64,000 nt of DNA from a virus. Positions 1 through 64,000 of this stretch are shown here, one piece after another; positions within the stretch are counted from its first letter, which is position 1, and each line of letters opens with the position of its first letter. The stretch lies in the IMG/VR virus record IMGVR_UViG_3300028844_006119, positions 1-64,000 of that record. One strand, written 5' to 3'. The notes beneath the pieces were generated by a model, which made no database searches, was not told where the DNA came from, and worked only from the letters and a program-made list of their open reading frames with translations. The position numbers were made by a program, and so were the translations under genes.

Positions 1-24
1 GGGCCAGACCCGAAGGCCTGACCC
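1..24 (-). terminator. UUCG-capped hairpin after the 37..597 gene (probable terminator; U-tract would lie outside the window)
   Basis: Minus strand GGGTCAGGCC-TTCG-GGTCTGGCCC, 12 nt past the stop codon. Confidence 0.6.
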
Positions 25-36
25 TGCTCCCTACCT

Positions 37-597
37 CTACGCGACCGTCGACCACTTGCTCCAGTAGTCCTCGATCTCCTTGGCCTCCTCGACCAGCTCC
101 TCCTTCGACTTGGCCCCCGTGATGGCGGAGCCGCCCGCGAGGTTCACGCAGAACCGCCAGGCCCCGACCGGAGCCTTCGGCCCCTTCATTGCGAGCGTAG
201 TCACCCAGCAGTGGGTGTACCCCTCGTTGATGAAGGCTGCCTTGGCCTCGTCACTGGTTTGTGGGTCAGCCAGGTACATCTCGGCCGTGTAGATGATGGC
301 GGCGACCGTATCGGGCCGTCGCTCATCATCAGTCAGGCCATCACGGCGTCGGTACGCCGCGACCTCTCCCCGATGCTCCCGGAGGACGTAGTCTTCCGGG
401 TTGGTGGTGGAAGGGGCAACGCCGCAGACAACCATGTCTGCGGCGTCCGGGATGCCCACGAAGGGCCCCGCGCCGAAGTCGTGAAACTCGACGGCCGCCT
501 GAAGGGCGGCGTGAAGCGCCATCGGCTTCGACACTTTCGTGCCGATGGCCGAGGTGGTGGTCTGGGCGGCCGCGATGGGGTGCATGAAAATCTTCAT
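37..597 (-). CDS. hypothetical protein (186 aa)
   Basis: GGAG RBS, strong GC3 coding pattern, upstream CATAA motif, downstream hairpin. Confidence 0.8.
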   Translation of the reverse strand: MKIFMHPIAAAQTTTSAIGTKVSKPMALHAALQAAVEFHDFGAGPFVGIPDAADMVVCGVAPSTTNPEDYVLREHRGEVAAYRRRDGLTDDERRPDTVAAIIYTAEMYLADPQTSDEAKAAFINEGYTHCWVTTLAMKGPKAPVGAWRFCVNLAGGSAITGAKSKEELVEEAKEIEDYWSKWSTVA

Positions 598-636
598 GAA
601 TACTCCAATGAGAAAGGGGGGTTGAATCCTTCCTTA

Positions 637-675
637 CTACTATATTTATGCCCCTTTTTATCTAAGTTTTAACCC
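637..675 (-). promoter_or_regulatory. repeated TAAA-N17-CATAA promoter-like motif (copy 1)
   Basis: GGGTTAAAACTTAGATAAAAAGGGGCATAAATATAGTAG, upstream of 37..597. Confidence 0.7.
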
Positions 676-679
676 CACT

Positions 680-1123
680 TTAATGTGATAGGATGAGCTC
701 CTTCCCCTGGAGTTTTACCTTCGCAAGGATTGGCGCCCCCGTGGGAGACATCCAGACATGGACGGCGTACTTGTACTTCTTGTACTTTACGCCTGCTTCC
801 GCGCACTCCTCCTTGGAGCGCGTCTGGACACTGGTGTGCCACTGCACCCAGCCCTGCTCCTGCAGGTGCTTCGACAACTCGAACTTCGGCTCCATGCCGA
901 AAGGATGTGTATCTTTGTTGTCGGTTTTGGACTTGACCTCTCCGGAGGACCAGACCTCAATGATCTGGGCGAGGCCGTCCATGATGACCTCTCGAGCCTC
1001 CGGCCCGGCGTCTGCCAGATTCGTGTAGGAGCCCGGCCGCGACTCCCAACCGATGGGCACTCCGTTTGCGCGGAGTTCCAACATTTGCTTGAAGTCAGGA
1101 ATCTGATCGGCGTGAATAGTCAT
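680..1123 (-). CDS. hypothetical protein (147 aa)
   Basis: AAGGAGG RBS, coding bias, upstream motif. Confidence 0.8.
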   Translation of the reverse strand: MTIHADQIPDFKQMLELRANGVPIGWESRPGSYTNLADAGPEAREVIMDGLAQIIEVWSSGEVKSKTDNKDTHPFGMEPKFELSKHLQEQGWVQWHTSVQTRSKEECAEAGVKYKKYKYAVHVWMSPTGAPILAKVKLQGKELILSH

Positions 1124-1150
1124 GGAAACCTCCTTTGTATTGGTTCCTGA

Positions 1151-1188
1151 CTATATTATTTATGCCTCTTTTTAGGCGGCTATTAAGC
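1151..1188 (-). promoter_or_regulatory. repeated promoter-like motif (copy 2)
   Basis: GCTTAATAGCCGCCTAAAAAGAGGCATAAATAATATAG (TAAT-N17-CATAA). Confidence 0.7.
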
Positions 1189-1189
1189 T

Positions 1190-1250
1190 AAAAGAGGAAG
1201 AGCAGCTTTTGCCTGCGACCTCTACCGCCGAAACGGCGGCACTTCTCTGA
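1190..1250 (-). terminator. branched hairpin structure plus U-tract after 1259..1681
   Basis: AGAGAAG/CTTCCTCT closing stem around CCGCCG-TTT-CGGCGG and GCAG..CTGC hairpins, followed by Ts. Confidence 0.4.
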
Positions 1251-1258
1251 AGACGCTT

Positions 1259-1681
1259 TTACTCCTCGACCTCGAAGCCGTCGACGAGAGTAGAAACCCA
1301 CTCCCAGTCGATATCCTCTACTCCGTGAAAGCCCATCACTCGCGACACTTTCGTCCGCTTGCGATAGTTACTGCCACCCGCGAGAGACTCGCGGTCGAAG
1401 TCCACCCGGTGATGCGAACAGATTTTCACCCAGACATCCATCCGGGCGAGAAACTTCTCGCATGACGAACGCCCGAGTCCGTCAAGAACTCTCCATTCAT
1501 CTGCAGGGGGGTATGCCTGTGCGACCAGGCAGAGAATACTGAAGGCCACGTCATTCCACTCCTCACGGATGTGGTCGACGCTGCATTCCAGCGTTGCTTC
1601 GATGAGCTCGTGCACCTCAGATATGAGGTACCCGGCCGTCATCGGAGCAGAAAGCATCCCCCGCAAGTCCTTCACTTGCAT
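1259..1681 (-). CDS. MazG-like all-alpha NTP pyrophosphohydrolase
   Basis: LISEVHELIEA...HIREEWNDVAF matches the ExxE...EExxD pattern. Confidence 0.6.
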   Translation of the reverse strand: MQVKDLRGMLSAPMTAGYLISEVHELIEATLECSVDHIREEWNDVAFSILCLVAQAYPPADEWRVLDGLGRSSCEKFLARMDVWVKICSHHRVDFDRESLAGGSNYRKRTKVSRVMGFHGVEDIDWEWVSTLVDGFEVEE

Positions 1682-1694
1682 GGTTGATGTTCCA

Positions 1695-1730
1695 TATACT
1701 ATTTATGCCTCGGAACCGCCCCGATTTTCG
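1695..1730 (-). promoter_or_regulatory. repeated promoter-like motif (copy 3)
   Basis: CGAAAATCGGGGCGGTTCCGAGGCATAAATAGTATA; its TAA is also the stop of 1703..2362. Confidence 0.55.
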
Positions 1731-2362
1731 GTAGCGTACTTGACGCCCATGATCGTGCCGATGATAGAGAAGCTGTTGGTGAGCAAGATACCGAACATGT
1801 TGCTCCAGGTATTGCCCAGGAGGGTTGTGTCTCCTGTGGACGCGGTAGGGCCGAACAGCGCAGTCGCGTACATCATGGTCGTCGTGATTCCCACACCGGC
1901 AATGACCCACAGGGCCACTCGGACGATGTTGCCCATGAGCTCAAACTGAGTCTGCTTCTGCATGAAGTCTAGGTCCGTCTCAGCGGTGGCTTTCGCCTTC
2001 TCCGCGAGGATCCGGGCCTCCTCTGCCTCCCGACGATGGGTATCGGACTGCTCTCGAGCGTCCTCCGCCTGCTCCTTTGCCTTTTTTGCTCTGTCCAACG
2101 CCGTCTGAAGCTGAGTCATCAATTCAGTATTCTTACTGTGCGCCCTCTCCAGCTCTTTCTTTTCCTCCTGGGCAGACTTGCTCACCTCTAGGCGCTGCTT
2201 CTGCTTTTCGGCATCTTTGGCCTGGGCTCTCTTTATGTACTCCTCGTACTCCGGGCGCCCCTCGTCGTCGATAAGCCGCAGGATGTTGCCGGAGATGTAG
2301 ACTTTCTTGCTTTGCGCAGTAGCGAGTAGCGCAGCCCAGGCAATTTCATCCAGCTGGATCAT
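1703..2362 (-). CDS. coiled-coil membrane protein with two C-terminal hydrophobic helices, third gene of the two-component module
   Basis: Long E/K/A/Q heptad region, then VALWVIAGVGITTTMMYATALF and FGILLTNSFSIIGTIMGV; ATGA overlap with the receiver gene. Confidence 0.8.
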   Translation of the reverse strand: MIQLDEIAWAALLATAQSKKVYISGNILRLIDDEGRPEYEEYIKRAQAKDAEKQKQRLEVSKSAQEEKKELERAHSKNTELMTQLQTALDRAKKAKEQAEDAREQSDTHRREAEEARILAEKAKATAETDLDFMQKQTQFELMGNIVRVALWVIAGVGITTTMMYATALFGPTASTGDTTLLGNTWSNMFGILLTNSFSIIGTIMGVKYATENRGGSEA

Positions 2363-2790
2363 TGATAGACCCGGAACTCCGCCGTTCTGTCAGCGTATTT
2401 GGAGTAGTCCTCCCGGAACGCTTCTAGGCGAGGTTCGATCTCGTCACTTTTGACCAGCCAGAACTGGGCGCCGCAGTCTTTTGCTCGTTGAATCTCCAGA
2501 GTGTCCGAGGACGAGGAGATGATGCCGATGACAACACCATTGCCGTGGATCTGATTGATCCTGCGGACAAGCTCGATGCCGTCGTAGGTGCTGCCGATGA
2601 TGTTTAGATCCACGAAAACGCACTCTGGCCTATCGGTGGGATCGCTCTTCCATTCCGAGAATAGAGAGTCTGCTCGATCGGAGCTCTTTAGGGCCCGTAG
2701 GTCCAAGGCAATGCCTAGCAGAGAGCATGCGTCCTCAAAGACAAGATGAAAGAGGTCTTCATCATCTACAAGCAAAAGACTATTAATCAT
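2359..2790 (-). CDS. single-domain response regulator (receiver)
   Basis: LLLVDDE acidic pocket, CVFVDLN phospho-Asp, DGIEL, IISSS, GAQFWLVK; no output domain. Confidence 0.9.
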   Translation of the reverse strand: MINSLLLVDDEDLFHLVFEDACSLLGIALDLRALKSSDRADSLFSEWKSDPTDRPECVFVDLNIIGSTYDGIELVRRINQIHGNGVVIGIISSSSDTLEIQRAKDCGAQFWLVKSDEIEPRLEAFREDYSKYADRTAEFRVYQ

Positions 2791-4096
2791 GGGTCTGAAT
2801 CCGAATTCGAGTACCGACAGAGGCCTTCTCACAGGTGACGGAGAAGTCGTGCTCTCTTAGAATGGCTATGCAGATGTTTAGGCCTAGGCCGGAGCCTGCC
2901 TCGGTCTGCCCTTTTTTTCTAACGTAGGGCTTCGAGTATTCCTCGAACTCTTTTTTAGTCATTCCTCGACCGTTGTCGATGATGACAATGTGGTTGCCGT
3001 CCTCAGACTCTACTCTGACTACCTTTGTCTGGGAGTCGTTGTACTTTAGGCCATTTCGTATCAAGTTATCAATGGCTGTGCAAAACAGTGGACCATTTAC
3101 CTCCACCGCCGGAAGATCCCCAAGAACTACTTGGCTCTTGTAGGAGGTCGCAGAGAGATAGTCTCGCAGAAGATCTCCTAGGTCATGGACCTGCATCTCA
3201 AGCTCTGCCCCAGGCTTTACGAGGTTGGTGAACTCCTTCACGCCGCTGTAGACTTTTTGGGTGTGGGCGAGCCCCTCCTTTAGCAAGCGAAGAGGCATCT
3301 GCAGGTTCAGCTTTTCGACGATCTCGGGGCATGACATCAGACGTCTTTCCAGGGACCGAATGCCTCGAGGTATGTATGTATTGATGCCAGAGTGCATGTC
3401 GTGACGGAGGATCTTTGCGGCGTGCTCTAAGTATGTGTTTTTACTCTGCAGTTCCATTCTGTCTTGAATCTGCTCGGTGACGTCATTGGCTACTTTCAAG
3501 ATCTCAAATACCGCCCCATCCCTGGTCTTGAGAGGGATGTATGTCCCGGTGACCCACACAGACGTTCCGTCCGTCGCAACTCTCTCGTAGGTCCCTCTGT
3601 ATGGAAGGCCTTCCCTGAGCTTCTTCCAGAAGTATTTGTATGTGCGGCTGCCGCGTACCTGATCCTTTACGAAGGACGAGTGCTGCATGCCGGGCACGGT
3701 GTCCTTATCGATCTTCAACAGATCGCAGAAATATTGATTGGCCTCGATGATGGTCGCGTCCGGCTTGAGACGCACGACAATACTATTTGTGTTCACGGCC
3801 TCCATAAACAGCGCCACACTCTTCTGCTTGAAGTCCAGAACGGAGTAGAGGGCTGTCAGGTACGACACGGTACAGACCAAGTAGAGGGGGGCCATGGGAG
3901 CCCCCTCCAAGGTAGCCATTATTGGATCCATGCGGGACCCGGAGTACGCTCCGGGGTTTAGGTCATAGATCACGTCCAGGACCAGGTATGTGATCTGTAG
4001 CCCCAGCAATGTGGACGCTACGCCGGTCAGGTGCCTAAGGTTGCTCGGAAGCGACTTAAACTCCTTGGCCATTCTGACGACAAAGGATTTGTTCAT
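2783..4096 (-). CDS. membrane PAS-domain sensor histidine kinase
   Basis: Two TM segments; PAS/PAC (IIEANQYFC..FWKKLREG..DGTSVWV..ANDVTE); H-box LRHDM; N-box NLIRNGLKY; G1 DNGRGM; G2 GSGLGL; GGAG RBS before ATG 4096. Confidence 0.92.
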   Translation of the reverse strand: MNKSFVVRMAKEFKSLPSNLRHLTGVASTLLGLQITYLVLDVIYDLNPGAYSGSRMDPIMATLEGAPMAPLYLVCTVSYLTALYSVLDFKQKSVALFMEAVNTNSIVVRLKPDATIIEANQYFCDLLKIDKDTVPGMQHSSFVKDQVRGSRTYKYFWKKLREGLPYRGTYERVATDGTSVWVTGTYIPLKTRDGAVFEILKVANDVTEQIQDRMELQSKNTYLEHAAKILRHDMHSGINTYIPRGIRSLERRLMSCPEIVEKLNLQMPLRLLKEGLAHTQKVYSGVKEFTNLVKPGAELEMQVHDLGDLLRDYLSATSYKSQVVLGDLPAVEVNGPLFCTAIDNLIRNGLKYNDSQTKVVRVESEDGNHIVIIDNGRGMTKKEFEEYSKPYVRKKGQTEAGSGLGLNICIAILREHDFSVTCEKASVGTRIRIQTHD

Positions 4097-4120
4097 AGGC
4101 TCCAAGATACACCAGGGGCT

Positions 4121-4151
4121 AAGAAAAGGTGCCGGGGAACCCCCGGACACC
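4121..4151 (-). terminator. intrinsic terminator
   Basis: GGTGTCCGGGG-GTT-CCCCGGCACC followed by TTTTCTT. Confidence 0.65.
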
Positions 4152-4175
4152 TCACCTTACCCCACAGTGGGGGCA

Positions 4176-4910
4176 TCACAGGCCTGCCTTTTTCTTCTCC
4201 TTCTTCGACACCGTTCGGAACTCCATCAAAGAGTGCCTACGGGGAATCGTGAAGGAGAGCCCGTCCGGAATGCGCGCCAGACCCGGATTGGTCAGGTACC
4301 GGTTCATCCTCGCAGGGTCAATACAGGAGGGCCTTTCGCCCCACAGCTGCGGCTCCACTCGGAGGAAGAACCAGACACCGTCTTCCCGGCGGATGTAGAA
4401 CTCCAGATCGGAGATCTTCCGCACGTTCGGATCGGCCTTCTTCTCCCTCTTCTTCGGGGCCGGACTTCGTTGCAAGATCCCGTGCTTGTCCACGTAGAAC
4501 CCACCCCACCCCTGCCCCTGCTTGGCCTCCAAGGGGCGCCAACCGCCCCATCCCGTACGACCCACCACCCCGTCCTTCCACACAGGGCGCCGTTCCACGT
4601 AGTCCCACAAGTGCTGGTAGATGTGGGCACCAACCGCCGAGTCCGACGGACTCTTCTCTCGGATCTCCGAGTGGATCTTGTCCCACGGCCTTCCGACCAC
4701 GGAGCCCAGGAAGCGGATCAACGGGTTCAGATACTCGTTGAGGTACTTCCTCTCCGAGTACTTCCTGTTGGCCGGCTTCATCCCCGACTTCGTCGAGGGC
4801 TCGGAGTCCTCGTAGATGCGCTCCCTCCGGAGCGCCCGAACCGCTCCGTTCTTCAACCTACTGCCAAGTCGCGGTCGAGTGACCAGGACCTTTTTCATGT
4901 CATCTCGCAT
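4176..4910 (-). CDS. basic conserved hypothetical protein (MRxDMxKV..RPR / PLxRFL..VGRPWDxxxSE family)
   Basis: GGAGG RBS; motif set recalled from an uncharacterised bacterial family. Confidence 0.75.
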   Translation of the reverse strand: MRDDMKKVLVTRPRLGSRLKNGAVRALRRERIYEDSEPSTKSGMKPANRKYSERKYLNEYLNPLIRFLGSVVGRPWDKIHSEIREKSPSDSAVGAHIYQHLWDYVERRPVWKDGVVGRTGWGGWRPLEAKQGQGWGGFYVDKHGILQRSPAPKKREKKADPNVRKISDLEFYIRREDGVWFFLRVEPQLWGERPSCIDPARMNRYLTNPGLARIPDGLSFTIPRRHSLMEFRTVSKKEKKKAGL

Positions 4911-4936
4911 GTCATCTCCTCCATGATAGGACGGTT

Positions 4937-4990
4937 AAAAAAGGAAATCCCTCCCCAGGGGGAGCCCCACCCCCGAAGGGGGCGGGGCTC
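4937..4990 (-). terminator. intrinsic terminator
   Basis: GAGCCCCGCCCC-CTTC-GGGGTGGGGCTC hairpin and downstream TTTTTT, directly after the 4996 stop. Confidence 0.6.
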
Positions 4991-4995
4991 TTCTC

Positions 4996-5470
4996 TCAGA
5001 TGGCGGAGGCGCTGGCGCCGTTGGTGTACCGCGCCTGGCGCGCGGTCTCCCGCGCGGTCTCAGCCTTGACCCTCTCGGTCTTGGAGTTGGCCGCCTTGAC
5101 CCCGGCCTCCTCTGCACGCGTTTCCGCGTTCAGGGCCTCGGCCCCCGCCCTGGTTACCTGGGCCTGGGCCTGGGCCATGGCCACCGGTGCGAACGCCGCG
5201 ATGGCGGCGTTGGAGACGCCCTCCATCGCCTTGATGGCCGCCCGCCCGCTGGCCACGGACTCGAGGTGGACAGCGCGCTGCGGTCTCCGCACCCTTCAGG
5301 GCGGAGGCCAGGAGGCTGGATTGCGCGTCGAGCGATGCCGAGTGCATCCGCTCTTCAGTCGAGATGGCGGTCTTTACGACGTCCAGGGACGTGTCCCAGA
5401 TCTTCAGGTAGACGTCACTCTTTGCGGCTGCGGAGGCGGCGGAGGCGATGTTCTTCTTGATCGTGCTCAT
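4996..5470 (-). pseudogene. Ala-rich helical protein split by a single frameshift near 5274 (mutation, sequencing error or recoding)
   Basis: The 5' half of ORF 5060..5479 (MSTIKKNIAS..KGAETAA) and the 3' part of ORF 4996..5292 (AVHLESVAS..ASAI) are both protein-like and join if one base is removed. Confidence 0.6.
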
Positions 5471-5530
5471 GATAGTCACCAGCTGGGAAAGGGAGACTTC
5501 CGCGAGAGCGCGGTAGTATGGTCTTCCCCA

Positions 5531-5569
5531 GTAGATTATTTATGCCTCTTTTTCTCCTTGTTTTTACCC
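5531..5569 (-). promoter_or_regulatory. repeated promoter-like motif (copy 4)
   Basis: GGGTAAAAACAAGGAGAAAAAGAGGCATAAATAATCTAC. Confidence 0.7.
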
Positions 5570-5621
5570 TATGAGGCATTATGCGGGTCCGTGAGCTATG
5601 CTCTAAGAAAGGATCGTCTCC

Positions 5622-5861
5622 ATGAAGAAGCCCCCCTCTGAGTGCATTAAGGCAGTAAAGACTCTGACGGACTTCCATGATGACGACTGTGCGTCGTACT
5701 ACTCCAGCGATGGAGGAAGCGCGGTCATCGTCATCAGCGACCAGGAAGTAGCCGAGAAAATGGTCTACATCATGGCCATGCTGATGGAGGCACTGGGAGA
5801 CGGAATAGAGGAAGAATTTGGTGTCCCTCTTTTGATCCCGCCAGAGCCCATCGAGGCATGA
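5622..5861 (+). CDS. small acidic hypothetical protein
   Basis: AAGGA RBS, 79-aa ORF. Confidence 0.65.
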   Translation: MKKPPSECIKAVKTLTDFHDDDCASYYSSDGGSAVIVISDQEVAEKMVYIMAMLMEALGDGIEEEFGVPLLIPPEPIEA

Positions 5862-5864
5862 GCT

Positions 5865-5883
5865 AAGAAAGCCCCGAAGGGCC
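5865..5883 (-). terminator. short UUCG terminator
   Basis: GGCCC-TTCG-GGGCT followed by TTCTT, between convergent genes. Confidence 0.5.
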
Positions 5884-5897
5884 GAGGCCCCCGAGCG

Positions 5898-6101
5898 CTA
5901 CTTGCGCTCGAGGAACCCCTGCTCGTAGCACCATTCAGGCACCACCGTCGGTGGTGCCCCGTTGTTCCGCACCCAGCCCTCTGACTGGATGCAGATGCGT
6001 CGGTCCTCCCTCTCGAGGCCCTCCGGGACGGCAATCGCCATCCCGATCACCGCCGCCAGCACGGCGATGATCGGGAGGACTTCGTTGAAGCTCTCTTTCA
6101 T
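5898..6101 (-). CDS. small membrane protein
   Basis: AAGGAG RBS; hydrophobic helix VLPIIAVLAAVIGMAIAV; two Cys. Confidence 0.7.
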   Translation of the reverse strand: MKESFNEVLPIIAVLAAVIGMAIAVPEGLEREDRRICIQSEGWVRNNGAPPTVVPEWCYEQGFLERK

Positions 6102-6208
6102 GAGAGCTCCTTCGTGAGGCGCAGGGCCTCACGAAGATTCTCTGCCCCGCCCTTGCGGAGCAGCGCTTCAATGCGCTGCATCTTCTTCATGCGTTCTTCG
6201 TGGGTCAT
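6098..6208 (-). CDS. 36-aa helical peptide (not in ORF track)
   Basis: AGGAGG RBS; MTHEERMKKMQRIEALLRKGGAENLREALRLTKELS; ATGA coupling to the next gene. Confidence 0.7.
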   Translation of the reverse strand: MTHEERMKKMQRIEALLRKGGAENLREALRLTKELS

Positions 6209-6248
6209 GGCGACCTCCTGAATAGAGAAGGGCGGTATTGCCTTTCCT

Positions 6249-6287
6249 CTACTATATTTATGACCTAAAAAGCCCCCATATTAGCCC
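6249..6287 (-). promoter_or_regulatory. repeated promoter-like motif (copy 5)
   Basis: GGGCTAATATGGGGGCTTTTTAGGTCATAAATATAGTAG. Confidence 0.7.
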
Positions 6288-6352
6288 TCACTGGCAGGGG
6301 TAGTGATAGGCAGATACGTTGCGGGTCGCCAATTTAATGGCAAGGAGACGCT

Positions 6353-6514
6353 ATGACTAAGTACATTCTTCCCCTGTTCGCACTGCTCCTCATTGCAGGC
6401 TGTGGCGACAAGGACGACGACACTGGCTCTGAAGATACCGCATCTGTCCCCGGAGACACCGCTGACTCGGGTGACTCCGGTGAGGACACTGGCTCGGAAG
6501 ACACCGGCGAGTAA
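6353..6514 (+). CDS. 53-aa acidic lipoprotein (not in ORF track)
   Basis: AAGGAG RBS; MTKYILPLFALLLIAG^CGDKDDDTGSEDT...; lipobox followed by DTG/DSG repeats. Confidence 0.8.
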   Translation: MTKYILPLFALLLIAGCGDKDDDTGSEDTASVPGDTADSGDSGEDTGSEDTGE

Positions 6515-6520
6515 GACCTA

Positions 6521-6556
6521 AAAAGAGAGCCCCGGCAAATAAATGCTGGGGCTCTC
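6521..6556. terminator. intrinsic terminator hairpin (U-tract on minus strand; ends the tRNA transcript)
   Basis: GAGAGCCCCGGCA-aataaa-TGCTGGGGCTCTC, flanked by AAAA. Confidence 0.75.
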
Positions 6557-6564
6557 CCGAGGAA

Positions 6565-6715
6565 GGCAAAGAACTATAGCAATCAGACGAGATCTGGCTG
6601 TATGCCAATTACCAGAACTCTCAGCCGCAGCACTTCATGGGCATCTCTTGAGGTGCGTGCCTCTTTGTTAGATCTCTAGTTCTCTGCCCGACTCCGCATT
6701 GGCGTCCCTATGCGG
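6565..6715 (-). ncRNA. candidate structured ncRNA between tRNA-Ala and the terminator
   Basis: 12-bp stem GGCAGAGAACTA/TAGTTCTTTGCC and 7-bp GAGATCT/AGATCTC enclosing GGCTG/CAGCC and other hairpins; 5' CCGCAT/ATGCGG hairpin; no convincing ORF. Confidence 0.5.
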
Positions 6716-6723
6716 CCTCTAAA

Positions 6724-6799
6724 TGGTGGAGGATATCGGAATCGAACCGATGACATCCAGCTTGCAAAGCTGGCGCTCTCCCAACTGAGCTAATCCCCC
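6724..6799 (-). tRNA. tRNA-Ala(TGC)
   Basis: Cloverleaf, CCAGC-TTTGCAA-GCTGG, encoded CCA. Confidence 0.97.
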
Positions 6800-6800
6800 A

Positions 6801-6876
6801 TGGCTCCGGCAACAGGACTCGAACCTGTGACCCGCGGATTAACAGTCCGCTGCTCTACCAACTGAGCTATACCGGA
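6801..6876 (-). tRNA. tRNA-Asn(GTT)
   Basis: Cloverleaf, GCGGA-CTGTTAA-TCCGC, CCA. Confidence 0.97.
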
Positions 6877-6888
6877 ACATTCCTATTG

Positions 6889-6962
6889 TGGCTGGGGCAC
6901 CAGGGATCGAACCTGAGACGTCGGCGCCAAAAACCGAAGTGATACCGCTTCACCATACCCCA
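6889..6962 (-). tRNA. tRNA-Gln(TTG)
   Basis: Cloverleaf, TCGGT-TTTTGGC-GCCGA, CCA. Confidence 0.93.
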
Positions 6963-7157
6963 TTACTCCGGTTGAAGATCTGCCTCGTCGGTCCAGAAGG
7001 ACTCATATTCATAGGGGGACTTATCCTCCGGAAATGCCCCAAGCTCCGGGCTGTCCCACTTGACGAGAACAATAGTAGAGCCCTTTCCTTCTTCTCGCTG
7101 CATAGCCGTCCCCGTACCATAAGCATGGTGGGATACTCGCGTGCCTGGTTTGATCAT
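6963..7157 (-). CDS. small SH3/KOW-like hypothetical protein between tRNAs
   Basis: GGAG RBS; KPGTRVSHHAYGTGT..VLVKWD pattern. Confidence 0.6.
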   Translation of the reverse strand: MIKPGTRVSHHAYGTGTAMQREEGKGSTIVLVKWDSPELGAFPEDKSPYEYESFWTDEADLQPE

Positions 7158-7181
7158 TGGGTCTCCAAAGAAGAGGTAAGG

Positions 7182-7269
7182 TGGCGGAGAGAGTGGGATT
7201 CGAACCCACGGTAGGTTGCCCTACACTCGCGTTCCAGGCGAGCACCTTCGTCCACTCGGTCATCTCTCC
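7182..7269 (-). tRNA. tRNA-Ser(GGA)
   Basis: Long variable arm, CTCGC-CTGGAAC-GCGAG, CCA. Confidence 0.97.
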
Positions 7270-7274
7270 TAAAA

Positions 7275-7359
7275 TGGTGCGAGAAGGGGGAATCGAACCC
7301 CCACTCCTTAAGGAACCAGATCCTAAATCTGGCGCGTCTACCAATTCCGCCACCCTCGC
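7275..7359 (-). tRNA. tRNA-Leu(TAG)
   Basis: Long variable arm, CCAGA-TTTAGGA-TCTGG, CCA. Confidence 0.97.
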
Positions 7360-7480
7360 TTAAGTGTCCCGAGTCTCACGAGCCTAAGGTTTATACTGAC
7401 ATCGGCTTCTACCTCTAAAGGTCCGTGTCGCCCTCAGATTTGTCCTGCCTGAGGTGCAGGGGCGACATAGGGGCCGCCAA

Positions 7481-7577
7481 GAAAAAGGGGGGCTGGGGAG
7501 ACCGTCCCGGGACGGTCTGGGTCCGGTCTCTTTTCCTTACGCATAAAAGGAGGTACGTAAGAAGGGCAGCCCAGCTC
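7481..7577 (-). ncRNA. candidate three-way-junction RNA with an anti-Shine-Dalgarno loop (or branched terminator)
   Basis: GCTGGG/CCCAGC closing stem; CTTACGTA-CCTCCTTTTA-TGCGTAAG hairpin; 20-bp perfect palindrome 7499..7518; 3' U-tract. Confidence 0.4.
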
Positions 7578-7584
7578 TGCCGAA

Positions 7585-7731
7585 TTATTCCTTCGGGCTC
7601 TCGGAATCCCCTGAGCACTTCTTACACCGAGTCTCCCCGTCTTTTAACTCTTCTCTGCTCCCGCAGGGACATTGGCGTACCTCCTTAGCAAGGCCTAGCG
7701 CCTCAATCAATGCGAACTTCATTTGGTCCAT
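7585..7731 (-). CDS. 48-aa Cys-rich putative Zn-binding protein (not in ORF track)
   Basis: GAGG RBS; MDQMKFALIEALGLAKEVRQCPCGSREELKDGETRCKKCSGDSESPKE. Confidence 0.65.
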   Translation of the reverse strand: MDQMKFALIEALGLAKEVRQCPCGSREELKDGETRCKKCSGDSESPKE

Positions 7732-7750
7732 CGGTCCCTCGAAAGTGTAA

Positions 7751-7837
7751 TGGTGCCCCGAGTGGGAATCGAACCCACACGCCTGTACAGGCCAGGGATT
7801 TTAAGTCCCGTGCGTCTACCGATTCCGCCATCAGGGC
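7751..7837 (-). tRNA. tRNA-Leu(TAA)
   Basis: Long variable arm, GGGA-CTTAAAA-TCCC, CCA. Confidence 0.96.
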
Positions 7838-7841
7838 GCAG

Positions 7842-8372
7842 CTATGATGCCCTTTTAGCAGAAAGAGCTTCCTTTTTGCGGAGCTTATCCCTGCGGTGAG
7901 CCACACGAACTCCGCATTTACGGGAGCAGTACATGGATTTCTCGCGACCTCTTCCCTCGCAGGGAGGCCAGGCGCAGGATGGGAGGTCCCCTTCCTCCTG
8001 AGGCCCCGCCCAGATGAGACGCAGGTCGGGGTCTTCATCTCCAACTCGATAAGGGAATCCTGGGATCTCGGAAGGCATGAGACGGAGCATGCGCTGCTTC
8101 TCTCGGTATCTCCTATCCCGCTCTCTCTTCTTCTTTCGGGCTTCCGCCTCTTTCCGATCTTCTGCCTCCTGGAGAAGGCGAGCGGACTCAGCTTTTTCAG
8201 CTTTTTCGAAGTTTGAAGAGTACTGGAGGACATATGTCTGAACCTGAGGTTCTCCGTAGAGTCTCCAGCCACAGACATAGCATCCTAGATACACCTCGTC
8301 TCGCCAGTTCATTTTGGTGGACTGGAGATAGACGTGGTGAGATCCACATTTTTGGCAGGGGGGCTTGCGCAT
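7842..8372 (-). CDS. multi-Zn-finger basic protein
   Basis: CQKC..CYVC, basic coiled coil, CAWPPC..YCSRKC; GGAG RBS. Confidence 0.7.
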   Translation of the reverse strand: MRKPPCQKCGSHHVYLQSTKMNWRDEVYLGCYVCGWRLYGEPQVQTYVLQYSSNFEKAEKAESARLLQEAEDRKEAEARKKKRERDRRYREKQRMLRLMPSEIPGFPYRVGDEDPDLRLIWAGPQEEGDLPSCAWPPCEGRGREKSMYCSRKCGVRVAHRRDKLRKKEALSAKRAS

Positions 8373-8420
8373 CGTCGTGTCTCCCAAAGTTATGTACGTT
8401 GGGTTTCTGAGGCAGGGGAG

Positions 8421-8448
8421 AGGGAGAGAGGCTCCAGCCTCTCTCCCT
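8421..8448. terminator. strong hairpin after the Hc1-like gene
   Basis: AGGGAGAGAGGCT-cc-AGCCTCTCTCCCT; no clear U-tract. Confidence 0.5.
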
Positions 8449-8458
8449 ACTCCCGACT

Positions 8459-8644
8459 CTACTTCTCGAGATTAATGCTGGCCTTGCGGAGCGCCTTGAG
8501 GCGCTTCTCTAGGGCCAGGGTCGTCTTTCGAAGGTTCCGATTGGCGGTCTTCCAGCCGTATTCGCGAGCGTCGATCTTTTCGCAGTCGTCTTCGTGTTCT
8601 GCCAGCATCTCAATAAGTGCGGCGAGTTCGTCTAGTAGGCTCAT
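8459..8644 (-). CDS. histone H1-like Hc1 family protein
   Basis: EDDCEK..GWKTANRNLRKTTLALEKRLKALRKASI resembles the Hc1 core (D.EK...GNK.A..R.RK....LEK..K..RK.SI). Confidence 0.65.
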   Translation of the reverse strand: MSLLDELAALIEMLAEHEDDCEKIDAREYGWKTANRNLRKTTLALEKRLKALRKASINLEK

Positions 8645-8667
8645 TTGTTCCTCTGTGTTTTTATGGG

Positions 8668-8741
8668 TAGGTCTGCTCGGAGTTGAACCGAGGCACTCTC
8701 GCATATAAGACGAGCGCTCTAACCGACTGAGCTACAGACCC
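8668..8741 (-). tRNA. tRNA-Ile(TAT)
   Basis: Cloverleaf, CTCGT-CTTATAT-GCGAG, discriminator A; 3' end reads A-CCCA rather than A-CCA. Confidence 0.9.
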
Positions 8742-8974
8742 AGATGGCATTCTTGGGTGTCCCCTGCATCATTTCGTACGCACTGCCCCAATTCCTCCGC
8801 AACCCTCAGGTAGTGCTGGTAGTTCGTAAAGAATCGGGGGTCCTTATTGGTCTGAGACAGGCGGTACCACCTTATCGCGATCCCGACGTAGTCGGGCTCC
8901 GCTACTAAGGTCTTCTTCAGTCTGGTTATGCCCAGGTTTCCCTCCTCTTTTACGGAGGTAGTTGGCCCTCTCAT
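8732..8974 (-). CDS. hypothetical protein (80 aa)
   Basis: GGAG RBS; fills the gap between tRNA-Arg and tRNA-Ile. Confidence 0.5.
   Translation of the reverse strand: MRGPTTSVKEEGNLGITRLKKTLVAEPDYVGIAIRWYRLSQTNKDPRFFTNYQHYLRVAEELGQCVRNDAGDTQECHLGL
8920..8953 (-). promoter_or_regulatory. repeated promoter-like motif (copy 6; intragenic, upstream of tRNA-Ile/Hc1)
   Basis: GTAAAAGAGGAGGGAAACCTGGGCATAACCAGAC (TAAA-N18-CATAA). Confidence 0.4.
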
Positions 8975-9028
8975 CGTTCAATCTCCGGAGGGTTGGTAGA
9001 TCCCACATCTCAGTGTCCTCAAGTAAGG

Positions 9029-9105
9029 TGGTACCCCGACCTGGACTCGAACCAGGGACCCTCGGCTTAGAAGGCCGATGCTCTATCCAGCTGAGCTACC
9101 GGGGC
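9029..9105 (-). tRNA. tRNA-Arg(TCT)
   Basis: Cloverleaf, TCGGC-CTTCTAA-GCCGA, CCA. Confidence 0.97.
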
Positions 9106-9157
9106 GTGTTAAGGTATTTTGCCTCCGTAAGCAATACTACAAAAAAAGGACAAAGAA

Positions 9158-9391
9158 ATGTTTGGGCGCATCCAAATTATAAACAACCAGGAGCAGAAGC
9201 ACTCCGCCAAGTCCACGTACAACGCAATCTGCGTTTACAGTGAGTTTGGTACTTACGAGACACTGATGCTCACCGAGAACGAGCTAGCGAGAGTCCGAGG
9301 CCGGGCTGAGAAGAACCCGGAAGATCAAATTCAGATCTCATCGCTATCCCGCTTCGTGATGGCTATCCTCAGGGGGCTACGAATCCTTTAG
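9158..9391 (+). CDS. hypothetical protein (77 aa)
   Basis: AAGGA RBS, plausible composition. Confidence 0.65.
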   Translation: MFGRIQIINNQEQKHSAKSTYNAICVYSEFGTYETLMLTENELARVRGRAEKNPEDQIQISSLSRFVMAILRGLRIL

Positions 9392-9721
9392 ACGCTGCTT
9401 CCATGTCTGGGACTCTTTGCTCCAGTCATACGAGCGGAGCAGAGGCCCTTCCTCGCCCACAATCCTGCGGTGAATGACATCTACGTCATCCAGCCAGATG
9501 CGCTCGTCTCGATCATGGATGGCCAGGACGATGAGGTCGTCGTCGTCCGCAAGGAGGCCAATCAGAAGAGCGTACCGGATCTTCTCCCCCCGGGGGGTAG
9601 TAGTGGTGTTGCTCTTTGCGCACTCCCAGAGAAGCCCCTCTTCTGTAAGTTGAAGTTGGTCCCCGGTGGAAGGGAAGTACGTCTTGGGGGAAAGGCTTCC
9701 CCGTCTGCCTCGTCGTGCCAT
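9377..9721 (-). CDS. hypothetical protein (114 aa)
   Basis: AGGAG RBS, upstream motif. Confidence 0.7.
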   Translation of the reverse strand: MARRGRRGSLSPKTYFPSTGDQLQLTEEGLLWECAKSNTTTTPRGEKIRYALLIGLLADDDDLIVLAIHDRDERIWLDDVDVIHRRIVGEEGPLLRSYDWSKESQTWKQRLKDS

Positions 9722-9752
9722 GCTCTTCTCCTGCGGCTATGGATTTTCTGAC

Positions 9753-9788
9753 GTAGTGGTTATGCTGTTTTATGTCGAACTTTTTATC
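9753..9788 (-). promoter_or_regulatory. repeated promoter-like motif (copy 7)
   Basis: GATAAAAAGTTCGACATAAAACAGCATAACCACTAC (TAAA-N18-CATAA). Confidence 0.5.
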
Positions 9789-9800
9789 AGGACAACTTTC

Positions 9801-10046
9801 GTGAATGAAACTATCCCAGTTCCCGGCCAGACGATAGCCTCTTTCCTGCGAAAAAATGGAAAGTTAAGTGCTGGTGCGCGGTTAGGAGTCGAAAAAAGGT
9901 CAGGTAAGAGATGGGAGCAGGTTTCGCTGAAGTACCGGGTCCAGGATGGTGATAGGATTCGGGTTAAGGCCGCCAAGGGCTCCGCCCGAAATGCCCTGGG
10001 TCTCACGGCCCTTGCCCGCGCGATAGTCCTGTCCCAGAAGAGGTAA
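9801..10046 (+). CDS. small basic protein, possible beta-grasp (ThiS/MoaD/TGS-like) fold
   Basis: AGGA then GTG start; PGQTIASFL...YRVQDGDRIRV pattern; no C-terminal GG. Confidence 0.5.
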   Translation: MNETIPVPGQTIASFLRKNGKLSAGARLGVEKRSGKRWEQVSLKYRVQDGDRIRVKAAKGSARNALGLTALARAIVLSQKR

Positions 10047-10049
10047 CCG

Positions 10050-10796
10050 ATGCCTTCCTACAAAGTGATGACGCATTCCCTGGCGGAGCAGTCGGCCAAC
10101 CTGGCGGACGTGTTCTCCGCTGTCCCCGTGCTCCCGCTCGCGAAGGCCAAGATCCGTAAGCAGGCCCGAGAGGGTCTTCCGACTCATCCCGGACTAAGCG
10201 CCACGACGGTAGCTTCTCTGGTCGACGGATTCATCCTCTATCGCTACGGCTGGTGGGGCGCGAGCTATACCGCCCCTGCCGAGAAGATCCTGAAGCACTC
10301 TTTCCGGGAGGCATGGGCCCGGAGAAAGGCCCGACCGCAGCTCAGCGATGAGATACCCAGAACGATCAAGGGTCGGAGCGCTACTATCCCCGTGACCGAC
10401 TACACAAATCTCCTGGTATCGGAATCCAGCGGGGTTGTTACTCTATCTTTTAATGTCGTGCCGGTGTACGCGGACGGCGCGTACCCTACGGGGTATGTGG
10501 CGACAATGGAGCAGTCGGCCTCACAAGAAGCGCTGTTGGGAGTTCAGATTATCCCGGTAGACACTCTGAACTCTTTTGGGTACCCGGCGACCACGAAGGA
10601 AATAGTCTGCGAGGCTCGGGTCCAATTTAGCGATGAGGTTCCTATGTCCTCCGGGGAGACCCTTCAGTTGTTCTTCGACCTTATGCTCATCGCAGTAGAT
10701 CGTCCCCACGACGAATATGGAAACGATCTGGCCGACGTGGGGGGCTCAGTAGTGGGATGCAAATACTCCCTCCAGATCCCGGTGACCGTGCCGTGA
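10050..10796 (+). CDS. hypothetical protein (248 aa)
   Basis: GAGG RBS, operon packing. Confidence 0.75.
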   Translation: MPSYKVMTHSLAEQSANLADVFSAVPVLPLAKAKIRKQAREGLPTHPGLSATTVASLVDGFILYRYGWWGASYTAPAEKILKHSFREAWARRKARPQLSDEIPRTIKGRSATIPVTDYTNLLVSESSGVVTLSFNVVPVYADGAYPTGYVATMEQSASQEALLGVQIIPVDTLNSFGYPATTKEIVCEARVQFSDEVPMSSGETLQLFFDLMLIAVDRPHDEYGNDLADVGGSVVGCKYSLQIPVTVP

Positions 10797-10948
10797 AGCT
10801 GCCCCTCCTTAGCCGAGCCCGGTGCCCAAAGTGCCTGGCCCCGAAAGCGGAAAGACTGCGGACAGAGAAGGAAGCCTCCGTCTGGCGATGTGTTCAATGC
10901 GCCAACGAGTTTCAGGTGAAGATATTAAAACTTCATAAATCGGGTTGA
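10793..10948 (+). CDS. small Zn-ribbon protein
   Basis: GTGA overlap; CPKC..WRCVQC. Confidence 0.6.
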   Translation: MKLPLLSRARCPKCLAPKAERLRTEKEASVWRCVQCANEFQVKILKLHKSG

Positions 10949-10979
10949 CTGTAAGCACGTTTGTTAGTACATCTGGCAT

Positions 10980-11408
10980 ATGAGTTCGCCAGACGACCCA
11001 AATAACCCCATCAACCAGTTCCGTGCAGACGCGGAAAGACGCACCCCCGAGCCCTCGGCTGGGAGATCTGCGGCCGATGACGTCATTGACGCCATTGGAG
11101 GCTCGAGGCCCAGCAAGGGACGTGCGGCGGGGTGCCCCTCCTGCGAGAGTGCGCAGGTCACAACGACGTACCCTCTGGGCAGTGCTCCGCGGAATACGTG
11201 CGGGGCCTGTGCCCACAAGTGGTACGGGGCTCCGAGATCCGTGGCCTCCCTTGTCCTAGCCAAACTCGGCAGTCCCCAAACAGCTGTAAAGGGCCCCTTC
11301 TATCGTGGGAGCGCCGCATTGCCACCCTCCACGGATCGGCATCAGCCGACATCTAGACGAAAAGCAAAGCCCCTGTCGACGCACAGAAAAAAGACTAAAG
11401 GAGATTAG
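10980..11408 (+). CDS. Zn-ribbon protein
   Basis: CPSC..CGAC; basic tail. Confidence 0.65.
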   Translation: MSSPDDPNNPINQFRADAERRTPEPSAGRSAADDVIDAIGGSRPSKGRAAGCPSCESAQVTTTYPLGSAPRNTCGACAHKWYGAPRSVASLVLAKLGSPQTAVKGPFYRGSAALPPSTDRHQPTSRRKAKPLSTHRKKTKGD

Positions 11409-11412
11409 AAGA

Positions 11413-11679
11413 ATGGATACCCCCGAAGCCGTTTCCCATCCCATCGACCTCAAGAAGGAAGACTGCGCTGTAGTCTTCCATGCCGATGGCACTCTGAATG
11501 TATACGTCCCCTCCCGAGAGCAGGGAGAGGCCGTGCCTCCGCAGATGCTGTACACGCTGTTGGTTCAGGAGATGCTCAAGGACCAGTTCATGCTCAAGGT
11601 CCTCACAGACCGCGTCGTCGCACAGGGCATCCTGGGCAAGCAGCAGGGCGAGCCCGCAAAGGAGAGCCCCGATGCCTAA
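11413..11679 (+). CDS. hypothetical protein (88 aa)
   Basis: AGGAG RBS, coding bias. Confidence 0.7.
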   Translation: MDTPEAVSHPIDLKKEDCAVVFHADGTLNVYVPSREQGEAVPPQMLYTLLVQEMLKDQFMLKVLTDRVVAQGILGKQQGEPAKESPDA

Positions 11680-12490
11680 GAAGACCCCGGTCGGCCAGAG
11701 GGGAGGCTCGGTGTCCTTTCACGACGAGCCTCCGTCCTCGTCCGCCAAAGAGAAGTACAAGAACATCATTGCGCGGGCTAAGTCGCGAGAGCGACAGCGT
11801 CCCGGGGACCTGGAAAACACCCCGCGCTTTGACGAGGTGAACACCTCCTGGGAGGCTCCTGCTCAGGCTACACAGCTGTCAGACAAGACTACTGCGGGCC
11901 TGCAGGCGGTTGCAGAGGCAACCAACGCTGCGGCAGTAGAGCGTGCCGAGGCCGAGGCCGCAGAGACCATGTACGACTCCGACGGTCTCTCCGCTCCCCA
12001 GAACATCCCAGCGGCGCAGGTGGAGGAAGAGGAAGAGGAGACCCTCACCGAGAACGAGAAGCTCCGTAAGGCCGTCGAGGATCGCATCTCCACGAGCATC
12101 GACATCGGGCACTACCTGATGAACGGTGAGGCTACTCAGGCCGTTCCGATCATCCCAAATAAGCTGATCGTCAAGTTCCGCACCGTGACGGATCTCGAAG
12201 AGGGCTACGTCGACAACGAGCTCGCAAAGGAAGGCGACATGACTACTCGGGCCTTCCTACGGAAGTCTAACGAGTGGGCCCTGGCTTTTCACATTGCAGA
12301 GGTCAACGGGGTCAAGTGGCCGCCAGTCCGGGACGGGGACGGCACCGTGAGCGATAAGTCGATTAACCGTCGCCTCAGTCACGTCCGCAAGCTGTCATCC
12401 CCCATCTTCAGCCTGATCACCCAAAACCTCGCATGGTTCCTGGAACGCGTGCAGGACTCGCTGAACCAGGAAGCCCTGGGAAATGGCTAA
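11672..12490 (+). CDS. putative tail assembly chaperone (G-like)
   Basis: AAGGAG RBS; disordered acidic N-terminus, VKFRTV..LAFHIAEVNG domain; ends CTG GGA AAT GGC TAA with a slippery heptamer. Confidence 0.6.
   Translation: MPKKTPVGQRGGSVSFHDEPPSSSAKEKYKNIIARAKSRERQRPGDLENTPRFDEVNTSWEAPAQATQLSDKTTAGLQAVAEATNAAAVERAEAEAAETMYDSDGLSAPQNIPAAQVEEEEEETLTENEKLRKAVEDRISTSIDIGHYLMNGEATQAVPIIPNKLIVKFRTVTDLEEGYVDNELAKEGDMTTRAFLRKSNEWALAFHIAEVNGVKWPPVRDGDGTVSDKSINRRLSHVRKLSSPIFSLITQNLAWFLERVQDSLNQEALGNG
12478..12484 (+). other. programmed -1 frameshift site G GGA AAT
   Basis: X XXY YYZ heptamer in the correct phase just before the stop; the -1 frame stays open to 12849. Confidence 0.7.
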
Positions 12491-12849
12491 ACACTCCGTT
12501 GGGCTGGGCCCGAGCCAACGTTCTGTACGACTGCTCCAAGCAGCCGCCGAAGCACGGTTCGCTGATGGAAGTGGTCTTATTGATGGTCTTCAACAGCAGA
12601 GTGGCCCAAGGGATGGCAGCTACTAGGGCTGTCGCACAGGCGTCTATCGGCGGAGAAGCCGCCGTAGAGGCATTTACAGAGTACACAGACATCGTAACTA
12701 AGAGAGTCAAGGACAAAAAGAAGTCGGACATGAGGGAAAAGCTAGACAAGCTCAAGGATATGCAGATGGTCAAGTTCCGCCCTGCGGAAGGCATCGGTAT
12801 CTCAGGCAAGAAGGCTCGACTTCGTTCGGTTCGTAGGAAGGAAACATGA
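12478..12849 (+). CDS. -1 frame extension (T-like part of a G-T fusion)
   Basis: GKWLNTPLGWARANVLYD...; no good independent RBS/start. Confidence 0.65.
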   Translation, partial: GKWLNTPLGWARANVLYDCSKQPPKHGSLMEVVLLMVFNSRVAQGMAATRAVAQASIGGEAAVEAFTEYTDIVTKRVKDKKKSDMREKLDKLKDMQMVKFRPAEGIGISGKKARLRSVRRKET

Positions 12850-13103
12850 AAATTGTAGCTCTAATTGACGTACATCCCCTGACAGAGAACCACAAGAGGG
12901 GCCTCTCCATGCGGATCGCGGCCGACGGACAGATGTTCGATCTTCCCATCAGCAAGGAGCAGGCCACCCTGCTGCTGTCGAAGATTGCGCCAGAGCGTCC
13001 GGCTCCGCCAGCTCCTCCCAGCCCAGAAGAGATGAACCTGTTTGCGCAGTTCACCTCGGACGTTGGAATGGACGAGGAGTTCGATGAGGACGACGACCTA
13101 TGA
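12846..13103 (+). CDS. hypothetical protein with acidic tail
   Basis: ATGA overlap, AAGGA RBS. Confidence 0.7.
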   Translation: MKIVALIDVHPLTENHKRGLSMRIAADGQMFDLPISKEQATLLLSKIAPERPAPPAPPSPEEMNLFAQFTSDVGMDEEFDEDDDL

Positions 13104-13426
13104 CCGACGACTTAGTCCGACTCGAGTACAAGCTCGATTTGATCCTTCACGCCCTAATGGACAAGGGGATCATGGTATCCGATGTCCCTGGAATTGAAGG
13201 CATCGAGAAGGACGACTGCCCCGTCTGTGGGGGAAAGATTTCGCTCGTACCCCACTACAACTCCGAAACTCTCCAGTATCGCTGTGGGTGTCGCCTACCC
13301 AAAACCATTGTTCCGGGGATTTCGGAACTGACCGCACACCCAGAGGAAAAGAAACATGACAATTTCAGGACTACCCAAGACCCCGACCTACTCCAACCAG
13401 CGCAGGAAAGTGGTGGCAGCAGCTGA
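13100..13426 (+). CDS. Zn-binding hypothetical protein
   Basis: CPVC..CGC; ATGA overlap. Confidence 0.7.
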   Translation: MTDDLVRLEYKLDLILHALMDKGIMVSDVPGIEGIEKDDCPVCGGKISLVPHYNSETLQYRCGCRLPKTIVPGISELTAHPEEKKHDNFRTTQDPDLLQPAQESGGSS

Positions 13427-13712
13427 CGTTGCTATCCAGCAGGTCCAGGTCGTCGACAAGGCGGGGCAGGTACGCTCCATCGTCCTGTGGCGGTGCGGTC
13501 CTGACGTCCTGTACGCCGACAACCTGGATGGGCTGTTTGACTCCGCACGACGCAAGCGAGCGCCTTCTTGGCTCACAGAGCAGTTGTCTTCCCTTACCCA
13601 GGATCGTCAGTTCCACTCTGACGGGACGGCCAAGGCCGGTGCGGTAGAGTCTGGCGATGACACCGGCCACATCCCCACGGACACCGATGCCCCAGACTTC
13701 GTGCAGGGGTAG
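13356..13712 (+). CDS. hypothetical protein (118 aa)
   Basis: GAGG RBS, coding bias. Confidence 0.65.
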   Translation: MTISGLPKTPTYSNQRRKVVAAADVAIQQVQVVDKAGQVRSIVLWRCGPDVLYADNLDGLFDSARRKRAPSWLTEQLSSLTQDRQFHSDGTAKAGAVESGDDTGHIPTDTDAPDFVQG

Positions 13713-13714
13713 TC

Positions 13715-14056
13715 ATGAAGATTCGACCCATGCCGGGGTGGGCGTTGTGCAGGACCCTCCCTCACGCAGAGAAGACTGCAGGCGGCATATTCATCCCCAA
13801 GGATGTGGACAAGGAAGTCACCTCTGAGGGGGTAGCCGAGGTCCTGGACATCACCCCCAAGCGGGGAGGCTCTATCCCCTTTGAGAAGGGGGATAAGATC
13901 ATTTATCGTGGATTTCTCCGATTCTGTAACCAGGTGGGAGAGATGTATGGAGAGCACAGAGCCTGTGAGTACTTCTTGCTTAACCTGGACGACGCTCTCG
14001 CCGTAGTGACCGGTCCTACCACTGTGGGTCTGTACGGCGAATATGAGGTGTCGTGA
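13715..14056 (+). CDS. groES: GroES/Cpn10-like co-chaperonin
   Basis: MKIRP..., mobile loop EKTAGGIFIP, GDKIIY, YFLLNLDDALAVV. Confidence 0.85.
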   Translation: MKIRPMPGWALCRTLPHAEKTAGGIFIPKDVDKEVTSEGVAEVLDITPKRGGSIPFEKGDKIIYRGFLRFCNQVGEMYGEHRACEYFLLNLDDALAVVTGPTTVGLYGEYEVS

Positions 14057-14229
14057 TGAAGAAAGACGAGAGACTCCAGGTAAGAGTTACGGCAGAGCAG
14101 GCCGCATTCCTAAAGAGCTACGCAGCCTCCAAAAAACTTACAATCAGCCAGATGATGCGAGACTTCATTAACTGGCTGAAGAAGCGCGAACAGGGAAGGA
14201 GGGATGATGGAGCCCAAGAAGACTCGTAG
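14056..14229 (+). CDS. ribbon-helix-helix DNA-binding protein (57 aa, not in ORF track)
   Basis: MKKDERLQVRVTAEQAAFLKSYAASKKLTISQMMRDFI; GAGG RBS, TGATG coupling. Confidence 0.75.
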   Translation: MKKDERLQVRVTAEQAAFLKSYAASKKLTISQMMRDFINWLKKREQGRRDDGAQEDS

Positions 14230-14719
14230 GGTCAGAGTTACCGAGTCCCACTCAATTCCCCGAGCCACCGTGACCGGCCTTATGGAGGCATTCCAGGATG
14301 CCTTTCGGGGCAGGGATAAGCCCGTCCGCGTCCTCTACACCAAAGGCGAGGACTTGCTGGTCGAGAGATCGGTGATGTCCGGGGGAGAGGAGGACCCGTC
14401 CTCCCTGCTCACTCCCTACCAGATGGTCCGCCAACACGCGGAGCTCGAGATCCAGGAGGCACTAAGAGACGCACTTCTGGCCTGCTGTCTTGCGGTCCAA
14501 GAGCTACGTGCCCAAAGAGTCCCGATCACTTTCATCGTAGTGCAAGATAAGGAGCAATTAACCGCCTGGCTCCCAGAGGGCGTCCGCTTAGAGACGCTAT
14601 TCGGCGTAGAGCTTTTTGTGGACCCTGAGACCGCGGAGGACTGCCTGTTCTTTTGTGGGTCTCAGATTAGTCCTATGATCAAAGACGTAGAAAAAGCAAT
14701 CTGCTGCAGGATGGTGTGA
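14204..14719 (+). CDS. hypothetical protein (171 aa)
   Basis: AAGGAGG RBS. Confidence 0.75.
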   Translation: MMEPKKTRRVRVTESHSIPRATVTGLMEAFQDAFRGRDKPVRVLYTKGEDLLVERSVMSGGEEDPSSLLTPYQMVRQHAELEIQEALRDALLACCLAVQELRAQRVPITFIVVQDKEQLTAWLPEGVRLETLFGVELFVDPETAEDCLFFCGSQISPMIKDVEKAICCRMV

Positions 14720-14720
14720 G

Positions 14721-15068
14721 ATGGCGTGTGTTGGAAGTTGTAGTATCTATGAAAAGCGCCCCCAATTTTGTAGGGACTATCCCCAGGTTCAGGACTTTGT
14801 GCCTCCCGGGTGTACGTTTCACTTCATCGGAGAGGAACGTCGCGGTAGTTGCCAGCCCAAAGTGTGTGGCAACGAGATCTGCTGTGCCTGGCCCCGAGAA
14901 GGAGGCGAGCCGGAGGGCAAGTCCCTGGACTCCTTGGCCGGAGGCGCCCCGTGCAAGCATCTATCGTGGGAGGAGCTGGACGCAGAAAAGACGGCCTCCG
15001 TGGACGACCCAGAATCGGCAGACCTAATAGCGTCCGTTCTGATTAACGAGTTCCTGCGGGATATGTGA
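14721..15068 (+). CDS. YkgJ-like Cys-rich (Zn/Fe-chelating) protein
   Basis: CSIYEKRPQFCRDYP signature, CGNEICC. Confidence 0.7.
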   Translation: MACVGSCSIYEKRPQFCRDYPQVQDFVPPGCTFHFIGEERRGSCQPKVCGNEICCAWPREGGEPEGKSLDSLAGGAPCKHLSWEELDAEKTASVDDPESADLIASVLINEFLRDM

Positions 15069-15069
15069 A

Positions 15070-15582
15070 ATGCTAGAGAGACACATAACAGCCTCGAATA
15101 TTATCGAGTTGATCGAAGAAAGCTCCAACGACGACAGAACTTCCCATAAGGCACTCCTCAGAGTAGTGGGCCCGGAGAGGGCCTGGTCTGGCCTGATGCT
15201 CGAAGTCTTGAGAGTCCCCGAGGAGGGATCAGACTTTATCGTGTCCGTGCGAAAGGAGTACTTCCTCTCCGACGAGAACAAGCCCTCGTTCGTCTGGGTT
15301 CTGATGATCTGGGGAGACCTCCTGCAGGCATTTTCCGAGATCGGACCCGTACTGCAAGCTCACAAGACTCACAAGACGCCACGCAAGTCCCCGGTAGTAG
15401 GAAAGGGCGGGGCATCTTCTCCCAAGGCCAAGGGGTCCCACACGGTGGTGACTGAGTCGGTGTCCACAATCCCTTTGCCCTTTCGCCGAGGCAATAGAAA
15501 TGACCCCGGCGTTACCCGCAGCCTAAGCAACAGAAAAGGGGTCGGCGCGTTCGTCTCCACTATCCAAGACGGAGGGATGTGA
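15070..15582 (+). CDS. hypothetical protein (170 aa)
   Basis: Operon packing. Confidence 0.7.
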   Translation: MLERHITASNIIELIEESSNDDRTSHKALLRVVGPERAWSGLMLEVLRVPEEGSDFIVSVRKEYFLSDENKPSFVWVLMIWGDLLQAFSEIGPVLQAHKTHKTPRKSPVVGKGGASSPKAKGSHTVVTESVSTIPLPFRRGNRNDPGVTRSLSNRKGVGAFVSTIQDGGM

Positions 15583-16235
15583 TGCCCCACTCCCCGCAAG
15601 ATATTGAGCGTATTACCAATCGCCTGAACCAGCGGATCCTGGAAGCGGCCGACGAGTCGGCCAAGGAGATGGCGAAGAGAGCTGACTTCAAGATCCAGAT
15701 CTGGTTCAGGTCAGACCGCTCCATGAAGAAGCCGATTGCCTTCACTCTCTCTTTCTGGGAGTCGGGTAAGAGGCTTCATGGTGGCGGAGACGAGATGATG
15801 TTCGTCTGTCGGCGACACGCCCAGTCCCCAAAGCTCAAGCCTTTCGACCTGGCGATGTCTACGTCCAAGTCTGTCCGAGGCTGCGATGGCCTCATTCCTG
15901 GAGGGCTTGCGCAGGAGACCGGATTTGTAATGTGCCCGCACTGCCAAGCAACTCACAAGCTGGACCAGATTGGAGACTCCATCTTCTACCGGGCTACCCT
16001 TGAGCAGGCGGCGGTTATCATTGCGAATTGGTGGCGTAAGATCGGGAACAACGCGGACCTGTACGCGAAGTACAACCCCACGGACCCCAGATCCGTTATG
16101 ATGGCACAGAACTACGACTACCGGACTGCCAGGGAGAAGAAGGGTCTTACCATCTACCCTCTTCAAAGCATCCTCAAGGACACCCTTAACGGATCGACCC
16201 TAGAGTCCCGAGTAAAAGCCTTCTTATCTGCCTGA
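15579..16235 (+). CDS. hypothetical protein with Zn-ribbon
   Basis: GGAGG RBS; C..C..CPHC. Confidence 0.75.
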   Translation: MMPHSPQDIERITNRLNQRILEAADESAKEMAKRADFKIQIWFRSDRSMKKPIAFTLSFWESGKRLHGGGDEMMFVCRRHAQSPKLKPFDLAMSTSKSVRGCDGLIPGGLAQETGFVMCPHCQATHKLDQIGDSIFYRATLEQAAVIIANWWRKIGNNADLYAKYNPTDPRSVMMAQNYDYRTAREKKGLTIYPLQSILKDTLNGSTLESRVKAFLSA

Positions 16236-16241
16236 GCCAAA

Positions 16242-17207
16242 ATGCCCCACTCCCCGGACCTCATTGACTCGATCCTGAAGGAAGCGGGATTCTTCGACGA
16301 CATGAAGTCGAAGTTGACGGGCTTTCTCCAGTCTCGAGAAAAGAAGAGGGCGACCTCTAGGGTAGGGGCGCACTTCGACTCTAAGGATAAGGACTGGGAC
16401 CGGGTAGTTGCGAACTCCTCCCGCAAGTCCTTCGTTAAGGAGCTTGCGGGAGATGCTCGAGCTGACGACAAGCTCAAGATGCACGTCGACAGCATGAACC
16501 GTCTCAAGACCGGCAAGGTCCTGAGCACGGTCTCCGGCACGGAGGGGAGCCGCACCGCACGTAGGGACGGTTCCCAGTCCTACAAGATCGTCAAGCTGCG
16601 CGGATCAAACCGCCTCGGCTGTACCTGCCGAGACTGGAGATTCAAGAAGTCTGTGGCGGCGCAGGGAGAGCAGGCGGACTGTAAGCACATCCGCGAGTTC
16701 AAGCAGGTGAACAAGACTGCCGGCCACGTAGAAGATCGCATCGCAGAGCGCGCTCCGGGGTCGACCTACGAGGTCGCCAAGATCAAGGCTCAGATCCCAA
16801 GCATGAAGCTCCGCAAGGGGCAGACCTACCACGTCCCCCTTAAGAGAGGGAAAGGTTACGCGGTCATCGGAGACATCGGGCCGAAGCATGTGGTCAAGAC
16901 CGTACTGGGCCCGAACATGCGCCCGCCCGGTCATCGCGCCAAGGCCCAATTCGGAAGGCTGGCCGGACAGAAGCTTGCCCGTGCTCCTCGAGACTACAAG
17001 CAAGAGTACGCCGAGTACCACGGTAAGCCTGATCAGGTCTCTAATCGCAGTCTCCGCAACCAGGCCCGAAGAAAGATGGGGCTAAAGAAGGGAGATCCTC
17101 GGGAGGTCGACCACAAGACCCCAATCTCTAAGGGTGGCGGTAACGGAAAGGGGAACCTCTCCGCAGTAAGCAGAGAGTTCAACCGACGGAAGTTCAATGG
17201 ATCATAG
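16242..17207 (+). CDS. mosaic basic protein: SWIM-type Zn finger plus C-terminal HNH-like module
   Basis: CTCRDW..CKHI; EVDHKTPISKGGGNGKGNL..NR; KEAG, KTAG and KLAR at module boundaries. Confidence 0.8.
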   Translation: MPHSPDLIDSILKEAGFFDDMKSKLTGFLQSREKKRATSRVGAHFDSKDKDWDRVVANSSRKSFVKELAGDARADDKLKMHVDSMNRLKTGKVLSTVSGTEGSRTARRDGSQSYKIVKLRGSNRLGCTCRDWRFKKSVAAQGEQADCKHIREFKQVNKTAGHVEDRIAERAPGSTYEVAKIKAQIPSMKLRKGQTYHVPLKRGKGYAVIGDIGPKHVVKTVLGPNMRPPGHRAKAQFGRLAGQKLARAPRDYKQEYAEYHGKPDQVSNRSLRNQARRKMGLKKGDPREVDHKTPISKGGGNGKGNLSAVSREFNRRKFNGS

Positions 17208-17571
17208 CCCCAACTCCATGTACACCTACGATGCGGAGATCTTGTCTGTCTACGACGGAGATACCGCAACGGCTACGGTAGACCTGGGCTTCAAGGTGTC
17301 TGCCATCAAGGTCAAACTGCGCTTCTACGGCATCGACACCGCTGAGATCCGAGGCGGCACTGAAGCAACCAAGATTGCCGCAAGAGAGGCTCGCGACTAC
17401 GTCAAGGAGAAGATCCTCGGCAAGAAGGTCCGAATGAAGTCCCTCGGCAAGGGCAAGTACGGGCGATACCTGGCGATCATTTGGCCCATCGACGACAATG
17501 GGGTTCCGTCAGAAGAAAGCATTAATGACGAGCTAGTCCGTATTGGGATGGCCAGCCCGTATTTGAGGTAG
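17197..17571 (+). CDS. thermonuclease (SNase-like) family protein
   Basis: VYDGDT, LRFYGIDTAE, GKYGRYLA, SINDELVRIG. Confidence 0.9.
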   Translation: MDHSPNSMYTYDAEILSVYDGDTATATVDLGFKVSAIKVKLRFYGIDTAEIRGGTEATKIAAREARDYVKEKILGKKVRMKSLGKGKYGRYLAIIWPIDDNGVPSEESINDELVRIGMASPYLR

Positions 17572-17573
17572 AT

Positions 17574-18083
17574 ATGCGTTTATTTTCGGGATTTACTCTG
17601 GAGCTGATTAAGCTTGCGGCCGGCAAGGTCAAGTGCCCCAAGTGCGGGCACATGAACCATGCTGGCGCGGAAAAGTGCTCAAGCTGCGGCTATCACCTCG
17701 GCGGATCGAAAGAGGCTGCAGCGTGTCCGCTTGCGACTCGCGACCTCAAGGCCAATACAAAGAACCGCAATAAGTCGATCCAGGCCGACCACATCCAATA
17801 CGGCCCCCTGAATCTATCTGATCAAGGGTATTGGAAGCGCCTGGCTGCGCACTGGAAAACGACTCCGGCGGTAGCCAAGAAGTCAAAGTGCTCAAACTGT
17901 GTGGCCTTTGATGTCTCTCCGAGGATGCAGGATTGCATGCCGGGCATGGTGCAGGAAGATGGCCACCTCGGGTATTGCCACATGCATCACTTTAAGTGCC
18001 ACTCTGCCCGTACTTGCTACACCTGGGCGGGCGGGGGACCAATCACTAAAGACTCCGTGTCCACAGACTGGGAAAAGAAATGA
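17574..18083 (+). CDS. two-module Cys-rich protein (Zn ribbon plus Cys/His-rich module)
   Basis: ELIKLAAG-CPKC..CSSC-SKEAAA-CPLAT..CSNC..GYC..FKCHSARTC..W. Confidence 0.75.
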   Translation: MRLFSGFTLELIKLAAGKVKCPKCGHMNHAGAEKCSSCGYHLGGSKEAAACPLATRDLKANTKNRNKSIQADHIQYGPLNLSDQGYWKRLAAHWKTTPAVAKKSKCSNCVAFDVSPRMQDCMPGMVQEDGHLGYCHMHHFKCHSARTCYTWAGGGPITKDSVSTDWEKK

Positions 18084-19564
18084 GCACTTACGGCGAAGAG
18101 AAGATGGCAGCATTTTCAGAGGCCTTGGACAAGCACCCCGCCCTCAAAGGCAGGCAGTCTCAGCTCCCCGATAAGATCCAGGCCGGTATTATCAAAAAGA
18201 AGCTGCGGCCCCGAAGCCCTTCTGCCCGAGAGAGGTTCATTGCGTCGAGAACTACCAAGAAGGCGGCCTCTACTGAGTCTCAGCTGCTGCAAGCACTGAG
18301 CGCAGAGGGCGGAGCTGCAGGCATGAAGGCCTTGCGCAAGCGTGTCAAGGAAGACGATCTCGAGCAAGCCCTCAAGGCACTGATTGCTTCCGGCAAGGTC
18401 CGTAGGCACCCAGACGGCGATCTGATCAAAGAGTCCGCCGCTACGGCCACCAAGACCGATCCCGCCAAGTGGGAAGCCGCAAAGCGCGAGGCCAAGTCCA
18501 AGATGGGCGGAAAGCACTCTGCGAGAGCCATGCAGCTCGCAACCAACATCTACAAGAAAAAGGGCGGCGGCTACTCCGGAGCTAAGCCCACGTCTCAGAA
18601 CAACTCTCTGAAGAAGTGGACAAAGCAGAAGTGGGGCTACTCCGGCAAGGACAAGCCGGGTCCTGGCGGCAGTGGCGTCTACCTTCCCAAGAAGAAGGCC
18701 GAGGGACTCAAGAAGACGGAATCGGGCCGCAAGCGTCTCGCTGCCGCGTCCCGCAGGAAGTCTGAGGCAACTCGCAAGGGTCAGCAGTACAGCTCACACG
18801 GCTTGGCCTCTGGAACTAGCATCAAGAAGGCGGATATTCTCCCAGAGTTTCTAGCTAAGCCTCGACGTGATGGGTTTATCGACCCCAGACACGACGATTT
18901 CTCTAAGAATCAAGCTTTCGGGCGCAGTGTCGGGGTCGGTCTTCTTCCCGCAGCTCTTGGGGCAGGAGTCGCAGTAGGAGGCCGCCGGGCCCTGGGAGCG
19001 GGAATCGCAGGAGCAGGAGCTCTGGCGGGGCTGGGCATGTATCGCCACAGGCTGCAGCAGTTCCGGGACTTACAGGCCCAGGGCAGAAACCCCGTAACAG
19101 GGCGCATGCACGACCCCGAGCGTATCGAAAGAACTCGACGCTACGTGGAAAGGATGCGGGCAGGCAAGAGAGGGGCACAAGAAGCCCTCAACCAGCAAGT
19201 TCTTGCGGATCTCAGTCCTAAAACTGCCTCCTACGCCGAGGCCAAGGAGGCTGCGGCGTCCAAGGATCCGCGTTTAGCCCGAGCAGGAGTCTCCGGGTAC
19301 AACCAAGCAAAGAGAACCCCCGGACACCCTACAAAGTCGCATATTGTTGTGGCTAAAGAAGGGGACAAGGTCAAGACCATCCGCTTCGGTCAGCAAGGCG
19401 TGAAGACCAACCAGACCGCAGGACAGAGGGAAGCCTTCAAGTCTCGCCATCGGAAGAACATCTCACGCGGCCGGATGTCCGCAGCCTACTGGGCGGATAA
19501 GGCTAAGTGGAGCCCTAAGAAGACCAAGGATAAAGACAATCCCAAGTGGGTGAAGGGGTCCTAA
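18080..19564 (+). CDS. highly basic mosaic polyprotein, putative internal head protein
   Basis: At least five dissimilar modules separated by KMAA/KKAA/KESA/KKAD/KTAS/KEAA; includes KHSARAMQLA..YKKKGGGY and KTIRFGQQG..AFKSRH..SAAYWA modules. Confidence 0.7.
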   Translation: MSTYGEEKMAAFSEALDKHPALKGRQSQLPDKIQAGIIKKKLRPRSPSARERFIASRTTKKAASTESQLLQALSAEGGAAGMKALRKRVKEDDLEQALKALIASGKVRRHPDGDLIKESAATATKTDPAKWEAAKREAKSKMGGKHSARAMQLATNIYKKKGGGYSGAKPTSQNNSLKKWTKQKWGYSGKDKPGPGGSGVYLPKKKAEGLKKTESGRKRLAAASRRKSEATRKGQQYSSHGLASGTSIKKADILPEFLAKPRRDGFIDPRHDDFSKNQAFGRSVGVGLLPAALGAGVAVGGRRALGAGIAGAGALAGLGMYRHRLQQFRDLQAQGRNPVTGRMHDPERIERTRRYVERMRAGKRGAQEALNQQVLADLSPKTASYAEAKEAAASKDPRLARAGVSGYNQAKRTPGHPTKSHIVVAKEGDKVKTIRFGQQGVKTNQTAGQREAFKSRHRKNISRGRMSAAYWADKAKWSPKKTKDKDNPKWVKGS

Positions 19565-19687
19565 AACACACCCTGCTTTCCCGAATGATCCGGTGCGCCC
19601 AAGGTGCGGCGTGTACTTCTTTGCTTCCTCCGGAGGTCTCGCGGTTTCCTCGCAAATTTGTTATGACAGCAAAAAGGAGAAAATAAT

Positions 19688-19963
19688 ATGCCTCGGCAAA
19701 AAAAGAAGACCGTCGGCGACATGCTCCAGCAGATCTCAGAACTCGAACAAAGGGCCGCCATTCAGCAAACGCTGGTCCTCATCTTGCGTTCTAGATACCT
19801 TCCTCGAGATTCGTCCCCCACTCCCCCAGCTCAGATCCCCTGCAACGGGGCCCCTGTAGATCCTGACCTCATCGAAGAGGTTGTGGAGGAGATGGAAGAC
19901 GGCATCGAAGAAATGCACAAAGCAGTAAAACTATACAAAGAAGAGGAAGTAACAGATGTCTAA
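19688..19963 (+). CDS. hypothetical protein (91 aa)
   Basis: AAGGAG RBS. Confidence 0.75.
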   Translation: MPRQKKKTVGDMLQQISELEQRAAIQQTLVLILRSRYLPRDSSPTPPAQIPCNGAPVDPDLIEEVVEEMEDGIEEMHKAVKLYKEEEVTDV

Positions 19964-20594
19964 GAAAAGCATCGAAAAGCGCCTTGAAGTTGTCGAAAAG
20001 ATCCAGTCTGGGGGCATCGACTGGCTCGCCAAAGAGGTCCAGGGCCTGTTTCAGAATGACAATGTCATTGGCGAGGCGGTAGAAGACCACGACACCACCA
20101 TCGCAGCACTCAAAGCACTCCTGGTGGAGAAGGGCATCATCACAGAAGATGAGGTTCAGGCTAAGCGCAAGCAGATCGACAAGATGCGCGCAGACGCCCT
20201 GAAGGCTCGCCAGAAGGAAGCAGAGATGCGCCAGGTCGCAGAGAATGCTAAAAAAGCAGCTCTGGAGGATCAAGGGCATCCCAATCTGAGTTCCCTCTTT
20301 CTGCGTCCAGATGGGGTCTACCCCGAGAGCCTTGTTGCTGTACCGGATCTCAGTGATGATGTCCTCATCTAACCACCGGCCGATCTCCGACCGGCAGTTG
20401 TAGACGATCAACGGCCGCGCCGCTTCGCCATACAGGCGTCGGCGCGGCCGTCTCTTTACGTACCCAGTCAGGGGCTTAGGGCGAAGAAACTTGTAGATCT
20501 TCACTCGGATCTTTTCCAACCTGACGTACTCCAGGAGCTCCGCCAACTCTTGTTGGCACTCGTAGAACGTGCCGTTCATCTCAATGTACTTCAC
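19869..20594 (-). CDS. hypothetical protein; protein-like only for 20594 to ~20282, then runs antisense through the opposite gene
   Basis: GGAGG RBS plus GTG at 20594. Confidence 0.5.
   Translation of the reverse strand: MKYIEMNGTFYECQQELAELLEYVRLEKIRVKIYKFLRPKPLTGYVKRRPRRRLYGEAARPLIVYNCRSEIGRWLDEDIITEIRYSNKALGVDPIWTQKEGTQIGMPLILQSCFFSILCDLAHLCFLLASLQGVCAHLVDLLALSLNLIFCDDALLHQECFECCDGGVVVFYRLANDIVILKQALDLFGEPVDAPRLDLFDNFKALFDAFLRHLLLPLLCIVLLLCAFLRCRLPSPPQPLR
19956..20372 (+). CDS. coiled-coil hypothetical protein (C-terminus after ~20282 suspect)
   Basis: GAGG RBS; ALKALLVEKGIITEDEV motif. Confidence 0.65.
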   Translation: MSKKSIEKRLEVVEKIQSGGIDWLAKEVQGLFQNDNVIGEAVEDHDTTIAALKALLVEKGIITEDEVQAKRKQIDKMRADALKARQKEAEMRQVAENAKKAALEDQGHPNLSSLFLRPDGVYPESLVAVPDLSDDVLI

Positions 20595-20937
20595 CTGATA
20601 CCTCCTCCTCCGCCCCGTCATAGACATGCGCAGCGGTAGACATTCCCGCACACGCTGTCCGATTTTCGATGTACCGGGCCATGTAGGCACAGAATCCATT
20701 GGTGACTCCATGCTCCTTTTTCAGCGCCGCAGCCTCCTCATGCGGAAGCTTGCACCAATCGTTGAACAGCCCCCGAACAAGGCCGTCATGCATGCCAGTC
20801 TTCTTGAAGAAGAGCCGGTAAAAGTTTTCCCCGGCCTTTTCTGCGGCCACTCGTGATAGGAGTCCCTCCGCATGGAATCCGCTCTCGTCCGTGGCCTCTT
20901 TCCATGCCTGCTCCAGCTCTGCTGCTATGTTCTTCAT
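20581..20937 (-). CDS. hypothetical protein (118 aa)
   Basis: Follows the ligase stop by 8 nt; plausible composition. Confidence 0.65.
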   Translation of the reverse strand: MKNIAAELEQAWKEATDESGFHAEGLLSRVAAEKAGENFYRLFFKKTGMHDGLVRGLFNDWCKLPHEEAAALKKEHGVTNGFCAYMARYIENRTACAGMSTAAHVYDGAEEEVSGEVH

Positions 20938-20945
20938 TGCCGTCT

Positions 20946-22244
20946 CTACAGTTCGGGGTTGATGCACTCATTTTCTGCTTTGTCTTCCCGCACCACGATG
21001 AAGCGAGGGAACTGCAGAGCGTCTGTCTTGTCTCCGCGAGACCTGTAGGTCCGCGACTCGTACTTGACCTGGACGACCTTGGGCCAGCTGTCCGTAGTCG
21101 AGTTGCTCTCGATGAACTGCTTGCTCCAGCCGTTGCCCATGTCGCAGATCTTCACAGTCTCCCCCAGATGGTTGATCTGAAAGAGCTCGACCGATCCCAA
21201 CTTGCCGGTGTACTTCCCTCGGCCATAGGCTCCGATCCCGTTGTCCGGGTCCCATAGCGCAATGAAATCATCCTCGAATACCGGCTTGATCTTTGCGCAG
21301 GCATTTCTCGGACGCTCTGCCTTGCCTCGAAGATTGAAGCCGCGATCCCCGTAGCTTTCGTTCGGATCGATGGCTACGAAGCCCTCCCATTTGCGGAAGT
21401 GGGCTAACTCCATGATCTCTTCCAAGGTCTCTGGGTACTCTCCCTCGACAAAGATCTCCGGGCACACAAGGTGGGACGCACTATTTGCAAATTCCTCGGC
21501 CCAGTCCAGTCGGATGGAGATCTTGGTGGTCCCTAGGAGCTGATGGCCATCCATCCAAGCCACGTCCCAGATGACATACCGAAGAAGGTCCGCGTCGTTC
21601 TGATGCTGAAGGGCCTTGTCCGTCTTGCTCTTCAGCACCTTGGCTACGTTCCACCGATCGTCCTCGTCGGATGCCCCGATGATCTCCCCCAGGAGGATGG
21701 TCCCGTTGGGAATAGTTGGCTGCTCGATGTCCCGGACAATTTGAGGAAACCGAGCCGTCCACGGGATGTCCGGCTCGAGGTGGTGATGGGGAAGCATCCT
21801 GCGTGAGTACATCTCACACCGACCTTCCAGGGTCTTTCGGACGACCATCATCTCGCCGTCGTACTTCCGAAGAAGCCACGCCTCCGATTGCTCAATCTTC
21901 TGCTTCATGGTCGCAGTGATCGAGTTGAACGGCTTGTAAAAGCAAAGGTTCGTGGGGAGCGTCTCCGCAGAGATAACGTCCACCTCCCCCTCGTCCGACT
22001 CCGTTCCGACCTCTACATAGCCCTTCCGGGTCTTCTTCAGGACCATCCGCTCTGCCAGGAGAACGGCGTCCTCCTCTGCTGTCATCTCGTTGGCTCGGCC
22101 AACGTTCTTAGGCTCTCCGAGATCGACGACCTCTTGCATTTTGCCGTCTAACTGCCCAAACTGGGTGTGGATCTCATTGCCGAATACGGCGATACTCCAT
22201 ACCCTCACTGCACCTGTACGACTCGTGTTACGAAATTCTCGCAT
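20946..22244 (-). CDS. ATP-dependent DNA ligase with N-terminal WGR-like domain
   Basis: Motif I RKYDG, III LLGEI, IIIa YVIWDV, IV WEGFV, V KIKP, VI LQFPRF..REDK; N-terminal VWSI..TQFGQLDG..K.RKGY. Confidence 0.9.
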   Translation of the reverse strand: MREFRNTSRTGAVRVWSIAVFGNEIHTQFGQLDGKMQEVVDLGEPKNVGRANEMTAEEDAVLLAERMVLKKTRKGYVEVGTESDEGEVDVISAETLPTNLCFYKPFNSITATMKQKIEQSEAWLLRKYDGEMMVVRKTLEGRCEMYSRRMLPHHHLEPDIPWTARFPQIVRDIEQPTIPNGTILLGEIIGASDEDDRWNVAKVLKSKTDKALQHQNDADLLRYVIWDVAWMDGHQLLGTTKISIRLDWAEEFANSASHLVCPEIFVEGEYPETLEEIMELAHFRKWEGFVAIDPNESYGDRGFNLRGKAERPRNACAKIKPVFEDDFIALWDPDNGIGAYGRGKYTGKLGSVELFQINHLGETVKICDMGNGWSKQFIESNSTTDSWPKVVQVKYESRTYRSRGDKTDALQFPRFIVVREDKAENECINPEL

Positions 22245-22255
22245 TAATTACCTCC

Positions 22256-22290
22256 GAGTTCTTTATGACCGATAAAAGCCAGATACTAAA
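22256..22290 (-). promoter_or_regulatory. repeated promoter-like motif (copy 8, upstream of the ligase)
   Basis: TTTAGTATCTGGCTTTTATCGGTCATAAAGAACTC (TAGT-N17-CATAA). Confidence 0.5.
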
Positions 22291-22492
22291 AGACGCCGAC
22301 ACAGAGATCGACGCCTTCGAGAAGTGGTTTCGAGAGCAAGGGGCAGAGCCCCTCGCAAGATTTGAGAAGGCCATCCTGAAGACCTTTCTTGTCGCAAAAG
22401 CGACTGAGAAGTTCAGAGCAACTTCTCCCCCAGAGGAGTCGGGTACATCATCTCCGACAGCTCCGGGCCACAGCCACTACCTTCTTCCGTAA
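22265..22492 (+). CDS. hypothetical protein (75 aa)
   Basis: Helical, PLARFEKAILKTFL. Confidence 0.55.
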   Translation: MTDKSQILKDADTEIDAFEKWFREQGAEPLARFEKAILKTFLVAKATEKFRATSPPEESGTSSPTAPGHSHYLLP

Positions 22493-22805
22493 TGGCCGGC
22501 AGATACCCCTCTGACTTCTCCTTCGCAGTGGAGAAGTATTCAATCAGTTCCTGGGATACAGACCCTGCTATCGCTGCGCCTTGACCGTCCACGGCCCATT
22601 GGAGCCAGCTGGACACATAGATGCCCAGTCGGGGGTCATAGCGAACCGCCAAGGCCTCCGCGTCATGCTCCGCTACCTCGACACAGCTAATGGCCCAAAA
22701 GGGGAATCGGCCCCCATCACGGGGGCCAGCCCCACACTTCGGGCACTGGTAGAGACCTTCTGCGATCTCTACCAGCCTGTGTCCCCTGTTGAGGGGACAC
22801 AGCAT
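22413..22805 (-). CDS. Zn-ribbon hypothetical protein
   Basis: MLCPLNRGH..YQCPKC; TGATG coupling to the upstream gene. Confidence 0.6.
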   Translation of the reverse strand: MLCPLNRGHRLVEIAEGLYQCPKCGAGPRDGGRFPFWAISCVEVAEHDAEALAVRYDPRLGIYVSSWLQWAVDGQGAAIAGSVSQELIEYFSTAKEKSEGYLPAITEEGSGCGPELSEMMYPTPLGEKLL

Positions 22806-23149
22806 CAGGCCCATCTCGAGGGCTGCAGGCGCGTAATGCGCCGGATTTCCGGGATGTGGTCTTGCGGCTTTTGGCACGTCCCCATCCACCACGCCGCCTC
22901 CTGCGGCGTTAGCCGGACAGACTTTCCTCCCCAGGCAGGGTCGCCTGGGGGAACCTCTACCCATTCCCGAGGGGGTACCTCTCTCTCCTCCAGCTCCTCC
23001 CCCGACTGCTTAGCCGCGTTCCCTACGCACGCTCTCTTGAAGAGCTCCATGTTCCTCGCGGCTTCCTCGTCCATCTTTTCGTTCTCGTCCAGTAGCCAAT
23101 TGGCTACTGGACCGACGACCATCATGGTCGCGGTGATTACTCCAAGCAT
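22805..23149 (-). CDS. hypothetical protein (114 aa)
   Basis: GGAGG RBS before ATG 23149; upstream motif. Confidence 0.7.
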   Translation of the reverse strand: MLGVITATMMVVGPVANWLLDENEKMDEEAARNMELFKRACVGNAAKQSGEELEEREVPPREWVEVPPGDPAWGGKSVRLTPQEAAWWMGTCQKPQDHIPEIRRITRLQPSRWA

Positions 23150-23171
23150 GTTACCTCCATGTTTGCGGTAC

Positions 23172-23206
23172 ACTGTACTTATGCCTCCAAAGGGCTCATT
23201 TTTGAG
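23172..23206 (-). promoter_or_regulatory. repeated promoter-like motif (copy 9)
   Basis: CTCAAAAATGAGCCCTTTGGAGGCATAAGTACAGT (CAAA-N17-CATAA). Confidence 0.55.
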
Positions 23207-23212
23207 GGCTGA

Positions 23213-26200
23213 ATGATCACATCCCAACAAGTGAATCAGATGCACATGTCCTCCATGCAATCGCATGGCATGGCGCAGGGGATGATGCCCTCTCAGCCGA
23301 TGATGGGGATGTCCCAGTACCCTCCGACGTTCAGCTACTCGATGGCTGGACAGCAGAACCCCAATGAGCGGGTTGGGCGGAGAGCCGCGGGAGCTATGGT
23401 TGGCGCCGCACAGGGGGCCTTGGGCGTAGCGAGTGTGGCAAACCTGGGCCTCGGAGTGGCCGGCATGGCGGGACTCGCCGCCACCACCGGACCCGTGGGG
23501 TGGGCAGGAGGCTTGCTCGCGGGGGGAGGCATTATGGCAGCCCAGGCCACCGTGGGTGGGATGGCCCAGGGCATGAAGTTCGGTGGGCAGGTCAACCAGA
23601 TGTTCGGCAACCAGCAGTTTGCCAACGCCTCCAACCCCTCTGGCCGAGGATTCGACTCCAAGCAGCTGCACCAGATGTATGGCGCCGTGCGCGCAATCGA
23701 GAAGGACGACCCCTTCGTCAATATGAAGGACGCCCTGCGCGTCACCGAGAAGTTCGGCAGCCAGTTTGGGATACAGCAAGGAGTGCGGGACGCGGAAAAG
23801 CTGTCAGCCAGGGTCACCGAGCTGGGTAAGACTCTTTCCAGTATGGCTAAGACGATGGGCACGACCATCGACGAGGCCGGGAACATCATGGGCATGTCCC
23901 GCGGTGCCGGTTTTTACACCGCGCAGGATGTCATGGGCAATACCCAGGACTTCACGTTCAAGCGCGGTAGGGGCTTCACCTCTCAACAGACTGGGCAGAT
24001 CCAGGGAGCCGGTGCTGCAGCATCCAGGAGCATTGGCTTAACGGGACAATCTGGAGCCAGGTTCGCATCTAGGATGGTGGACGACCTGTCCATCATGGAA
24101 GAGATGGGGGCTATCGATAAGAACGCCTTGATGGATATGACGGGCACTACGACCATGAACGATGCGGCCGCAGCGTTCTCCGGGCGCACGCAGCAGCTCT
24201 TCCAGAGCACCATGTCTCAGGGCGTGGGCAACGCGATGATGACCGCACTGGGGAAGAAAGATAAGAGCGGGAGGTTTACCGGGGAGATCGACCAATCTCT
24301 CCTGCGAGAGATGACTTCTGGTTCCGTCGACTTCGAGAGTATTACCCGTAGGGGACAGAGAAACGCGTCAACTGGGACTGCGCGTGCGTCCTTCGAAGAG
24401 AACAAGGATCAGATCCTCGGGAACGTGATGGGGTCCGGCGAGGGAGTTGATGCTCTGATGAGTGTCATCCAAGTTACGGCAGAGAAGCACGATAAGTCCA
24501 TGCAGCTGGTCTTCAAGCAGATCACAGGAGGAAATGCGAAAGAATTTCGCATGCTCAATGACATGTACGAGAAGGGCGAAGCCGCTCGTGCAGAGCGCAT
24601 GAAGCAGATGACTCTTGAGGCGCAAATGCGGTCCCACCAGCAGAATCTCCGAGAAAACCACACGATTGGGGGGCTAACTCAGCAGTTCGTCGGAGGGCTC
24701 AAGGATACATTCGTCAATCCCGCCCAGGACGCGGGGGCGAACATAGCTGCCGGGTTTGGGGCCGGCGGGGAAGAGCTTCGCATGGGAATACTAAAAATGC
24801 GTAACGCCGGGACTGCGACCTTTTCTACTTCTAAGGGGGCGATATCGGGAGTCGAAGCCCTGATGGATCAGGTCGACGCCGCGACCGACGCGAAGGGAAA
24901 CATTGACTACGGCGCGCTAGGGGCTGCGGGCGTCAGCAGAGATCGAGCCGACCTCGTTACGGGCGGTTCCGCACTGCGCAACACAGACCGCCTGACGTTC
25001 GCCGCCGCCAGCGGAAGGACGGGAGATCTCCAATCGGGGCTTGCTTCGCACTTAAAGGGTACTTCGGCGGCCGGCAAGGCGGGCAATATGTCTGCTCAGG
25101 ACAAGGCGCGCATCCAGACTAAGATCTCTGAGGCAAATAGGGAAAGAGACCCAGAAAAGAAAGCCGCGCTTCTGAAGCAGATCCGGGAGGACGTAAACTC
25201 TGCGCTGAATGGTCGGCCCCCTACCAGCCAGGATCATGTAGCCGCTGCTCACGCCCACCAAGTCCTTGATATCCCGGCCCGGGAAAGTAAAGACACCCTG
25301 GACGCGGTCATCGCGGAGGTAGGGGGAGAGCTGGGGCTTCAGGTCGTGCAAGCCGGGAGGTCAGCAGATCTGGACCTCGAGAAGTCTAATCTGTACGACC
25401 AGACAGTCATGACACAGGACCAGCTTCAGGATCTGTTTGGGACGGGAGGGGGTCGCGGAGATCGAGTACTGAAGGGCGCGGCGACAGGCGCAGGACTAGG
25501 GGCCTACGCTGGAGGGGTCCCGGGTGCCGTGCTCGGCGGCATCGCCGGCGGCATCGCCGGCTCGCTGGGCGGAGGCGGCGAGATCGCCGACCTAGTCGCC
25601 GGCGGGGCAGGAGCAGCGCTGATAGGCAAAGCGACCAGCGGCAAAAAGATGAAGGATATTGATACAGCCATCGCCGCATCGGGAGGAGACGATGCGGCGG
25701 CGGCCAAGAAGCTCTCTGTCGCACTTGGCATCGAAGTCAGTGCCGACGACGTTAAGGTCTATAGGTCCGTCATAGACAGCAAGACCGGCACCAGCAATGC
25801 AGGGGAGCGCACATTACATAGTGACGGGGAGGGGGCCTACGACAAGGACTACACGGACGTCTTTGAGATGGCAGGGAAGGCGAATGACAGCCTGGAGGCC
25901 GAAGCCGCAGGCAAGCTGTTCCAGTCCATGAAAGATCTAAGCACGACGCTATCGCAGGACCTTGCGGGCGTAGAGGGCATGGACGAGGCAGCACTGGGTC
26001 TGCAGAATGCAACGGGCCTCACGGGATACCGTAAAAGCATGAAGGACGCCGTTGCGGCTGCGGCTGCAAGCGGGTTGACGAGTGACAAGCTCGGCGATGG
26101 TGCCAGCCGGCAAGCCCAGCTAGTGGCCAAGGCCAGTGAGGATGTCCTTAAGGTCAAGGCTCTCGACAAGGGCGGGCAGGTAAACATCTCCGAGCTCAAG

Positions 26201-26566
26201 AAGAAGCTCAATATAGGGAAGGGGACTGCGCTGTCCGACAAGATCAAGAATTTGGCAGGAGAGGACTCCACCATCTCGACCGAAGATGCGATGAAGCTTA
26301 TGTCCGACGCAGGAGGCGATAACATCGCCGCTCTTGCTCGAGATGGCGTTGGGGCAATGGATACGGTCTTGCAATCCGGTATGAGTCCCATGGAGATTCA
26401 GCTTAAGTCGGCTAAGGAGTCAGCTGAGTCTGTTCGCAAGAATGCTGAGATGATCGACGCCATTTACTCCAGGATGTCGGGAACGGCGCCCACCAACCCA
26501 GATAGCTCGGTGGCAGGATTCCGCACCAACATAAAGTCTTTTCGGGAAAACCCGGATGAGAACTAA
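23213..26566 (+). CDS. putative tail tape measure protein
   Basis: 1117 aa, A/G/M/Q-rich helical, glycine-zipper segments (GAATGAGLGA..GAVLGGIAGGIAG), first gene of the tail/baseplate block. Confidence 0.7.
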   Translation: MITSQQVNQMHMSSMQSHGMAQGMMPSQPMMGMSQYPPTFSYSMAGQQNPNERVGRRAAGAMVGAAQGALGVASVANLGLGVAGMAGLAATTGPVGWAGGLLAGGGIMAAQATVGGMAQGMKFGGQVNQMFGNQQFANASNPSGRGFDSKQLHQMYGAVRAIEKDDPFVNMKDALRVTEKFGSQFGIQQGVRDAEKLSARVTELGKTLSSMAKTMGTTIDEAGNIMGMSRGAGFYTAQDVMGNTQDFTFKRGRGFTSQQTGQIQGAGAAASRSIGLTGQSGARFASRMVDDLSIMEEMGAIDKNALMDMTGTTTMNDAAAAFSGRTQQLFQSTMSQGVGNAMMTALGKKDKSGRFTGEIDQSLLREMTSGSVDFESITRRGQRNASTGTARASFEENKDQILGNVMGSGEGVDALMSVIQVTAEKHDKSMQLVFKQITGGNAKEFRMLNDMYEKGEAARAERMKQMTLEAQMRSHQQNLRENHTIGGLTQQFVGGLKDTFVNPAQDAGANIAAGFGAGGEELRMGILKMRNAGTATFSTSKGAISGVEALMDQVDAATDAKGNIDYGALGAAGVSRDRADLVTGGSALRNTDRLTFAAASGRTGDLQSGLASHLKGTSAAGKAGNMSAQDKARIQTKISEANRERDPEKKAALLKQIREDVNSALNGRPPTSQDHVAAAHAHQVLDIPARESKDTLDAVIAEVGGELGLQVVQAGRSADLDLEKSNLYDQTVMTQDQLQDLFGTGGGRGDRVLKGAATGAGLGAYAGGVPGAVLGGIAGGIAGSLGGGGEIADLVAGGAGAALIGKATSGKKMKDIDTAIAASGGDDAAAAKKLSVALGIEVSADDVKVYRSVIDSKTGTSNAGERTLHSDGEGAYDKDYTDVFEMAGKANDSLEAEAAGKLFQSMKDLSTTLSQDLAGVEGMDEAALGLQNATGLTGYRKSMKDAVAAAAASGLTSDKLGDGASRQAQLVAKASEDVLKVKALDKGGQVNISELKKKLNIGKGTALSDKIKNLAGEDSTISTEDAMKLMSDAGGDNIAALARDGVGAMDTVLQSGMSPMEIQLKSAKESAESVRKNAEMIDAIYSRMSGTAPTNPDSSVAGFRTNIKSFRENPDEN

Positions 26567-26569
26567 GTA

Positions 26570-26839
26570 ATGAGTACCTCAGACACAGACGATCTTTTGA
26601 TCGCATCTCAGATCTCCGATACGCGGATCGAGTCTTCTTACGAAGTCGAGGCTGCTGCGGGCCGTCGTCAGACCGTTCTGCTAGTTGAGTTTCCAACTAT
26701 CGACGATCTGATGGTCCAGGGCATGAGGAACGTCGCCGGAACCATCAAGTTCCGGGACATCAAGTACCAATCCCTCATGGATAGGGATTTGGTTACTCAA
26801 TTGGTTAGGGTCCACCTTCCGATAGAGAGGTCCTCGTGA
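26570..26839 (+). CDS. hypothetical protein
   Basis: Operon packing. Confidence 0.65.
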   Translation: MSTSDTDDLLIASQISDTRIESSYEVEAAAGRRQTVLLVEFPTIDDLMVQGMRNVAGTIKFRDIKYQSLMDRDLVTQLVRVHLPIERSS

Positions 26840-28476
26840 GCTACCTGTCCGTTTTTCAGTCCATCTCGGACGCCACGTTCGAGAGTGTCTCGGGTACCTT
26901 CGGGGGCGGAGGGGACGGGGAGGCCGTTCACCATGTCCGGCGTCCGATGCGTGGACTTCTTTTGCCGCAGGAGACCTATGCGGCGATCTCCGTCATTGGA
27001 GGCGGGCTCAAGAACTCCTCCCTCCCTGAGCATAATCAGGGGGCGTACACTACAAACTTTCTCCTGCAGTCTGTCACAGAGACGAGAAACGAGAAGGTCC
27101 AGTACGTTTCTACCTTCGGAAGCACGTACGCATTCTTCTTCGGAGAGCAGCCCCGACTCATTAACTGTTCCGCGGTACTCCTAAATACTCCCGACTTCAA
27201 CTGGGAGAAGGAATGGTGGACGAACTACGACGCCATACTTCGAGGAACGTCCCTAACGAGCAGAAATACCAAGGCTTCTCTTACGTATGACGGGACCACG
27301 GTCACCGGGTACCTGACCAACTGCACTACAATTAAGAACGCCCAAGATCCTCTTCAGGTGACTGTGAACTTCAGCATGTTTGTCGAAAGCATCGATTTTG
27401 TGGATCCCGGAGGAAACACTCAGCCGTACGGCGGAAGTGATGACACTAGGGCCGACTACCTCGGCGTCGGCAATGTCCTGAATCGCGATGATAGACGGGT
27501 CTTGTCAGAGTCCACTACCGCAGCGGTGAGGCGGGCGAACATCCAGATCTCGCCTTTGTCGGGAACCTCTAGTATCAGCGGCCTCGCCGGAGCCCTAAGT
27601 GCCATTGACGGGGCACTCTCGAATTTCGTCCGAACGGCAAGAAACCTGCTGTATGGGCGGAACATCGTGGTGCCCCGGAGCTTCACAGGCGCAAGAGCCA
27701 GTGTTCCCATTTTCCCTGAGGGCAGTGGAGCGGAGGGCCTCGCAGGTGGAGGGATAAGCAACTTCTTCGGAAAGAGCCTTCTTACCTACTCTGAGGACGG
27801 CACCAATACTGCCGGGGGAGCTTCGGTGACCCTCAGAAGCAACACCGACGGCTTCCTTACCCGGGAGTACTTGCTAGAGCAGCAAAAGAAAAAGTCGCAC
27901 ACCTACGAGAACTTCGATGAGTACGTGAACACCCCTCCCAGGTCGAGCGCCCTCAAAGAGCTTTACGCGGACGTGTACTCCGATTCCTTCTTCGGGCCCG
28001 AACTGGAGCTTGCCCTGTTAGATCTGGGGGCTTTTGCGGATAACCTAGTCCTAAATGAGAAGTCAGTGGCCGCGTTTTCGGCATTCGGGATGGGGAAAGC
28101 AGTGCTTCCGTACACCGCCCTCGGAGATCCGACAAATTCTGATATGGCGCTGTTGAATTACAATGCCGCTAAGTCCAAGGAGGCCGTTTCCGGTGTGCTA
28201 AGAACTCTCGCACGAACCGTCTACGGCGTAGCCACCTTCGCTTACGGCACCAGTGTCGTAAATAGACGGAGAGATCTGCAGGACTCCATCACCAACCCGA
28301 ATACTGGAGGTCTGGACGCCGCTACGCTATCGGACATGATCTCGGCTACCGAGGCGTCTCAGCGGAGCGCGGAGCAGGACCGCCTCGCGTCGGAAGCTGA
28401 AGCCTCCGCCCTACGAGGTAACACGGGAACTGTAGAGCCCAATCTGATCTCCGTTATCGGCGGCATCCTCACATAA
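26836..28476 (+). CDS. putative tail tube-initiator/baseplate protein
   Basis: Beta-rich N-terminal domain (NFLLQSVTETRNEKVQ..TFG..FFFGEQPR), located between TMP and hub. Confidence 0.55.
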   Translation: MSYLSVFQSISDATFESVSGTFGGGGDGEAVHHVRRPMRGLLLPQETYAAISVIGGGLKNSSLPEHNQGAYTTNFLLQSVTETRNEKVQYVSTFGSTYAFFFGEQPRLINCSAVLLNTPDFNWEKEWWTNYDAILRGTSLTSRNTKASLTYDGTTVTGYLTNCTTIKNAQDPLQVTVNFSMFVESIDFVDPGGNTQPYGGSDDTRADYLGVGNVLNRDDRRVLSESTTAAVRRANIQISPLSGTSSISGLAGALSAIDGALSNFVRTARNLLYGRNIVVPRSFTGARASVPIFPEGSGAEGLAGGGISNFFGKSLLTYSEDGTNTAGGASVTLRSNTDGFLTREYLLEQQKKKSHTYENFDEYVNTPPRSSALKELYADVYSDSFFGPELELALLDLGAFADNLVLNEKSVAAFSAFGMGKAVLPYTALGDPTNSDMALLNYNAAKSKEAVSGVLRTLARTVYGVATFAYGTSVVNRRRDLQDSITNPNTGGLDAATLSDMISATEASQRSAEQDRLASEAEASALRGNTGTVEPNLISVIGGILT

Positions 28477-28486
28477 GGAGAATCCC

Positions 28487-31400
28487 ATGGCACTTACTGG
28501 GACAGGGGGAGCACATTACCTCCACTTACGTTGTTTTCTGGAAGGCATTGAGGTCCCCGTTATCGGGGCATCGGTAACCTCACAGCTGAACGCCCCCGCT
28601 ACGGCCAACATCCAGATTGTTCCCAGCGACAGGCTAGCCACGCTTCTCCCCAGGACGACAGTGCACCTGTTCTTCCTGGATTCCGTGACCTTCGCTGGTC
28701 GGGGGGAGGGAGCCGAGCCTGACGATCATGACTACCGCCTTATGTTCTGCGGAGAGGTATTCGACACATCTATTGGAAAGTCTGGGCACGGGTCGAGATC
28801 GGCGTCTCTTCGGTGTATGGACTTCTCGAATGTCTGGGACACCAACTACTCGTACATCATGAGATACGCGGTGGGCGCTCAGGAGACCGCCGAAGGCGGG
28901 GCTATCCTAAAGAATGTGTCCGGCTTTGTAGGAGGCGGCGGCACCAATAACGGGTCAGGGAACTCCAACCCCTTCGATGACATCGTCAACTCGCCCGCCG
29001 ATGTTATTGCGCGGATGGCCACCGCATCTGGAGCAGGCAACCCGGCCGCTCCAGGAAAGGGCACCGTTTTGGGGGGCCTTCTGGCCGTACTCGAGCTGTT
29101 GAGCGGCATTCAGGGCCTATATATTGGGATTAATCCGTGGGCTACGGTCCATGAGCGCCGCTGCCGAGTCATGGACTCCCTTGTCTCCGACAATGGGACG
29201 ACCGCCAAGAGCCTGTTCGACCAGCAGGTGTTTGCTGACTGGCTTCAGCAGAGGACAGGTACTGCCGCCTCTGTGATCAGCTTTCGGCAGATCATCAACC
29301 TGATCCTCGGGTACATCTACTACGACGTGGTCACCAACGTCACTCCCTCTTATTTTGCGGGAGATAACGGGGCGGGCCTTCCAGGCAGAGACGTCCCGGA
29401 GTGGAAAGTATCGGCAGGAGGTCCTGCGGAAGAGGGGGGCGAGAGCGATGCCCTATCCTTATCGGAGCTCACAAACATGGGTCCCGTGCCTCGGGGCAAA
29501 GTTGCGGGGCTCGACTCAACGTTCTGGGCCTATTGCACAGAGGTACTAACCAAACTCAGTGAACTATGTGCTACGCAGAAATTCAAATCCGGAAGTATGG
29601 CGGGCAAACCCATAAGGTTCGCGATTACCTCCGGCTATCGGAACATGGAACAGCAGCAGGCACTGAATGACAAGAAGGCGGCAGACGGGAAGGGAAAGAA
29701 GGCAACCAGGAGGGCACATACCGCTGGGTTCGCAATCGATATTGCGGCCATAGGCATCGGGGCGACAGGAACCATGCCGTACATGAAGGGGGAGAAAGGC
29801 TCTACGATGGGCAAGCCCATCCCGATAGAAGTGGCAGCTGGGCCAAAAACCAACGCCACTAAGCGCTTTAGGGCGGCTCTCTTCGCCCTTGAGATGCAGC
29901 AGGGCCCCATAATCAATGCGAGTATCACTGATTTTGATGACCTGCTGAAGAAGATCAGAGCACATGAGAATACCTTGAGTAAGTGCTTTGTGAACGAGGC
30001 CGGACTGGCAGTGGCGGAGGCTACTGTTCGCAACGCCGCTCAATTTTGGAAGCTGTATGGCGAGGCAGTAAAGGCAGTAAATAAAACCACGAAGACGGGC
30101 ATCAGAGGTTGGTGGGGCGGGGACTGGAAGACCGCCACGGACCCCCTCTGGGGAATGTTCGGCGTTGGACTAGATCCCGTTCACGTAGAGGACGAGGACT
30201 GGGACGGAAAAACTGCCAGCACCTTGGGAGGATTCGCGCCCCCCACAGAGGTGAGCGCAGTTCTACGTAAGGGGGAGTCCCGGGAGACGCTCAAGTCCTT
30301 CATCTTCCGGCCCAATATCTGGTTTTGTGCGCCGCCCCTGTGCAATGTAGTTCTGCCGCATATGTACGAGACCATGTCTGTGAGCAGGCAGATGATGCGG
30401 GAAACCACGCGACTTCAGCTGGACGCGTTCAACCAGTTCTTTGAGAGCAACGTACTAAACACATTTTACTACGCCCCGCAGTTTCAGGCAGCGGAGGGAA
30501 AGACCTCCGCAAACCACGTTATGGGCGAGGGCATGGGCTCCGTCACCAAGACCATCGTCATGGATCACGAGGTATTCTCGGGAATCATCCCGAAGATGGA
30601 GCGGATCTCGGAGATCTCTTTTTACGCAAAACAGTCGGGGCAGGGATCGGAGCTCCGAGTGACTGACTCGGGAGAGGTGGAGGCATCGTCCGCCCAAGCA
30701 ACTATTGTTGACTACGGGGAGCGGGTCGCACATTACAACTTCCTGACCCACAGGTTTGCGGCCCGCAGCGGCTCCTTCGGGGGCCCATTCAACCCCTACC
30801 TGGTGTGCGGGTTTCCAGCGGTGCTTGTTGACTCCGTCCCTTCACTCAGCAAGGAAGAAGACCGGGCGGGCGTACTACAGAGTATTGCGGAGGGAGAGAG
30901 GCCCTCAACTAAGGTCCACTGGCTGGGGACTATTGAATCCCTGAGTCATACGTATGACCAGTCCGGGGCCAGGACAACTGCGCAGCTCAAGTATGTGAGG
31001 TCCCACAGAACGGGGGACAACACAGACGATTTGCTTGCGGAGTCTGTTACGGACCAGGGCATCTTCAAGATTCAGGATGCCGACTACTCTCCGGCTATAG
31101 GTGATGGGGCGGTTGCGTGGCCTGTCACGTCCGTCAAGACCATGACCGCCGAGCACCAGAAGAAGCTAGAGGATTTCAAGGATGCCTGGATCTTCCAGTA
31201 CGTAGCCAAGACCGTGGGTGGGAGCCTGGAGAAGCTTTCGCAGTCCTTCCTCATCAAGCTGTATTCTGGGATCCCCCCGGAGAAGGATGATGTGCCGCCG
31301 GCAGATCAGTACAGGGCGCTAGGTCCGAATACTGCCGATAAGTCCAAGGAGAAGGTCTCCGTAGACGCCAGCATTAAGAGTCCCACCGGGACGGAGATTA

Positions 31401-32473
31401 CGGAGGTTTCTTGGTCCGGAGCAGAGACTTGGGCTGTGGTCCGGTTCAAGGTCGCCCTCCCCGAACAGGGCCGGAAGCAGTTTCTCTCCTTTAAGGCGGG
31501 TCTTACTGAGATCACCCTCATGGAGATGTCCAGGTCTTCGGCTTACCCATTCACAAAGGATGTGGAAGAGCATAAGGCCTTGGCGGCGTTTGGGGAGATG
31601 AGTGAGATCTACGACATAGGCGCCATTCAGTCAGATCCGACTGGAAGGTTTGCGCCAGTGCAGATTGATGTCCCTGTGCTTTTGCCGGGAGATACCCTCA
31701 CTATTGCGTATAAGGGGTCTTCGGGATCTGTAGCGGGCAGCCGGGATCTGCCCATTGAGGAGGCTATTAGGCCCCCATTCATAGACAAGGGTGTGTACAC
31801 CAATGCGCCGTCAGAGGAGGAGGGGTACTCCAAGATAGACTTGCTTTATGGGCATCTCTTTGGCTCCCCTTCGGTCATCCATAACCTACTCCTGGCGGGG
31901 GCTACTCCGTACGACGGCATGGATATCCACTCAGTGGAGCAGGCCGTTGACTACATCGTGGCGACTGCTAGTATTCAGGAGGGAACTCAGCAATCATACG
32001 TTTCCGCGTTGACCAGCAGGAACATTGCAAGCCTGCCTGACATTTTGGCCCCTAAGGGGTGGAAGCCTAAGCCCGCCTCAGAAGGGGGGTACCTGTGGGA
32101 GTACGACGCAGGCACCAGCGCCAAGGACATCAAACTCACCGGCGGGTTCCACTCCAACGCCGTCACGGGGAAGAGCCACATAGGCCTTAAGGGGGTCTCT
32201 GAGATCTCCGAGGTCGGGCAGAAGCTGAAGTTTGGCTCTCGTCTGGAGTTCCTGGACCTAGAGACGACCCGGGAGCTGGGCTCTCGTTTGATGCCCGAGG
32301 AGAAGGTGACCCTTGGCGAAGACACCTCAATCCGACTAGACCCTAGAGCGCCCCGCGCGAAGAGGGTTACCGAGTACTTGCAGGATATTGGTGGAACTTC
32401 TGCTCTCCGTAAGTTAGACTTTGGGTCTACTGGATTTACTACGACGCCGGACGGCCGAGGAGGAAAAGGATGA
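28487..32473 (+). CDS. putative baseplate hub protein with inserted M15 Zn-peptidase domain
   Basis: Hub-like N-terminus (LEGIEVPV..ATANIQI..LMFCGEV) and late GPFNPYLVCGFP..IESLSH segment; insert ITSGYRNMEQQ..AHTAGFAIDI..WGGDW..DPVHVE. Confidence 0.7.
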   Translation: MALTGTGGAHYLHLRCFLEGIEVPVIGASVTSQLNAPATANIQIVPSDRLATLLPRTTVHLFFLDSVTFAGRGEGAEPDDHDYRLMFCGEVFDTSIGKSGHGSRSASLRCMDFSNVWDTNYSYIMRYAVGAQETAEGGAILKNVSGFVGGGGTNNGSGNSNPFDDIVNSPADVIARMATASGAGNPAAPGKGTVLGGLLAVLELLSGIQGLYIGINPWATVHERRCRVMDSLVSDNGTTAKSLFDQQVFADWLQQRTGTAASVISFRQIINLILGYIYYDVVTNVTPSYFAGDNGAGLPGRDVPEWKVSAGGPAEEGGESDALSLSELTNMGPVPRGKVAGLDSTFWAYCTEVLTKLSELCATQKFKSGSMAGKPIRFAITSGYRNMEQQQALNDKKAADGKGKKATRRAHTAGFAIDIAAIGIGATGTMPYMKGEKGSTMGKPIPIEVAAGPKTNATKRFRAALFALEMQQGPIINASITDFDDLLKKIRAHENTLSKCFVNEAGLAVAEATVRNAAQFWKLYGEAVKAVNKTTKTGIRGWWGGDWKTATDPLWGMFGVGLDPVHVEDEDWDGKTASTLGGFAPPTEVSAVLRKGESRETLKSFIFRPNIWFCAPPLCNVVLPHMYETMSVSRQMMRETTRLQLDAFNQFFESNVLNTFYYAPQFQAAEGKTSANHVMGEGMGSVTKTIVMDHEVFSGIIPKMERISEISFYAKQSGQGSELRVTDSGEVEASSAQATIVDYGERVAHYNFLTHRFAARSGSFGGPFNPYLVCGFPAVLVDSVPSLSKEEDRAGVLQSIAEGERPSTKVHWLGTIESLSHTYDQSGARTTAQLKYVRSHRTGDNTDDLLAESVTDQGIFKIQDADYSPAIGDGAVAWPVTSVKTMTAEHQKKLEDFKDAWIFQYVAKTVGGSLEKLSQSFLIKLYSGIPPEKDDVPPADQYRALGPNTADKSKEKVSVDASIKSPTGTEITEVSWSGAETWAVVRFKVALPEQGRKQFLSFKAGLTEITLMEMSRSSAYPFTKDVEEHKALAAFGEMSEIYDIGAIQSDPTGRFAPVQIDVPVLLPGDTLTIAYKGSSGSVAGSRDLPIEEAIRPPFIDKGVYTNAPSEEEGYSKIDLLYGHLFGSPSVIHNLLLAGATPYDGMDIHSVEQAVDYIVATASIQEGTQQSYVSALTSRNIASLPDILAPKGWKPKPASEGGYLWEYDAGTSAKDIKLTGGFHSNAVTGKSHIGLKGVSEISEVGQKLKFGSRLEFLDLETTRELGSRLMPEEKVTLGEDTSIRLDPRAPRAKRVTEYLQDIGGTSALRKLDFGSTGFTTTPDGRGGKG

Positions 32474-32706
32474 TTTCTCAGGACATGCTTCAGGCATTCA
32501 ATGAGGCGCTGCTCAAGGAAGCTGTTGCCCCTCCGGCTGCGGCAGCGAAGATGAGTGGCAAGATGAAGGGACTTCTGGGCCTCGGAGCTGCTGCCGGCGT
32601 GGGAGCGGGAGTTCTCGGAGAGCAGGCCAAGGATGATATCGTCCAAGGACGGCTGTCCAGAAAGCAGATGGCTCGCGGCCAGGGCGTTCACCACCTGCTT
32701 ACCTGA
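32470..32706 (+). CDS. small putative virion protein with N-terminal AFxExLxKEA motif
   Basis: MLQAFNEALLKEAVA; glycine-rich hydrophobic segment. Confidence 0.7.
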   Translation: MISQDMLQAFNEALLKEAVAPPAAAAKMSGKMKGLLGLGAAAGVGAGVLGEQAKDDIVQGRLSRKQMARGQGVHHLLT

Positions 32707-32713
32707 GAGTCTC

Positions 32714-32968
32714 ATGAGCGACAAACACAGTCTTTTCCAGAGATCCCCGGAGGCCCTTCTCAGTGAAGGTGCCGAGCGATCTAACGTGGCCGTCACCAAT
32801 CAGATGCTGGACGACTTGTTCTCCAGAAGAGATGTGATGGGGAAGAAGGCGTATTCCCAGCTCCGCTCCCTGTTCACGGGCAAGGAGCACTATGGGCGCA
32901 ACACTCGCCTCGGCATGTCCGCGAATGAATCCTCTAAGCTCGTAAATCGGGCCTTTAGTGGTGAGTAG
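32714..32968 (+). CDS. hypothetical protein (84 aa)
   Basis: Operon packing. Confidence 0.6.
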   Translation: MSDKHSLFQRSPEALLSEGAERSNVAVTNQMLDDLFSRRDVMGKKAYSQLRSLFTGKEHYGRNTRLGMSANESSKLVNRAFSGE

Positions 32969-33791
32969 CCTGAGAGATAGGCTGCAGAAGATCGCAGCGA
33001 AGGACCCCTACGAGTTTCCCAAGACGTGGGGCACCAAGGATCGCAAGACAGGTGAGGTTACCCCTTTCTACGGTAAAGCCGCGAAAGAGGTAACTATGTG
33101 GAGGACATGGAAGGAGTCCGGGGAAGATCCCGACCACCTTGCCCCTCTTCTCCAGTCTCTAAATCCTGTGATCAACAGTAATGTTCTGCGCCACCGCGCC
33201 CCACGCATTCACAAGCCGGTGATAGAGGCCGAGGCTCGAACTCTCACCGTGAAGGCACTGCGGAGGTACAACCCCTCTCGGGGGACCATGGTCTCCTCCC
33301 ACGTACACAACAATCTGAAAGGTCTGAACCGCTTTGTAAAGAAGCACCAGAACTTCACACGCATCGTGGAGACTCAGGCCAATAAAATTGGTGATTACGA
33401 CAGGGCAAAATCCTCGTTGGCAGAGGAGCTGGGCAGGGACCCAACTACCTTAGAGATCTCGGACAGAATTAAGTTGTCCCCGAAGAAGGTGGCGCGTCTC
33501 GAGAAGGAGCTCCGTAAGGACAAGTTCTCTGCACTGCCCTCTGACGATATGATCAGTGCCAACCCTTTCGAGAAGACGCTCCCTGAATCCCGAGAGATCA
33601 TTGAGATGCTCCCCTACGAGCTCACAATGAACGAGCAGGCGGTGTTCAACCACCTGTACGGGCGTGGCGGCTTTCGCAAGGACCGGATGACCAAAAGTAT
33701 CGCCAAGAAGTTGGGCTGGTCGGAGTCCAAGGTATCGCAAGTAAAGAACTCCATTATCAAGAAGTACCACGCGTACGAGGACTCTTTTTAA
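32958..33791 (+). CDS. sigma-70 family group-3 (FliA/WhiG/SigB-like) sigma factor
   Basis: Region 2 KALRRYNPSRGTMVSSHV; region 3 LAEELGRDPTTLEISDRIKLSPKKV; region 4 LTMNEQAVFNHLYG..KSIAKKLGWSESKVSQVKNSIIKK. Confidence 0.88.
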   Translation: MVSSLRDRLQKIAAKDPYEFPKTWGTKDRKTGEVTPFYGKAAKEVTMWRTWKESGEDPDHLAPLLQSLNPVINSNVLRHRAPRIHKPVIEAEARTLTVKALRRYNPSRGTMVSSHVHNNLKGLNRFVKKHQNFTRIVETQANKIGDYDRAKSSLAEELGRDPTTLEISDRIKLSPKKVARLEKELRKDKFSALPSDDMISANPFEKTLPESREIIEMLPYELTMNEQAVFNHLYGRGGFRKDRMTKSIAKKLGWSESKVSQVKNSIIKKYHAYEDSF

Positions 33792-34027
33792 TGGCCGTGT
33801 CCGACATTGGCGAGCTCATAGATCTGATAGAGGACGAGCTGCAGCCCGTGCTCGACGAGGAGGAAAAGCGCCTTGTTGAGGAGGCACTGCTCCTAAAGCT
33901 AGTCTACGAGGGTATGACAGGAACGGCGTTTTCTGATAAAACACCCACAGAGGTAGCCGAGGCGTTCACCGTCCGGTTCATCACAGAAATGGCAGTAACC
34001 GTGGCCCCGGCAGTGGAGCCGGAATAG
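33791..34027 (+). CDS. small acidic hypothetical protein
   Basis: TAATG coupling. Confidence 0.65.
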   Translation: MAVSDIGELIDLIEDELQPVLDEEEKRLVEEALLLKLVYEGMTGTAFSDKTPTEVAEAFTVRFITEMAVTVAPAVEPE

Positions 34028-34068
34028 CGGCCTCCGCTCCCCCCATACTCCGACAAAAAGCGCAGACA

Positions 34069-34275
34069 ATGGTAATTCAAGATATGGCATTTGCTGCCTT
34101 CATCGTCCACATGGGGCACCCACTTGCCGGCGTCTCACGAAACGGCAGGCGAGTATCCTGGGAGTTCACCCTCACCGAGGAAGAGATCGCAAACATTGAC
34201 GCCCTCTGGCCTTCGAGTGGGGAGAGCAAGTTCTTCAACGTTTACCAAACCCTTAAAAATCAGATTCGGAAATAA
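34069..34275 (+). CDS. small phage protein (DUF5659-like by recall)
   Basis: DMAFAAFI..GHPL..VSRNGRRVSWEF..FFNVYQTLK. Confidence 0.6.
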   Translation: MVIQDMAFAAFIVHMGHPLAGVSRNGRRVSWEFTLTEEEIANIDALWPSSGESKFFNVYQTLKNQIRK

Positions 34276-34360
34276 CCCCGAGTCCCGCACAAAAGAGCGT
34301 TGACAGAGATCTGCGCCACGGCTTTCCTTTTTTTCAACTCCACTTTTGTGAGGCTCTACC

Positions 34361-36154
34361 ATGGCTGTTGCCAACTTCAAGAACATCGTCCCCTTCGGCA
34401 AGGACGCTCTCTTTCCTTTCCAGATGTCTGCCGCATCTCTGTCCACCTCTGCAACCGTCTACCAGCTCGCTGGTACTGATGGCGCAAAGACCACTGTCGG
34501 CAGTGGCGTCAGCGTCATTGACGATGGCGGCGGTCTGTACCGACTGAAGGTCACCTCTGGCAGCATGTCCGGCAGCAACCTGTACTACGCTACCGTGGTC
34601 GCAGGCAGCGAGCAGGTCCGTATTCCGATGTGGTCGTACGCACCCACGGGCCACACCGACGACATCCTGTCGCGCATTGGCGGCTCTGCTGCAGCAATGA
34701 GCTTCACCGGTATCCTGAGCGGCGCAAACAACCTTCAGGGCGCAGTCGATCTGCTCGGTGGCGAGCTTGGTGACTTCAGTACCTCCGGCATTACGGGTAA
34801 TCCCGCTAGCGCTGCCGCTGCCATGAAGATCATCTTCGACAACGTGGATACTCTCGAGAACTCCATCGGTCTCGAGAATGATGCCGATACGGCAGCAACT
34901 CTGTTTGGCCGCATCAAGAAGAACAAGGCGGTTGCAGACGCGATCAAGACCGACACTGACGATCTGCTCGCTGCAGTCGGAGACCACAACGACGCTGCTT
35001 CTGCGGATTACGGTACTGACAAGAGCCTCATGGGCATGGTCCGCCTCTTGGGCGCAGACGTTGGCGAGAACCAGACGGATCTCAACAGCATCATCAGTAA
35101 GGTCGATACCGTCGACGGTATCGTTGATTCCATTCTGGCTGATACCGCAGTTATTGGCGCCCCCGCCGGGGTCTCCGTCTCGGCCGACATCGCAGCCCTC
35201 AAGGCTGAGACTGCGCTGATCGTGGCGGACACCGCTGAGCTTCAGGGTGACTGGGTCAACGGAGGTCGCCTTGACCTGATCCTGGATGCCAGTGCTGCTG
35301 ACGCCCTCGCTGCCAAGACGGCGTCTCAGGCCAACAAGGCTACCCTTGAGAACGGAACCCACGGCCTCGCCCAGTTGCAGAGTGAAATCGCGGACAACCA
35401 GACGGACCTGAACTCGATTCTGGCCGCAGGTGTTAGCCGAGATTCCGCCATCGCTACTGTGGACAGCGAGATCGGCACCCTCCAGACTGACCTTACCGCT
35501 GGGTTCCTGGCTGGCGCCAAGTCCTCCGAGATCGTCGCGCTGGACAATGTTGTCGATGCCGGATTCGTTGCTGGTGCCAAGGCTTCGGATCTGGCAACCG
35601 CCAAGACCGAGATCGACGGCATTCGCACGGATACCGAGGACATCCAGGTCAAGATCGCCGCGGTCCAGGCTACTGCCGATACGCTGGCCCTGCAGGTCAA
35701 CGCTGTTCTGCAGCCGATGGTCCCGTCGGAGCGTTACTCCGGAGCTGCCGCCAAGCGGATCTCCCTCGTGATTCAGACCATCGACGGCGCAACGGGTGCT
35801 GCGGATAACATGGACCAGGCAGGCACCCCCGCCGGGCAGATGTACATCAAGGTGCTTGACGGTGCTGGCAACTCGGTTACCGATTTGCACGATGCTGCTT
35901 CTGGCGGTAATGCTCTCGCTTCCGCCGATGCATCCATCTACAGCGGTGCTGTCAGCGGGTACAAGATCATGAACAACGTGTCGACGGGCTTCTACCAGGC
36001 GTTCCTTGAGATCGCCGCGTACAAGGTCGAGAGCTACGATGTTCTCTTCTACGCCCAGGATAGCGACCCGAATACGGCACAGGAGTTCCGCGCCATGCGT
36101 CAGATGGAGGTTCGCAGCCCCGTCCAGGCTCAGTTCGCTGGCGGTGCGTTCTAA
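34361..36154 (+). CDS. acidic Ala/Asp/Thr-rich fibrous structural protein (head fibre/whisker-like)
   Basis: Segmented coiled-coil repeats (IxADT, DTVDGIVDSILADT, DTAELQGDWVNGGRLDLILD) between beta-rich ends; strong codon bias; own terminator. Confidence 0.65.
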   Translation: MAVANFKNIVPFGKDALFPFQMSAASLSTSATVYQLAGTDGAKTTVGSGVSVIDDGGGLYRLKVTSGSMSGSNLYYATVVAGSEQVRIPMWSYAPTGHTDDILSRIGGSAAAMSFTGILSGANNLQGAVDLLGGELGDFSTSGITGNPASAAAAMKIIFDNVDTLENSIGLENDADTAATLFGRIKKNKAVADAIKTDTDDLLAAVGDHNDAASADYGTDKSLMGMVRLLGADVGENQTDLNSIISKVDTVDGIVDSILADTAVIGAPAGVSVSADIAALKAETALIVADTAELQGDWVNGGRLDLILDASAADALAAKTASQANKATLENGTHGLAQLQSEIADNQTDLNSILAAGVSRDSAIATVDSEIGTLQTDLTAGFLAGAKSSEIVALDNVVDAGFVAGAKASDLATAKTEIDGIRTDTEDIQVKIAAVQATADTLALQVNAVLQPMVPSERYSGAAAKRISLVIQTIDGATGAADNMDQAGTPAGQMYIKVLDGAGNSVTDLHDAASGGNALASADASIYSGAVSGYKIMNNVSTGFYQAFLEIAAYKVESYDVLFYAQDSDPNTAQEFRAMRQMEVRSPVQAQFAGGAF

Positions 36155-36175
36155 GTAGAACGGTTGCTCAAAGTG

Positions 36176-36210
36176 AAGCCCCCAGCAGGTTCTCCTGCTG
36201 GGGGCTTTCT
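36176..36210 (+). terminator. intrinsic terminator
   Basis: AAGCCCCCAGCAGG-ttct-CCTGCTGGGGGCTT then TCT. Confidence 0.8.
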
Positions 36211-36286
36211 TGCTCCGGGGGCTCCGGGGTGCTACTGTAATAAAGGCACCCTACTTCTGCACAAAGTGTAACGGAGCACCCATAGA

Positions 36287-36679
36287 ATGGCAAAGCGTAT
36301 TTGGAAGTTTGTCGGAGGCAGCAAGTCTGCCCGCACATCCCTGAACGCCGCTCTCGCGGCGACCATCGAGAACCATGAAGGAGAGGTAGCGATCTACAAC
36401 TCCGAAACCGGAGAGATGTACGATCGCGCGGGCGCCCCGTATCCCCCAATCGTCCGGCATCAGTACGACACCGCATGCAACATCCTCGCTATGATTATTG
36501 TTCACGCCATGAGGGAAGAAGAGATCCCGGCCAAAACGATGGCGGGGCTGATTACCCGAATCGGCGGCGAGATGCTAGAGGACATCACCAACTCCTCCGG
36601 GCTGGTCCTCCGGGCCATAGAGGGGGCCAAGGCCGAACTGACGGGAGATCCAGATGACGCGGGACAGGGAGGCAGCTGA
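36287..36679 (+). CDS. hypothetical protein (130 aa)
   Basis: GGAG RBS. Confidence 0.7.
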   Translation: MAKRIWKFVGGSKSARTSLNAALAATIENHEGEVAIYNSETGEMYDRAGAPYPPIVRHQYDTACNILAMIIVHAMREEEIPAKTMAGLITRIGGEMLEDITNSSGLVLRAIEGAKAELTGDPDDAGQGGS

Positions 36680-37154
36680 TTGGGCAACCGGTCTTCTCGA
36701 GGAAACTCTAAAGAGAAGAGAGCTGCGCACCCAGGCCGTGGCCCCCTACCTTTACCCGTTTACTATGGGGAAAGACGGGGTTGAGCAGTACCCCTCAACT
36801 CCTATCTCCGCGGGAAACCCTCCCGACATCTCCACTGCGCTGCGCGTACTGGAGACGATGGACCCGCTCTACGCATACCTGTACCTAATGCCCGGCATTC
36901 CTATTCCGGAGTCTGTGTGGCAGGGGCCGGCGTTTACGCCTACGAAAAGGGCGAGCATCCCTCTGGGAGTGCCCCAGGAGATCATAGAAGAAGGGGACTT
37001 TGACTTCTACGTTTTTGGGGCCTTCGTGAGCCCTACGGTCAAGCGGACCTTTTGCATTCCCCTGAAAGGGGATACATTTGGTAAGCTGCAGGTCGTATCC
37101 GGGCTCTATGGAGGAGTGTTTTCCTCCCTGCAAGGCATAGGCGAGGAGGCCTGA
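36654..37154 (+). CDS. hypothetical protein (166 aa)
   Basis: GGAG RBS, operon packing. Confidence 0.7.
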   Translation: MTRDREAADWATGLLEETLKRRELRTQAVAPYLYPFTMGKDGVEQYPSTPISAGNPPDISTALRVLETMDPLYAYLYLMPGIPIPESVWQGPAFTPTKRASIPLGVPQEIIEEGDFDFYVFGAFVSPTVKRTFCIPLKGDTFGKLQVVSGLYGGVFSSLQGIGEEA

Positions 37155-37582
37155 TGATCGCTACCGACTCTGCCCACATAAATGTAGCCTTCACTTTGGC
37201 ATTTTACTCGTCGTCCGGCTCCTCCCTCACTGTAACGGCGGAGGTAGTTGTAGCCACCACGGGAGAGGCCACCACGGTCTCTTTAGTAAAAAGTGACGCC
37301 CTAAGCAGTGTGGCGCAGTTCGTCTACGTGGGGAACTATGTCCCTACGGCAGAGGGTTGGTATTTTGTGCAGTACCTGGCCAAGGAGTCCGGAGTCACCC
37401 GAGGTTCTTCTGTGAGCAGATTCCATGCGGCCTCGGCTACTGCGTCCTCTAGTGGGGGCAGCGGGCAGAGCTCCTCCGGGGTCACCACCAGTAGTGACCC
37501 CGAGACCGGCAACGGCACCTCGGTGCCCACTACGGTCGGCGGTAACGCCGGAACGCTGACTTTTAGCACCAGGAACGTCTGA
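37154..37582 (+). CDS. Ig-like beta-sandwich structural protein
   Basis: S/T-rich; YVGNYVPTAEGWYFVQY. Confidence 0.6.
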   Translation: MIATDSAHINVAFTLAFYSSSGSSLTVTAEVVVATTGEATTVSLVKSDALSSVAQFVYVGNYVPTAEGWYFVQYLAKESGVTRGSSVSRFHAASATASSSGGSGQSSSGVTTSSDPETGNGTSVPTTVGGNAGTLTFSTRNV

Positions 37583-38247
37583 TGGCCTTCAAAGCAGTAG
37601 GGGTAGCCACCTCCTCCATTTTGACTATTCAGTTCACTACTTCGAGCGGAAGCTCGTATCTGGTGAACGCGGACGCCACCCCCACCCTGACTATCTCCAC
37701 GGGCGGCTCCGTAGTATCCACCATCACGACGGCCACAAACACTTCTACGGGGGCGTACTCGGCTACCTGGACCCCTGCCGTCGCAGGGGAGCACTCGTTG
37801 CTCTGGTCCTTTGCGGTAGAGGGAGTCAGCTACTCGTCAAGCGACACGATCTTCGTTCTGACTGCTGCGTCCTCGACCGATGTGTCAGATGCCCCAGACG
37901 TGGGCACCGCGAATACTTGCCTGATCACAGGCACCTTTATTGATGCGGCAGGAGACTTTCTATCGGGCATCCGGGTCCGCTTCTCCCCTGACCTGGCCGC
38001 ATCCCGACTCTCCGGGGTAGGGTTCATCGCGTCAGACCTTACTGCGACCTCCGGAGCCAACGGGCAGGTGTCCTTCGCAGCAGTTCGGGGGATCGTGGGG
38101 CTTCTGACTATCTCCGGCACCGACCTGGTCAGGAGGGTGACTATCCCCAGCCAGACGGCGGTTGACCTCTTCGACTTAGCATCGACGGGGCCCGACCTCC
38201 TAGAAGTTCAAGAGCTTGAGCTTCTAGACCTCCCCAGGAGATCCTGA
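37582..38247 (+). CDS. two-domain Ig-like structural protein
   Basis: TGAYSATWTPAVAGEHSLLW; CLITGTFIDAAG..ATSGANGQVSF. Confidence 0.65.
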   Translation: MAFKAVGVATSSILTIQFTTSSGSSYLVNADATPTLTISTGGSVVSTITTATNTSTGAYSATWTPAVAGEHSLLWSFAVEGVSYSSSDTIFVLTAASSTDVSDAPDVGTANTCLITGTFIDAAGDFLSGIRVRFSPDLAASRLSGVGFIASDLTATSGANGQVSFAAVRGIVGLLTISGTDLVRRVTIPSQTAVDLFDLASTGPDLLEVQELELLDLPRRS

Positions 38248-39149
38248 TGACGACCGCGACGTTCTATCTCTGGGATTCTGTCGATCAAACGGCCGCTACC
38301 GCGGTCGAGTCCGCGCAAGTCCGCCTGTACTCCAGCGATGGGACCGCCTTCATTACATACGGGACTACTGACAGCGCGGGGGAGGTCGCCCTAGACGTGC
38401 CGGATGCTACCTACTGGGTCCGATTCTTCAAGACTGGGTATGCCTTTCCGTCTAAGAGGTCTGTGGTCGTGGACGCAGCCGCAGCCAACAACACATTCGA
38501 CACCGAAGCGGAGAACCTAGAAATCCTGCCCCCATCCTCCGCATCAAATCTGTGTAGGGTCAGTGGGTACGTGGTCGGCGCAGGAGGGCAGCCCCGAAAG
38601 GGGGCAACGTTCCAGTTCATGCTTACGCACCTACGGCACATAGTCAGTGGCCGCCCCATCACCGCATCCAAGGTCACTTGCAGATCGGATGAGTATGGGT
38701 ACACAGAGGTCGAGCTTATCCAGGGGGCCTTTTACGATGTTGTCGTAGAGGGACTGGATGACCAGGTCTTCGTCGCTCAGGTTCCTGAGCTTGGGTACGC
38801 AAAGCTGACCGAGGTTATCTGGCCGTACCCCGCACGAGTCACTTTGTCTTCTGCAACGGTATCAGTTGCCGCTGCGGCAGAAGAGGATGTGACGGTTACT
38901 TTGGTCCTGAGCAGCGGGGTAGTCATGCCCCTACCCTCGGATGCCGCTGCGGGAGCCGTGGGGTTCTCTCTGGCAGCGTCCTCGAGCGACACAGATGTAG
39001 CTACGGTTGTCCTGGACGGGACTACGGCCACCATTACTGGCGTGGCCTCCGGGTCTGCCACCATTTCCTTTACCGCTGCAGGAAGCTACGAAGAGAGGTT
39101 CCCCGAGATCTCCGTGTCTCTGGATTCTATTGCAGTCACGGTGCCGTAA
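38247..39149 (+). CDS. tandem prealbumin-like/Ig-like domain structural protein
   Basis: GTTDSAGEV..YWVRFFKTGY; CRVSGYV..GQP; Big-2-like SSSDTDVATV..ITGVASGSATISFT. Confidence 0.7.
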   Translation: MTTATFYLWDSVDQTAATAVESAQVRLYSSDGTAFITYGTTDSAGEVALDVPDATYWVRFFKTGYAFPSKRSVVVDAAAANNTFDTEAENLEILPPSSASNLCRVSGYVVGAGGQPRKGATFQFMLTHLRHIVSGRPITASKVTCRSDEYGYTEVELIQGAFYDVVVEGLDDQVFVAQVPELGYAKLTEVIWPYPARVTLSSATVSVAAAAEEDVTVTLVLSSGVVMPLPSDAAAGAVGFSLAASSSDTDVATVVLDGTTATITGVASGSATISFTAAGSYEERFPEISVSLDSIAVTVP

Positions 39150-40576
39150 TGGCTACGAAGATCAGTACGGGGGACATCTCTGCCGCATCGGGGGAGGCAG
39201 TACGCCGAAAAAGGTCCAACTCAGAGGACACTAAGGGGGCCTCGGCAGATCAGATTCGGTGGGACACCTTGCGGGGCAGGGCCTGTAGGCTCTTCCTGTC
39301 CGATCCCGATGCCAGAGTGCAGCTGTACTATTTGGCCTCTAACACCCTTTCCTCGGAGTTACGGACTTTTCACGCTCTGGTGTGTGAAGCAATCTCCCTC
39401 GCAGAGTCAAGCTTCTCCTCCAAGGAGACGTCTGCCAGCATAGCGGCGGACCTCTCGACCAAAAAGGCGGCGCTGTATTTCGAGGTGGGAAACATGAGGG
39501 CATCATCTCCCTCTGCGCCGGTCCTGCCCACCACCCTAAAAGAGGCCGCCGCCTCGTATGCCAACGCCGTAGCTAAGCAGAGCAGCCGGAATAGAAAAAT
39601 CGAGAGAGGCGATTCCGCGGGGGCATCGCTGCCTGCCCTCCTCGCAGAAGCAACCAAGAGAGGTAGGGCCTGCGTATCCCTGATCTCTGTGATGGAGCAG
39701 ACGGGCGGGCGGCTAGAGACGCTCCTCGGGCGCTGGGCGGTGGCTCCGATATTGCCGGGACTGGCTGCCTCCCTCCGGGATCCATCTCTTGCCCCTAAAG
39801 AGGAGCTGCTTAAGGTTGTGGCGGCAGTAGGGGCCTATGATGCCTTCACTGCCCCAGCTACCACCCTTCTGTTGGTCCACACAGGGGTAGGGTTTCCCTC
39901 GAAGCTTGTGCCCCGCATGGATGGGGCCGTACTTACTCTACTGGACGCTAATGGGAAAGAAACGGCCCCGGCTACCTTGCTGGTGTCCCAGGGCTGCGTT
40001 GTAACGGCAGGCACCGCTACTGCGACGATCTTATCGATCTCAGGTAGGGAGCTTACCCTGTCCTCCGAGATTTCGGTTTCAGGAGGGATCAGTATCGCAA
40101 CCAAGGCCCAAAGTGAGCTCTCCGCCTTCGTGGGGACGACACTGGGCGCGATCTCCGCTAACTCCCTGACTATGCCGGCCTCACTCCTGCGTGGAGTCTC
40201 GTTTCGCAAACTGAACAGGCCAGAGGCGTACAAAATCGTGAAGGGGCTGGTTCAGGTGGCTACGGAGCTGGCAGATATTACTACTGAGGCCTCCCGCTCT
40301 GCGGCACTACTGGGGGTTGATGTCCCTGTGACCAAGGGCCTTCTATCTGCAGTACGAGAGTTCTCTCCCTCGGTCGCGGAGTCCTCCCGCCGAGGAGCCT
40401 CCGAGATATTGGACGCTTTGCGGGCCGACGGCCTCGACGTGGTGGAGACTGCGCTTCTGTCCTCGGACCTCTGGTCACTGGATACGCCGAGCGTACACGA
40501 CGCCAGAAGATCGTCCAAAACAGCCTATCAGGTGGGGCAGCTTATGGAGATCATCAACCCGGATCTGAAGGTATAG
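39149..40576 (+). CDS. hypothetical protein in baseplate module (475 aa)
   Basis: TAATG coupling, long ORF. Confidence 0.7.
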   Translation: MATKISTGDISAASGEAVRRKRSNSEDTKGASADQIRWDTLRGRACRLFLSDPDARVQLYYLASNTLSSELRTFHALVCEAISLAESSFSSKETSASIAADLSTKKAALYFEVGNMRASSPSAPVLPTTLKEAAASYANAVAKQSSRNRKIERGDSAGASLPALLAEATKRGRACVSLISVMEQTGGRLETLLGRWAVAPILPGLAASLRDPSLAPKEELLKVVAAVGAYDAFTAPATTLLLVHTGVGFPSKLVPRMDGAVLTLLDANGKETAPATLLVSQGCVVTAGTATATILSISGRELTLSSEISVSGGISIATKAQSELSAFVGTTLGAISANSLTMPASLLRGVSFRKLNRPEAYKIVKGLVQVATELADITTEASRSAALLGVDVPVTKGLLSAVREFSPSVAESSRRGASEILDALRADGLDVVETALLSSDLWSLDTPSVHDARRSSKTAYQVGQLMEIINPDLKV

Positions 40577-40578
40577 GT

Positions 40579-40998
40579 ATGGACGAAACCCTAGACAATC
40601 AGATGGTGAAGATCATCCGGGATGCCCGAGGGTCTATCTCTCAGGCACTCTCTATGATGCAACAGCTCAACGCCAGAGACCTGGCTAACGGAGTGACTCT
40701 CGAGTCCTCCATAGAGGACGCCATCTACGAAATAGACAGCGAGCCCGACTTCGTAGACCCCTACCTGGACGCTGCGTATGGGCTGGCCGAGGCCGAGGCG
40801 GGGCAGGCGCTTACCTTCGGCATCCTGCAGACCCCTAGGAGGATCGGGAGGCTGCAGAGAGTGAGAGACCTGAAGGTGACGCTCTTCGGAGGGAATGTAC
40901 GGGTCGTTAGCGACGAAGGCGTCGTTTCCACCGACAGCATCGGTGGTCTTCTCGATCAACTAAAGAACGTTTCAGTTGATGTCCCGGAGGGCCCATGA
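40579..40998 (+). CDS. hypothetical protein (139 aa)
   Basis: Operon packing. Confidence 0.7.
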   Translation: MDETLDNQMVKIIRDARGSISQALSMMQQLNARDLANGVTLESSIEDAIYEIDSEPDFVDPYLDAAYGLAEAEAGQALTFGILQTPRRIGRLQRVRDLKVTLFGGNVRVVSDEGVVSTDSIGGLLDQLKNVSVDVPEGP

Positions 40999-41648
40999 GC
41001 GACTTCCCCCTTTTGGCCGTCAACCAGGTGGCCCATGTAGACAACATCGATTTCTTCGGAGGGGGCTCGTCGGGGATCTTGTCGATGGATATTCGGGGCA
41101 GGGACTTTAAGGGCCTAAATGCCGTAATAATCAACGGCCACAGGTCCCCTACCTTTGTCGTCTTGAGTGACACTCGGCTCCTTGCGGATGTACCGAGAAG
41201 TCAGCTGGGAGGGCCAATTAGGACTATCACAGTGCTAAAGTCGGATGCGTCAACGTCATCCCAAGGATCAGTCATTAGTTTTGAAGCTGTGGGGACCGCC
41301 ACAGTAGTGCCTTCGTCTACATTCCTAGTCCAGAAGGTCCTGAAGTATTTATTCACCACCCCCGGGTCAGATATCTTTTCCCCCACTTCCGGAAGCGGGC
41401 TGCTGGGGCTGCTGGGAACCACGGAGACCGCAGCAGAAAGCCTGGCGCTCCTCGCCAGGCTTCGGGTAAGGGAAGCCCTTTCCCAGATTATACAGGACCA
41501 GGCCCTCTCGTCCGCCCCGATAGAGGAGAAGGTTCAGTCGATAGAGGTCCTCTCCGCGTCATTCAGCAGGACGGATACCTCGCTGGACATTAGACTGGCT
41601 GTGATATCTATGGCCGGGCAGCGAGTCGTAGCGGGCCTAACCATCTAA
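40995..41648 (+). CDS. IPT/TIG-like domain plus gp25/GPW-like baseplate wedge protein
   Basis: IRGRDF..VIING..FVVLSDTRLLADVP; LVQKVLKYLFTTPGSDIFSPTSGSGL; immediately before the J-like gene. Confidence 0.7.
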   Translation: MSDFPLLAVNQVAHVDNIDFFGGGSSGILSMDIRGRDFKGLNAVIINGHRSPTFVVLSDTRLLADVPRSQLGGPIRTITVLKSDASTSSQGSVISFEAVGTATVVPSSTFLVQKVLKYLFTTPGSDIFSPTSGSGLLGLLGTTETAAESLALLARLRVREALSQIIQDQALSSAPIEEKVQSIEVLSASFSRTDTSLDIRLAVISMAGQRVVAGLTI

Positions 41649-41659
41649 GGAAAATTTCC

Positions 41660-44600
41660 ATGGCAAACACGGATAGCCAGGCCCAGCAAATCAAAGATCT
41701 TCTCGTCGAGAAGATGGAGGCCTATGACCCTACGCTGAACACCGCGCAGGGAAGTGCATTCTACGCTCAAGTAGTTGCCCCGGTATTTTCTGCGATGGGG
41801 GTGGACCCCTTCGATACAGATATCGAGGAGTTTCTACTCACTCGGCTGCGCCAGGAGTTCCCTTCCATGCCTGCGGAGAAGGGGGACGCGGTAGTAGACC
41901 TCCTGATTCGCCCCCTCCAGCTGCTGCTGGAGAGCTTCAAGCGAGAGCTGCAGATCATCCGGGCCGGGCAGTCGGTCAACAATTCCGATGTGATGAGGCT
42001 AGCTGACGCGGAGGACTTGGCCGCTAACTTCTTCGTCACGCGAAGGACCGGAACGCGGGCCTCCGGGATTGTCCGTCTGTACTTCAATCAGCCTACATTT
42101 GTCTCGATCCTGGTGACCACCCAGTTTCGGACAGGTGAGGGGCTGGCCTTCTTCCCCAATATCCCGCAGTTTTTCCGCGCAGAAACGGTGTCGGTGCAGA
42201 GGAGTGGGGACCAGTACTACATCGACATTACGGTTGTCGCTGAGGACGAGGGGGAGGAGTACAACGTCGAGGCGAACACCATCACCTCGGTGTCAGGCAT
42301 TAACGGCATCTCCCGAGTAACTAACCTCTTCGAGTTTGGGGGAGGGAGCATTGCCGAGACTGGGCCAGAACTACTGTCCCGGACAAAGGCTTCCCTGACC
42401 GAAAGAAGCCTCAATACTCGTCGCGGCATCCGGGCTCGGATGTTCTCTGAGTTTACTGACATCCGAAACATGGAAGTTGTTGGGTACGGGGACCCGGAGA
42501 TGAAGAGGGACCGCATCACCGGTGGCGGAGGGATGGATAATGTCTGCTCGGGCATGTGCTTCATCGTTGGCCGGTACGCGATGCTGTTCACCATGTTCGA
42601 GGACCACGGAGTAGATGCTGACCGGTTCCTGAAGGACGGAGACACTCTGGATTTGAACTTCTGGAAGTTTTTGTATGCGCCAAGCAAAGAAAAGGCCATG
42701 CAGAGGTTTGCAGTAGAAAGTGTCATCTACAACTCCGCCGGGGACCTAGAGAACATCCCAACCGTGTATTTGGTGAAGCTGGACGATGCCCCGGACATGG
42801 ACGTACCGGTGGCCAGTGCGCTGCCTGGCGTCCTCCCAGGGGTGTTCTTTACTGGCTACTCCACGGCCACCATCACGATCTCCGGGATCCCGGGGGGAAT
42901 CACCAACCCGGACGACGAGGGCCGCATTTTGGTGGAGGACGGGGCCGTTCACATTGGCGGGCACTACGATGTGTACGTCAGGCCTTCTAGCTCAAATTCC
43001 GGCACGGCCAGCACCTCTATCGAGAGAGGGAAGTTTGCCCTTCATGAGGGGACAGACCTGGTGACCTCGGGAGAGATCTCTGCTCCGTTGCTGCTGACTG
43101 AGGGACATCTATCCAACAAAGTCCACGCCCGCCTTCGCTTGTTTATCGTACCGATCAGCGGCACCTTAGGAGAGGGAGAGGTCATCACGCAGTTTGATGG
43201 GTCTGGGGTCCTAGAGGACGACACCTCAGCTTACCTTCTCGACCTTGACCTGTCCGAGGGGTACGCAGACCTGGCGGCACTTACCTCCGACAATGAGTGG
43301 ACCGCAGGCCGGTACATCAAGGGTCGGACCAGTGGGGCCACCGCAAGAATCATTTCAATTTCGCAGACCCTCTGGAGTGACCTCGGAGTCACCCACGGTA
43401 TGACGCTCAACGTCATCAATGGCGCAGACGCCGGAGTCTACAAAATCCTGGATGTGCGTGGGATTGAGCTCGTACTAGACCTCGAGATGACAGTCCTGGG
43501 GCAGGGGTACCGGTATCGGATCACGGATGAGAGCAGCGTAGACGTATTCAACCCGCAGTTTCAGATCTTTCCGTTTGCGGAGGCTACCGCGAACGACCTG
43601 TCTACGGTCATTGGCACTCCCACGGTTCGGGTCTACCAGGATCTGAGCCTGTACGGAGTGGCCACTGGGCACATCCTAGAGATCCTGTCGGGAGACAACA
43701 AAGGCGAGTACACCATCCAGGGATTCGATGACATTCTGGGCCCACAGGCACCGATCTTAGATCGGGTTCTTCGCGCCACGGACTCTGACCTTGAGTACCG
43801 AATCTTCAAGGCAGGAGTCGGCCTCACTGCGCCGCTCATTAGGATCTCCCCCGGAGGAGTGGAAGCACTAGACGCCTCGGGGCAGAGCTCTGGGTTCGTT
43901 ATCCCTCCGTCGGAGTCTGTCGGAGCAGAAGCTCACGCCGCCTTCTCGGGAGCCAAGGCCGCTTATCTGGGGCTGAACGGGTTTGTTCTCCCGGACCCTG
44001 GCCCGACCTGGATGCCTTCGGCAAATACTGTCGTAGACATCGACACCATGGATCCCGCCACTCTGGCGTACATTGAGCAGTACTACGGAACCCCAGCAGA
44101 TTGCTATTCCCGGGGCTGCACAGAATACGAAGACTCCTACATTGCGGTCATCAACATCGTAGATATGCCTAACGGTAGCGGCGGACACGACATTCGAGTG
44201 CACCTGGACCTGGACCTGCCTACAGAAGCTACTGCATTTCTGCAGACCCTGCGTACCTGGTTGGTCAGCATTGTTGACAGCTTTGAGATGGGAGACGATT
44301 TCCGGTCCCTAATCGACCTTTTTGCTCCCGTGTCGTTGGATGCAGTAGATACGACATCCTGGAACATCATCGCGCAGTACGAGGTGTTGATTCCCCAGGA
44401 GATTTTTGACGGATGCAACAACGTCTTCGTGGCGATTCCTGAATACAACTGGGGCAACGAGTTCGGTAACGACGTCACGTTCCAGGACGCGATGGACAAG
44501 TACAACAACGGAGAGCTCAAGGGGGGCAAGCCCGCGCTGACTAAGGCGGCCCCGGGGAGCGCCCTGACGGTCCTATCGGGTGCAAATGCCGGGTCTTACG

Positions 44601-47600
44601 TCATCAACAAGGTGTACCGCTACTCGTTGGTGAACGGAGGAGCGATCAACACCGCAGGAACGGATGGATTTGCAGGGGCCGACTCCGACGACTACATCAA
44701 CAAGAACAAGATGTTCGAGATCGTGCTTGTCTGCATTGATGATGGCTTCCCAGTAGAGCCGTTTAAGGGCCTTGCTGAGTACTTTGACCTGCCAGCGTCT
44801 ACAGCTCTGGCACTTCCCGCCCCGCCAGCGTTCAATGTGCAGTCAATGGTCAGAACTGGGGCCGACGCAGGCACAGTTCTGGGCCCATGGGAAGTGGTCC
44901 AGCAGGCCATGACCTGGCTCTTCCAGTTCCTGACCTCCGCAGGGTTTGACGTTCCAGAAGAGTTCGTCGTCACGCCGGACTCGGTGCTAAAGAAGCTGAC
45001 CCAGACGTTCTTCGTGGACTACGTCGTAGGAGATACAACATGCGAGCAGATCACTCGTATGAAGTTCCTGGAGCCTACGTCTGTGACTGCGTATGGGAAC
45101 CGGCCCTGCTTTAACTACACCTGGTACGAGACGGACACCACTGCCGCGTCCATTACTTCGGGAGTCATCACCCTGCCGCTAGCAGGCCTTGATGGGGCGG
45201 AACTCGTCTTCTCTCTTGAGACCCTAGGCTCCAAGGAGCAGGTGTCGGCCACCCTGAGCACCTCCATCTCTACCGAGGAAGACCCGGCCACTTTTGTGTC
45301 TCTGCTTCAGAGCGAGATGGACGCCGATAGCGCCAAGCTTCTGTTCACCTATGAGCAGGTCGGGGATCACACGCTCACGTTGACAGTGACGAGCGTCCAG
45401 GAAGGCATTGACGTAAAAATCTCCGGGGATGCCGACCAGGCAACGGACGCTACTCGCCTCATTGGATTCAGCGAGGCGGGCGCAGACTTCACGGAGATTA
45501 CTCTCAACGACCCCGGAGTGGCATACACCCCCAAATCCGTACCGGAGAGGGGAGAACAGCAAGCGAAAGTAATATTCAGCCTCTTGGGGACCACGTACGG
45601 GGTGGCCTTCACCGGAGCCCTAAGCGACTTCGGATCCCCGGAAGTAGGGGACACGATCACAGACAACGCCGGGCAAGCGGTTAATATCGTGGGCATGGTG
45701 CAGTCCACCGATGACGGCAAAGTCCTGTTTCTGCATGACACCGCAGCTCTCGGAGTAGGGCCCTATGTGATCAACGCGGTATCCTACGCGGTATCCTCCC
45801 TTGTCCACTCCTCCATAAACGGAGGCAGCCTCACTATCGCGGCCGCAGCCACGGACGGGGTCGCGGATACCGGGGGACTGGCCAGCCAGCTCACTTCGGG
45901 GGAGTATGCGACACTGGCTTCCCTATCCCTGGGAGTCTCCTCTTCGGCGGTAGGCCAGAAAGCGATCATCGAGGCCTTCGGGACAGGTGAAGTCACCTCT
46001 TCGGCCAAAGCCTGGATCTTTGACGAGATTATGCGGGCCCCCGCATATGCTACGGAGTTCCCGTCTTACGACCTCGGGGATGCCGGGATCACCGTTTATT
46101 GGTCAGAAGACATTAGTGTGGCCTCGGCAGCTGTGGATTCGGGAACGGCCCTGTCCATGACAATTACGTGCGGAAATCTGCCCACATTGCTGTCCTCAGT
46201 GGTCATCGGGACTGCGTCCCTGGGGCCCGGGTACGCGTACTTCGGGTACTCCGCGTTTACCGTCAGTGGGTCGACGTCCACTGACCTGTTGACCTACTCG
46301 GACTATTCTTTTTACGGAGAAGTAGACGGCGCAGGCTGGGGCAGCTCTTTCGAGCCCTCTTCGGTGTCAGAGGTCGACGCCCTATTGGGGCTATTAAACG
46401 CGTCTGTCGGCAGCAGCTACGACGTAGAGACTATTGTTCAGTCCCTCAACGCCCACAGCACGATCCCCTTCTTGGACAGTGATGGCACTGCGCGGGCTGT
46501 CCTGTTCTACGTCCCGGTAGACTCCTCGGCCTTCCTGCAAGTTGGAGGGGAGAGCACCATAGGAGTTCGAGCTCTGAGCCCCCTGACTGCCGGGTTCGGG
46601 GTCACGATGGACTCTGTAACCATTCCCGCTGCTTCGTCGTTTGCAGGGGGGACTTCGGACTACCCAATCAGATCCGCAGGCACAAGTGCTACCGGGGAGT
46701 CTCACACGGTCTACATGCACCCGACAGCGCCCACTCTGTTCTCTGCTACGGCGGGGGCAGCGGAGCTGCTGTACGTAGCTACTGGGTCCGAAGCTCCGTT
46801 CCAGGTCTTCCCAGGAGAGACATCTTCCGGGAAGATTGCTCCCAAGGATCTGTACCGGGATCTAAACCTCTCTACCCATTACGCCGATGCGAAGACCTTT
46901 ACTGCGACTTTCTCGTCTGAGGGCTACGCATCTCCCCTGCTGGCAGGGGTTCGGACCGGGACAGACATTCTCAGGGTCTACGAGCAGAAGGTAAGCCTTG
47001 CAGTAGCCGGCTCGGGCGGCGAAGTTCTGCCTGAGAAGTTCGACCGTGTGGTAGCCGTACAGTCTACCTACGGGTCCTCCGTCATCAACCTGCCCACTCT
47101 CAACACAGGGGCCAACGAGTTCACCTTCTTGAGCGCGTCTTCGGACCTTGAGCGGGATGAGATCGTCCCGGGAGACATTCTGTTCATCGAGGAGGGAGAT
47201 GACCTAGGCGCATACATCGTCCAGTCTGTCTCTGACACGTCGATCACTCTCGACAGGGGCCTGACAACTACCACCGTGCAGATGTACAAGGCGGGCAACG
47301 ACGGAAGCATTGACTCCGGGACGGCATTTACAGACACCAATGCCCCGTTTACTGCGGATGATGTTGGAAGGCATCTGACTATCTTCTGCTCCAACTATGA
47401 GGGCGTAGACGGCAGCTACCAAATCACCGCCGTCACAGACAGCGCCACCGTTGAGCTCGATATCCCGGACGGGGCTTTCCCGGTCACGGAGACCGGAGTT
47501 CACTACGCCGTAGTCAAGGCTCCTATTGACGATCTAGGAGATTCGGACATCGAGGGGGCGACTGCGCTCCACGGTCTGGTGCCGATCCGGATCTACAACC

Positions 47601-48544
47601 ACATCCCCACAGAGTGGCGGGTGGCGTCCTATCACCCGACGGTTTCCCGGGCATCCTCTGATCTCATCTGCACCTATGCTGGAGCTAATTACCCCGCAGA
47701 TAACGCTCATATTCGGGACTTGAGCTACGGCCCGGTACGGGGCTATCTGCAGCCCTATGAGATTGTCCGAGAGAAGGTCGTCCACATCTCGTCCACAGCC
47801 ATGAAGGCCCAGGGAAGAGACAACGGCTTGTACTACTTTGACGTGCGGACAAAGTCCCTTGGAGGCGACTCCGTCTACAACATCCCAAAGGAGACGCCCC
47901 TTACGCCCATCTTCGGTACATATTCCGCCGAAGGCTACCGGATGGAGGTAGCGGACCCTCTGTTCTCTTACTCCCTGAAGGAGCGGGCAACTCTGCACTT
48001 CACATCCAGGTTCCTGCCGGCAGATCTCAATGATATTGAGGACAACAAGGTAAGCATTGAGGGGCTCTCAATGAATATCAAGCACGAGTACTCCGCCCTC
48101 GTCTCCTCAGTTCAGTCTCTGCTCCTGTCATCGGACAACCGGACACTATGCGCCGATCCTCTGGCTCGGCATTTCCTGCCCTCATACGTGTACTTCGACG
48201 TGTCCGCTTCAGGAGGCAACGCCTCTATGGGCAACGCGATTGCGAGCTATATCGACGGACTGGAGCCGGATGAGAGACTGGATGTGTCCATCTTTGAGAA
48301 GTACCTCCATCAGTATGAGGTCACCTCGTATTCCCATCCGCTGACTGTCCAGATCATCACATATGACTTGGACCGGAAGGCGGTGCTAACGAAGTCCCAC
48401 GATGGCATCGGAGGCAGAGAGGACGAGGCGGACTTTAATGGCAGCCACAGGACTACCTACTACATTCCTGGAGAGGTCCGGACAGATTCCGAAGAGACAG
48501 ATATTCCTGACGGAGAGCGCATCTACATCAAGGGGAGAAGCTAG
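41660..48544 (+). CDS. giant baseplate J-like (wedge) protein, 2294 aa
   Basis: RRTGTRASGIVRLYF..VVAEDEGEEYNVEANTIT..VTN..FGGG..ET..ELLSR J-like signature, followed by repeated beta domains. Confidence 0.8.
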   Translation: MANTDSQAQQIKDLLVEKMEAYDPTLNTAQGSAFYAQVVAPVFSAMGVDPFDTDIEEFLLTRLRQEFPSMPAEKGDAVVDLLIRPLQLLLESFKRELQIIRAGQSVNNSDVMRLADAEDLAANFFVTRRTGTRASGIVRLYFNQPTFVSILVTTQFRTGEGLAFFPNIPQFFRAETVSVQRSGDQYYIDITVVAEDEGEEYNVEANTITSVSGINGISRVTNLFEFGGGSIAETGPELLSRTKASLTERSLNTRRGIRARMFSEFTDIRNMEVVGYGDPEMKRDRITGGGGMDNVCSGMCFIVGRYAMLFTMFEDHGVDADRFLKDGDTLDLNFWKFLYAPSKEKAMQRFAVESVIYNSAGDLENIPTVYLVKLDDAPDMDVPVASALPGVLPGVFFTGYSTATITISGIPGGITNPDDEGRILVEDGAVHIGGHYDVYVRPSSSNSGTASTSIERGKFALHEGTDLVTSGEISAPLLLTEGHLSNKVHARLRLFIVPISGTLGEGEVITQFDGSGVLEDDTSAYLLDLDLSEGYADLAALTSDNEWTAGRYIKGRTSGATARIISISQTLWSDLGVTHGMTLNVINGADAGVYKILDVRGIELVLDLEMTVLGQGYRYRITDESSVDVFNPQFQIFPFAEATANDLSTVIGTPTVRVYQDLSLYGVATGHILEILSGDNKGEYTIQGFDDILGPQAPILDRVLRATDSDLEYRIFKAGVGLTAPLIRISPGGVEALDASGQSSGFVIPPSESVGAEAHAAFSGAKAAYLGLNGFVLPDPGPTWMPSANTVVDIDTMDPATLAYIEQYYGTPADCYSRGCTEYEDSYIAVINIVDMPNGSGGHDIRVHLDLDLPTEATAFLQTLRTWLVSIVDSFEMGDDFRSLIDLFAPVSLDAVDTTSWNIIAQYEVLIPQEIFDGCNNVFVAIPEYNWGNEFGNDVTFQDAMDKYNNGELKGGKPALTKAAPGSALTVLSGANAGSYVINKVYRYSLVNGGAINTAGTDGFAGADSDDYINKNKMFEIVLVCIDDGFPVEPFKGLAEYFDLPASTALALPAPPAFNVQSMVRTGADAGTVLGPWEVVQQAMTWLFQFLTSAGFDVPEEFVVTPDSVLKKLTQTFFVDYVVGDTTCEQITRMKFLEPTSVTAYGNRPCFNYTWYETDTTAASITSGVITLPLAGLDGAELVFSLETLGSKEQVSATLSTSISTEEDPATFVSLLQSEMDADSAKLLFTYEQVGDHTLTLTVTSVQEGIDVKISGDADQATDATRLIGFSEAGADFTEITLNDPGVAYTPKSVPERGEQQAKVIFSLLGTTYGVAFTGALSDFGSPEVGDTITDNAGQAVNIVGMVQSTDDGKVLFLHDTAALGVGPYVINAVSYAVSSLVHSSINGGSLTIAAAATDGVADTGGLASQLTSGEYATLASLSLGVSSSAVGQKAIIEAFGTGEVTSSAKAWIFDEIMRAPAYATEFPSYDLGDAGITVYWSEDISVASAAVDSGTALSMTITCGNLPTLLSSVVIGTASLGPGYAYFGYSAFTVSGSTSTDLLTYSDYSFYGEVDGAGWGSSFEPSSVSEVDALLGLLNASVGSSYDVETIVQSLNAHSTIPFLDSDGTARAVLFYVPVDSSAFLQVGGESTIGVRALSPLTAGFGVTMDSVTIPAASSFAGGTSDYPIRSAGTSATGESHTVYMHPTAPTLFSATAGAAELLYVATGSEAPFQVFPGETSSGKIAPKDLYRDLNLSTHYADAKTFTATFSSEGYASPLLAGVRTGTDILRVYEQKVSLAVAGSGGEVLPEKFDRVVAVQSTYGSSVINLPTLNTGANEFTFLSASSDLERDEIVPGDILFIEEGDDLGAYIVQSVSDTSITLDRGLTTTTVQMYKAGNDGSIDSGTAFTDTNAPFTADDVGRHLTIFCSNYEGVDGSYQITAVTDSATVELDIPDGAFPVTETGVHYAVVKAPIDDLGDSDIEGATALHGLVPIRIYNHIPTEWRVASYHPTVSRASSDLICTYAGANYPADNAHIRDLSYGPVRGYLQPYEIVREKVVHISSTAMKAQGRDNGLYYFDVRTKSLGGDSVYNIPKETPLTPIFGTYSAEGYRMEVADPLFSYSLKERATLHFTSRFLPADLNDIEDNKVSIEGLSMNIKHEYSALVSSVQSLLLSSDNRTLCADPLARHFLPSYVYFDVSASGGNASMGNAIASYIDGLEPDERLDVSIFEKYLHQYEVTSYSHPLTVQIITYDLDRKAVLTKSHDGIGGREDEADFNGSHRTTYYIPGEVRTDSEETDIPDGERIYIKGRS

Positions 48545-50943
48545 TGGCCTCCCCTTACGTAGAAAACCTCAAGCCTGGGGAGTCCGATACAGGAGTCAAC
48601 CCCGAGGGACTCCTGTATTTCGGAGTGCGTGACCTGGACTCGAGGATCAATCGGGCCTCGGTGAACAGCATAGCTACGTTCTCTAAGACTCAATATCTTC
48701 CTACGGCTATCCCCGGCAGCGTCAACACGTACTTTGATGTATTCAATGACGCCCTCCCAGAGTCACGCCCTGCTGGGACCGTGGAGAGGAGTATTGACGA
48801 AGAGGTCCCCTACGACTCCACCGGAGACACAGTCCTCGACAGTACGTACGGCCCCGTTCTCCTAGTCGAGAAGGCAGTGAATGGGGAAGCTACTGAGCGA
48901 GGGGTGCTATTCGTAGAGGCCGACATTTCCGAGACATCTCCGGTGGGCTGCGAGATTCAGGTAGGGATTCAGAGCTACACCCCGTCCTCCGCCGACTACT
49001 TCGCCGATGCTACATACACGGGAGTCGTTGCGGGCTTTGTGTACTGGCCGCTGAATACTGGCGTCTTCGTCTTCTTTAAGGACGACGGAGGAACTCTGAA
49101 GATCGAGGTCGCAGGGCCGGCGCAGGATGGAGCAGGGACCCGGCTGGTGTCTACAACCACAGACTACGACTGGTCCACAAACCTGCACGCTCCCGACAGC
49201 ATCCGAGTGGTCCTGGACCCCACCAGCAGGCTCTCGAAGGTGTTCGTGTTCATCACCTCAGAGTCCGACGGTACCTACTCCGAGACTCTCCTGTTCGAGT
49301 CCACTCTTGAGGCGCTGGGCACTCTCCAGGCGGCGGCTCGGATCGGAAATTACTACGCAGAGGCTCCCCCCAATAAGGTCGTAGCATTCGCGGGCATCGA
49401 CTCCGGCCTGGTGGCGGACTTCGTGGAGATCCACAACATCAATGTCGAGGGGTACGGACTGTTCCTTCTTGGGGCTGGGTCGTCAGTTCCCACGTCCGTT
49501 GCGTCTCGCAGGCCCTCAGACTCCACAGTCGTCTCTGTCTACTCCGATACCCCGGAGTGGGACAGAGAGGAAGTCCTAGGTAGCGTCACAGAAACCGATA
49601 CAGCGTTCACCATCGAGAACTCAGATGCGGGCAACGCGGGCATCTACAAGGAGGACTCGGACCTCAGAAATGAGAGATTCCTGGTGGTCATGCAGGGCTC
49701 TGTGCGCTCATCTGTGCATGAGGGGTCCTTCAGTACTGGGGCGGGGATCGATATCGACGACGGGTCCAACGTGACCGCGATTCGATTTCTAGACGACTTC
49801 TCTACCTACCGGATCGGGCTGTGGGCTGTGCCGGGCTCAGACCTAAACAACACCAACAACTTCTCCGCAGTAGACAGTAGCTGGAATGAGACCACCCCTG
49901 AGGTCCTGGTGATTGCCGACGCGGCCCAGGGGTTCTGCAATGTCTGGGTCTCTGAGGACCCGGCCGTGGCAGTCTCGTCTCTGGATACTGTCTCGATAGC
50001 GCAGGCGTACTCTACGCAAGGGCCTAAGTACTCCGGCTTACCGAAGATGGGTGTGGGATTTGTAGACTCCGACGCTACTACTTTGGCCCACACGGGGTCA
50101 TTTACCCTCTCCAAGCTATTTGTTCTCCCGAACTTCCGGGCGTTTGTCCCTCATCTCCCTTCCGCCGTAGGAAATCTTCCTAGCAGCTCGGGATCTTGGA
50201 GCTCGTGGAGTGCTTACGGGTCAGCTACTCCAGGAGATTTCAGCACCGCCGTGGACGTCACTGATCCGGTCTGGGCCATCGTCCCTACTTCCCCTTCGAG
50301 CTACGACTACTACTCCATGCTCCTAACCGACTCCACCTACCTGGCAGGGGAGAGCGGGATCTCGGTCGTCGCCAAGATCCAGGTCAAAACATGGACCGAC
50401 CAGTTCGGGGCCGTGGACTCTATCCGAGTGCCTACGTGTGGGATCATTGCCATAGACGTGGGAGAGGGGCTATTCCTCCAACTACAGTGCCTCCTCTCCG
50501 ATACAGGAGAAAAATACATTTTCGTGTCAGAGGATGCCCAGGACTATGTGGAGGTCCTGAACCAAACAGAAGCAGGCCAGAAGATCTCTGCGCTAGTAGA
50601 CTTCGCGGAGCCCCACACCTATCTGGTGTCTTATCGCCCCGGCTACGGAGTTCAGGTGTTTGTAGACTTCGCCTCAGTCCCCGCTATCTCCTTGGCCTGG
50701 TCTGAGGAGTCGGCAGTCAAGAGATCAAGCGATTACCTATCTGCCGGGCAGACCGCGTCCGTGGGTGTGATCCCGTACTCGACCTCGGGGGAATCCGCCG
50801 AGCTGGAGATCGGAATTATCGGTGTATCTGTGGGCAGCGGCTTTGACTTCGCCACGAGGATGGTCGTCGAGGATGAGATACTGGAGTCGAGCATCTACGG
50901 AGCGGAAGCGAACATCTTCGTAGACGTCTCGGATGAGGACTAA
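48544..50943 (+). CDS. acidic beta-rich structural protein (lectin/beta-sandwich-like), 799 aa
   Basis: S/T/D-rich beta pattern; N-terminal PYVENLKP..TGV Ig-like start. Confidence 0.65.
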   Translation: MASPYVENLKPGESDTGVNPEGLLYFGVRDLDSRINRASVNSIATFSKTQYLPTAIPGSVNTYFDVFNDALPESRPAGTVERSIDEEVPYDSTGDTVLDSTYGPVLLVEKAVNGEATERGVLFVEADISETSPVGCEIQVGIQSYTPSSADYFADATYTGVVAGFVYWPLNTGVFVFFKDDGGTLKIEVAGPAQDGAGTRLVSTTTDYDWSTNLHAPDSIRVVLDPTSRLSKVFVFITSESDGTYSETLLFESTLEALGTLQAAARIGNYYAEAPPNKVVAFAGIDSGLVADFVEIHNINVEGYGLFLLGAGSSVPTSVASRRPSDSTVVSVYSDTPEWDREEVLGSVTETDTAFTIENSDAGNAGIYKEDSDLRNERFLVVMQGSVRSSVHEGSFSTGAGIDIDDGSNVTAIRFLDDFSTYRIGLWAVPGSDLNNTNNFSAVDSSWNETTPEVLVIADAAQGFCNVWVSEDPAVAVSSLDTVSIAQAYSTQGPKYSGLPKMGVGFVDSDATTLAHTGSFTLSKLFVLPNFRAFVPHLPSAVGNLPSSSGSWSSWSAYGSATPGDFSTAVDVTDPVWAIVPTSPSSYDYYSMLLTDSTYLAGESGISVVAKIQVKTWTDQFGAVDSIRVPTCGIIAIDVGEGLFLQLQCLLSDTGEKYIFVSEDAQDYVEVLNQTEAGQKISALVDFAEPHTYLVSYRPGYGVQVFVDFASVPAISLAWSEESAVKRSSDYLSAGQTASVGVIPYSTSGESAELEIGIIGVSVGSGFDFATRMVVEDEILESSIYGAEANIFVDVSDED

Positions 50944-53900
50944 TGCCCAGTAGAACTACCAGTACCCACCGCTTCAGCGTACAGCCGCTTACTCATCGGC
51001 CGGTGGGGGATGTTACTCCCGCAGAAGCTACGGGGATCATTGGCTCGTCCCAGATCTTCAGCGCGGCGGGGTCTACTGTCGGCGGGCAGCATCTAGAGGG
51101 CATGACGTTCGCGTGGACGGTCTCATCTCCCGAGGGATCCGCTGTAGAGAGTGTGGTTTTCGTGGAGAGCAACGGCTCTCAGGTTCGTCTGGACGCAGAC
51201 GTGACAGGCACCTATGTCCTGACCATGACCCCCACGTACGAGGGGGTCTCAGGGGACGTCGTTACGGCGCCGGCCTTCTTCTCTCCCATCATTGTCCCCG
51301 CGGTGAAGCGTCTGGCGCCTGACGGGAACTTCATGTTCACCGTTCTGTCCGACTTCTGGTCCCTGGTCAACGATAGGCAGGCGTTCCCTGTGCTGTGGTC
51401 GGGCTACACCCAGATAGTGGCCTCCGACTTCCTGCGGGCCCTTCAGGTCGATAGATCTAAGTCTATTGCGACAATTCAGGCCCTCTTCCAGAAGAGACAC
51501 ATCCCGATTTTCCCCAGGATGGACATAGATTCTTCTGACTTGGACATGTTTCTCGGAAACCACCAAAGTGGGAGCTCGGCGTTTACCGGCAACGTCACTT
51601 TCGTGGACAAGGGGATCTTGGTTTCTCCGACAGAGTTCCTGCTTCTGAACACCGCGACCTCGTCGGCCGTGGGAACGAGCATCAGTCTCTACTCCGGTGC
51701 AAACGCAGGGGAGTACCTGATCAGCAGGCTTAACCCGTCGGAGTCGGGGTACATAGTCTCCGAAGCCTCGCCGTTCCCGGACTACAGATCTACTATCTCG
51801 GTATCGGGCGTGGACCTGGTATCCACGGGGTCGGACACGGTATACGCGACCTCTACCGATTTTGCGGCTGCGGGGGCAGTAGCGGGAGATGTTTTACGTA
51901 TCAAGAGCGGACTTAACGCGGGGTACCATAGGCTCACCGCAGTAGGGACGGCTGACGGACTCTCCAACAACAAGACCCTCCAGCTTGCCGCCCCGATCTC
52001 TGCTGGCTCGAACATGCAGTTCGATGTGTTTACGGCCACTCGAGCGTCGTATCTGAAGTCCGAGGCTGCCACTACGAATACCGTATACATTCCCAGGTCC
52101 GACGCGGACTTGGACGCCTACGCGGTAGCGGCCCTGACCTCGACGGGAGGAGAGATCGTCTCCGACTACGAGATCCTGGTCAGCCAGCGGCATTTGATCG
52201 ATTCGGCTCTGGGAAGCCGGATACTCATCAAGACAGGATCCCTTAGCGGGAACTACTTTACTGTCTCATCGTTCAATCCGTCCAGGACAGGATTTATCGT
52301 CTCAGACCCGTTCTCCGGTGACTCATACCCAGAGCCGGTGACCTACGAAATTTCGGTTTCGGCGTCCATCCAGGATCGACTCCTTGTCCTGGACGGGGTG
52401 GGCCACGACATTGCATCGTATGCGCTGCTTGAGGGGCTCCCTACGGAGAGCGAAGGAGGCCGAGGAGACCTCTGGGCAATTACACTGAAGGACCCCACGG
52501 CCCCATCTAGGCGAGAAGGGCTGGAGTGGCGCATTGGTTCCACTATCTTGCTAAATAGCATTGACCATCTGGAGAGTTACGGAGTCAGCGCCGGAGACCA
52601 GATCGTCTTTGAGATCGAACGTGTGGATCTCCAGAAGTCGGCCTTCCTGTACTGCACCGTAACCGGGGTACGGGACGGGCAGGTGTCCTTTGAGCTGGGG
52701 ACCTCCCCCCTAAGCAGCGGGACAGCAGGACAACCGGATCCCGGGAATGTCGAAGAGATCTTTAGCGAGCTATCGGTTCCGTCGGTGGCACTCTCAGACG
52801 CTACGGGCGCTCCGATCTACACATCTAGTGCCCTGGAGGTCTACAGCTTCCTGACGGGATCCAGCTTCTCATCCAAGTTCTTTAATCTGCCCCTGGACGC
52901 GGAAACGCAGATTGACATAGACGAGTTCTTCTCCGTGAGACTCATTCCGCGGTACATAGTTCGGAATACGGCCATTGGGCTGGACCCTGAGGGCGACTTC
53001 GAAGACAGTCCGATATTCTCTGTCCCGGCCTTGGTGGAGTATATAACCCCGGAATCCGTAGACTCCACGGAAAGTGGCTACTTGCTGGTGGCCAAGGACG
53101 GTACCCAAAAAGACCTGAGTACTTTGCCCGTAAAGTTGACGGAGAATTCAGACTTCACGGTATCGGCGAACTCCGTAAAAGGCAGCACCGCAAGCATCCA
53201 GGCAGGAGTGGCTACTATTGTCCTGTCTGATGTGGACCTAGTGGCCCTAGACATCCGAGTGGGGGACTCAATAGAGCTCTTGAGTGGGATCAGTCAGGGC
53301 GTCTACTCCATCGCCGCTATCGTATCCAGGTCGTCCCTGAGAGTCGGGGCCCGGCTCTCCGATAGCTCCCTGCCGGTGTCTACAGAGACGTCGGTCTCGT
53401 TTACGATTGCTCGGCAGACTTCTGGGGTGTTCCTTAGATTCACTGAGCCGTACCTCACCGCCTCTCCGGCCCCAGAGAAGCTGTGGGCTCCTATGATCTT
53501 GGTAGATAACTTCAAGTACATCGAGGACAACTTTGGGGTTCTTGTAGGCGTGTCTCGGCAGGACATCGACCAGTACGGGACTACCCAACTGTCCTACAAG
53601 TCTGCAGTACGGGGACTGATGTACAGCTGGGCTACGGGGCCCACGTTCAGGTCTGCGGAGATTGGGGCACACATCCTCCTGGACGCCCCAGTATCGGAGG
53701 TCCTGGGGGAGGTCGTCGAGGTCAATGACGACTATGCCGGCAGCAGAGGCAGGATCGTCATTGAAGATCTTGCGGATGATGGGGAGACGGGGAAGGGGAT
53801 TCTTAGGACCTACCTCTACCCAAATCGGGACGAGTTCAACTTCGAGGGGTTCTACGGCTTGGGATTAAACCCCGAGACGGGAGATCCGTTTAAGTCCGGA

Positions 53901-55880
53901 GACCGGGTGTATCCGTTCACCCCTCTTTCCAACTCTGTCATCGTCAGCGACAGGGTCAGCAACCCCGGATGGTGGAAGAGGTACGGAGCAGTTTCTGGGG
54001 AGGAGGAGCTAAAGAAGTACCACACATGGCAAGTCGAGCTTGACCTGCACACTGTGGACTCCCGAGACATTGCGCTTGCGTCCGATTTTCTAATGAAGAT
54101 CCGGCCGATCTACACCTTGCCTAAGATTGTCGGAGTTCTGGCCCTGCGAGACACTGTCTATGTAGAAGATGACCTCTTCGTGGACATGGACATCTTTTTC
54201 TATGATGATCCCGCGTTCAGTCGAGAGTCTTCCCACATGGCGGACTCCTACAACGACAGCGGTGCCGCCACTAGGATGCTGGACTTTGGCTCCCTCTCTA
54301 CTCGAACTCTCTTCCAGGGCCACGACCTGGCGGTGGATAGGGCCGTAGACCCCGAGCTGGTCACCTCTGCTCGAGGAGGGTTTGCCTCGGGGTCTGTGAA
54401 TGGTGCGGGGGAAGCAGTTCTCCCCTTCATCAACACCTACTTTGATAGCGAAGTGAAGATCCGGGGGGAGAACTTCGTGCGGGTCGGGGATGTGCTGTTC
54501 ATCACGGATGGCCCCAACCGAGGTCGATTCTTAGTGTCGGAGGTGGTCAGCGACACCCAACTCAGAATTTCCCAATACGCGAACTCCGCCCCAAGAGGGA
54601 TTGACCCCTCGACGCACATGAGGACGGACGCAGCAGCGAAGTTCCACATTCAGCGTCATGAGGACGAGCTCATCACCTCGCACTCCGGGATCTCGTCTGT
54701 AGGCGCGACGGACAACATCATTGTCATCGACAGCGCCACCTTCTGGAGTAACGGGATCACTGCGGACGATGTCCTGATCATCTCTACCGGGAACAACCGT
54801 GGCACCTATCACATAGAGGACCTTGGCGTCTACAACCCCGTAAGCGAGGTCTTCGACGCAGAGGAAACTACTCTTACTCTTCGAGAGACCCTCCCGGATA
54901 ACGCGGACCTGTCTCACTCCTTCGAGATTCGTAGAAGAGCCCTGCTCTCCAATCCGTCGTTCAGCGCCACAGACGGCGTAACTACTGTCTCGACGAACTA
55001 CATCGAATCCGCGTCGAATCCCGACCTCTCCCACATCAAGAAGAGGGACACCCTGACACCCTCTTCGGGAACAGACCAGGACGTAGTCTTTCGGGTTGTA
55101 GGGGTGTCTGGGAACAAGATCTACACGGACCTCCCTTTTACGGCCACCGAGACGGCAGTATCTTTCAGCATCTCCCACCTGGCGTTTGACGAGGACGAGG
55201 ACGACAGTGACTATCGCCTCGAAAGGCTCCACCCCACGGATGAGCTAGAGCTGACCCTGTACCGACCACTGGCCTTGATCCACACCGGAACATTTACCCT
55301 GACGGACGACGGAGTAGCTGCGAATCCCGTCTGCCGGGCCACTGATGAGGGGGCTACAGACCTTACTGCCTTGGCTACCCCGGTTCAAGAGGGTGACCTC
55401 TTGGAGGTGGAGTTTGCCTACACGCCTTCTGGTGGGCCCGGCATCGCGGATGACATCACTACCAGCACTTCTCACGGAATGTACGAGATTACGTCAGTGG
55501 CCACTGACACCGTGACGGTGGCGAAGTCCTTCCCCGGCGTCGTGCTGTCCTCTGCCTCTCTTTTGGATCCCACCGATCCGGAGTATTCTGCTGCGGTCGT
55601 TCCTGAAACTGGAGTTGCCGTAAATATCTACACGCAAGAGGCCAACTTCACCGTGTCGGGGACCTCAGTGGGGCTGAGTACTGGCCTATCTGATACCCTA
55701 GGGTTCCCCATCACCCTGGAAGAAGTGGGAATTGTCCCCGGAGATTTCTTCGAGGACAGCTCTGAGGTGGGGTACCTCATCGTATCAGTATCGGGCTCGA
55801 CTCTTACGCTTGCCGAGGATACGGGAATCACCATCTCCACGCTCATGACCGGCAGAATCTTCAGAAGAGAGTCCCCATGA
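50943..55880 (+). CDS. giant baseplate wedge-like protein, 1645 aa
   Basis: PKD-like N-terminus, LSDFW, NFGVLVG..YKSAVRGL..GPT, FLMKIRP.YT segments plus repeated GDxLxIxxGxNxG domains. Confidence 0.7.
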   Translation: MPSRTTSTHRFSVQPLTHRPVGDVTPAEATGIIGSSQIFSAAGSTVGGQHLEGMTFAWTVSSPEGSAVESVVFVESNGSQVRLDADVTGTYVLTMTPTYEGVSGDVVTAPAFFSPIIVPAVKRLAPDGNFMFTVLSDFWSLVNDRQAFPVLWSGYTQIVASDFLRALQVDRSKSIATIQALFQKRHIPIFPRMDIDSSDLDMFLGNHQSGSSAFTGNVTFVDKGILVSPTEFLLLNTATSSAVGTSISLYSGANAGEYLISRLNPSESGYIVSEASPFPDYRSTISVSGVDLVSTGSDTVYATSTDFAAAGAVAGDVLRIKSGLNAGYHRLTAVGTADGLSNNKTLQLAAPISAGSNMQFDVFTATRASYLKSEAATTNTVYIPRSDADLDAYAVAALTSTGGEIVSDYEILVSQRHLIDSALGSRILIKTGSLSGNYFTVSSFNPSRTGFIVSDPFSGDSYPEPVTYEISVSASIQDRLLVLDGVGHDIASYALLEGLPTESEGGRGDLWAITLKDPTAPSRREGLEWRIGSTILLNSIDHLESYGVSAGDQIVFEIERVDLQKSAFLYCTVTGVRDGQVSFELGTSPLSSGTAGQPDPGNVEEIFSELSVPSVALSDATGAPIYTSSALEVYSFLTGSSFSSKFFNLPLDAETQIDIDEFFSVRLIPRYIVRNTAIGLDPEGDFEDSPIFSVPALVEYITPESVDSTESGYLLVAKDGTQKDLSTLPVKLTENSDFTVSANSVKGSTASIQAGVATIVLSDVDLVALDIRVGDSIELLSGISQGVYSIAAIVSRSSLRVGARLSDSSLPVSTETSVSFTIARQTSGVFLRFTEPYLTASPAPEKLWAPMILVDNFKYIEDNFGVLVGVSRQDIDQYGTTQLSYKSAVRGLMYSWATGPTFRSAEIGAHILLDAPVSEVLGEVVEVNDDYAGSRGRIVIEDLADDGETGKGILRTYLYPNRDEFNFEGFYGLGLNPETGDPFKSGDRVYPFTPLSNSVIVSDRVSNPGWWKRYGAVSGEEELKKYHTWQVELDLHTVDSRDIALASDFLMKIRPIYTLPKIVGVLALRDTVYVEDDLFVDMDIFFYDDPAFSRESSHMADSYNDSGAATRMLDFGSLSTRTLFQGHDLAVDRAVDPELVTSARGGFASGSVNGAGEAVLPFINTYFDSEVKIRGENFVRVGDVLFITDGPNRGRFLVSEVVSDTQLRISQYANSAPRGIDPSTHMRTDAAAKFHIQRHEDELITSHSGISSVGATDNIIVIDSATFWSNGITADDVLIISTGNNRGTYHIEDLGVYNPVSEVFDAEETTLTLRETLPDNADLSHSFEIRRRALLSNPSFSATDGVTTVSTNYIESASNPDLSHIKKRDTLTPSSGTDQDVVFRVVGVSGNKIYTDLPFTATETAVSFSISHLAFDEDEDDSDYRLERLHPTDELELTLYRPLALIHTGTFTLTDDGVAANPVCRATDEGATDLTALATPVQEGDLLEVEFAYTPSGGPGIADDITTSTSHGMYEITSVATDTVTVAKSFPGVVLSSASLLDPTDPEYSAAVVPETGVAVNIYTQEANFTVSGTSVGLSTGLSDTLGFPITLEEVGIVPGDFFEDSSEVGYLIVSVSGSTLTLAEDTGITISTLMTGRIFRRESP

Positions 55881-56062
55881 AGAAGCTAAAGGAATCTACC
55901 CGGATCAAGGATCGGCTCTTGATTGAGGGAGGGAGCTTTACGCACGCCAAGGGCGGCATTGTCTCTGAGAATGGAAAACCTGTGGATCCCGAGGTCGTTG
56001 CAAAGGCCTTTGGGGTATCAATAGAAAAAGCCGTAGAAATTAGCCGGAGGCTGTCCCTGTGA
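55877..56062 (+). CDS. small hypothetical protein
   Basis: Overlapping start/stop coupling on both sides. Confidence 0.55.
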   Translation: MKKLKESTRIKDRLLIEGGSFTHAKGGIVSENGKPVDPEVVAKAFGVSIEKAVEISRRLSL

Positions 56063-56673
56063 ATTTTTCAGACCTAATGCGGTGGTTCCGCCCCGATGCG
56101 CTGGTTGAGCATAAGAATGCCCCAGCTATTAAGGGATTCTTCCAGGCGGAGACCCGCGAGCGAGGGAAGCTGGTGCAGAAGACCGAGGGGTTCAACGTAT
56201 GGACCCTCACCGGAAGAGAGTACCTCAGCGAGCTGATCTCTTTGAAGGCCGTGTCCCCCAGGACCTCGTACCGGGATGACCGCATTGCCTACATCGGCAT
56301 GGGGGTCGGCTCTCAGTCTGAGGAGGCTGGGGTGTCTTCCCTGGTTACTCCTACTCCCTACGCACCGGGAGAGTTCCTGGCGCCCGTTGCGTCTCCAGTG
56401 ACGTTTCCCGCGTCCTCCACGTCCTCCACTAAGACCTCAGTTCGGTTTATCCGAGAGTTCGGGCTCTCTGAGCTTAGCCTTGGGTACAACGTAGTTCTTA
56501 CGGAGGCCGGACTCTTTACGGACGGGAACCCTGAGGATAACTGGAAGCTAAACGCCCCCACCGGAATCGACGCTTCTGGCGACCGCGCTCCCGTGGCCTA
56601 CAAGACTTTCGAACCCATCACAAAGACGACCCAGTATACTCTTCGAGTGATCTGGGAGGTTAGGTTCCTATGA
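56059..56673 (+). CDS. putative baseplate/tail-fibre attachment protein
   Basis: N..T..GREYL, YIGMGVG, LTEAGLF, AYKTFEPITKT..LRVIWEVRF motif set. Confidence 0.65.
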   Translation: MNFSDLMRWFRPDALVEHKNAPAIKGFFQAETRERGKLVQKTEGFNVWTLTGREYLSELISLKAVSPRTSYRDDRIAYIGMGVGSQSEEAGVSSLVTPTPYAPGEFLAPVASPVTFPASSTSSTKTSVRFIREFGLSELSLGYNVVLTEAGLFTDGNPEDNWKLNAPTGIDASGDRAPVAYKTFEPITKTTQYTLRVIWEVRFL

Positions 56674-59600
56674 GCAAGTTTAAGCGTCGGCCGTTTATGG
56701 CGGGACACACTGATGTCTTTGTCATGTCTCAGCCCTACCTCACGGGAACCGAGCACATCAACTCTGATGGGCTCCTGGACTCCATCGAAGCCCTGACCTC
56801 GGGGGTCACCCAGTTCGAGCTCTCGTTCGAAACTGAGGAGGGTAGCGGAAACTTTCAGCTAGATGTAGCCGTTACGGCGGAGGCGGACAGGACGCTGGCG
56901 GCCATCGTAGAGGCACTAAATACCGCCTTCGGAGCCTCCTCCGTTTCCTCTCTAATCGAGGCATCGGACTTCGAGGGTTGCTTGAGAATTCAGAGTCTAG
57001 GATCGGGGCTTGTAGATACGCCTCCGTTGGATGGCATTCCGGACACTCTCTCCTACGTCAAGATCCTGCCTAACGACAGCGGCAGCTCTTTTGTGGATGG
57101 GGCCGATCTTTTTGGCTTTCCCTCGTTCCCGCATCCCACCGCAGTAGCGACCGCAGGAGACCTGGCACATTCCCCAGTTCGTCCTCTCACTCAGATCAAC
57201 CGTCCTGGGGCGGCATTCATTGCCCGTGGCGAGGACCGAGTAAGCCAGAACTTCAATAGAGCCTTGCACCAGCTGTCCATCAACGAAGACAGCCTGAACA
57301 CCCGCCTTAAGGCGCGGGTTCCTGTTCCCACGGTACTGGATATCGAAAGGGGCTCCACTCGTCTGCAGAAGGACGCATCGAACCGTATCGTAGGGCTTTT
57401 GCTAACCGGAACCCATTCCGACGCTCTTGACTCCATTCTGGGGGCAGAAAGTCGGGTATTTGTTGGGGGAGGGCTATCCCGGACATCCACTCTCCTAGAT
57501 ATCGCAGACTTCTTCAGTGTGCAGGACCAAGAAGACAACCAGATCCAGGCGGATCAACGGGTTGTCCGCGTAGGAGCCGTTACCTCCGGGTACACCGGAT
57601 CGGTAACTGTCCCCACATTTGTATCTGAGAGCGGAGCGCCGACCTCCAGCGTGCCTGACTCTACTGTCCCGCTGGACAACGGAAACCTGCTGGGGCTTCA
57701 GTACGAGAAGACCGCCGCTACGGTCATCAGCTCCGTCACAGACGGCTGTGTGCTGGTCTGCGATTCCGCTACGTTCTCTACTGACGGCGTCATCAAGGGG
57801 GACCTGGTAACTATTTCCGGGTCCTCCATCACTGCGCCTATTTCCCACAACGGGACGTACTACGTAGAGACCGTGATCTCTGAAACAGAGCTCGAAGTCC
57901 GTCCGACAGATCACAACAACGTCTTGATTCTGAACGAAAGTGAGTCTGGGGGACTGGGGAGCGCAACGGTCACTACGGACGGAAGCTTTGCTCAGAACGT
58001 CGTTCTGATGTTCAGCCCTCCCATTGCCGACTTCCCTCCCGATCGGGTTGCGGAGGACGGGACGACTCCCATCACGGGGGTGTTGCGGATTGTGCTGGGA
58101 CTGGAAGCCCCTCTCGGGGAAGTTCCTTCAGAGTTCCTTGCCCGGTCTACGGTCAAGACTGCCGCAGAGGTAGACGCATTTGTCACTCGTCGTGTCTGGC
58201 GGAGGATGTCTTTTGATGGCCTCTACCAGGGACAGAGCTACGATTTCCGAGGCTCTCAGCAAGGTGGTGGCGCCGAGGGACGGATCACCCACGGCCCGAT
58301 CAGCCTAAGCGTCGCCTCCAACCGAGATCGCCCCGCTTCCCTGACCGCAGAGATGACCGGCGCAGGCTCTCTCGAGATGCGGGGTGACGATCTGGTCCTT
58401 ACGGCAGACCCTACGTTTGTCTTCTCCGATACAGACATCGGCAAGGTCGTATTTGTCTCGGACACCGGCGGAACTCTGTTTGCGGACGAGACTCCGTTCA
58501 CTCTCTCCGAGTTTCTGAGCTACCGGGAGATCCGTCTTACTCCTCCGGTCGACTACAAGGACTGGAGAACTGCGGACCTGGTCGGCACTACTTCTTGCTC
58601 CTTCGAGGTAGTTAGCGAGGGCCAGGCGGCTATTCAAGCCGCGATGATGTTCGTGGCGAACGACAAGACCGCCGCAGGGGACGCTTCTTCTAAGACCGGA
58701 CTGGTCTTTGTGAGGAACCACCGTGATGGCGCGGATGGAGACGTTTCCCCCGGAACCAGCTTCCTCCACCTGGAGAGAATTCGTAACGTAAAGACCCGGA
58801 ACGCTGGGGTCAATTCGGATGCCGATGCCCATTTCCTGTCGGCATCGACTACGGCCGCGGCAAGGACCATTACCCTTACCGGGACGACTTCCAGCGACGT
58901 TGTGCATCTCAAGGACAACACGCACCTCTTCTGGAGTGAGAACGCTACCGTCAGGTCCTCCAACGGGATCGGCTGCACACTTCTCCGAATCGTAAACGGC
59001 CCCAATGCTGGATTCTACGAGGTCCACGAGCTGTCCGTCGATACGGGGGTATTCACCGTACAGCCCATCGAAAACGCCTTTGATGGCGCGACCACTTGGG
59101 CGGGCTTCATCTCCACGGCCGTCACTCAGGTTGCTAACCTGTACAACGTGGTCTTCTCCGTAGGCGGCAAAAGAACCGCGCAAGACCCAGTACTTGGCGC
59201 AGTAGAGGTCACCTCCGGAGTCACTGCCTTTGCGGATGCCGCAGATAAGGTGGCCGAAGGCACGTACACCCCGTCTGCGGGAGTGGCCCGCGCAATCCAG
59301 GCTCACTGGATCGGTGAGGGCTCTGCTCTGCATGTCCGTGTCAATGACCCGGACTTCTACTCTATCAGCTCTGTAAGTGCCTCCACCGGGTACGCTATCG
59401 ATGTCCGGGTCTACAACCCGGCGCAGGGTGGGTATGTGCGGGCCCACGCCAACTTCAGTAGTGGGCGGGCTGCCGATCGGGTAGCTAGGGCCCTGAGGCT
59501 GCACACTGACTCTTCTACGGTGGATCGTAAGAGGGAGTCCGTCCCCTCAGATGTCCTTACCGAGGCGTCCGGTTCCTCTCTAGAGGCGACCAGTAGGTAC

Positions 59601-62600
59601 GCAGATCCCGCGATTAAGGTCATGGCGGGTACTGCGGAGGACCCCCAGCACACAAAGCTCTTCCCCGGCGGGCCTTTCCCCGATACTTCCTCTTCGGCCC
59701 TTGTCATTATGGACAACCGGTACGCAGATTTGACGGGAGAGGCGACAGACACCTCTACCGATCAGATCAACGTTCCTCAGGGACTAAGGATCGGAGCCCT
59801 AACGATCACAGGGGCAACTACGATCAATAGGGAGTCTCCCGTACTCAGTATGAGCCCCATACTGTCTTCTGCGGTGGCCCCCTTATTCGCCCTTCGCTCT
59901 TCCGTGGGATTTGGGAGATTTAGTCCTACGGAGTCCCCAACCTGGACCTCGGGCGCGAACTACACGTTGTTCGAAAACTCCAGCTCCCACGGCATTTTCG
60001 GGGCCTGGCCTGGAAAATCCGCGCATCTCATGCCCGGCTGGTCAGACCGCTACTACGCCCATACGGCATCAGCGAGTCTCGGCTTCCCAGAGTTAGACTT
60101 AAACTACCCGACCGCAGGGAGCTCGGTGGGCAGCATTACGCTCAGCAGCTCCGATTACTCACTGTTTCAGACCAAGCACGAGTATGTGCTTTCCCTCCCG
60201 GAGGGTCAGACCCTATTCGGAGGACCCTCGGACTTTGCGGAGCACCTGCCTGGAAGAGTTCTGTGGGTCTCATTGGATGACGGAACCGGAGCAGGAGAGG
60301 CCACGCACTCCTTCCTATTCCGGGTAGAGGCGATGGTTGTATCCTCTGGAATTCGTCTTGCGCTTTATGCGCAGGACGAGGGAGGGCACCGGCCCAACTT
60401 TATGGCCTGGACCGTCATCTCTTGTGGATTAAAGGCCGCTAGGTGGAGCCACGCATACATAGACATTGCCGACTCGATGATGATCGGATCGGCTTACCAG
60501 AAAAGTGAGCTGAGTTCGCTCGAGCTCTACGAGGAGAGCCTCTCACAGGCATCATCTCACAGCCCTATCCTTACGCTTCTCCGCACCTCTCCCTATGCGC
60601 CCCAGGGGGACTACATTGGGTCGGACTGGTACGACATCGAAAAGGATGCGGATGGCTTGGCCTCTATCGAGTACACGGGAGGAGGCACGGTTGCCGTCAC
60701 CGCAGCAAACTTAGGTCTGCTCTCCGACAACGTAGTGTCCCTCGGCCCCAGCGGGTTCATTAAGTTCAGCTTCTTCGCAGACATGAGCTCGAATCCTACC
60801 GGCCAGGCTCTCTGGTTGCTCAACCACGCAATCCCAGGGTTCTCACAAGAGAGTAGCCCCTTCAGTCAATTTTTCCTGGGCGGTGGGGCTACCTGGACCC
60901 AATACGACGACGGCATCGTAAATAATTCCCAGTGGAACGTCTATGCACCAGAGATAGACCTTCTGGGCGCAGAGGCAGACAGAAAGATCTTCCGAAACGG
61001 TTACTTCTTCGAGTCTATTGCCCTGCCTGCCTCAGACCGCTCCCGTATTGATGCGGCTCTGACAGGCACTGTGTCCGACTCCTCTCATATTGTTCGCTGG
61101 TCCCCTCACCGAGGAGGGAGCCTGTCTCTGGCCCAAAGCAGGGCAGGGCAGTTTCCAGCCATTAATGAACTGAGCGGTACAAGAATTTGGATGCCCGTCG
61201 GCAGATCCTTTTCTTCTGAGTACCTGAACCTGCGTGTCAGTGTTGCTGGCTCGCATATTCTAGAGGCTATCTATGGGGCCGACATGGCCACCCCTTGGGC
61301 AACCCATACTGGGTTCTTGATCGCCATCAGGCGTGCCGACGGAACAGCTATCGCAACGAAGGAGATGACGATCGAAGTTGCGGCGGGCTCTACGGGCGAC
61401 CTGGTAGAGAAGGCATTCGCTACCAGCCAGGACATCCAAACTGGCCTGACATTCAGTGATTTCGGAGATAACGGGTTGGGAGGACAGAGCCCGACTTTCC
61501 GAGAAGATGGGTCCCTCAACAAGGGGAGAGCGGAGACAAGTGAGCCTCTATTTGTCACCATCGATTTCTACACGCTGCGACTGTCCAGTACGGAAAGCCT
61601 GGACTCCACTAAGGCTGTGGAGTTGTACGCGACACTGCCGGAGCTGGGGGGAGGCACTTCTCCGGTTATTCCGTTGCCATACGAGGAGATCGCGGGGAGT
61701 GACGCCAACAATGGCAGACTAATCTTCTCCGCACTTCAAGTAACTGACGTTCGTCCTCCCGCATACCTCACAGGCTCTGCCGCAGTTGGAGGCACCGTAA
61801 CGGCAAGGAACTTCAGGTATAGGGATGCGGTCACCAAGTATCTCAGTTCCGGCCCGGAGAAAGTGCAGTTCCATACCGGCCTTCGCTATTCCAATGTGGC
61901 CAGCTCTCATACGTTCACTCTGGCGCCTGCGGCGGACAATTACTACCCGTCCAGCTCAGCTTCTGCCTTGGGACAGCAGACGGGAAACATGTCTCTCGGC
62001 AAATCTGCCTTTAACGGGCTAGGGCCCATTACAGGCATGTTTCAGCCACTTTACGGGTCCGCCGGAGGGTTCAGGTCAACCGAGAGGATCGGATACCTCA
62101 CGGATTCGGCCCTGGATGCGGATATCACTGCCCTGGGGCTGGGGGACAATGCGTACACTTTGGGGACGAGTAACGACCAAGATTCGGTGAGGCTTGTAAA
62201 TGAGCTCAATGGGTCGGGGGTATTGGGATCTGTCAACTCCAAGACTGCGGTCGCCCCCGCGCCAGCGGGCCTGGCAACTCCCCAAGGAATGAGTAGCGTA
62301 GCGGTGCCGGACTCGGCCCTGAATCTGACATATACCGATCAGGGTCAGCCATGGGTTCAGGTAACGCACGACCAGTCTGTGCAGTTCCATAGGGGGGTTA
62401 GCGGTGCGTCTATCGTAGGGCACCACTCAAACGACCCTCTTTGGTACCAGTGTGAGGCCCTCAGCCGCAAAAGAGGCTCCGTCTCCCAGTATCTAGTAAG
62501 GGGAGTGTCGGACGGGTATACCTCTACGGCGCGCGATGCCGAGTTCCTATTCCATAGAAATGGCGTAGTAATGCCGGGCCCAACAGGATTTGTGGTCCCC

Positions 62601-63674
62601 ATTGATGCCCCGGACGGAACCCTGCTCACAGAATTCTCGTGGCATGTGTCGATTACTCCCCGTGTTTGGTCTCAGACCACGGACATCTACGAATACAGCT
62701 CTGAAAAGTCGGGTACCTACGCCGACGGCAGCCTCGACCCCCTACCGGACCACGTAAATACGCCAGAAAAGCAAGCGGATTGGGGGATTTACCACAGCTG
62801 CCCTCAATCTGCCGATGGGGTTACCTCTCCGCCCCCCATTGGGGTGTCGGAGTCGTGCCTGTCCCATGCTGTCGGAGCGTGGGAGGCTAAGGCGGGGTTT
62901 GCAGTAGATATCTACCGACTGAAGATAGGATCTTCGTCTAACCCGGAGGATTGGACTAACTTCGACCACCTAGAGGAGCATTCAATGGCCGAAAGGGTCC
63001 ATACCTCTACGGTCAGCCTGTCCTCCCTGGACAAGCAGCCCCACGAAGTGGTCGACCAGCACTACCCGGCAGCTACAGGACATTCCAGGTCAACGGGCGT
63101 CATTTTCAAATGGAGTGAGTCGGCCGTTGCTGTACCGGGCGCTGTAGGACATCCTCAGTATACGCCCCCCAATGAGTGCCACATTAAGGGCACAGAAGAC
63201 GTTTCGATAGAGATCGATAGATCTCAGTACACTTACTTCGCAGTAATCAGGGCATTTGTGACGGGTGACCGGCTGTTCACAAGTTTAGCCCACCTAGGTT
63301 CGTCAGAGGTGGCCTCAGCTACCGGGTTTGCGGACAGCGCAGGCTCTCTGTACTGGTACTCGCATTGCGGTCCTGGACAGCAGTTTCAGAATTCTGCCGG
63401 AGATCTGCCCGGAGTATGGGCCAGCGGTTGGTCCGAGCTCTCCGAGCCGTTGTCTCAAATCGACTCCTCTCTAGTCCCCCTTTGGGTCAACTCCCAGAAC
63501 GGAGCATCTAGTATGGGTAAGTCTGCTACCTGTCGAGTAGGCACCAATCCGTTTGGTGTTCCTGCCTTCTCCTATGACGTGCCGGGGCTAGGGTTCGGGC
63601 TTCGGGAGCACTTTACTCCCCCAGTATTTACGTTCCGGGCATCTAGATCGGCGTACAAGACGGACAAGCCGTGA
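56670..63674 (+). CDS. giant putative tail fibre/structural protein, 2334 aa
   Basis: S/T/G-rich beta protein; GE..SQNFNRALHQLSINED N-proximal motif; last gene of the baseplate block. Confidence 0.65.
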   Translation: MSKFKRRPFMAGHTDVFVMSQPYLTGTEHINSDGLLDSIEALTSGVTQFELSFETEEGSGNFQLDVAVTAEADRTLAAIVEALNTAFGASSVSSLIEASDFEGCLRIQSLGSGLVDTPPLDGIPDTLSYVKILPNDSGSSFVDGADLFGFPSFPHPTAVATAGDLAHSPVRPLTQINRPGAAFIARGEDRVSQNFNRALHQLSINEDSLNTRLKARVPVPTVLDIERGSTRLQKDASNRIVGLLLTGTHSDALDSILGAESRVFVGGGLSRTSTLLDIADFFSVQDQEDNQIQADQRVVRVGAVTSGYTGSVTVPTFVSESGAPTSSVPDSTVPLDNGNLLGLQYEKTAATVISSVTDGCVLVCDSATFSTDGVIKGDLVTISGSSITAPISHNGTYYVETVISETELEVRPTDHNNVLILNESESGGLGSATVTTDGSFAQNVVLMFSPPIADFPPDRVAEDGTTPITGVLRIVLGLEAPLGEVPSEFLARSTVKTAAEVDAFVTRRVWRRMSFDGLYQGQSYDFRGSQQGGGAEGRITHGPISLSVASNRDRPASLTAEMTGAGSLEMRGDDLVLTADPTFVFSDTDIGKVVFVSDTGGTLFADETPFTLSEFLSYREIRLTPPVDYKDWRTADLVGTTSCSFEVVSEGQAAIQAAMMFVANDKTAAGDASSKTGLVFVRNHRDGADGDVSPGTSFLHLERIRNVKTRNAGVNSDADAHFLSASTTAAARTITLTGTTSSDVVHLKDNTHLFWSENATVRSSNGIGCTLLRIVNGPNAGFYEVHELSVDTGVFTVQPIENAFDGATTWAGFISTAVTQVANLYNVVFSVGGKRTAQDPVLGAVEVTSGVTAFADAADKVAEGTYTPSAGVARAIQAHWIGEGSALHVRVNDPDFYSISSVSASTGYAIDVRVYNPAQGGYVRAHANFSSGRAADRVARALRLHTDSSTVDRKRESVPSDVLTEASGSSLEATSRYADPAIKVMAGTAEDPQHTKLFPGGPFPDTSSSALVIMDNRYADLTGEATDTSTDQINVPQGLRIGALTITGATTINRESPVLSMSPILSSAVAPLFALRSSVGFGRFSPTESPTWTSGANYTLFENSSSHGIFGAWPGKSAHLMPGWSDRYYAHTASASLGFPELDLNYPTAGSSVGSITLSSSDYSLFQTKHEYVLSLPEGQTLFGGPSDFAEHLPGRVLWVSLDDGTGAGEATHSFLFRVEAMVVSSGIRLALYAQDEGGHRPNFMAWTVISCGLKAARWSHAYIDIADSMMIGSAYQKSELSSLELYEESLSQASSHSPILTLLRTSPYAPQGDYIGSDWYDIEKDADGLASIEYTGGGTVAVTAANLGLLSDNVVSLGPSGFIKFSFFADMSSNPTGQALWLLNHAIPGFSQESSPFSQFFLGGGATWTQYDDGIVNNSQWNVYAPEIDLLGAEADRKIFRNGYFFESIALPASDRSRIDAALTGTVSDSSHIVRWSPHRGGSLSLAQSRAGQFPAINELSGTRIWMPVGRSFSSEYLNLRVSVAGSHILEAIYGADMATPWATHTGFLIAIRRADGTAIATKEMTIEVAAGSTGDLVEKAFATSQDIQTGLTFSDFGDNGLGGQSPTFREDGSLNKGRAETSEPLFVTIDFYTLRLSSTESLDSTKAVELYATLPELGGGTSPVIPLPYEEIAGSDANNGRLIFSALQVTDVRPPAYLTGSAAVGGTVTARNFRYRDAVTKYLSSGPEKVQFHTGLRYSNVASSHTFTLAPAADNYYPSSSASALGQQTGNMSLGKSAFNGLGPITGMFQPLYGSAGGFRSTERIGYLTDSALDADITALGLGDNAYTLGTSNDQDSVRLVNELNGSGVLGSVNSKTAVAPAPAGLATPQGMSSVAVPDSALNLTYTDQGQPWVQVTHDQSVQFHRGVSGASIVGHHSNDPLWYQCEALSRKRGSVSQYLVRGVSDGYTSTARDAEFLFHRNGVVMPGPTGFVVPIDAPDGTLLTEFSWHVSITPRVWSQTTDIYEYSSEKSGTYADGSLDPLPDHVNTPEKQADWGIYHSCPQSADGVTSPPPIGVSESCLSHAVGAWEAKAGFAVDIYRLKIGSSSNPEDWTNFDHLEEHSMAERVHTSTVSLSSLDKQPHEVVDQHYPAATGHSRSTGVIFKWSESAVAVPGAVGHPQYTPPNECHIKGTEDVSIEIDRSQYTYFAVIRAFVTGDRLFTSLAHLGSSEVASATGFADSAGSLYWYSHCGPGQQFQNSAGDLPGVWASGWSELSEPLSQIDSSLVPLWVNSQNGASSMGKSATCRVGTNPFGVPAFSYDVPGLGFGLREHFTPPVFTFRASRSAYKTDKP

Positions 63675-63697
63675 GCTCTCCCTTAAGCCTGGACACT

Positions 63698-63847
63698 ATG
63701 AAGCTTATGTGGGGGATCACCCCCACTAAGCGAGCTGACAGTGTCGAGGAGAAGAAGGAGATCAAGTCTGCGGATCAGGTCCTGTCCTCTCTCACAAAGA
63801 ACCAGCTAAAAAAGCGGCGCTCCTCCAACAAGAAGAAGCGCCGCTAG
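63698..63847 (+). CDS. 49-aa basic peptide (not in ORF track)
   Basis: GGA RBS; MKLMWGITPTKRADSVEEKK..KKRRSSNKKKRR. Confidence 0.5.
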   Translation: MKLMWGITPTKRADSVEEKKEIKSADQVLSSLTKNQLKKRRSSNKKKRR

Positions 63848-63850
63848 TTC

Positions 63851-64000
63851 TCAGAGAGATAGGGAGATGATCCTACGAATCATGTCCTCCCTATCGCCCT
63901 CACTTGAGTACCCGAGATCGTCGAGAATGTCACGGAGACCTGAGAGGCTTACTGCCTCCAGATCGTCCGTAACGTCTACTAGACCCAGGTCGTCCCCTCT
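63851..64000 (-). CDS. 3' end of a gene with a SAP-like DNA-binding motif (partial)
   Basis: ..VSLSGLRDILDDLGYSSEGDREDMIRRIISLSL*. Confidence 0.55.
   Translation of the reverse strand, partial: RGDDLGLVDVTDDLEAVSLSGLRDILDDLGYSSEGDREDMIRRIISLSL

Follow-up and report, generated by a model that had tools for sequence, protein, structure and literature searches.

Three neighbouring forward-strand genes of an uncultured phage, ORF A (16242-17207), ORF B (17574-18083), and ORF C (18080-19564), encode mosaics of basic modules. Every joint has a Lys-x-Ala tag that is shared with head-assembly proteins, so it is probable that the head protease separates the modules inside the capsid. Reading the sequences in this way, we lean towards A, B, and C being 'beads-on-a-string' cargo polyproteins, which would be cut by the head protease in the capsid and whose modules would travel with the DNA. 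We infer the cut at the motif, the cutting enzyme, and the packaging and ejection of the products. The three genes lie in a window of 64,000 nucleotides, the whole stretch of DNA presented here; the analysis covered 142 kb of the phage genome (77% complete) with a proteome of 151 ORFs.

Each of the three polypeptides combined at least two unrelated domains, and the architectures varied rapidly across homologues. The modules measured 3-16 kDa with pI values of 8.4-11.4; the lowest value belonged to the winged helix (8.4), and the others were at 8.9 or above. N-terminal leaders of about 10-20 residues ended in the K-x-A motif: MPHSPDLIDSILKEA followed by G in A, MRLFSGFTLELIKLA followed by A in B, and MSTYGEEKMA followed by A in C. 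The leaders of A and C were acidic (pI 4.5) and that of B was not (pI 8.5). At least four modules (the HNH-like A4, B2, C2, and C3) exist as free-standing small genes in many other phages, which bears out for these four the earlier impression that some modules resemble small stand-alone phage proteins. Foldseek with whole-protein models returned nothing at E ≤ 0.001 and only local HNH and winged-helix resemblances. The original prediction had listed motif copies in all three proteins, and each was present: KEAG13, KTAG158, and KLAR244 in A, KLAA13 and KEAA46 in B, and KMAA8, KKAAS60, KESA117, KKAD249, KTAS381, and KEAA389 in C.

ORF A (321 aa, pI 10.4) comprised a leader (residues 1-15), a SWIM-like module (16-160), module A3 (161-246), which begins with GHVEDRIAERAPG, and a mini HNH-like module, A4 (247-321). 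Profile matches were found for HNH (E = 0.039), SWIM (E = 0.12), and phrog_4590 (2e-13). The SWIM module scored 12.4 bits against PF04434, below the threshold of 19.6, and carried a CTC...CKH pattern. A4, the source of the phrog_4590 match, scored 14.5 bits against PF01844, below the cut-off of 21.4, with 'EVDHK..N..N' visible in the sequence; in Foldseek it aligned locally with ColE7, pyocin S2, and Gme HNH at a probability of up to 0.96 but E > 0.1. KEAG (residues 13-16; 16278-16289, + strand) closed the acidic leader within a low-confidence N-terminal helix of the AF2 model, and KEAG was present at residue 11-13 in many homologues. KTAG (residues 158-161; 16713-16724, +) marked the SWIM/A3 joint, as judged from homologue architectures. 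In homologues the SWIM end (..F[KR]QMN) was followed by K[TEI]A[AGS] and then by at least six different downstream modules, and the module beginning GHVEDR had at least 12 different upstream ends, with K-x-A-G preceding it in every case. KLAR (residues 244-247; 16971-16982, +), degenerate with Arg at position 4, marked the A3/HNH-like joint inside a disordered stretch (234-246). This joint read KLAR, KYAA, or KISS in relatives, and stand-alone HNH-like genes of 74-83 aa started opposite residues 244-249 of A. The ORF A orthologues (423, 907, 1129, and 761 aa) had extra modules inserted at the joints.

Between A and B lies a staphylococcal-nuclease-like gene (17197-17571, +; PF00565 3e-11, phrog_452), which is missing in relatives L009, L093, and L094, where A and B abut. 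This gene is outside the polyprotein system; it has no leader, and its own KIAA is inside the fold. ORF B (169 aa) consisted of a leader (1-15), a Zn ribbon (16-48) with Pfam matches to Zn ribbons, and a Cys/His module, B2 (49-169). KLAA (from residue 13; 17610-17621, +) ended the leader, and KEAA (from residue 46; 17709-17720, +) marked the Zn-ribbon/B2 joint, which read KEAA, KQAA, or KTAA in orthologues. Cleavage at these two sites would give pieces of 1.7, 3.3, and 13.5 kDa. Elsewhere B2 occurred as stand-alone genes of 136-157 aa, annotated in some phages as 'high potential iron-sulfur protein', and in relative L008 it stood behind the leader MFPFVLIKAAS..LKVAA. B2 homologues on contigs seemingly from 200-350-kb phages had leaders ending in the T4-type [ILM]-x-E, and their neighbours were non-structural genes. 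Searches of those contigs (12-30% complete fragments) for a gp21-type or related protease with PF03420 and with the protease of this phage matched nothing.

ORF C (494 aa, pI 10.6) continued after its leader helix with C1a (11-62), the winged helix C1b (63-119), the DUF5872-like C2 (120-251), a Gly-zipper/helical middle module (252-383), an eight-residue spacer, and C3 (392-494; phrog_7595). C3 also matched weakly (8.5e-5) a segment of phrog_220, 'minor head protein and DNA pilot'. KMAA (residues 8-11; 18101-18112, +) ended the short leader; in L009 the same downstream module (..DKHPALKG..) was preceded by MDKESAA after a different upstream part of 290 aa. KKAAS (residues 60-64; 18257-18271, +) lay at the N-terminal edge of the winged helix and read KQAAS in L009. 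Because it fell within a predicted helix (49-74) and no architecture breakpoint was seen there among 21 polyproteins of five related phages, it is the weakest proposed joint.

KESA (residues 117-120; 18428-18439, +) marked the C1b/C2 joint according to the AF2 model (pLDDT below 50 at residues 120-124), stand-alone C2 genes, and relatives. The relatives showed KTAS, KEAA, KQAS, or KLSS before ATATKTDP, and L009 held an extra module of about 70 aa between IKESAA and GKEAAA. The degenerate KKAD (residues 249-252; 18824-18835, +) marked the C2 end, where stand-alone C2 genes terminate; it lay in a disordered stretch (236-311), and its L008 counterpart was GTSLKKAS, followed by other modules. A double site, KTAS (381-384) and KEAA (389-392), stood before C3 (19220-19255, +), at the end of helix 346-394 and directly ahead of the C3 fold (397-476), in agreement with stand-alone C3 ORFs. 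In L009, C3 was a separate gene with the leader MNYKALRQFLMEKEAA. From the L009 C3 and L008 B2 cases, the sequences indicate that a motif-ended leader and an upstream module are interchangeable.

The original prediction had placed the motif at junctions between unrelated modules, and the motifs did coincide with the breakpoints of homology and with the termini of free-standing homologues. Across 21 polyproteins of five related phages, a site was counted if it lay within 8 residues of a homology breakpoint; 33 of 47 motif sites did so against 8.3 expected, and among 43 database homologues the figures were 63 of 88 against 35 (P = 1.6e-9). Modules in four related contigs and in the 43 homologues were shuffled, inserted, or split with breakpoints on the motif, and identical module ends paired with many partners, with K-x-A-[AGS] between them in every case. 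The motif is thus the invariant joint under extensive module shuffling. The free-standing homologues and shuffled architectures also uphold the claim that the phage concatenates otherwise independent modules. As to register, 38 of the 58 distinct stand-alone C3 ORFs had Met opposite A391 and 48 had it at most one residue away, and the initiator Met of stand-alone C2 genes faced S119 in 5 of 5. A391 and S119 each occupy position 3 of the motif; cleavage between this position and the next would yield the same proteins.

AF2 boundaries agreed with the proposed joints for most sites, which fell between compact domains, in linkers, in disordered stretches, or at the ends of helices; KMAA8 and KKAAS60, however, were within predicted helices, and a single helix (148-170) spanned KTAG158. 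Continuous helices over KTAG158 and KKAAS60, together with several degenerate sites, would suit a reading in which A, B, and C stay uncut as multidomain, polyvalent-type proteins and K-x-A-[SAG] is a scar or preferred linker, captured with the last residues of a former leader. Proteins of the polyvalent kind, built of 2-15 shuffled domains, occur commonly in phages, and packaging without processing is described for some of them (PMC5512222). We regard this reading as unlikely. Orthologous joints preserved K and A but differed in x and in their codons, and motif-flanked spacers and double sites such as KTAS..KEAA are hardly explicable as linkers. Phages that are very distant from one another also share the motif at the N-terminus of the major capsid protein (MCP) and on either end of the protease domain. 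A DNA-level repeat at the joints was ruled out; the codons at the motifs differ, and the signal is therefore at the protein level.

Inside the three ORFs, K-x-A-[A/G/S] showed no significant enrichment. The strict K.A[AGS] motif occurred 2, 2, and 5 times in A, B, and C, against 0.77, 0.46, and 2.7 expected from composition shuffles, none significant; pooled, 9 against 3.9 gave a Poisson P of about 0.02 for a motif defined post hoc. Since the shuffle test was not significant, these raw counts are no evidence, and they are what favours chance occurrence of a short Lys/Ala pattern in Lys-/Ala-rich proteins. We consider chance very improbable, because a frequency beyond K/A composition was found genome-wide and by position, through the strong association with breakpoints. 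In an unbiased scan of the 151-ORF proteome, K.AS was rank 1 of about 48,000 gapped tripeptide patterns (42 against 16.3, P = 8e-8), and KTA[SA] occurred 19 times against 2.4 expected. The pattern was replicated in two other genomes: in relative G009 it once more ranked with the top patterns (38 against 15.2), and L.K.A occurred 27 times against 5.7 (P = 1e-10) in Arash head and virion proteins. The motif as first written was right for Ser at position 4 but not for Gly, since K.AG was not enriched (15 against 18.7); Gly at this position is specific to the module beginning GHVEDR. The KTAG of the GroES-like protein and the KIAA within the SNase fold are probably not sites. A position matrix built from 46 head-protein sites gave high percentiles to KTAS381 (100th), KEAA46 (99th), and the two leader sites (94th), but put the conserved joint KTAG158 only at the 46th, and the degenerate KLAR, KKAD, and KESA scored poorly; the matrix was discarded as over-fitted.

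The original prediction proposed a search for the motif at the N-termini of the major capsid protein and the prohead protease elsewhere in the genome, and it was found at MCP residue 23 and on the flanks of the protease domain. It clustered in head-module proteins, namely the protease-bearing protein, acidic scaffold-like proteins, and the MCP, and in a 302-aa head-module protein 8 sites were counted where 0.8 would be expected. In the cultured relative Arash, too, the motif was concentrated in head proteins, with sites in gp220, gp222, gp223, and gp225 and, in the MCP gp226, GLVKEA directly ahead of G30. The candidate protease is the N-terminal domain (genome 105219-106100) of a 657-aa protein (genome 105219-107192), which matched phrog_18299, 'head maturation protease' (9.6e-5). 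Hhalign against T4 gp21 gave a probability of 11.7%, which does not confirm the fold class; the alignment paired an invariant His (HHVNKDP) and Ser (SM) with the gp21 His (NHPP) and Ser near residue 140, which we take to be the gp21 catalytic pair. A PDB sequence search with the candidate protease gave no match. In every homologue, Arash gp222 and phage G gp19 among them, K-x-A-[AS] flanked the protease domain. Phage G gp19 is annotated as head maturation protease (PMC12484599).

A, B, and C themselves lie outside the head module, among non-structural genes (GroES-like, SNase, ligase). This location would fit cleavage at K-x-A in the cytoplasm, giving several small proteins in fixed ratios from one message, with no packaging or injection. 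Free-standing homologues in small podophage-like contigs, where they are presumably ordinary cytoplasmic proteins, point the same way; podophage-type phages often have no prohead protease. The C92 or NlpC/P60 papain-like modules in some relatives' polyproteins could also self-process. We nevertheless judge cytoplasmic cutting to be quite improbable. No peptidase module is present in A, B, or C, and only one protease, the predicted head-maturation enzyme, was detected whose own sequence contains matching sites. Prohead proteases are normally active only inside proheads. Moreover, the motif is concentrated in head-assembly proteins, and the leaders of A, B, and C resemble those on other head-module proteins of the same genome.

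Under the favoured reading of capsid-loaded cargo polyproteins, each precursor would consist of a short leader and 2-5 small, strongly basic modules, drawn from a SWIM finger, mini-HNH, Zn ribbon, Cys/His (HiPIP-like) module, winged helix, DUF5872-like module, glycine zipper, and phrog_7595. The joint, K-x-(A/S)-(S/A/G), would be what the phage's own head-maturation protease recognises. The precursors would be built into the prohead, where the protease would cleave between motif residues 3 and 4. Leaders and spacers would be discarded and single modules freed, which would remain with the DNA and enter the host alongside it.

In phage T4, the internal proteins IPI-III and Alt have a capsid targeting sequence that is removed by the prohead protease gp21 at (L/I)-x-E. 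A, B, and C are similarly small basic proteins with a short N-terminal leader that ends in the site of the (here candidate) head protease, and the same site is again present in the scaffold, the MCP propeptide, and the protease itself. Delivery with the DNA is assumed for the T4 internal proteins, and we propose it likewise for A, B, and C. Unlike in T4, the site is K-x-(A/S) followed by S/A/G instead of x-x-Glu, and one polypeptide strings together several unrelated cargos, so that an upstream module takes the leader's place. The maturational and release sites of herpesvirus assemblin are (V/L/I)-x-A↓S. They share with the phage motif small residues at P1 and P1' (Ala↓Ser) and positions flanking the protease domain, whereas Lys at P3 is the dominant determinant in this phage.

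Inner-body and ejection proteins of the giant phages phiKZ, 201phi2-1, and SPN3US are cut at S/A/G-x-E by a gp21-like protease (PMC5694885, PMC10052503, PMC7411985). Many proteins of their head interior undergo processing at a simple consensus and lose their propeptides, as predicted here, and a virion RNA polymerase and other enzymes are found both in these giant phages and in Arash. The present system differs in its motif and in its units, which are independent domains that are separate genes elsewhere and freely recombined. Polyvalent proteins have fast turnover and are predicted to be DNA-borne and proteolytically released (Iyer, Burroughs, Anand, de Souza, and Aravind 2017; PMC5512222). 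A, B, and C resemble them as mosaics of shuffled conflict- and DNA-related domains (HNH and Zn ribbon, and in relatives SWIM-associated SNF2 helicase, papain-like peptidases, NUDIX, and kinase modules). They differ in that no MuF, zincin-like MPTase, or DarB-type methylase-helicase anchor was matched by Pfam or PHROG in A, B, or C. Their modules are much smaller, and release is predicted to occur via a uniform inter-module site matching the head protease code, not by an embedded autopeptidase.

More tentatively, and as something possible rather than probable, K-x-A↓(S/A/G) could be a lineage-wide 'plug-and-play' grammar, in which any captured domain placed behind a leader or another cargo would become capsid-loaded and protease-released. 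The lineage may include uncultured marine phages of about 185 kb, Salmonella phage Arash, and Vibrio phages D69/D181, and megaphage G may belong to it for its protease termini. If true, the genes would count as evolvable effector polyproteins; dsDNA phages would have their own counterpart of RNA-virus polyproteins, as well as a natural means of cargo loading that is open to re-use. If the cargo-polyprotein reading itself is correct, a widespread, unstudied branch of head proteases would have a new specificity rule (Lys at P3, Ala/Ser at P1, a small residue at P1'), and tailed phages would build injected cargo as cleavable polyproteins whose joints permit free module recombination. Virus-only families (phrog_7595, DUF5872-like, HiPIP-like Cys/His, and mini-HNH) would be placed in the capsid interior and in early infection.

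As Arash is cultured and has the same motif in its head proteins, the idea is directly testable. An indirect empirical link to virions comes from the SNF2 module of relatives' A-type polyproteins, which was not found in the 142 kb (77% complete) of this phage or in G009 and is 39% identical to Arash gp217 (E = 1e-106). Arash gp217 is abundant in purified virions, with 1148 spectra (PMC10585845), and has neither a leader nor a K-x-A site. Metabolic enzymes are among the 116 proteins listed as 'virion' in Arash (PMC10585845), so the list may hold contaminants. Two further motif copies listed in the original prediction were present. The sigma factor contains QKIAA, and a 78-aa ORF (32470-32706, +) has a leader, ..AFNEALLKEAV, followed by a glycine-zipper peptide, with the same leader grammar as A, B, and C.

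Three neighbouring ORFs in the window, A, B and C, encode basic mosaic proteins. ORF A (16242-17207, 321 aa) gave weak SWIM and HNH signals and a phrog_4590 match, and ORF B (17574-18083, 169 aa) has a zinc ribbon at its N-terminus. In ORF C (18080-19564, 494 aa) the last 100 residues matched phrog_7595 (5e-29) and residues 120-247 weakly matched DUF5872, while no Pfam match of C was above threshold. The original prediction placed the motif K-x-A-[A/G/S] at joints between unrelated modules, and every motif it quoted was present in the sequence. This placement, the core of the finding as judged from sequence comparison, was borne out by free-standing homologues, their register, shuffled arrangements and breakpoint counts.

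Related viral contigs (L009, L093, L094, L008/L109) carried the same modules in other arrangements. Orthologues of A were 423, 907, 1129 or 761 aa long with whole modules inserted (an SNF2 helicase, a papain-like module, a Gly/Pro-rich segment and an unknown 130-aa module), and every indel boundary was KEAG, KTAA, KESG, KEAA, KVAS, KYAA or KMAS. In L009, an additional module of ~70 residues lay between LIKESAA and GKEAAA-TATKTDP; C3 (the phrog_7595 module of C) was encoded separately, behind a leader of its own, MNYKALRQFLMEKEAA, and a C-terminal extension began directly after KWVKGAAA. In L008, the Cys/His module of B (B2) was a separate gene with the leader MFPFVLIKAAS..LKVAA. A single SWIM end was followed by at least six different modules, and at least 12 different upstream ends preceded the GHVEDR module of A (A3), always via K-x-A-[AGS]. 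In a relative's genome, G009, a C-type polyprotein (L093:6515-7606) had a J-domain-like stretch (..KYHPDRNPD..) upstream of the DUF5872-like module C2.

Across 21 polyproteins of five related phages, 33 of the 47 strict sites (K.A[AGS]) lay no more than 8 residues from a homology breakpoint, against 8.3 expected. In 43 further A homologues from the protein database, many of them fused to C92/NlpC-P60, AAA/kinase, NUDIX or ChaB domains, 63/88 sites fell at true architecture breakpoints (35 expected, P=1.6e-9); the breakpoint P values are optimistic because orthologous sites are not independent. Codon usage differed among the eleven motifs of A-C, which rules out a DNA repeat at the joints and places the signal in the protein.

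Single modules were also found as separate genes. Dozens of viral contigs, as well as cultured roseophages and cyanophages, had genes of 93-104 aa corresponding to C residues 392-494 (65-88% identity). C residues 120-247, B residues ~49-169 and A residues ~247-321 were free-standing as genes of 126-128, 136-157 and 74-83 aa, respectively. Among 58 distinct stand-alone C3 genes, 38 had the initiator Met opposite A391 (residue 3 of the motif K389-E-A-A392) and 48 had it within one residue of A391; in stand-alone C2 genes it stood opposite S119 of K117-E-S-A120 in 5/5. By this register, a cut predicted to fall between residues 3 and 4 of the motif would yield the same proteins as direct synthesis does in other phages.

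The HNH-like, C2-like and C3 modules were adjacent separate genes in L028:5365-6533 and similar small phage contigs, and fused or neighbouring in this genome; B2 and C3 co-occurred in the same Manatee Spring phages. These arrangements suggest that the HNH-like, C2-like, C3 and B2 modules are a functionally linked set. Further B2 homologues, free-standing or fused, occurred in L095-L106 and L038, apparently fragments of 200-350-kb phages, where the leaders or flanks directly before B2 ended in T4-type [ILM]-x-E (NILE|A, FIVE|V, KLTE|A, TILE|S, ELAE|M). A search of these B2-bearing fragments turned up no protease gene. The protease code attached to one cargo may differ from lineage to lineage.

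AF2 models built with these alignments (mean pLDDT 80 for A and 71 for C) showed no motif site in a compact-domain core. KLAR244, KESA117 and KKAD249 were in low-confidence linkers, KTAS381 and KEAA389 ended a long helix directly before the C3 fold, and KEAG13 and KMAA8 were in N-terminal helices. At KTAG158 a helix was drawn across the SWIM/A3 joint. KKAAS60, where the first helix of the winged-helix domain begins, is in the model the least convincing joint. Fold searches gave only local resemblances, of the A4 module of A to HNH nucleases and of the C1b module of C to winged-helix domains.

The source is a single viral contig of 142,186 bp, estimated as 77% complete, of which the window is the first 64 kb, with 8 tRNA genes and a sigma factor. 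At 23213-33791 the order of genes resembles that of gp4-gp10 in the cultured Salmonella phage Arash: long structural proteins (1117 and 546 aa) come first, a giant protein of 1328 aa with a lysin-like segment follows, and the sigma factor is last. Virions of Arash contained its gp4-gp10. The head module lies outside the window, at ~92-114 kb of the genome. It includes a 378-aa major head protein (phrog_2522) and a 657-aa protein (105219-107192; L005:5219-7192) whose N-terminal domain matches phrog_18299, 'head maturation protease' (9.6e-5). The same protease was present in three of the four related contigs, and none was found in L009, which is only 42% complete. Homologues were Arash gp222, those of Vibrio phages D69/D181/D148, Myrna gp97 and Bacillus phage G gp19, the last annotated as a head maturation protease (PMC12484599). 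Kinship with T4 gp21 is only suggested: hhalign gave a probability of 11.7% and set the family's invariant His and Ser against a His and a Ser of gp21. An invariant CxxC...CxH cluster adjoins the putative catalytic Ser of the phage protease family.

Within A, B and C alone, K.A[AGS] was counted 2, 2 and 5 times (shuffles: 0.77, 0.46 and 2.7), so an excess over composition did not hold there, whereas it did genome-wide. Among all three-residue patterns in six gapped layouts over 151 called ORFs, K.AS ranked first (42 vs 16.3 expected, P=8e-8), and EK.A, KTA and FEK were also high. The enrichment was specific for Lys at position 1 and Ala at position 3. At position 4, Ser was enriched 2.6-fold and Ala 1.8-fold, and Gly (0.8-fold) was not; KTA[SA] was enriched 8-fold. 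Sites concentrated in head-module proteins: 8 in a 302-aa protein, 4-6 in acidic scaffold-like proteins and 4 in the protease-bearing protein. The motif was likewise found at the N-terminus of the major head protein, as KTAA at residue 23.

G009 repeated the signal (K.AS 38 vs 15.2). In 29 head and virion proteins of Arash, L.K.A led (27 vs 5.7, P=1e-10) with EK.A, KEA and K.AS, and the major capsid protein had GLVKEAG at residue 27. K-x-A-[AS] lay upstream of the catalytic domain in 7/8 aligned protease homologues, phage G gp19 included (Myrna has RTPS). The same seven had K-x-A downstream of the domain, with Ser/Ala at position 4 in the four lineage members and phage G. Taken together, the genome-wide, G009, Arash and protease-flank patterns mark K-x-A-(S/A), on sequence grounds, as a real signal in this phage lineage, linked to head maturation. 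Certain K-x-A-[AG] matches surely do not act as sites: one is the KIAA in the interior of the nuclease fold, another the KTAG of a GroES-like co-chaperonin (13715-14056, PF00166). The latter falls in what we take to be the conserved GroES mobile-loop sequence and is probably a false positive.

In the proposed mechanism, A, B and C would enter the prohead as precursors, the head protease would cut after K-x-(A/S), and the freed modules would remain with the DNA through injection. At 3-16 kDa the modules are small, and they are basic (pI 8.4-11.4; every one except the winged helix at least 8.9); the leaders of both A and C have an acidic pI of 4.5, unlike that of B (pI 8.5). Three systems come closest as models: in T4, gp21 strips the capsid-targeting leader from the internal proteins; in phiKZ-like phages, inner-body and ejection proteins undergo extensive processing (PMC5694885, PMC10052503); the third is the polyvalent proteins of Iyer et al. 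(PMC5512222). New relative to known phage cargo systems would be the predicted protease code and the unusual polyprotein organisation. Packaging is supported by one empirical thread, the homology of the SNF2 helicase module in the relatives' A-type polyproteins to Arash gp217 (39% identity over the whole length, E=1e-106). In purified Arash virions gp217 was abundant (1148 spectra; PMC10585845); the list of 116 virion proteins to which it belongs is a broad one, and contaminants may be among them. The A, B and C genes sit among non-structural genes. Less probably, their proteins are processed in the cytoplasm or not at all. Strong comparative evidence supports the cleavable-cargo reading in part; cleavage, the responsible enzyme and packaging are inferred.

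A staphylococcal-nuclease-like gene (17197-17571) lies between A and B in this genome only. It looks like a recent insertion, since in L009, L093 and L094 A runs straight into B, the stop codon of one overlapping the start codon of the other. It begins MDHSPN. Two adjacent genes just upstream share identical first 15 nt, ATGCCCCACTCCCCG (MPHSP..), at 15582-15596 and 16242-16256, the only exact copies in the window, and may represent a duplicated gene start. A CxxCxxCC-like protein of 115 aa is encoded at 14721-15068; beyond its high-scoring LDAEKTAS site at residue 90 comes an acidic tail of 22 residues that may be a C-terminal propeptide.

Follow-up and report, generated by a model that had tools for sequence, protein, structure and literature searches.

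The locus examined here raises the question of why a phage should carry a sigma factor gene among genes for its virion, and of which RNA polymerase, acting at which promoters, that factor serves. The window analysed comprises 64,000 nucleotides, positions 1 to 64,000 of the 142-kb IMG/VR record IMGVR_UViG_3300028844_006119, and the ORF concerned (32958–33791, plus strand) specifies a protein of 277 aa that begins with a GTG codon overlapping the stop of the ORF upstream. The position of this start agrees with that of about 35 homologues (alignment A1). The product is a real sigma-70-family protein, nearest to group 3, and the identity given in the first-pass annotation was borne out by Pfam, PHROG, profile, AF2 and Foldseek analyses. 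Pfam Sigma70_r3 matched at 34.5 bits (cut-off 25.3), with a weak match to Sigma70_r4 and no call for region 2; PHROG 351 ('sigma factor') matched at E = 1.5e-10; and a profile of 21 homologues aligned with RpoS, RpoD and SigA chains over regions 2.2–4.2 (E = 7e-13). In a Foldseek search of the PDB with the AF2 model (pLDDT 76.7), the top 50 matches were all to sigma factors, with E values down to 1.6e-8 and B. subtilis SigD as the best. Among curated subfamilies (NCBIfam) the closest are FliA/WhiG and SigB/F/G, with scores well below those needed for membership (36.2 bits against a cut-off of 189.6 for TIGR02479, a group 3 subfamily, and 33.4 bits against 234.35 for TIGR02980).

Profile and model give the same architecture, sigma2-sigma3-sigma4 without region 1.1, as in group 3 sigmas, the model also placing a disordered 3.2 linker before sigma4. 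Following a short leader, which is discussed below, residues 15–39 (33000–33074) carry a conserved KDPYxFPxTWG motif and a hairpin of beta strands predicted from alignment and model, both missing from sigmas of the type found in phage Arash. The sigma2 domain (residues 40–135; 33075–33362) was delimited by profile and model and includes the surface on which the beta' clamp helices are predicted to dock; sigma3 (residues 138–184; 33369–33509) corresponds to the Sigma70_r3 match and is helical in the model; and sigma4 (residues 210–277; 33585–33788), with its helix-turn-helix, is indicated by the weak Sigma70_r4 match, the profile alignment to RpoS region 4, and the model. All of these lie on the plus strand. 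A megablast search of the 20 kb around the sigma gene against cultured phages gave no match.

The first-pass annotation placed the gene in a late tail/baseplate block, and its neighbours on the plus strand are indeed structural. Upstream of it are three ORFs, of 1117, 546 and 1328 aa. The 1328-aa product (28487–32473, plus strand) contains a lysozyme-like stretch and shows weak homology to gp8 of Arash, a cell-wall hydrolase of the virion. Between this and the sigma gene are two small plus-strand ORFs, one for a Gly/Ala-rich protein of 78 aa with a leader-type N-terminus (MISQDMLQAFNEALLKEAV; 32470–32706) and one of 84 aa immediately 5' of the sigma gene (32715–32968) that is conserved in L023 and L024. 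Downstream are a gene for a 597-aa protein, a hairpin followed by a T-run, a tail-tube-like gene, and a gene for a baseplate-wedge protein. Relatives with as little as about 30% identity retain the same gene order. PHROG and Pfam searches with some 45 proteins from the neighbourhood, the head module and the plus block put a name to few of them, and gave none for the 597-aa 'sheath' or the three giant proteins upstream of the sigma; genes for TerL, the major head protein, portal and baseplate are all present in the record.

On the opposite strand there is a distinct class of promoter. The strict pattern TAAW-N17/18-CATAA occurs 6 times in the window (0.32 expected; 0 of 100 shuffles reach 6), 9 times in the whole 142-kb record (0.3 expected), always on the minus strand, and 14 times in the related genome G001 (0.15 expected). 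The first-pass annotation had counted nine such motifs; their enrichment and restriction to the minus strand hold, but the number applies to the entire record. In G003, G005 and G006 the motif is likewise on the strand opposite the sigma gene. A position matrix found 10 sites in the window. At the left end these include 638–672 (predicted start 638), which has a -35-like TAAAA and a -10-like GGCATAA, scores 31.5 bits and stands 41 nt before the ORF at 37–597; 1152–1186 (start 1152), before the ORF at 680–1123; and 1695–1729 (start 1695), before the ORF at 1259–1657, which has a degenerate -35 and was found by the matrix only. Further along are 5532–5567 (start 5532), 6250–6284 (start 6250), 8918–8953 (start 8918), upstream of a tRNA-Ile and further tRNAs, and 9752–9787 (start 9752), before the ORF at 9377–9721 and a tRNA-Arg. 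Apart from 1695–1729, all of these were detected by both pattern and matrix. Two others were found by the matrix: 22255–22289 (start 22255), 11 nt before a 432-aa ORF (20946–22244), and 23171–23205 (start 23171), before the ORF at 22805–23149 and diverging from the plus-strand operon holding the sigma gene. All are on the minus strand, as is a cluster of eight tRNA genes (6724–9105) behind the same promoter class. A dedicated set of promoters ahead of minus-strand non-structural genes, as first proposed, is supported and extends to tRNAs.

The sites have a canonical -35/-10/start-site geometry. An alignment of 47 sites showed an A-rich -35-like block and a predicted start 7 bases after the -10-like block, the base at -1 being T in 33 of the 47 and that at +1 a purine in 44. 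FliA/sigma-28 promoters have the form TAAA-N15-GCCGATAA. The phage sites resemble them in their A-rich -35 and xATAA -10 at the same spacing, and the sigma has the same set of domains as FliA, but where the sigma-28 -10 has its key CGA these sites have KCA, and the phage protein has an additional N-terminal extension of 40 residues not found in FliA or group 3 sigmas.

The same record encodes an RNA polymerase. It is a complete-looking single-chain beta-beta' enzyme of 2112 aa, and its gene follows closely on that for the portal, 51 kb downstream of the sigma gene and beyond the end of the window. One open frame holds PF00562 (E = 7e-69) and PF00623 (E = 7e-23), as well as PF04560, PF04983 and PF04998, and, lying after the portal homologue, is collinear with Arash gp206 plus gp216. 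The NADFDGD motif is intact, and invariant in 10 relatives. A polymerase was present in 16 of the 18 IMG/VR records that carry a sigma homologue, the two without it being a 29%-complete fragment and a record with a weak, partial match; G001 also carries one, and among cultured phages the four sigma matches were exactly the four full-length polymerase matches. All of the relatives examined that are of adequate size carry sigma and polymerase together. In a complex model the sigma and the N-terminal segment of the phage beta' scored 0.71 (best control 0.00), a pass that may reflect memory of solved sigma-beta' complexes. By the same mark, 58 of 80 solved complexes pass, as do 2 of 110 mismatched pairs. 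Contact agreement between runs was at least 37%, and the pLDDT of the partner at least 69. The modelled interface sets the beta' clamp coiled coil against sigma2 (sigma residues 56–99 and 130–136). Such a model is a measure of likeness, not of binding, and does not discriminate between a phage core and a host core.

We consider it somewhat better than an even chance that the sigma is the promoter-specificity subunit of the phage's own bacterial-type polymerase, and that both are carried in the virion and start early transcription at the CATAA promoters. The pairing of the two proteins, their use of these promoters and their packaging are most likely rather than established. Both genes lie in late structural operons, and both proteins would be made late; they would most likely be incorporated jointly during particle assembly and enter the next cell along with the DNA. 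There the holoenzyme would initiate at some 20–25 promoters of the form T.AAAA(A), 14 bases, G(G/T)CATAA and a T-purine start about 7 bases downstream, all facing non-structural genes and tRNAs of the minus strand. No CATAA promoter precedes the gene for the sigma or that for the polymerase, which suggests that the enzyme reading CATAA must already be present when these promoters are first used.

Particle data are available for Arash (PMC10585845), a distant relative that resembles this phage in having a homologous sigma, gp10 (27% identity), likewise encoded behind a large hydrolase gene, a homologous polymerase after the portal, the same promoter geometry, and a two-strand genome layout with tRNAs on the early strand. 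It differs in that its polymerase is divided into two chains (1525 and 606 aa), gp10 lacks the N-terminal leader and hairpin, and the -12 base of the promoter is T rather than C. Arash also has a second sigma, gp196. None was found in G000, G001, G006 or G010 (A1 profile on six-frame ORFs of G000 and G001; PF04542 in five genomes), nor in the clade of the present sigma by tblastn with gp196; the present record is 77% complete, which leaves room for a further sigma or polymerase in what is missing. Promoters, sigma–polymerase pairing and packaging signals were not analysed in the Arash study (PMC10585845). Its virion table, made from sucrose-gradient particles, lists gp10 with 24 unique peptides and 467 spectra, gp216 with 40 and 1210, and gp206, the most-detected virion protein, with 128 and 3516 (PMC10585845), from which we computed 2.0, 2.0 and 2.3 spectra per residue, respectively. 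That a homologue is abundant in purified virions (PMC10585845), and that the gene lies in a late structural operon, supports the first-pass proposal of a sigma that is made late and loaded into the virion. The authors of that study considered that the polymerase could serve early transcription (PMC10585845).

Another reading of these data is that sigma and phage polymerase form a holoenzyme that is not virion cargo, both being made first by the host polymerase, with the Arash signal a carry-over of abundant proteins. The 116 proteins of the Arash preparation include ribonucleotide reductase, primase and helicases, and carry-over was considered possible by the authors (PMC10585845). Against this, the carry-over enzymes were mostly represented by 2–3 unique peptides (PMC10585845), far from the values for the sigma and the polymerase chains, and the second sigma, gp196, is missing from the virion protein table (PMC10585845). 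In addition, both genes are in structural operons, beside the portal and the virion hydrolase, throughout the lineage, and sigma-70-like promoters were not seen ahead of either of them. We regard this explanation as unlikely.

It could also be that a host holoenzyme reads the minus-strand promoters, with either sigma-70 acting through an extended -10-like TGnTATAA sequence or a factor of the sigma-28 type, while the phage sigma and polymerase drive the late genes of the plus strand. The sigma could serve plus-strand late genes instead, and its target is not pinned down by the search for a late promoter, since k-mer enrichment in G000 and G001 yielded only the reverse complement of the early motif. 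The early genes of most phages use host polymerase, the tGGTATAAG of Arash is near an extended -10, and the spacing of the clade motif is sigma-28-like. The counterpart motif in G010 (GGGATAAGA), which was recovered by an intergenic k-mer method, has a GGGATAA that resembles the CGATAA of sigma-28. The bases themselves argue otherwise. At -7, sigma-70 promoters have T, yet T occupies this position in only 9 of the 47 aligned sites, and 30 of 39 Arash sites carry G there; two clades have C or G at -12; and the -35-like block is unlike TTGACA. The consensus shifts between phage clades, whereas that of housekeeping sigmas is constant across bacteria, and a late sigma encoded only within the late operon would need another source to be present first. 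On balance, such an arrangement seems distinctly improbable.

Comparison between clades bears on the preferred reading, in which the phage sigma and polymerase act together. Spacing is identical in the CATAA clade, Arash and G010, and the -12 base (C, T or G) varies by clade along with residues of sigma region 2.4, which read KGLNRF, RKAKRL or RKAMRY. The polymerase and the host differ between these clades as well, so that the covariation is not specific proof. The strand bias in Arash is strong, with 39 GGTATAA sites on the early strand and 1 on the other. The latter, just before gp9/gp10, was put down to chance, as it has no -35-like block and is 5 nt from the start codon. The one strong plus-strand promoter match in the present record is to a gene at 128145 that was considered as a late sigma, but it encodes a ParB/KorB-like protein. 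In G010 and G007, codon bias overwhelmed the strand asymmetry of k-mers counted over the whole genome, and the intergenic k-mer method gave nothing clear for the G007 fragment.

Many phage sigmas use the host core, for example T4 gp55 and SPO1 gp28, and to our knowledge they belong to phages without a polymerase of their own, are made early or mid-infection from genes outside structural operons, and are not reported in particles. The first-pass annotation envisaged a sigma that enters the capsid alone, is clipped after K-x-A, injected, and redirects host core to the CATAA promoters as a light-weight alternative to a virion polymerase, and even though the late operon, a leader common to other proteins, sigma-type promoters, a bacterial-type sigma2 that could in principle dock on the host clamp, and the group 2 jumbo phages, which have a sigma and no polymerase (PMC7824862), would all suit it, we think it very improbable for a phage that has its own, catalytically intact-looking beta-beta' polymerase, when this polymerase accompanies the sigma in every sizeable relative, exceeds the capsid protein by spectra in Arash particles, and is encoded beside the portal, a position that would be hard to explain.

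The N-terminal leader could provide a means of packaging. It comprises residues 1–14 (VVSSLRDRLQKIAA; 32958–32999, plus strand), a short helix ending in K-I-A-A, and the motif LRxRLxKIAAKDP is conserved at the N-terminus of about 35 homologues. In alignment A1, L9 is invariant and K11, A13, P17, F20, P21 and W24 are at least 90% conserved, although the model of this region is of low confidence (pLDDT 51–56). A head-module protein of 101 aa, encoded at genome position 109180, begins with almost the same sequence, and the polymerase has TKEA at residues 17–20. The leader motif was matched 11 times within the first 30 residues of proteins (1.57 expected, P = 8e-7), 9 of these on the late strand. 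The K-x-A-A extension recognised in the first-pass annotation is real, and the related peptides it pointed to (SILKEAG, ELIKLAA and EALLKEAV) are present at the N-termini of proteins at 16269, 17601 and 32503. Those at 16242 and 17574, viewed previously as putative head cargo, had no Pfam match that names a role, the latter matching only a zinc-ribbon; a neighbour of these two is a staphylococcal-nuclease homologue. Leader and promoter motif were found together in relatives, a co-occurrence that the original proposal had named as a check.

In T4, a short N-terminal peptide directs unrelated late proteins to the prohead and is then cut by the prohead protease, head proteins of phiKZ are likewise trimmed by a prohead protease, and T4 Alt is an example of an injected enzyme that acts on transcription. 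The likeness here extends to the recurrence of a short N-terminal peptide on unrelated late proteins, and the motif, Phe/Leu-Ser/Arg-Asp-Glu/Arg-Ile/Leu-x-Lys-x-Ala, is unrelated to the capsid-targeting sequence of T4. The K-x-A leader may be a portable module, common to several late proteins, for targeting or processing cargo during head assembly. A match to a protease-like family, phrog_18299, was weak (E = 9.6e-5), in a 657-aa protein (genome position 105219–107192) for which Pfam gave none. Sigmas of the Arash type have no leader and yet are found in particles, which indicates that it is not needed for packaging across the family. It can be suggested tentatively, as a possibility that we rate well short of even, that the virion holds a complete bacterial-type holoenzyme (a single-chain beta-beta' and a canonical sigma, without alpha or omega), loaded via a K-x-A leader that is cut off by the prohead protease, and firing a lineage-specific promoter whose -12 base co-evolved with region 2.4.

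Large phages are usually sorted into those with their own sigma-less polymerase, such as phiKZ and AR9, and those, like T4, with a sigma for the host enzyme (PMC7824862). The phage-encoded two-barrel polymerases of phiKZ and AR9 are late products that are packaged in the head and, once injected, transcribe early genes (PMC7598289, PMC7824862); the present polymerase differs in being bacterial enough to pass the Pfam cut-offs for beta and beta', in being one chain, and in the presence of a canonical sigma2-3-4 protein and bipartite -35/-10 promoters. In T4 (gp55), SPO1 (gp28 and gp33/34) and the group 2 jumbo phages (PMC7824862), the phage sigma changes promoter choice, as it does in the first-pass model. 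Another close published description is that of the mReC lineage (PMC7481178), metagenomic RNA-polymerase-encoding Caudovirales with bacterial-type beta and beta', and the present record, which encodes beta and beta' recognisable by cellular models along with tailed-phage genes, conforms to it. The words sigma, virion and promoter do not occur in the main text of that report (PMC7481178), and the sigma partner, its place in a structural operon and the promoter class are outside the published mReC description.

A widespread, mostly uncultured lineage appears to do what both groups of large phages do, having a one-chain bacterial-type polymerase and a matching canonical sigma, with a simple -35/-10 promoter that can be read straight from the genome. 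If the pair is packaged, it would be the first classical sigma holoenzyme to act as injected start-up machinery, and a small transcription system of two proteins and a defined promoter, useful for the study of minimal polymerase–sigma recognition. A virion holoenzyme, if confirmed, would represent a third phage transcription strategy beside those of the phiKZ and T4-like types. The clade-specific changes in the -12 base and region 2.4 make up a specificity code that is directly testable. Arash is in culture and infects Salmonella, and the main predictions can be tested there.

The ORF at 32958-33791 (+) encodes 277 residues and lies in an IMG/VR virus record of 142,186 bp (77% complete by CheckV estimate), whose initial 64 kb make up the window. 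In a Pfam scan of its product, sigma-70 region 3 scored above the cut-off and region 4 weakly; the PHROGs match was 'RNA polymerase sigma factor', and a profile of 21 homologues aligned with RpoS, RpoD and SigA chains from region 2.2 to 4.2 (E 7e-13). The AlphaFold2 model (pLDDT 76.7) comprises sigma2 (residues 40-135), sigma3 (138-184) and sigma4 (210-276) domains, with a disordered linker (188-209) between the last two, and sigma factors made up all of its 50 best Foldseek matches in the PDB, B. subtilis SigD being the top one. The product is a genuine sigma factor, very divergent and resembling group 3. The group-3 label given in the first-pass annotation holds as a resemblance but not as membership, since the closest curated subfamilies (FliA/WhiG and SigB/F/G), with cut-offs near 190-234 bits, score about 36.

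The late structural location reported earlier for this gene is correct. It sits in a tightly packed plus-strand operon. Upstream of it lie three long ORFs (1117, 546 and 1328 aa), the 1328-aa one having a lysozyme-like stretch; next is the gene for a Gly/Ala-rich protein of 78 aa, and then an 84-aa ORF, the stop codon of which overlaps the start of the sigma gene. On its 3' side are a 597-aa gene and a hairpin with a T-run (terminator-like by eye), and beyond these are genes for a tail-tube-like protein and for a protein of 2294 aa that has a baseplate-wedge domain. IMG/VR relatives with sigmas at only ~30% identity keep the order 1117-546-1328-sigma-(597)-tube, which also holds in the distantly related, cultured Salmonella phage Arash, where the gene for the sigma homologue, gp10, comes after that for gp8, a virion cell-wall hydrolase. 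Four very large ORFs (2294, 799, 1645 and 2334 aa) lie in the tail/baseplate region at 41660-63674 (+); only the 2294-aa one, and only over its N-terminal 270 residues, matches a known family (baseplate wedge, phrog_6). Elsewhere, three successive genes at 15582-17571 (+) have near-identical opening peptides (MPHSPQDIERI, MPHSPDLIDSI, MDHSPNSMYT), the third encoding a staphylococcal-nuclease homologue (PF00565, E 3e-11), and are followed at 17574-18083 (+) by a zinc-ribbon protein with the N-terminus ELIKLAA.

Outside the window, at genome position 84606-90944 (+; whole-record numbering), a 2112-aa ORF has the Pfam domains of a single-chain beta-beta' polymerase, those of beta (Rpb2_6, Rpb2_7) followed by those of beta' (Rpb1_2, Rpb1_3, Rpb1_5). 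Its catalytic motif, NADFDGD, is invariant in 10 relatives, and the segment ahead of it aligns to E. coli beta' 177-356, clamp helices included. The ORF lies directly 3' of the homologue of the Arash portal gp204 and is collinear with the two Arash polymerase chains, gp206 and gp216. This polymerase is encoded in 16 of the 18 IMG/VR records that have a sigma homologue, and in the relative G001 as well; of the remaining two records, one is a fragment (29% complete) and the other a 45-kb contig with a weak partial hit. The four cultured phages with a sigma homologue (Arash and the Vibrio phages D69, D148 and D181) are the same four with a full-length polymerase match. A polymerase of the phage's own, co-occurring with the sigma, removes the premise of the earlier proposal, in which the sigma serves as a light-weight substitute for a virion RNA polymerase.

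A scheme that has a somewhat better than even chance of being right is that sigma and single-chain polymerase are produced late from the structural operons, assembled into particles and delivered along with the DNA, and that together they would initiate transcription of the non-structural genes and tRNAs on the minus strand. Known virion polymerases take two forms, the single-subunit enzyme of N4 and the multisubunit enzyme of phiKZ/AR9 without a sigma (PMC4496689, PMC7598289, PMC7824862); in contrast to the latter, the polymerase here is of bacterial type and is encoded together with a sigma. The polymerase-encoding lineage was already known from metagenomes, through a paper (PMC7481178) in whose main text the words sigma, virion and promoter do not occur. 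The Arash paper places the sigma among the particle proteins and suggests an early-transcription role for the polymerase, without further analysis (PMC10585845); no other description turned up in the literature searched.

Arash particles, purified on a sucrose gradient, gave a list of 116 proteins, of which gp206 was the most detected (128 unique peptides, 3516 spectra), with gp216 (40 peptides, 1210 spectra) and the sigma gp10 (24 peptides, 467 spectra, 100% coverage) also present (PMC10585845). Division by length gives 2.3, 2.0 and 2.0 spectra per residue for gp206, gp216 and gp10, a rough measure compatible with equal amounts. The list takes in replication enzymes, mostly with 2-3 unique peptides each, and its authors allow for carry-over (PMC10585845). 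A second Arash sigma, gp196, encoded in the non-structural region (OQ632216.1 120656-121693, +; Sigma70_r2, E 6e-10), is absent from the virion protein table. Taken together, the Arash particle data are fair but not conclusive evidence for an association of the sigma family, along with the polymerase, with particles. That sigma and polymerase form a holoenzyme which is not packaged, a reading to which carry-over would lend room and the peptide counts of gp206, gp216 and gp10 little, is rather unlikely. The second sigma is also carried by the Arash-like G017, no counterpart being found in G000 (the present record), G001, G006 or G010, and may be a late-gene factor in that clade. Immediately 3' of gp216 is gp217, a 'DNA helicase' (OQ632216.1 141261-142679), as abundant in particles as the polymerase chains (38 unique peptides, 1148 spectra; PMC10585845); on that abundance it could be a further polymerase-associated factor. 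No gp217 homologue was found in G000 by tblastn.

The first 24 residues of the sigma (LRxRLxKIAAKDPYxFPxTWG) are conserved in ~35 homologues at 57-94% identity. More distant sigmas have other short K-x-A-containing extensions (LDKAAA, LQKEAA, KTKTAT, SKEAEK), and Arash-type sigmas have none. The suggestion that other proteins share this N-terminal motif was borne out: in this genome [DENQ][ERKAQ][ILVFM]xKxA has 11 occurrences within the first 30 residues of called proteins against 1.57 expected (P 8e-7), nine of them on the late (plus) strand. The sigma leader SSLRDRLQKIAAKD is nearly identical to MSSIRDRLEKIAAAKD, the N-terminus of a 101-aa protein encoded between a protease-like gene and the major head protein, and FFSDE[IV]xKxA opens several small proteins around the head genes. 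An acidic protein at genome position 107170-108123 (+) has repeated [LF][EF]KxAA units (DLEKAAS, LFEKAAAAE, TKEASA, LFEKTAAAE) that are conserved in G001, and in both genomes K-x-A-S precedes a conserved C-terminal peptide; the protein is scaffold-like and has several candidate sites for a protease. The 657-aa protein at 105219-107192 gave a weak match to a head protease. With the T4 capsid-targeting sequence as the comparison system, the leader fits a putative targeting or cleavage signal.

Strict TAAW-N17/18-CATAA motifs number six in the window against 0.32 expected, a count reached in none of 100 shuffles. Nine, the number given at first pass, is the total for the full record, where every copy is on the minus strand. 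Ahead of genes, GGCATAA and GTCATAA are the 7-mers with the strongest enrichment, and 19 of 20 G[GT]CATAA copies are on the minus strand. G001, with a sigma 57% identical, has 14 strict matches against 0.15 expected, 13 of them opposite the sigma's strand, and the same pattern is seen in G003, G005 and G006 (sigma only 41% identical). Alignment of 47 sites on the heptamer revealed T.AAAA(A) 14-20 bases 5' of it, T in 33/47 at 6 bases past it and a purine in 44/47 at 7 bases past; judged from these positions, the geometry is the classical -35/-10/pyrimidine(-1)-purine(+1) layout of sigma-70-family promoters. The -7 base is T in just 9/47. A matrix scan gave 25 minus-strand and five plus-strand hits (~2.6 expected per strand), with predicted starts 11-70 nt ahead of most minus-strand ORFs and also ahead of a cluster of eight tRNA genes (Ala, Asn, Gln, Ser, Leu x2, Ile, Arg; window 6724-9105, -), which sits amid the promoter sites on the early strand. 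Arash has the same tRNA arrangement on its early strand, with far more tRNAs. Nothing comparable was found before the plus-strand operons.

Promoters clustered at one contig end (window 638-6284, -; G001 149-160 kb) have an extra downstream block, CATAA-ATA-TAGTA, which dispersed copies lack in both genomes, and may be an immediate-early subclass. A good site of 22 bits at 19653-19687 (-) is directed into the plus-strand block at 9.7-19.6 kb; as the minus strand has no gene for 10 kb there, its product could be an antisense or small RNA. A comparable site at genome position 84570 (-) and the start of the polymerase gene are divergent. On the plus strand the single strong copy (21 bits) stands 34 nt 5' of a ParB/KorB-like gene (PF02195 and PF08535; genome 128111-128969, +) inside the non-structural region.

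The consensus varies between clades. In Arash, GGTATAA occurs 39 times on the early strand and once on the other, within tCCAATAA-N12-tGGTATAAGTAAAGTG and with unchanged spacing to the T-G start, and the motif of G010, whose sigma is 29% identical, is GCAAnn-N-GGGATAAGA, G occupying the same start position. The GGnATAA(g) geometry is thus common to the lineage, the -12 base being C, T or G by clade, and the residues aligned to sigma region 2.4 vary with it (KGLNRF, RKAKRL, RKAMRY). To our knowledge the housekeeping promoter consensus is constant across bacteria, and a shift with phage clade is for that reason suggestive of a phage-encoded reader, hosts differing between clades too. The genome's only clear promoter class is not sigma-70-like, and it is absent 5' of both the sigma and the polymerase genes, from which we infer that its reader is present before any phage gene is expressed. 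Reading of the early promoters by the host, with the sigma as a late factor, sits poorly with the clade-dependent consensus; we consider it unlikely.

For joint action of sigma and phage polymerase, a complex of the sigma with fusion residues 1000-1440 (the beta' N-terminal part), both given as alignments, was folded and scored 0.71, the best control scoring 0.00; among solved complexes 58 of 80 attained the score mark, and among mismatched pairs 2 of 110. Contact agreement between runs was at least 37% and partner pLDDT at least 69. The interface sets residues 208-248 of that segment, which alignment to E. coli beta' identifies as the clamp coiled coil, against sigma residues 56-99 and 130-136. 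The model supports, and does not show, binding of the sigma to phage beta', and its pass may reflect memory, since holoenzyme structures are already solved. In the model the sigma keeps the canonical docking surface, and the model does not discriminate between phage and host core. The hijack of host core by a packaged, clipped sigma, as first annotated, is very unlikely in a phage encoding its own core. At the polymerase N-terminus (genome 84606-84680, +), about 20 residues, MANLAPGDAYRLLEERTKEA, precede the first stretch that we take, from the E. coli beta N-terminus, to be bacterial-beta-like; TKEA within them is conserved in G001, and the polymerase too may carry a K-x-A leader here, in degenerate form.
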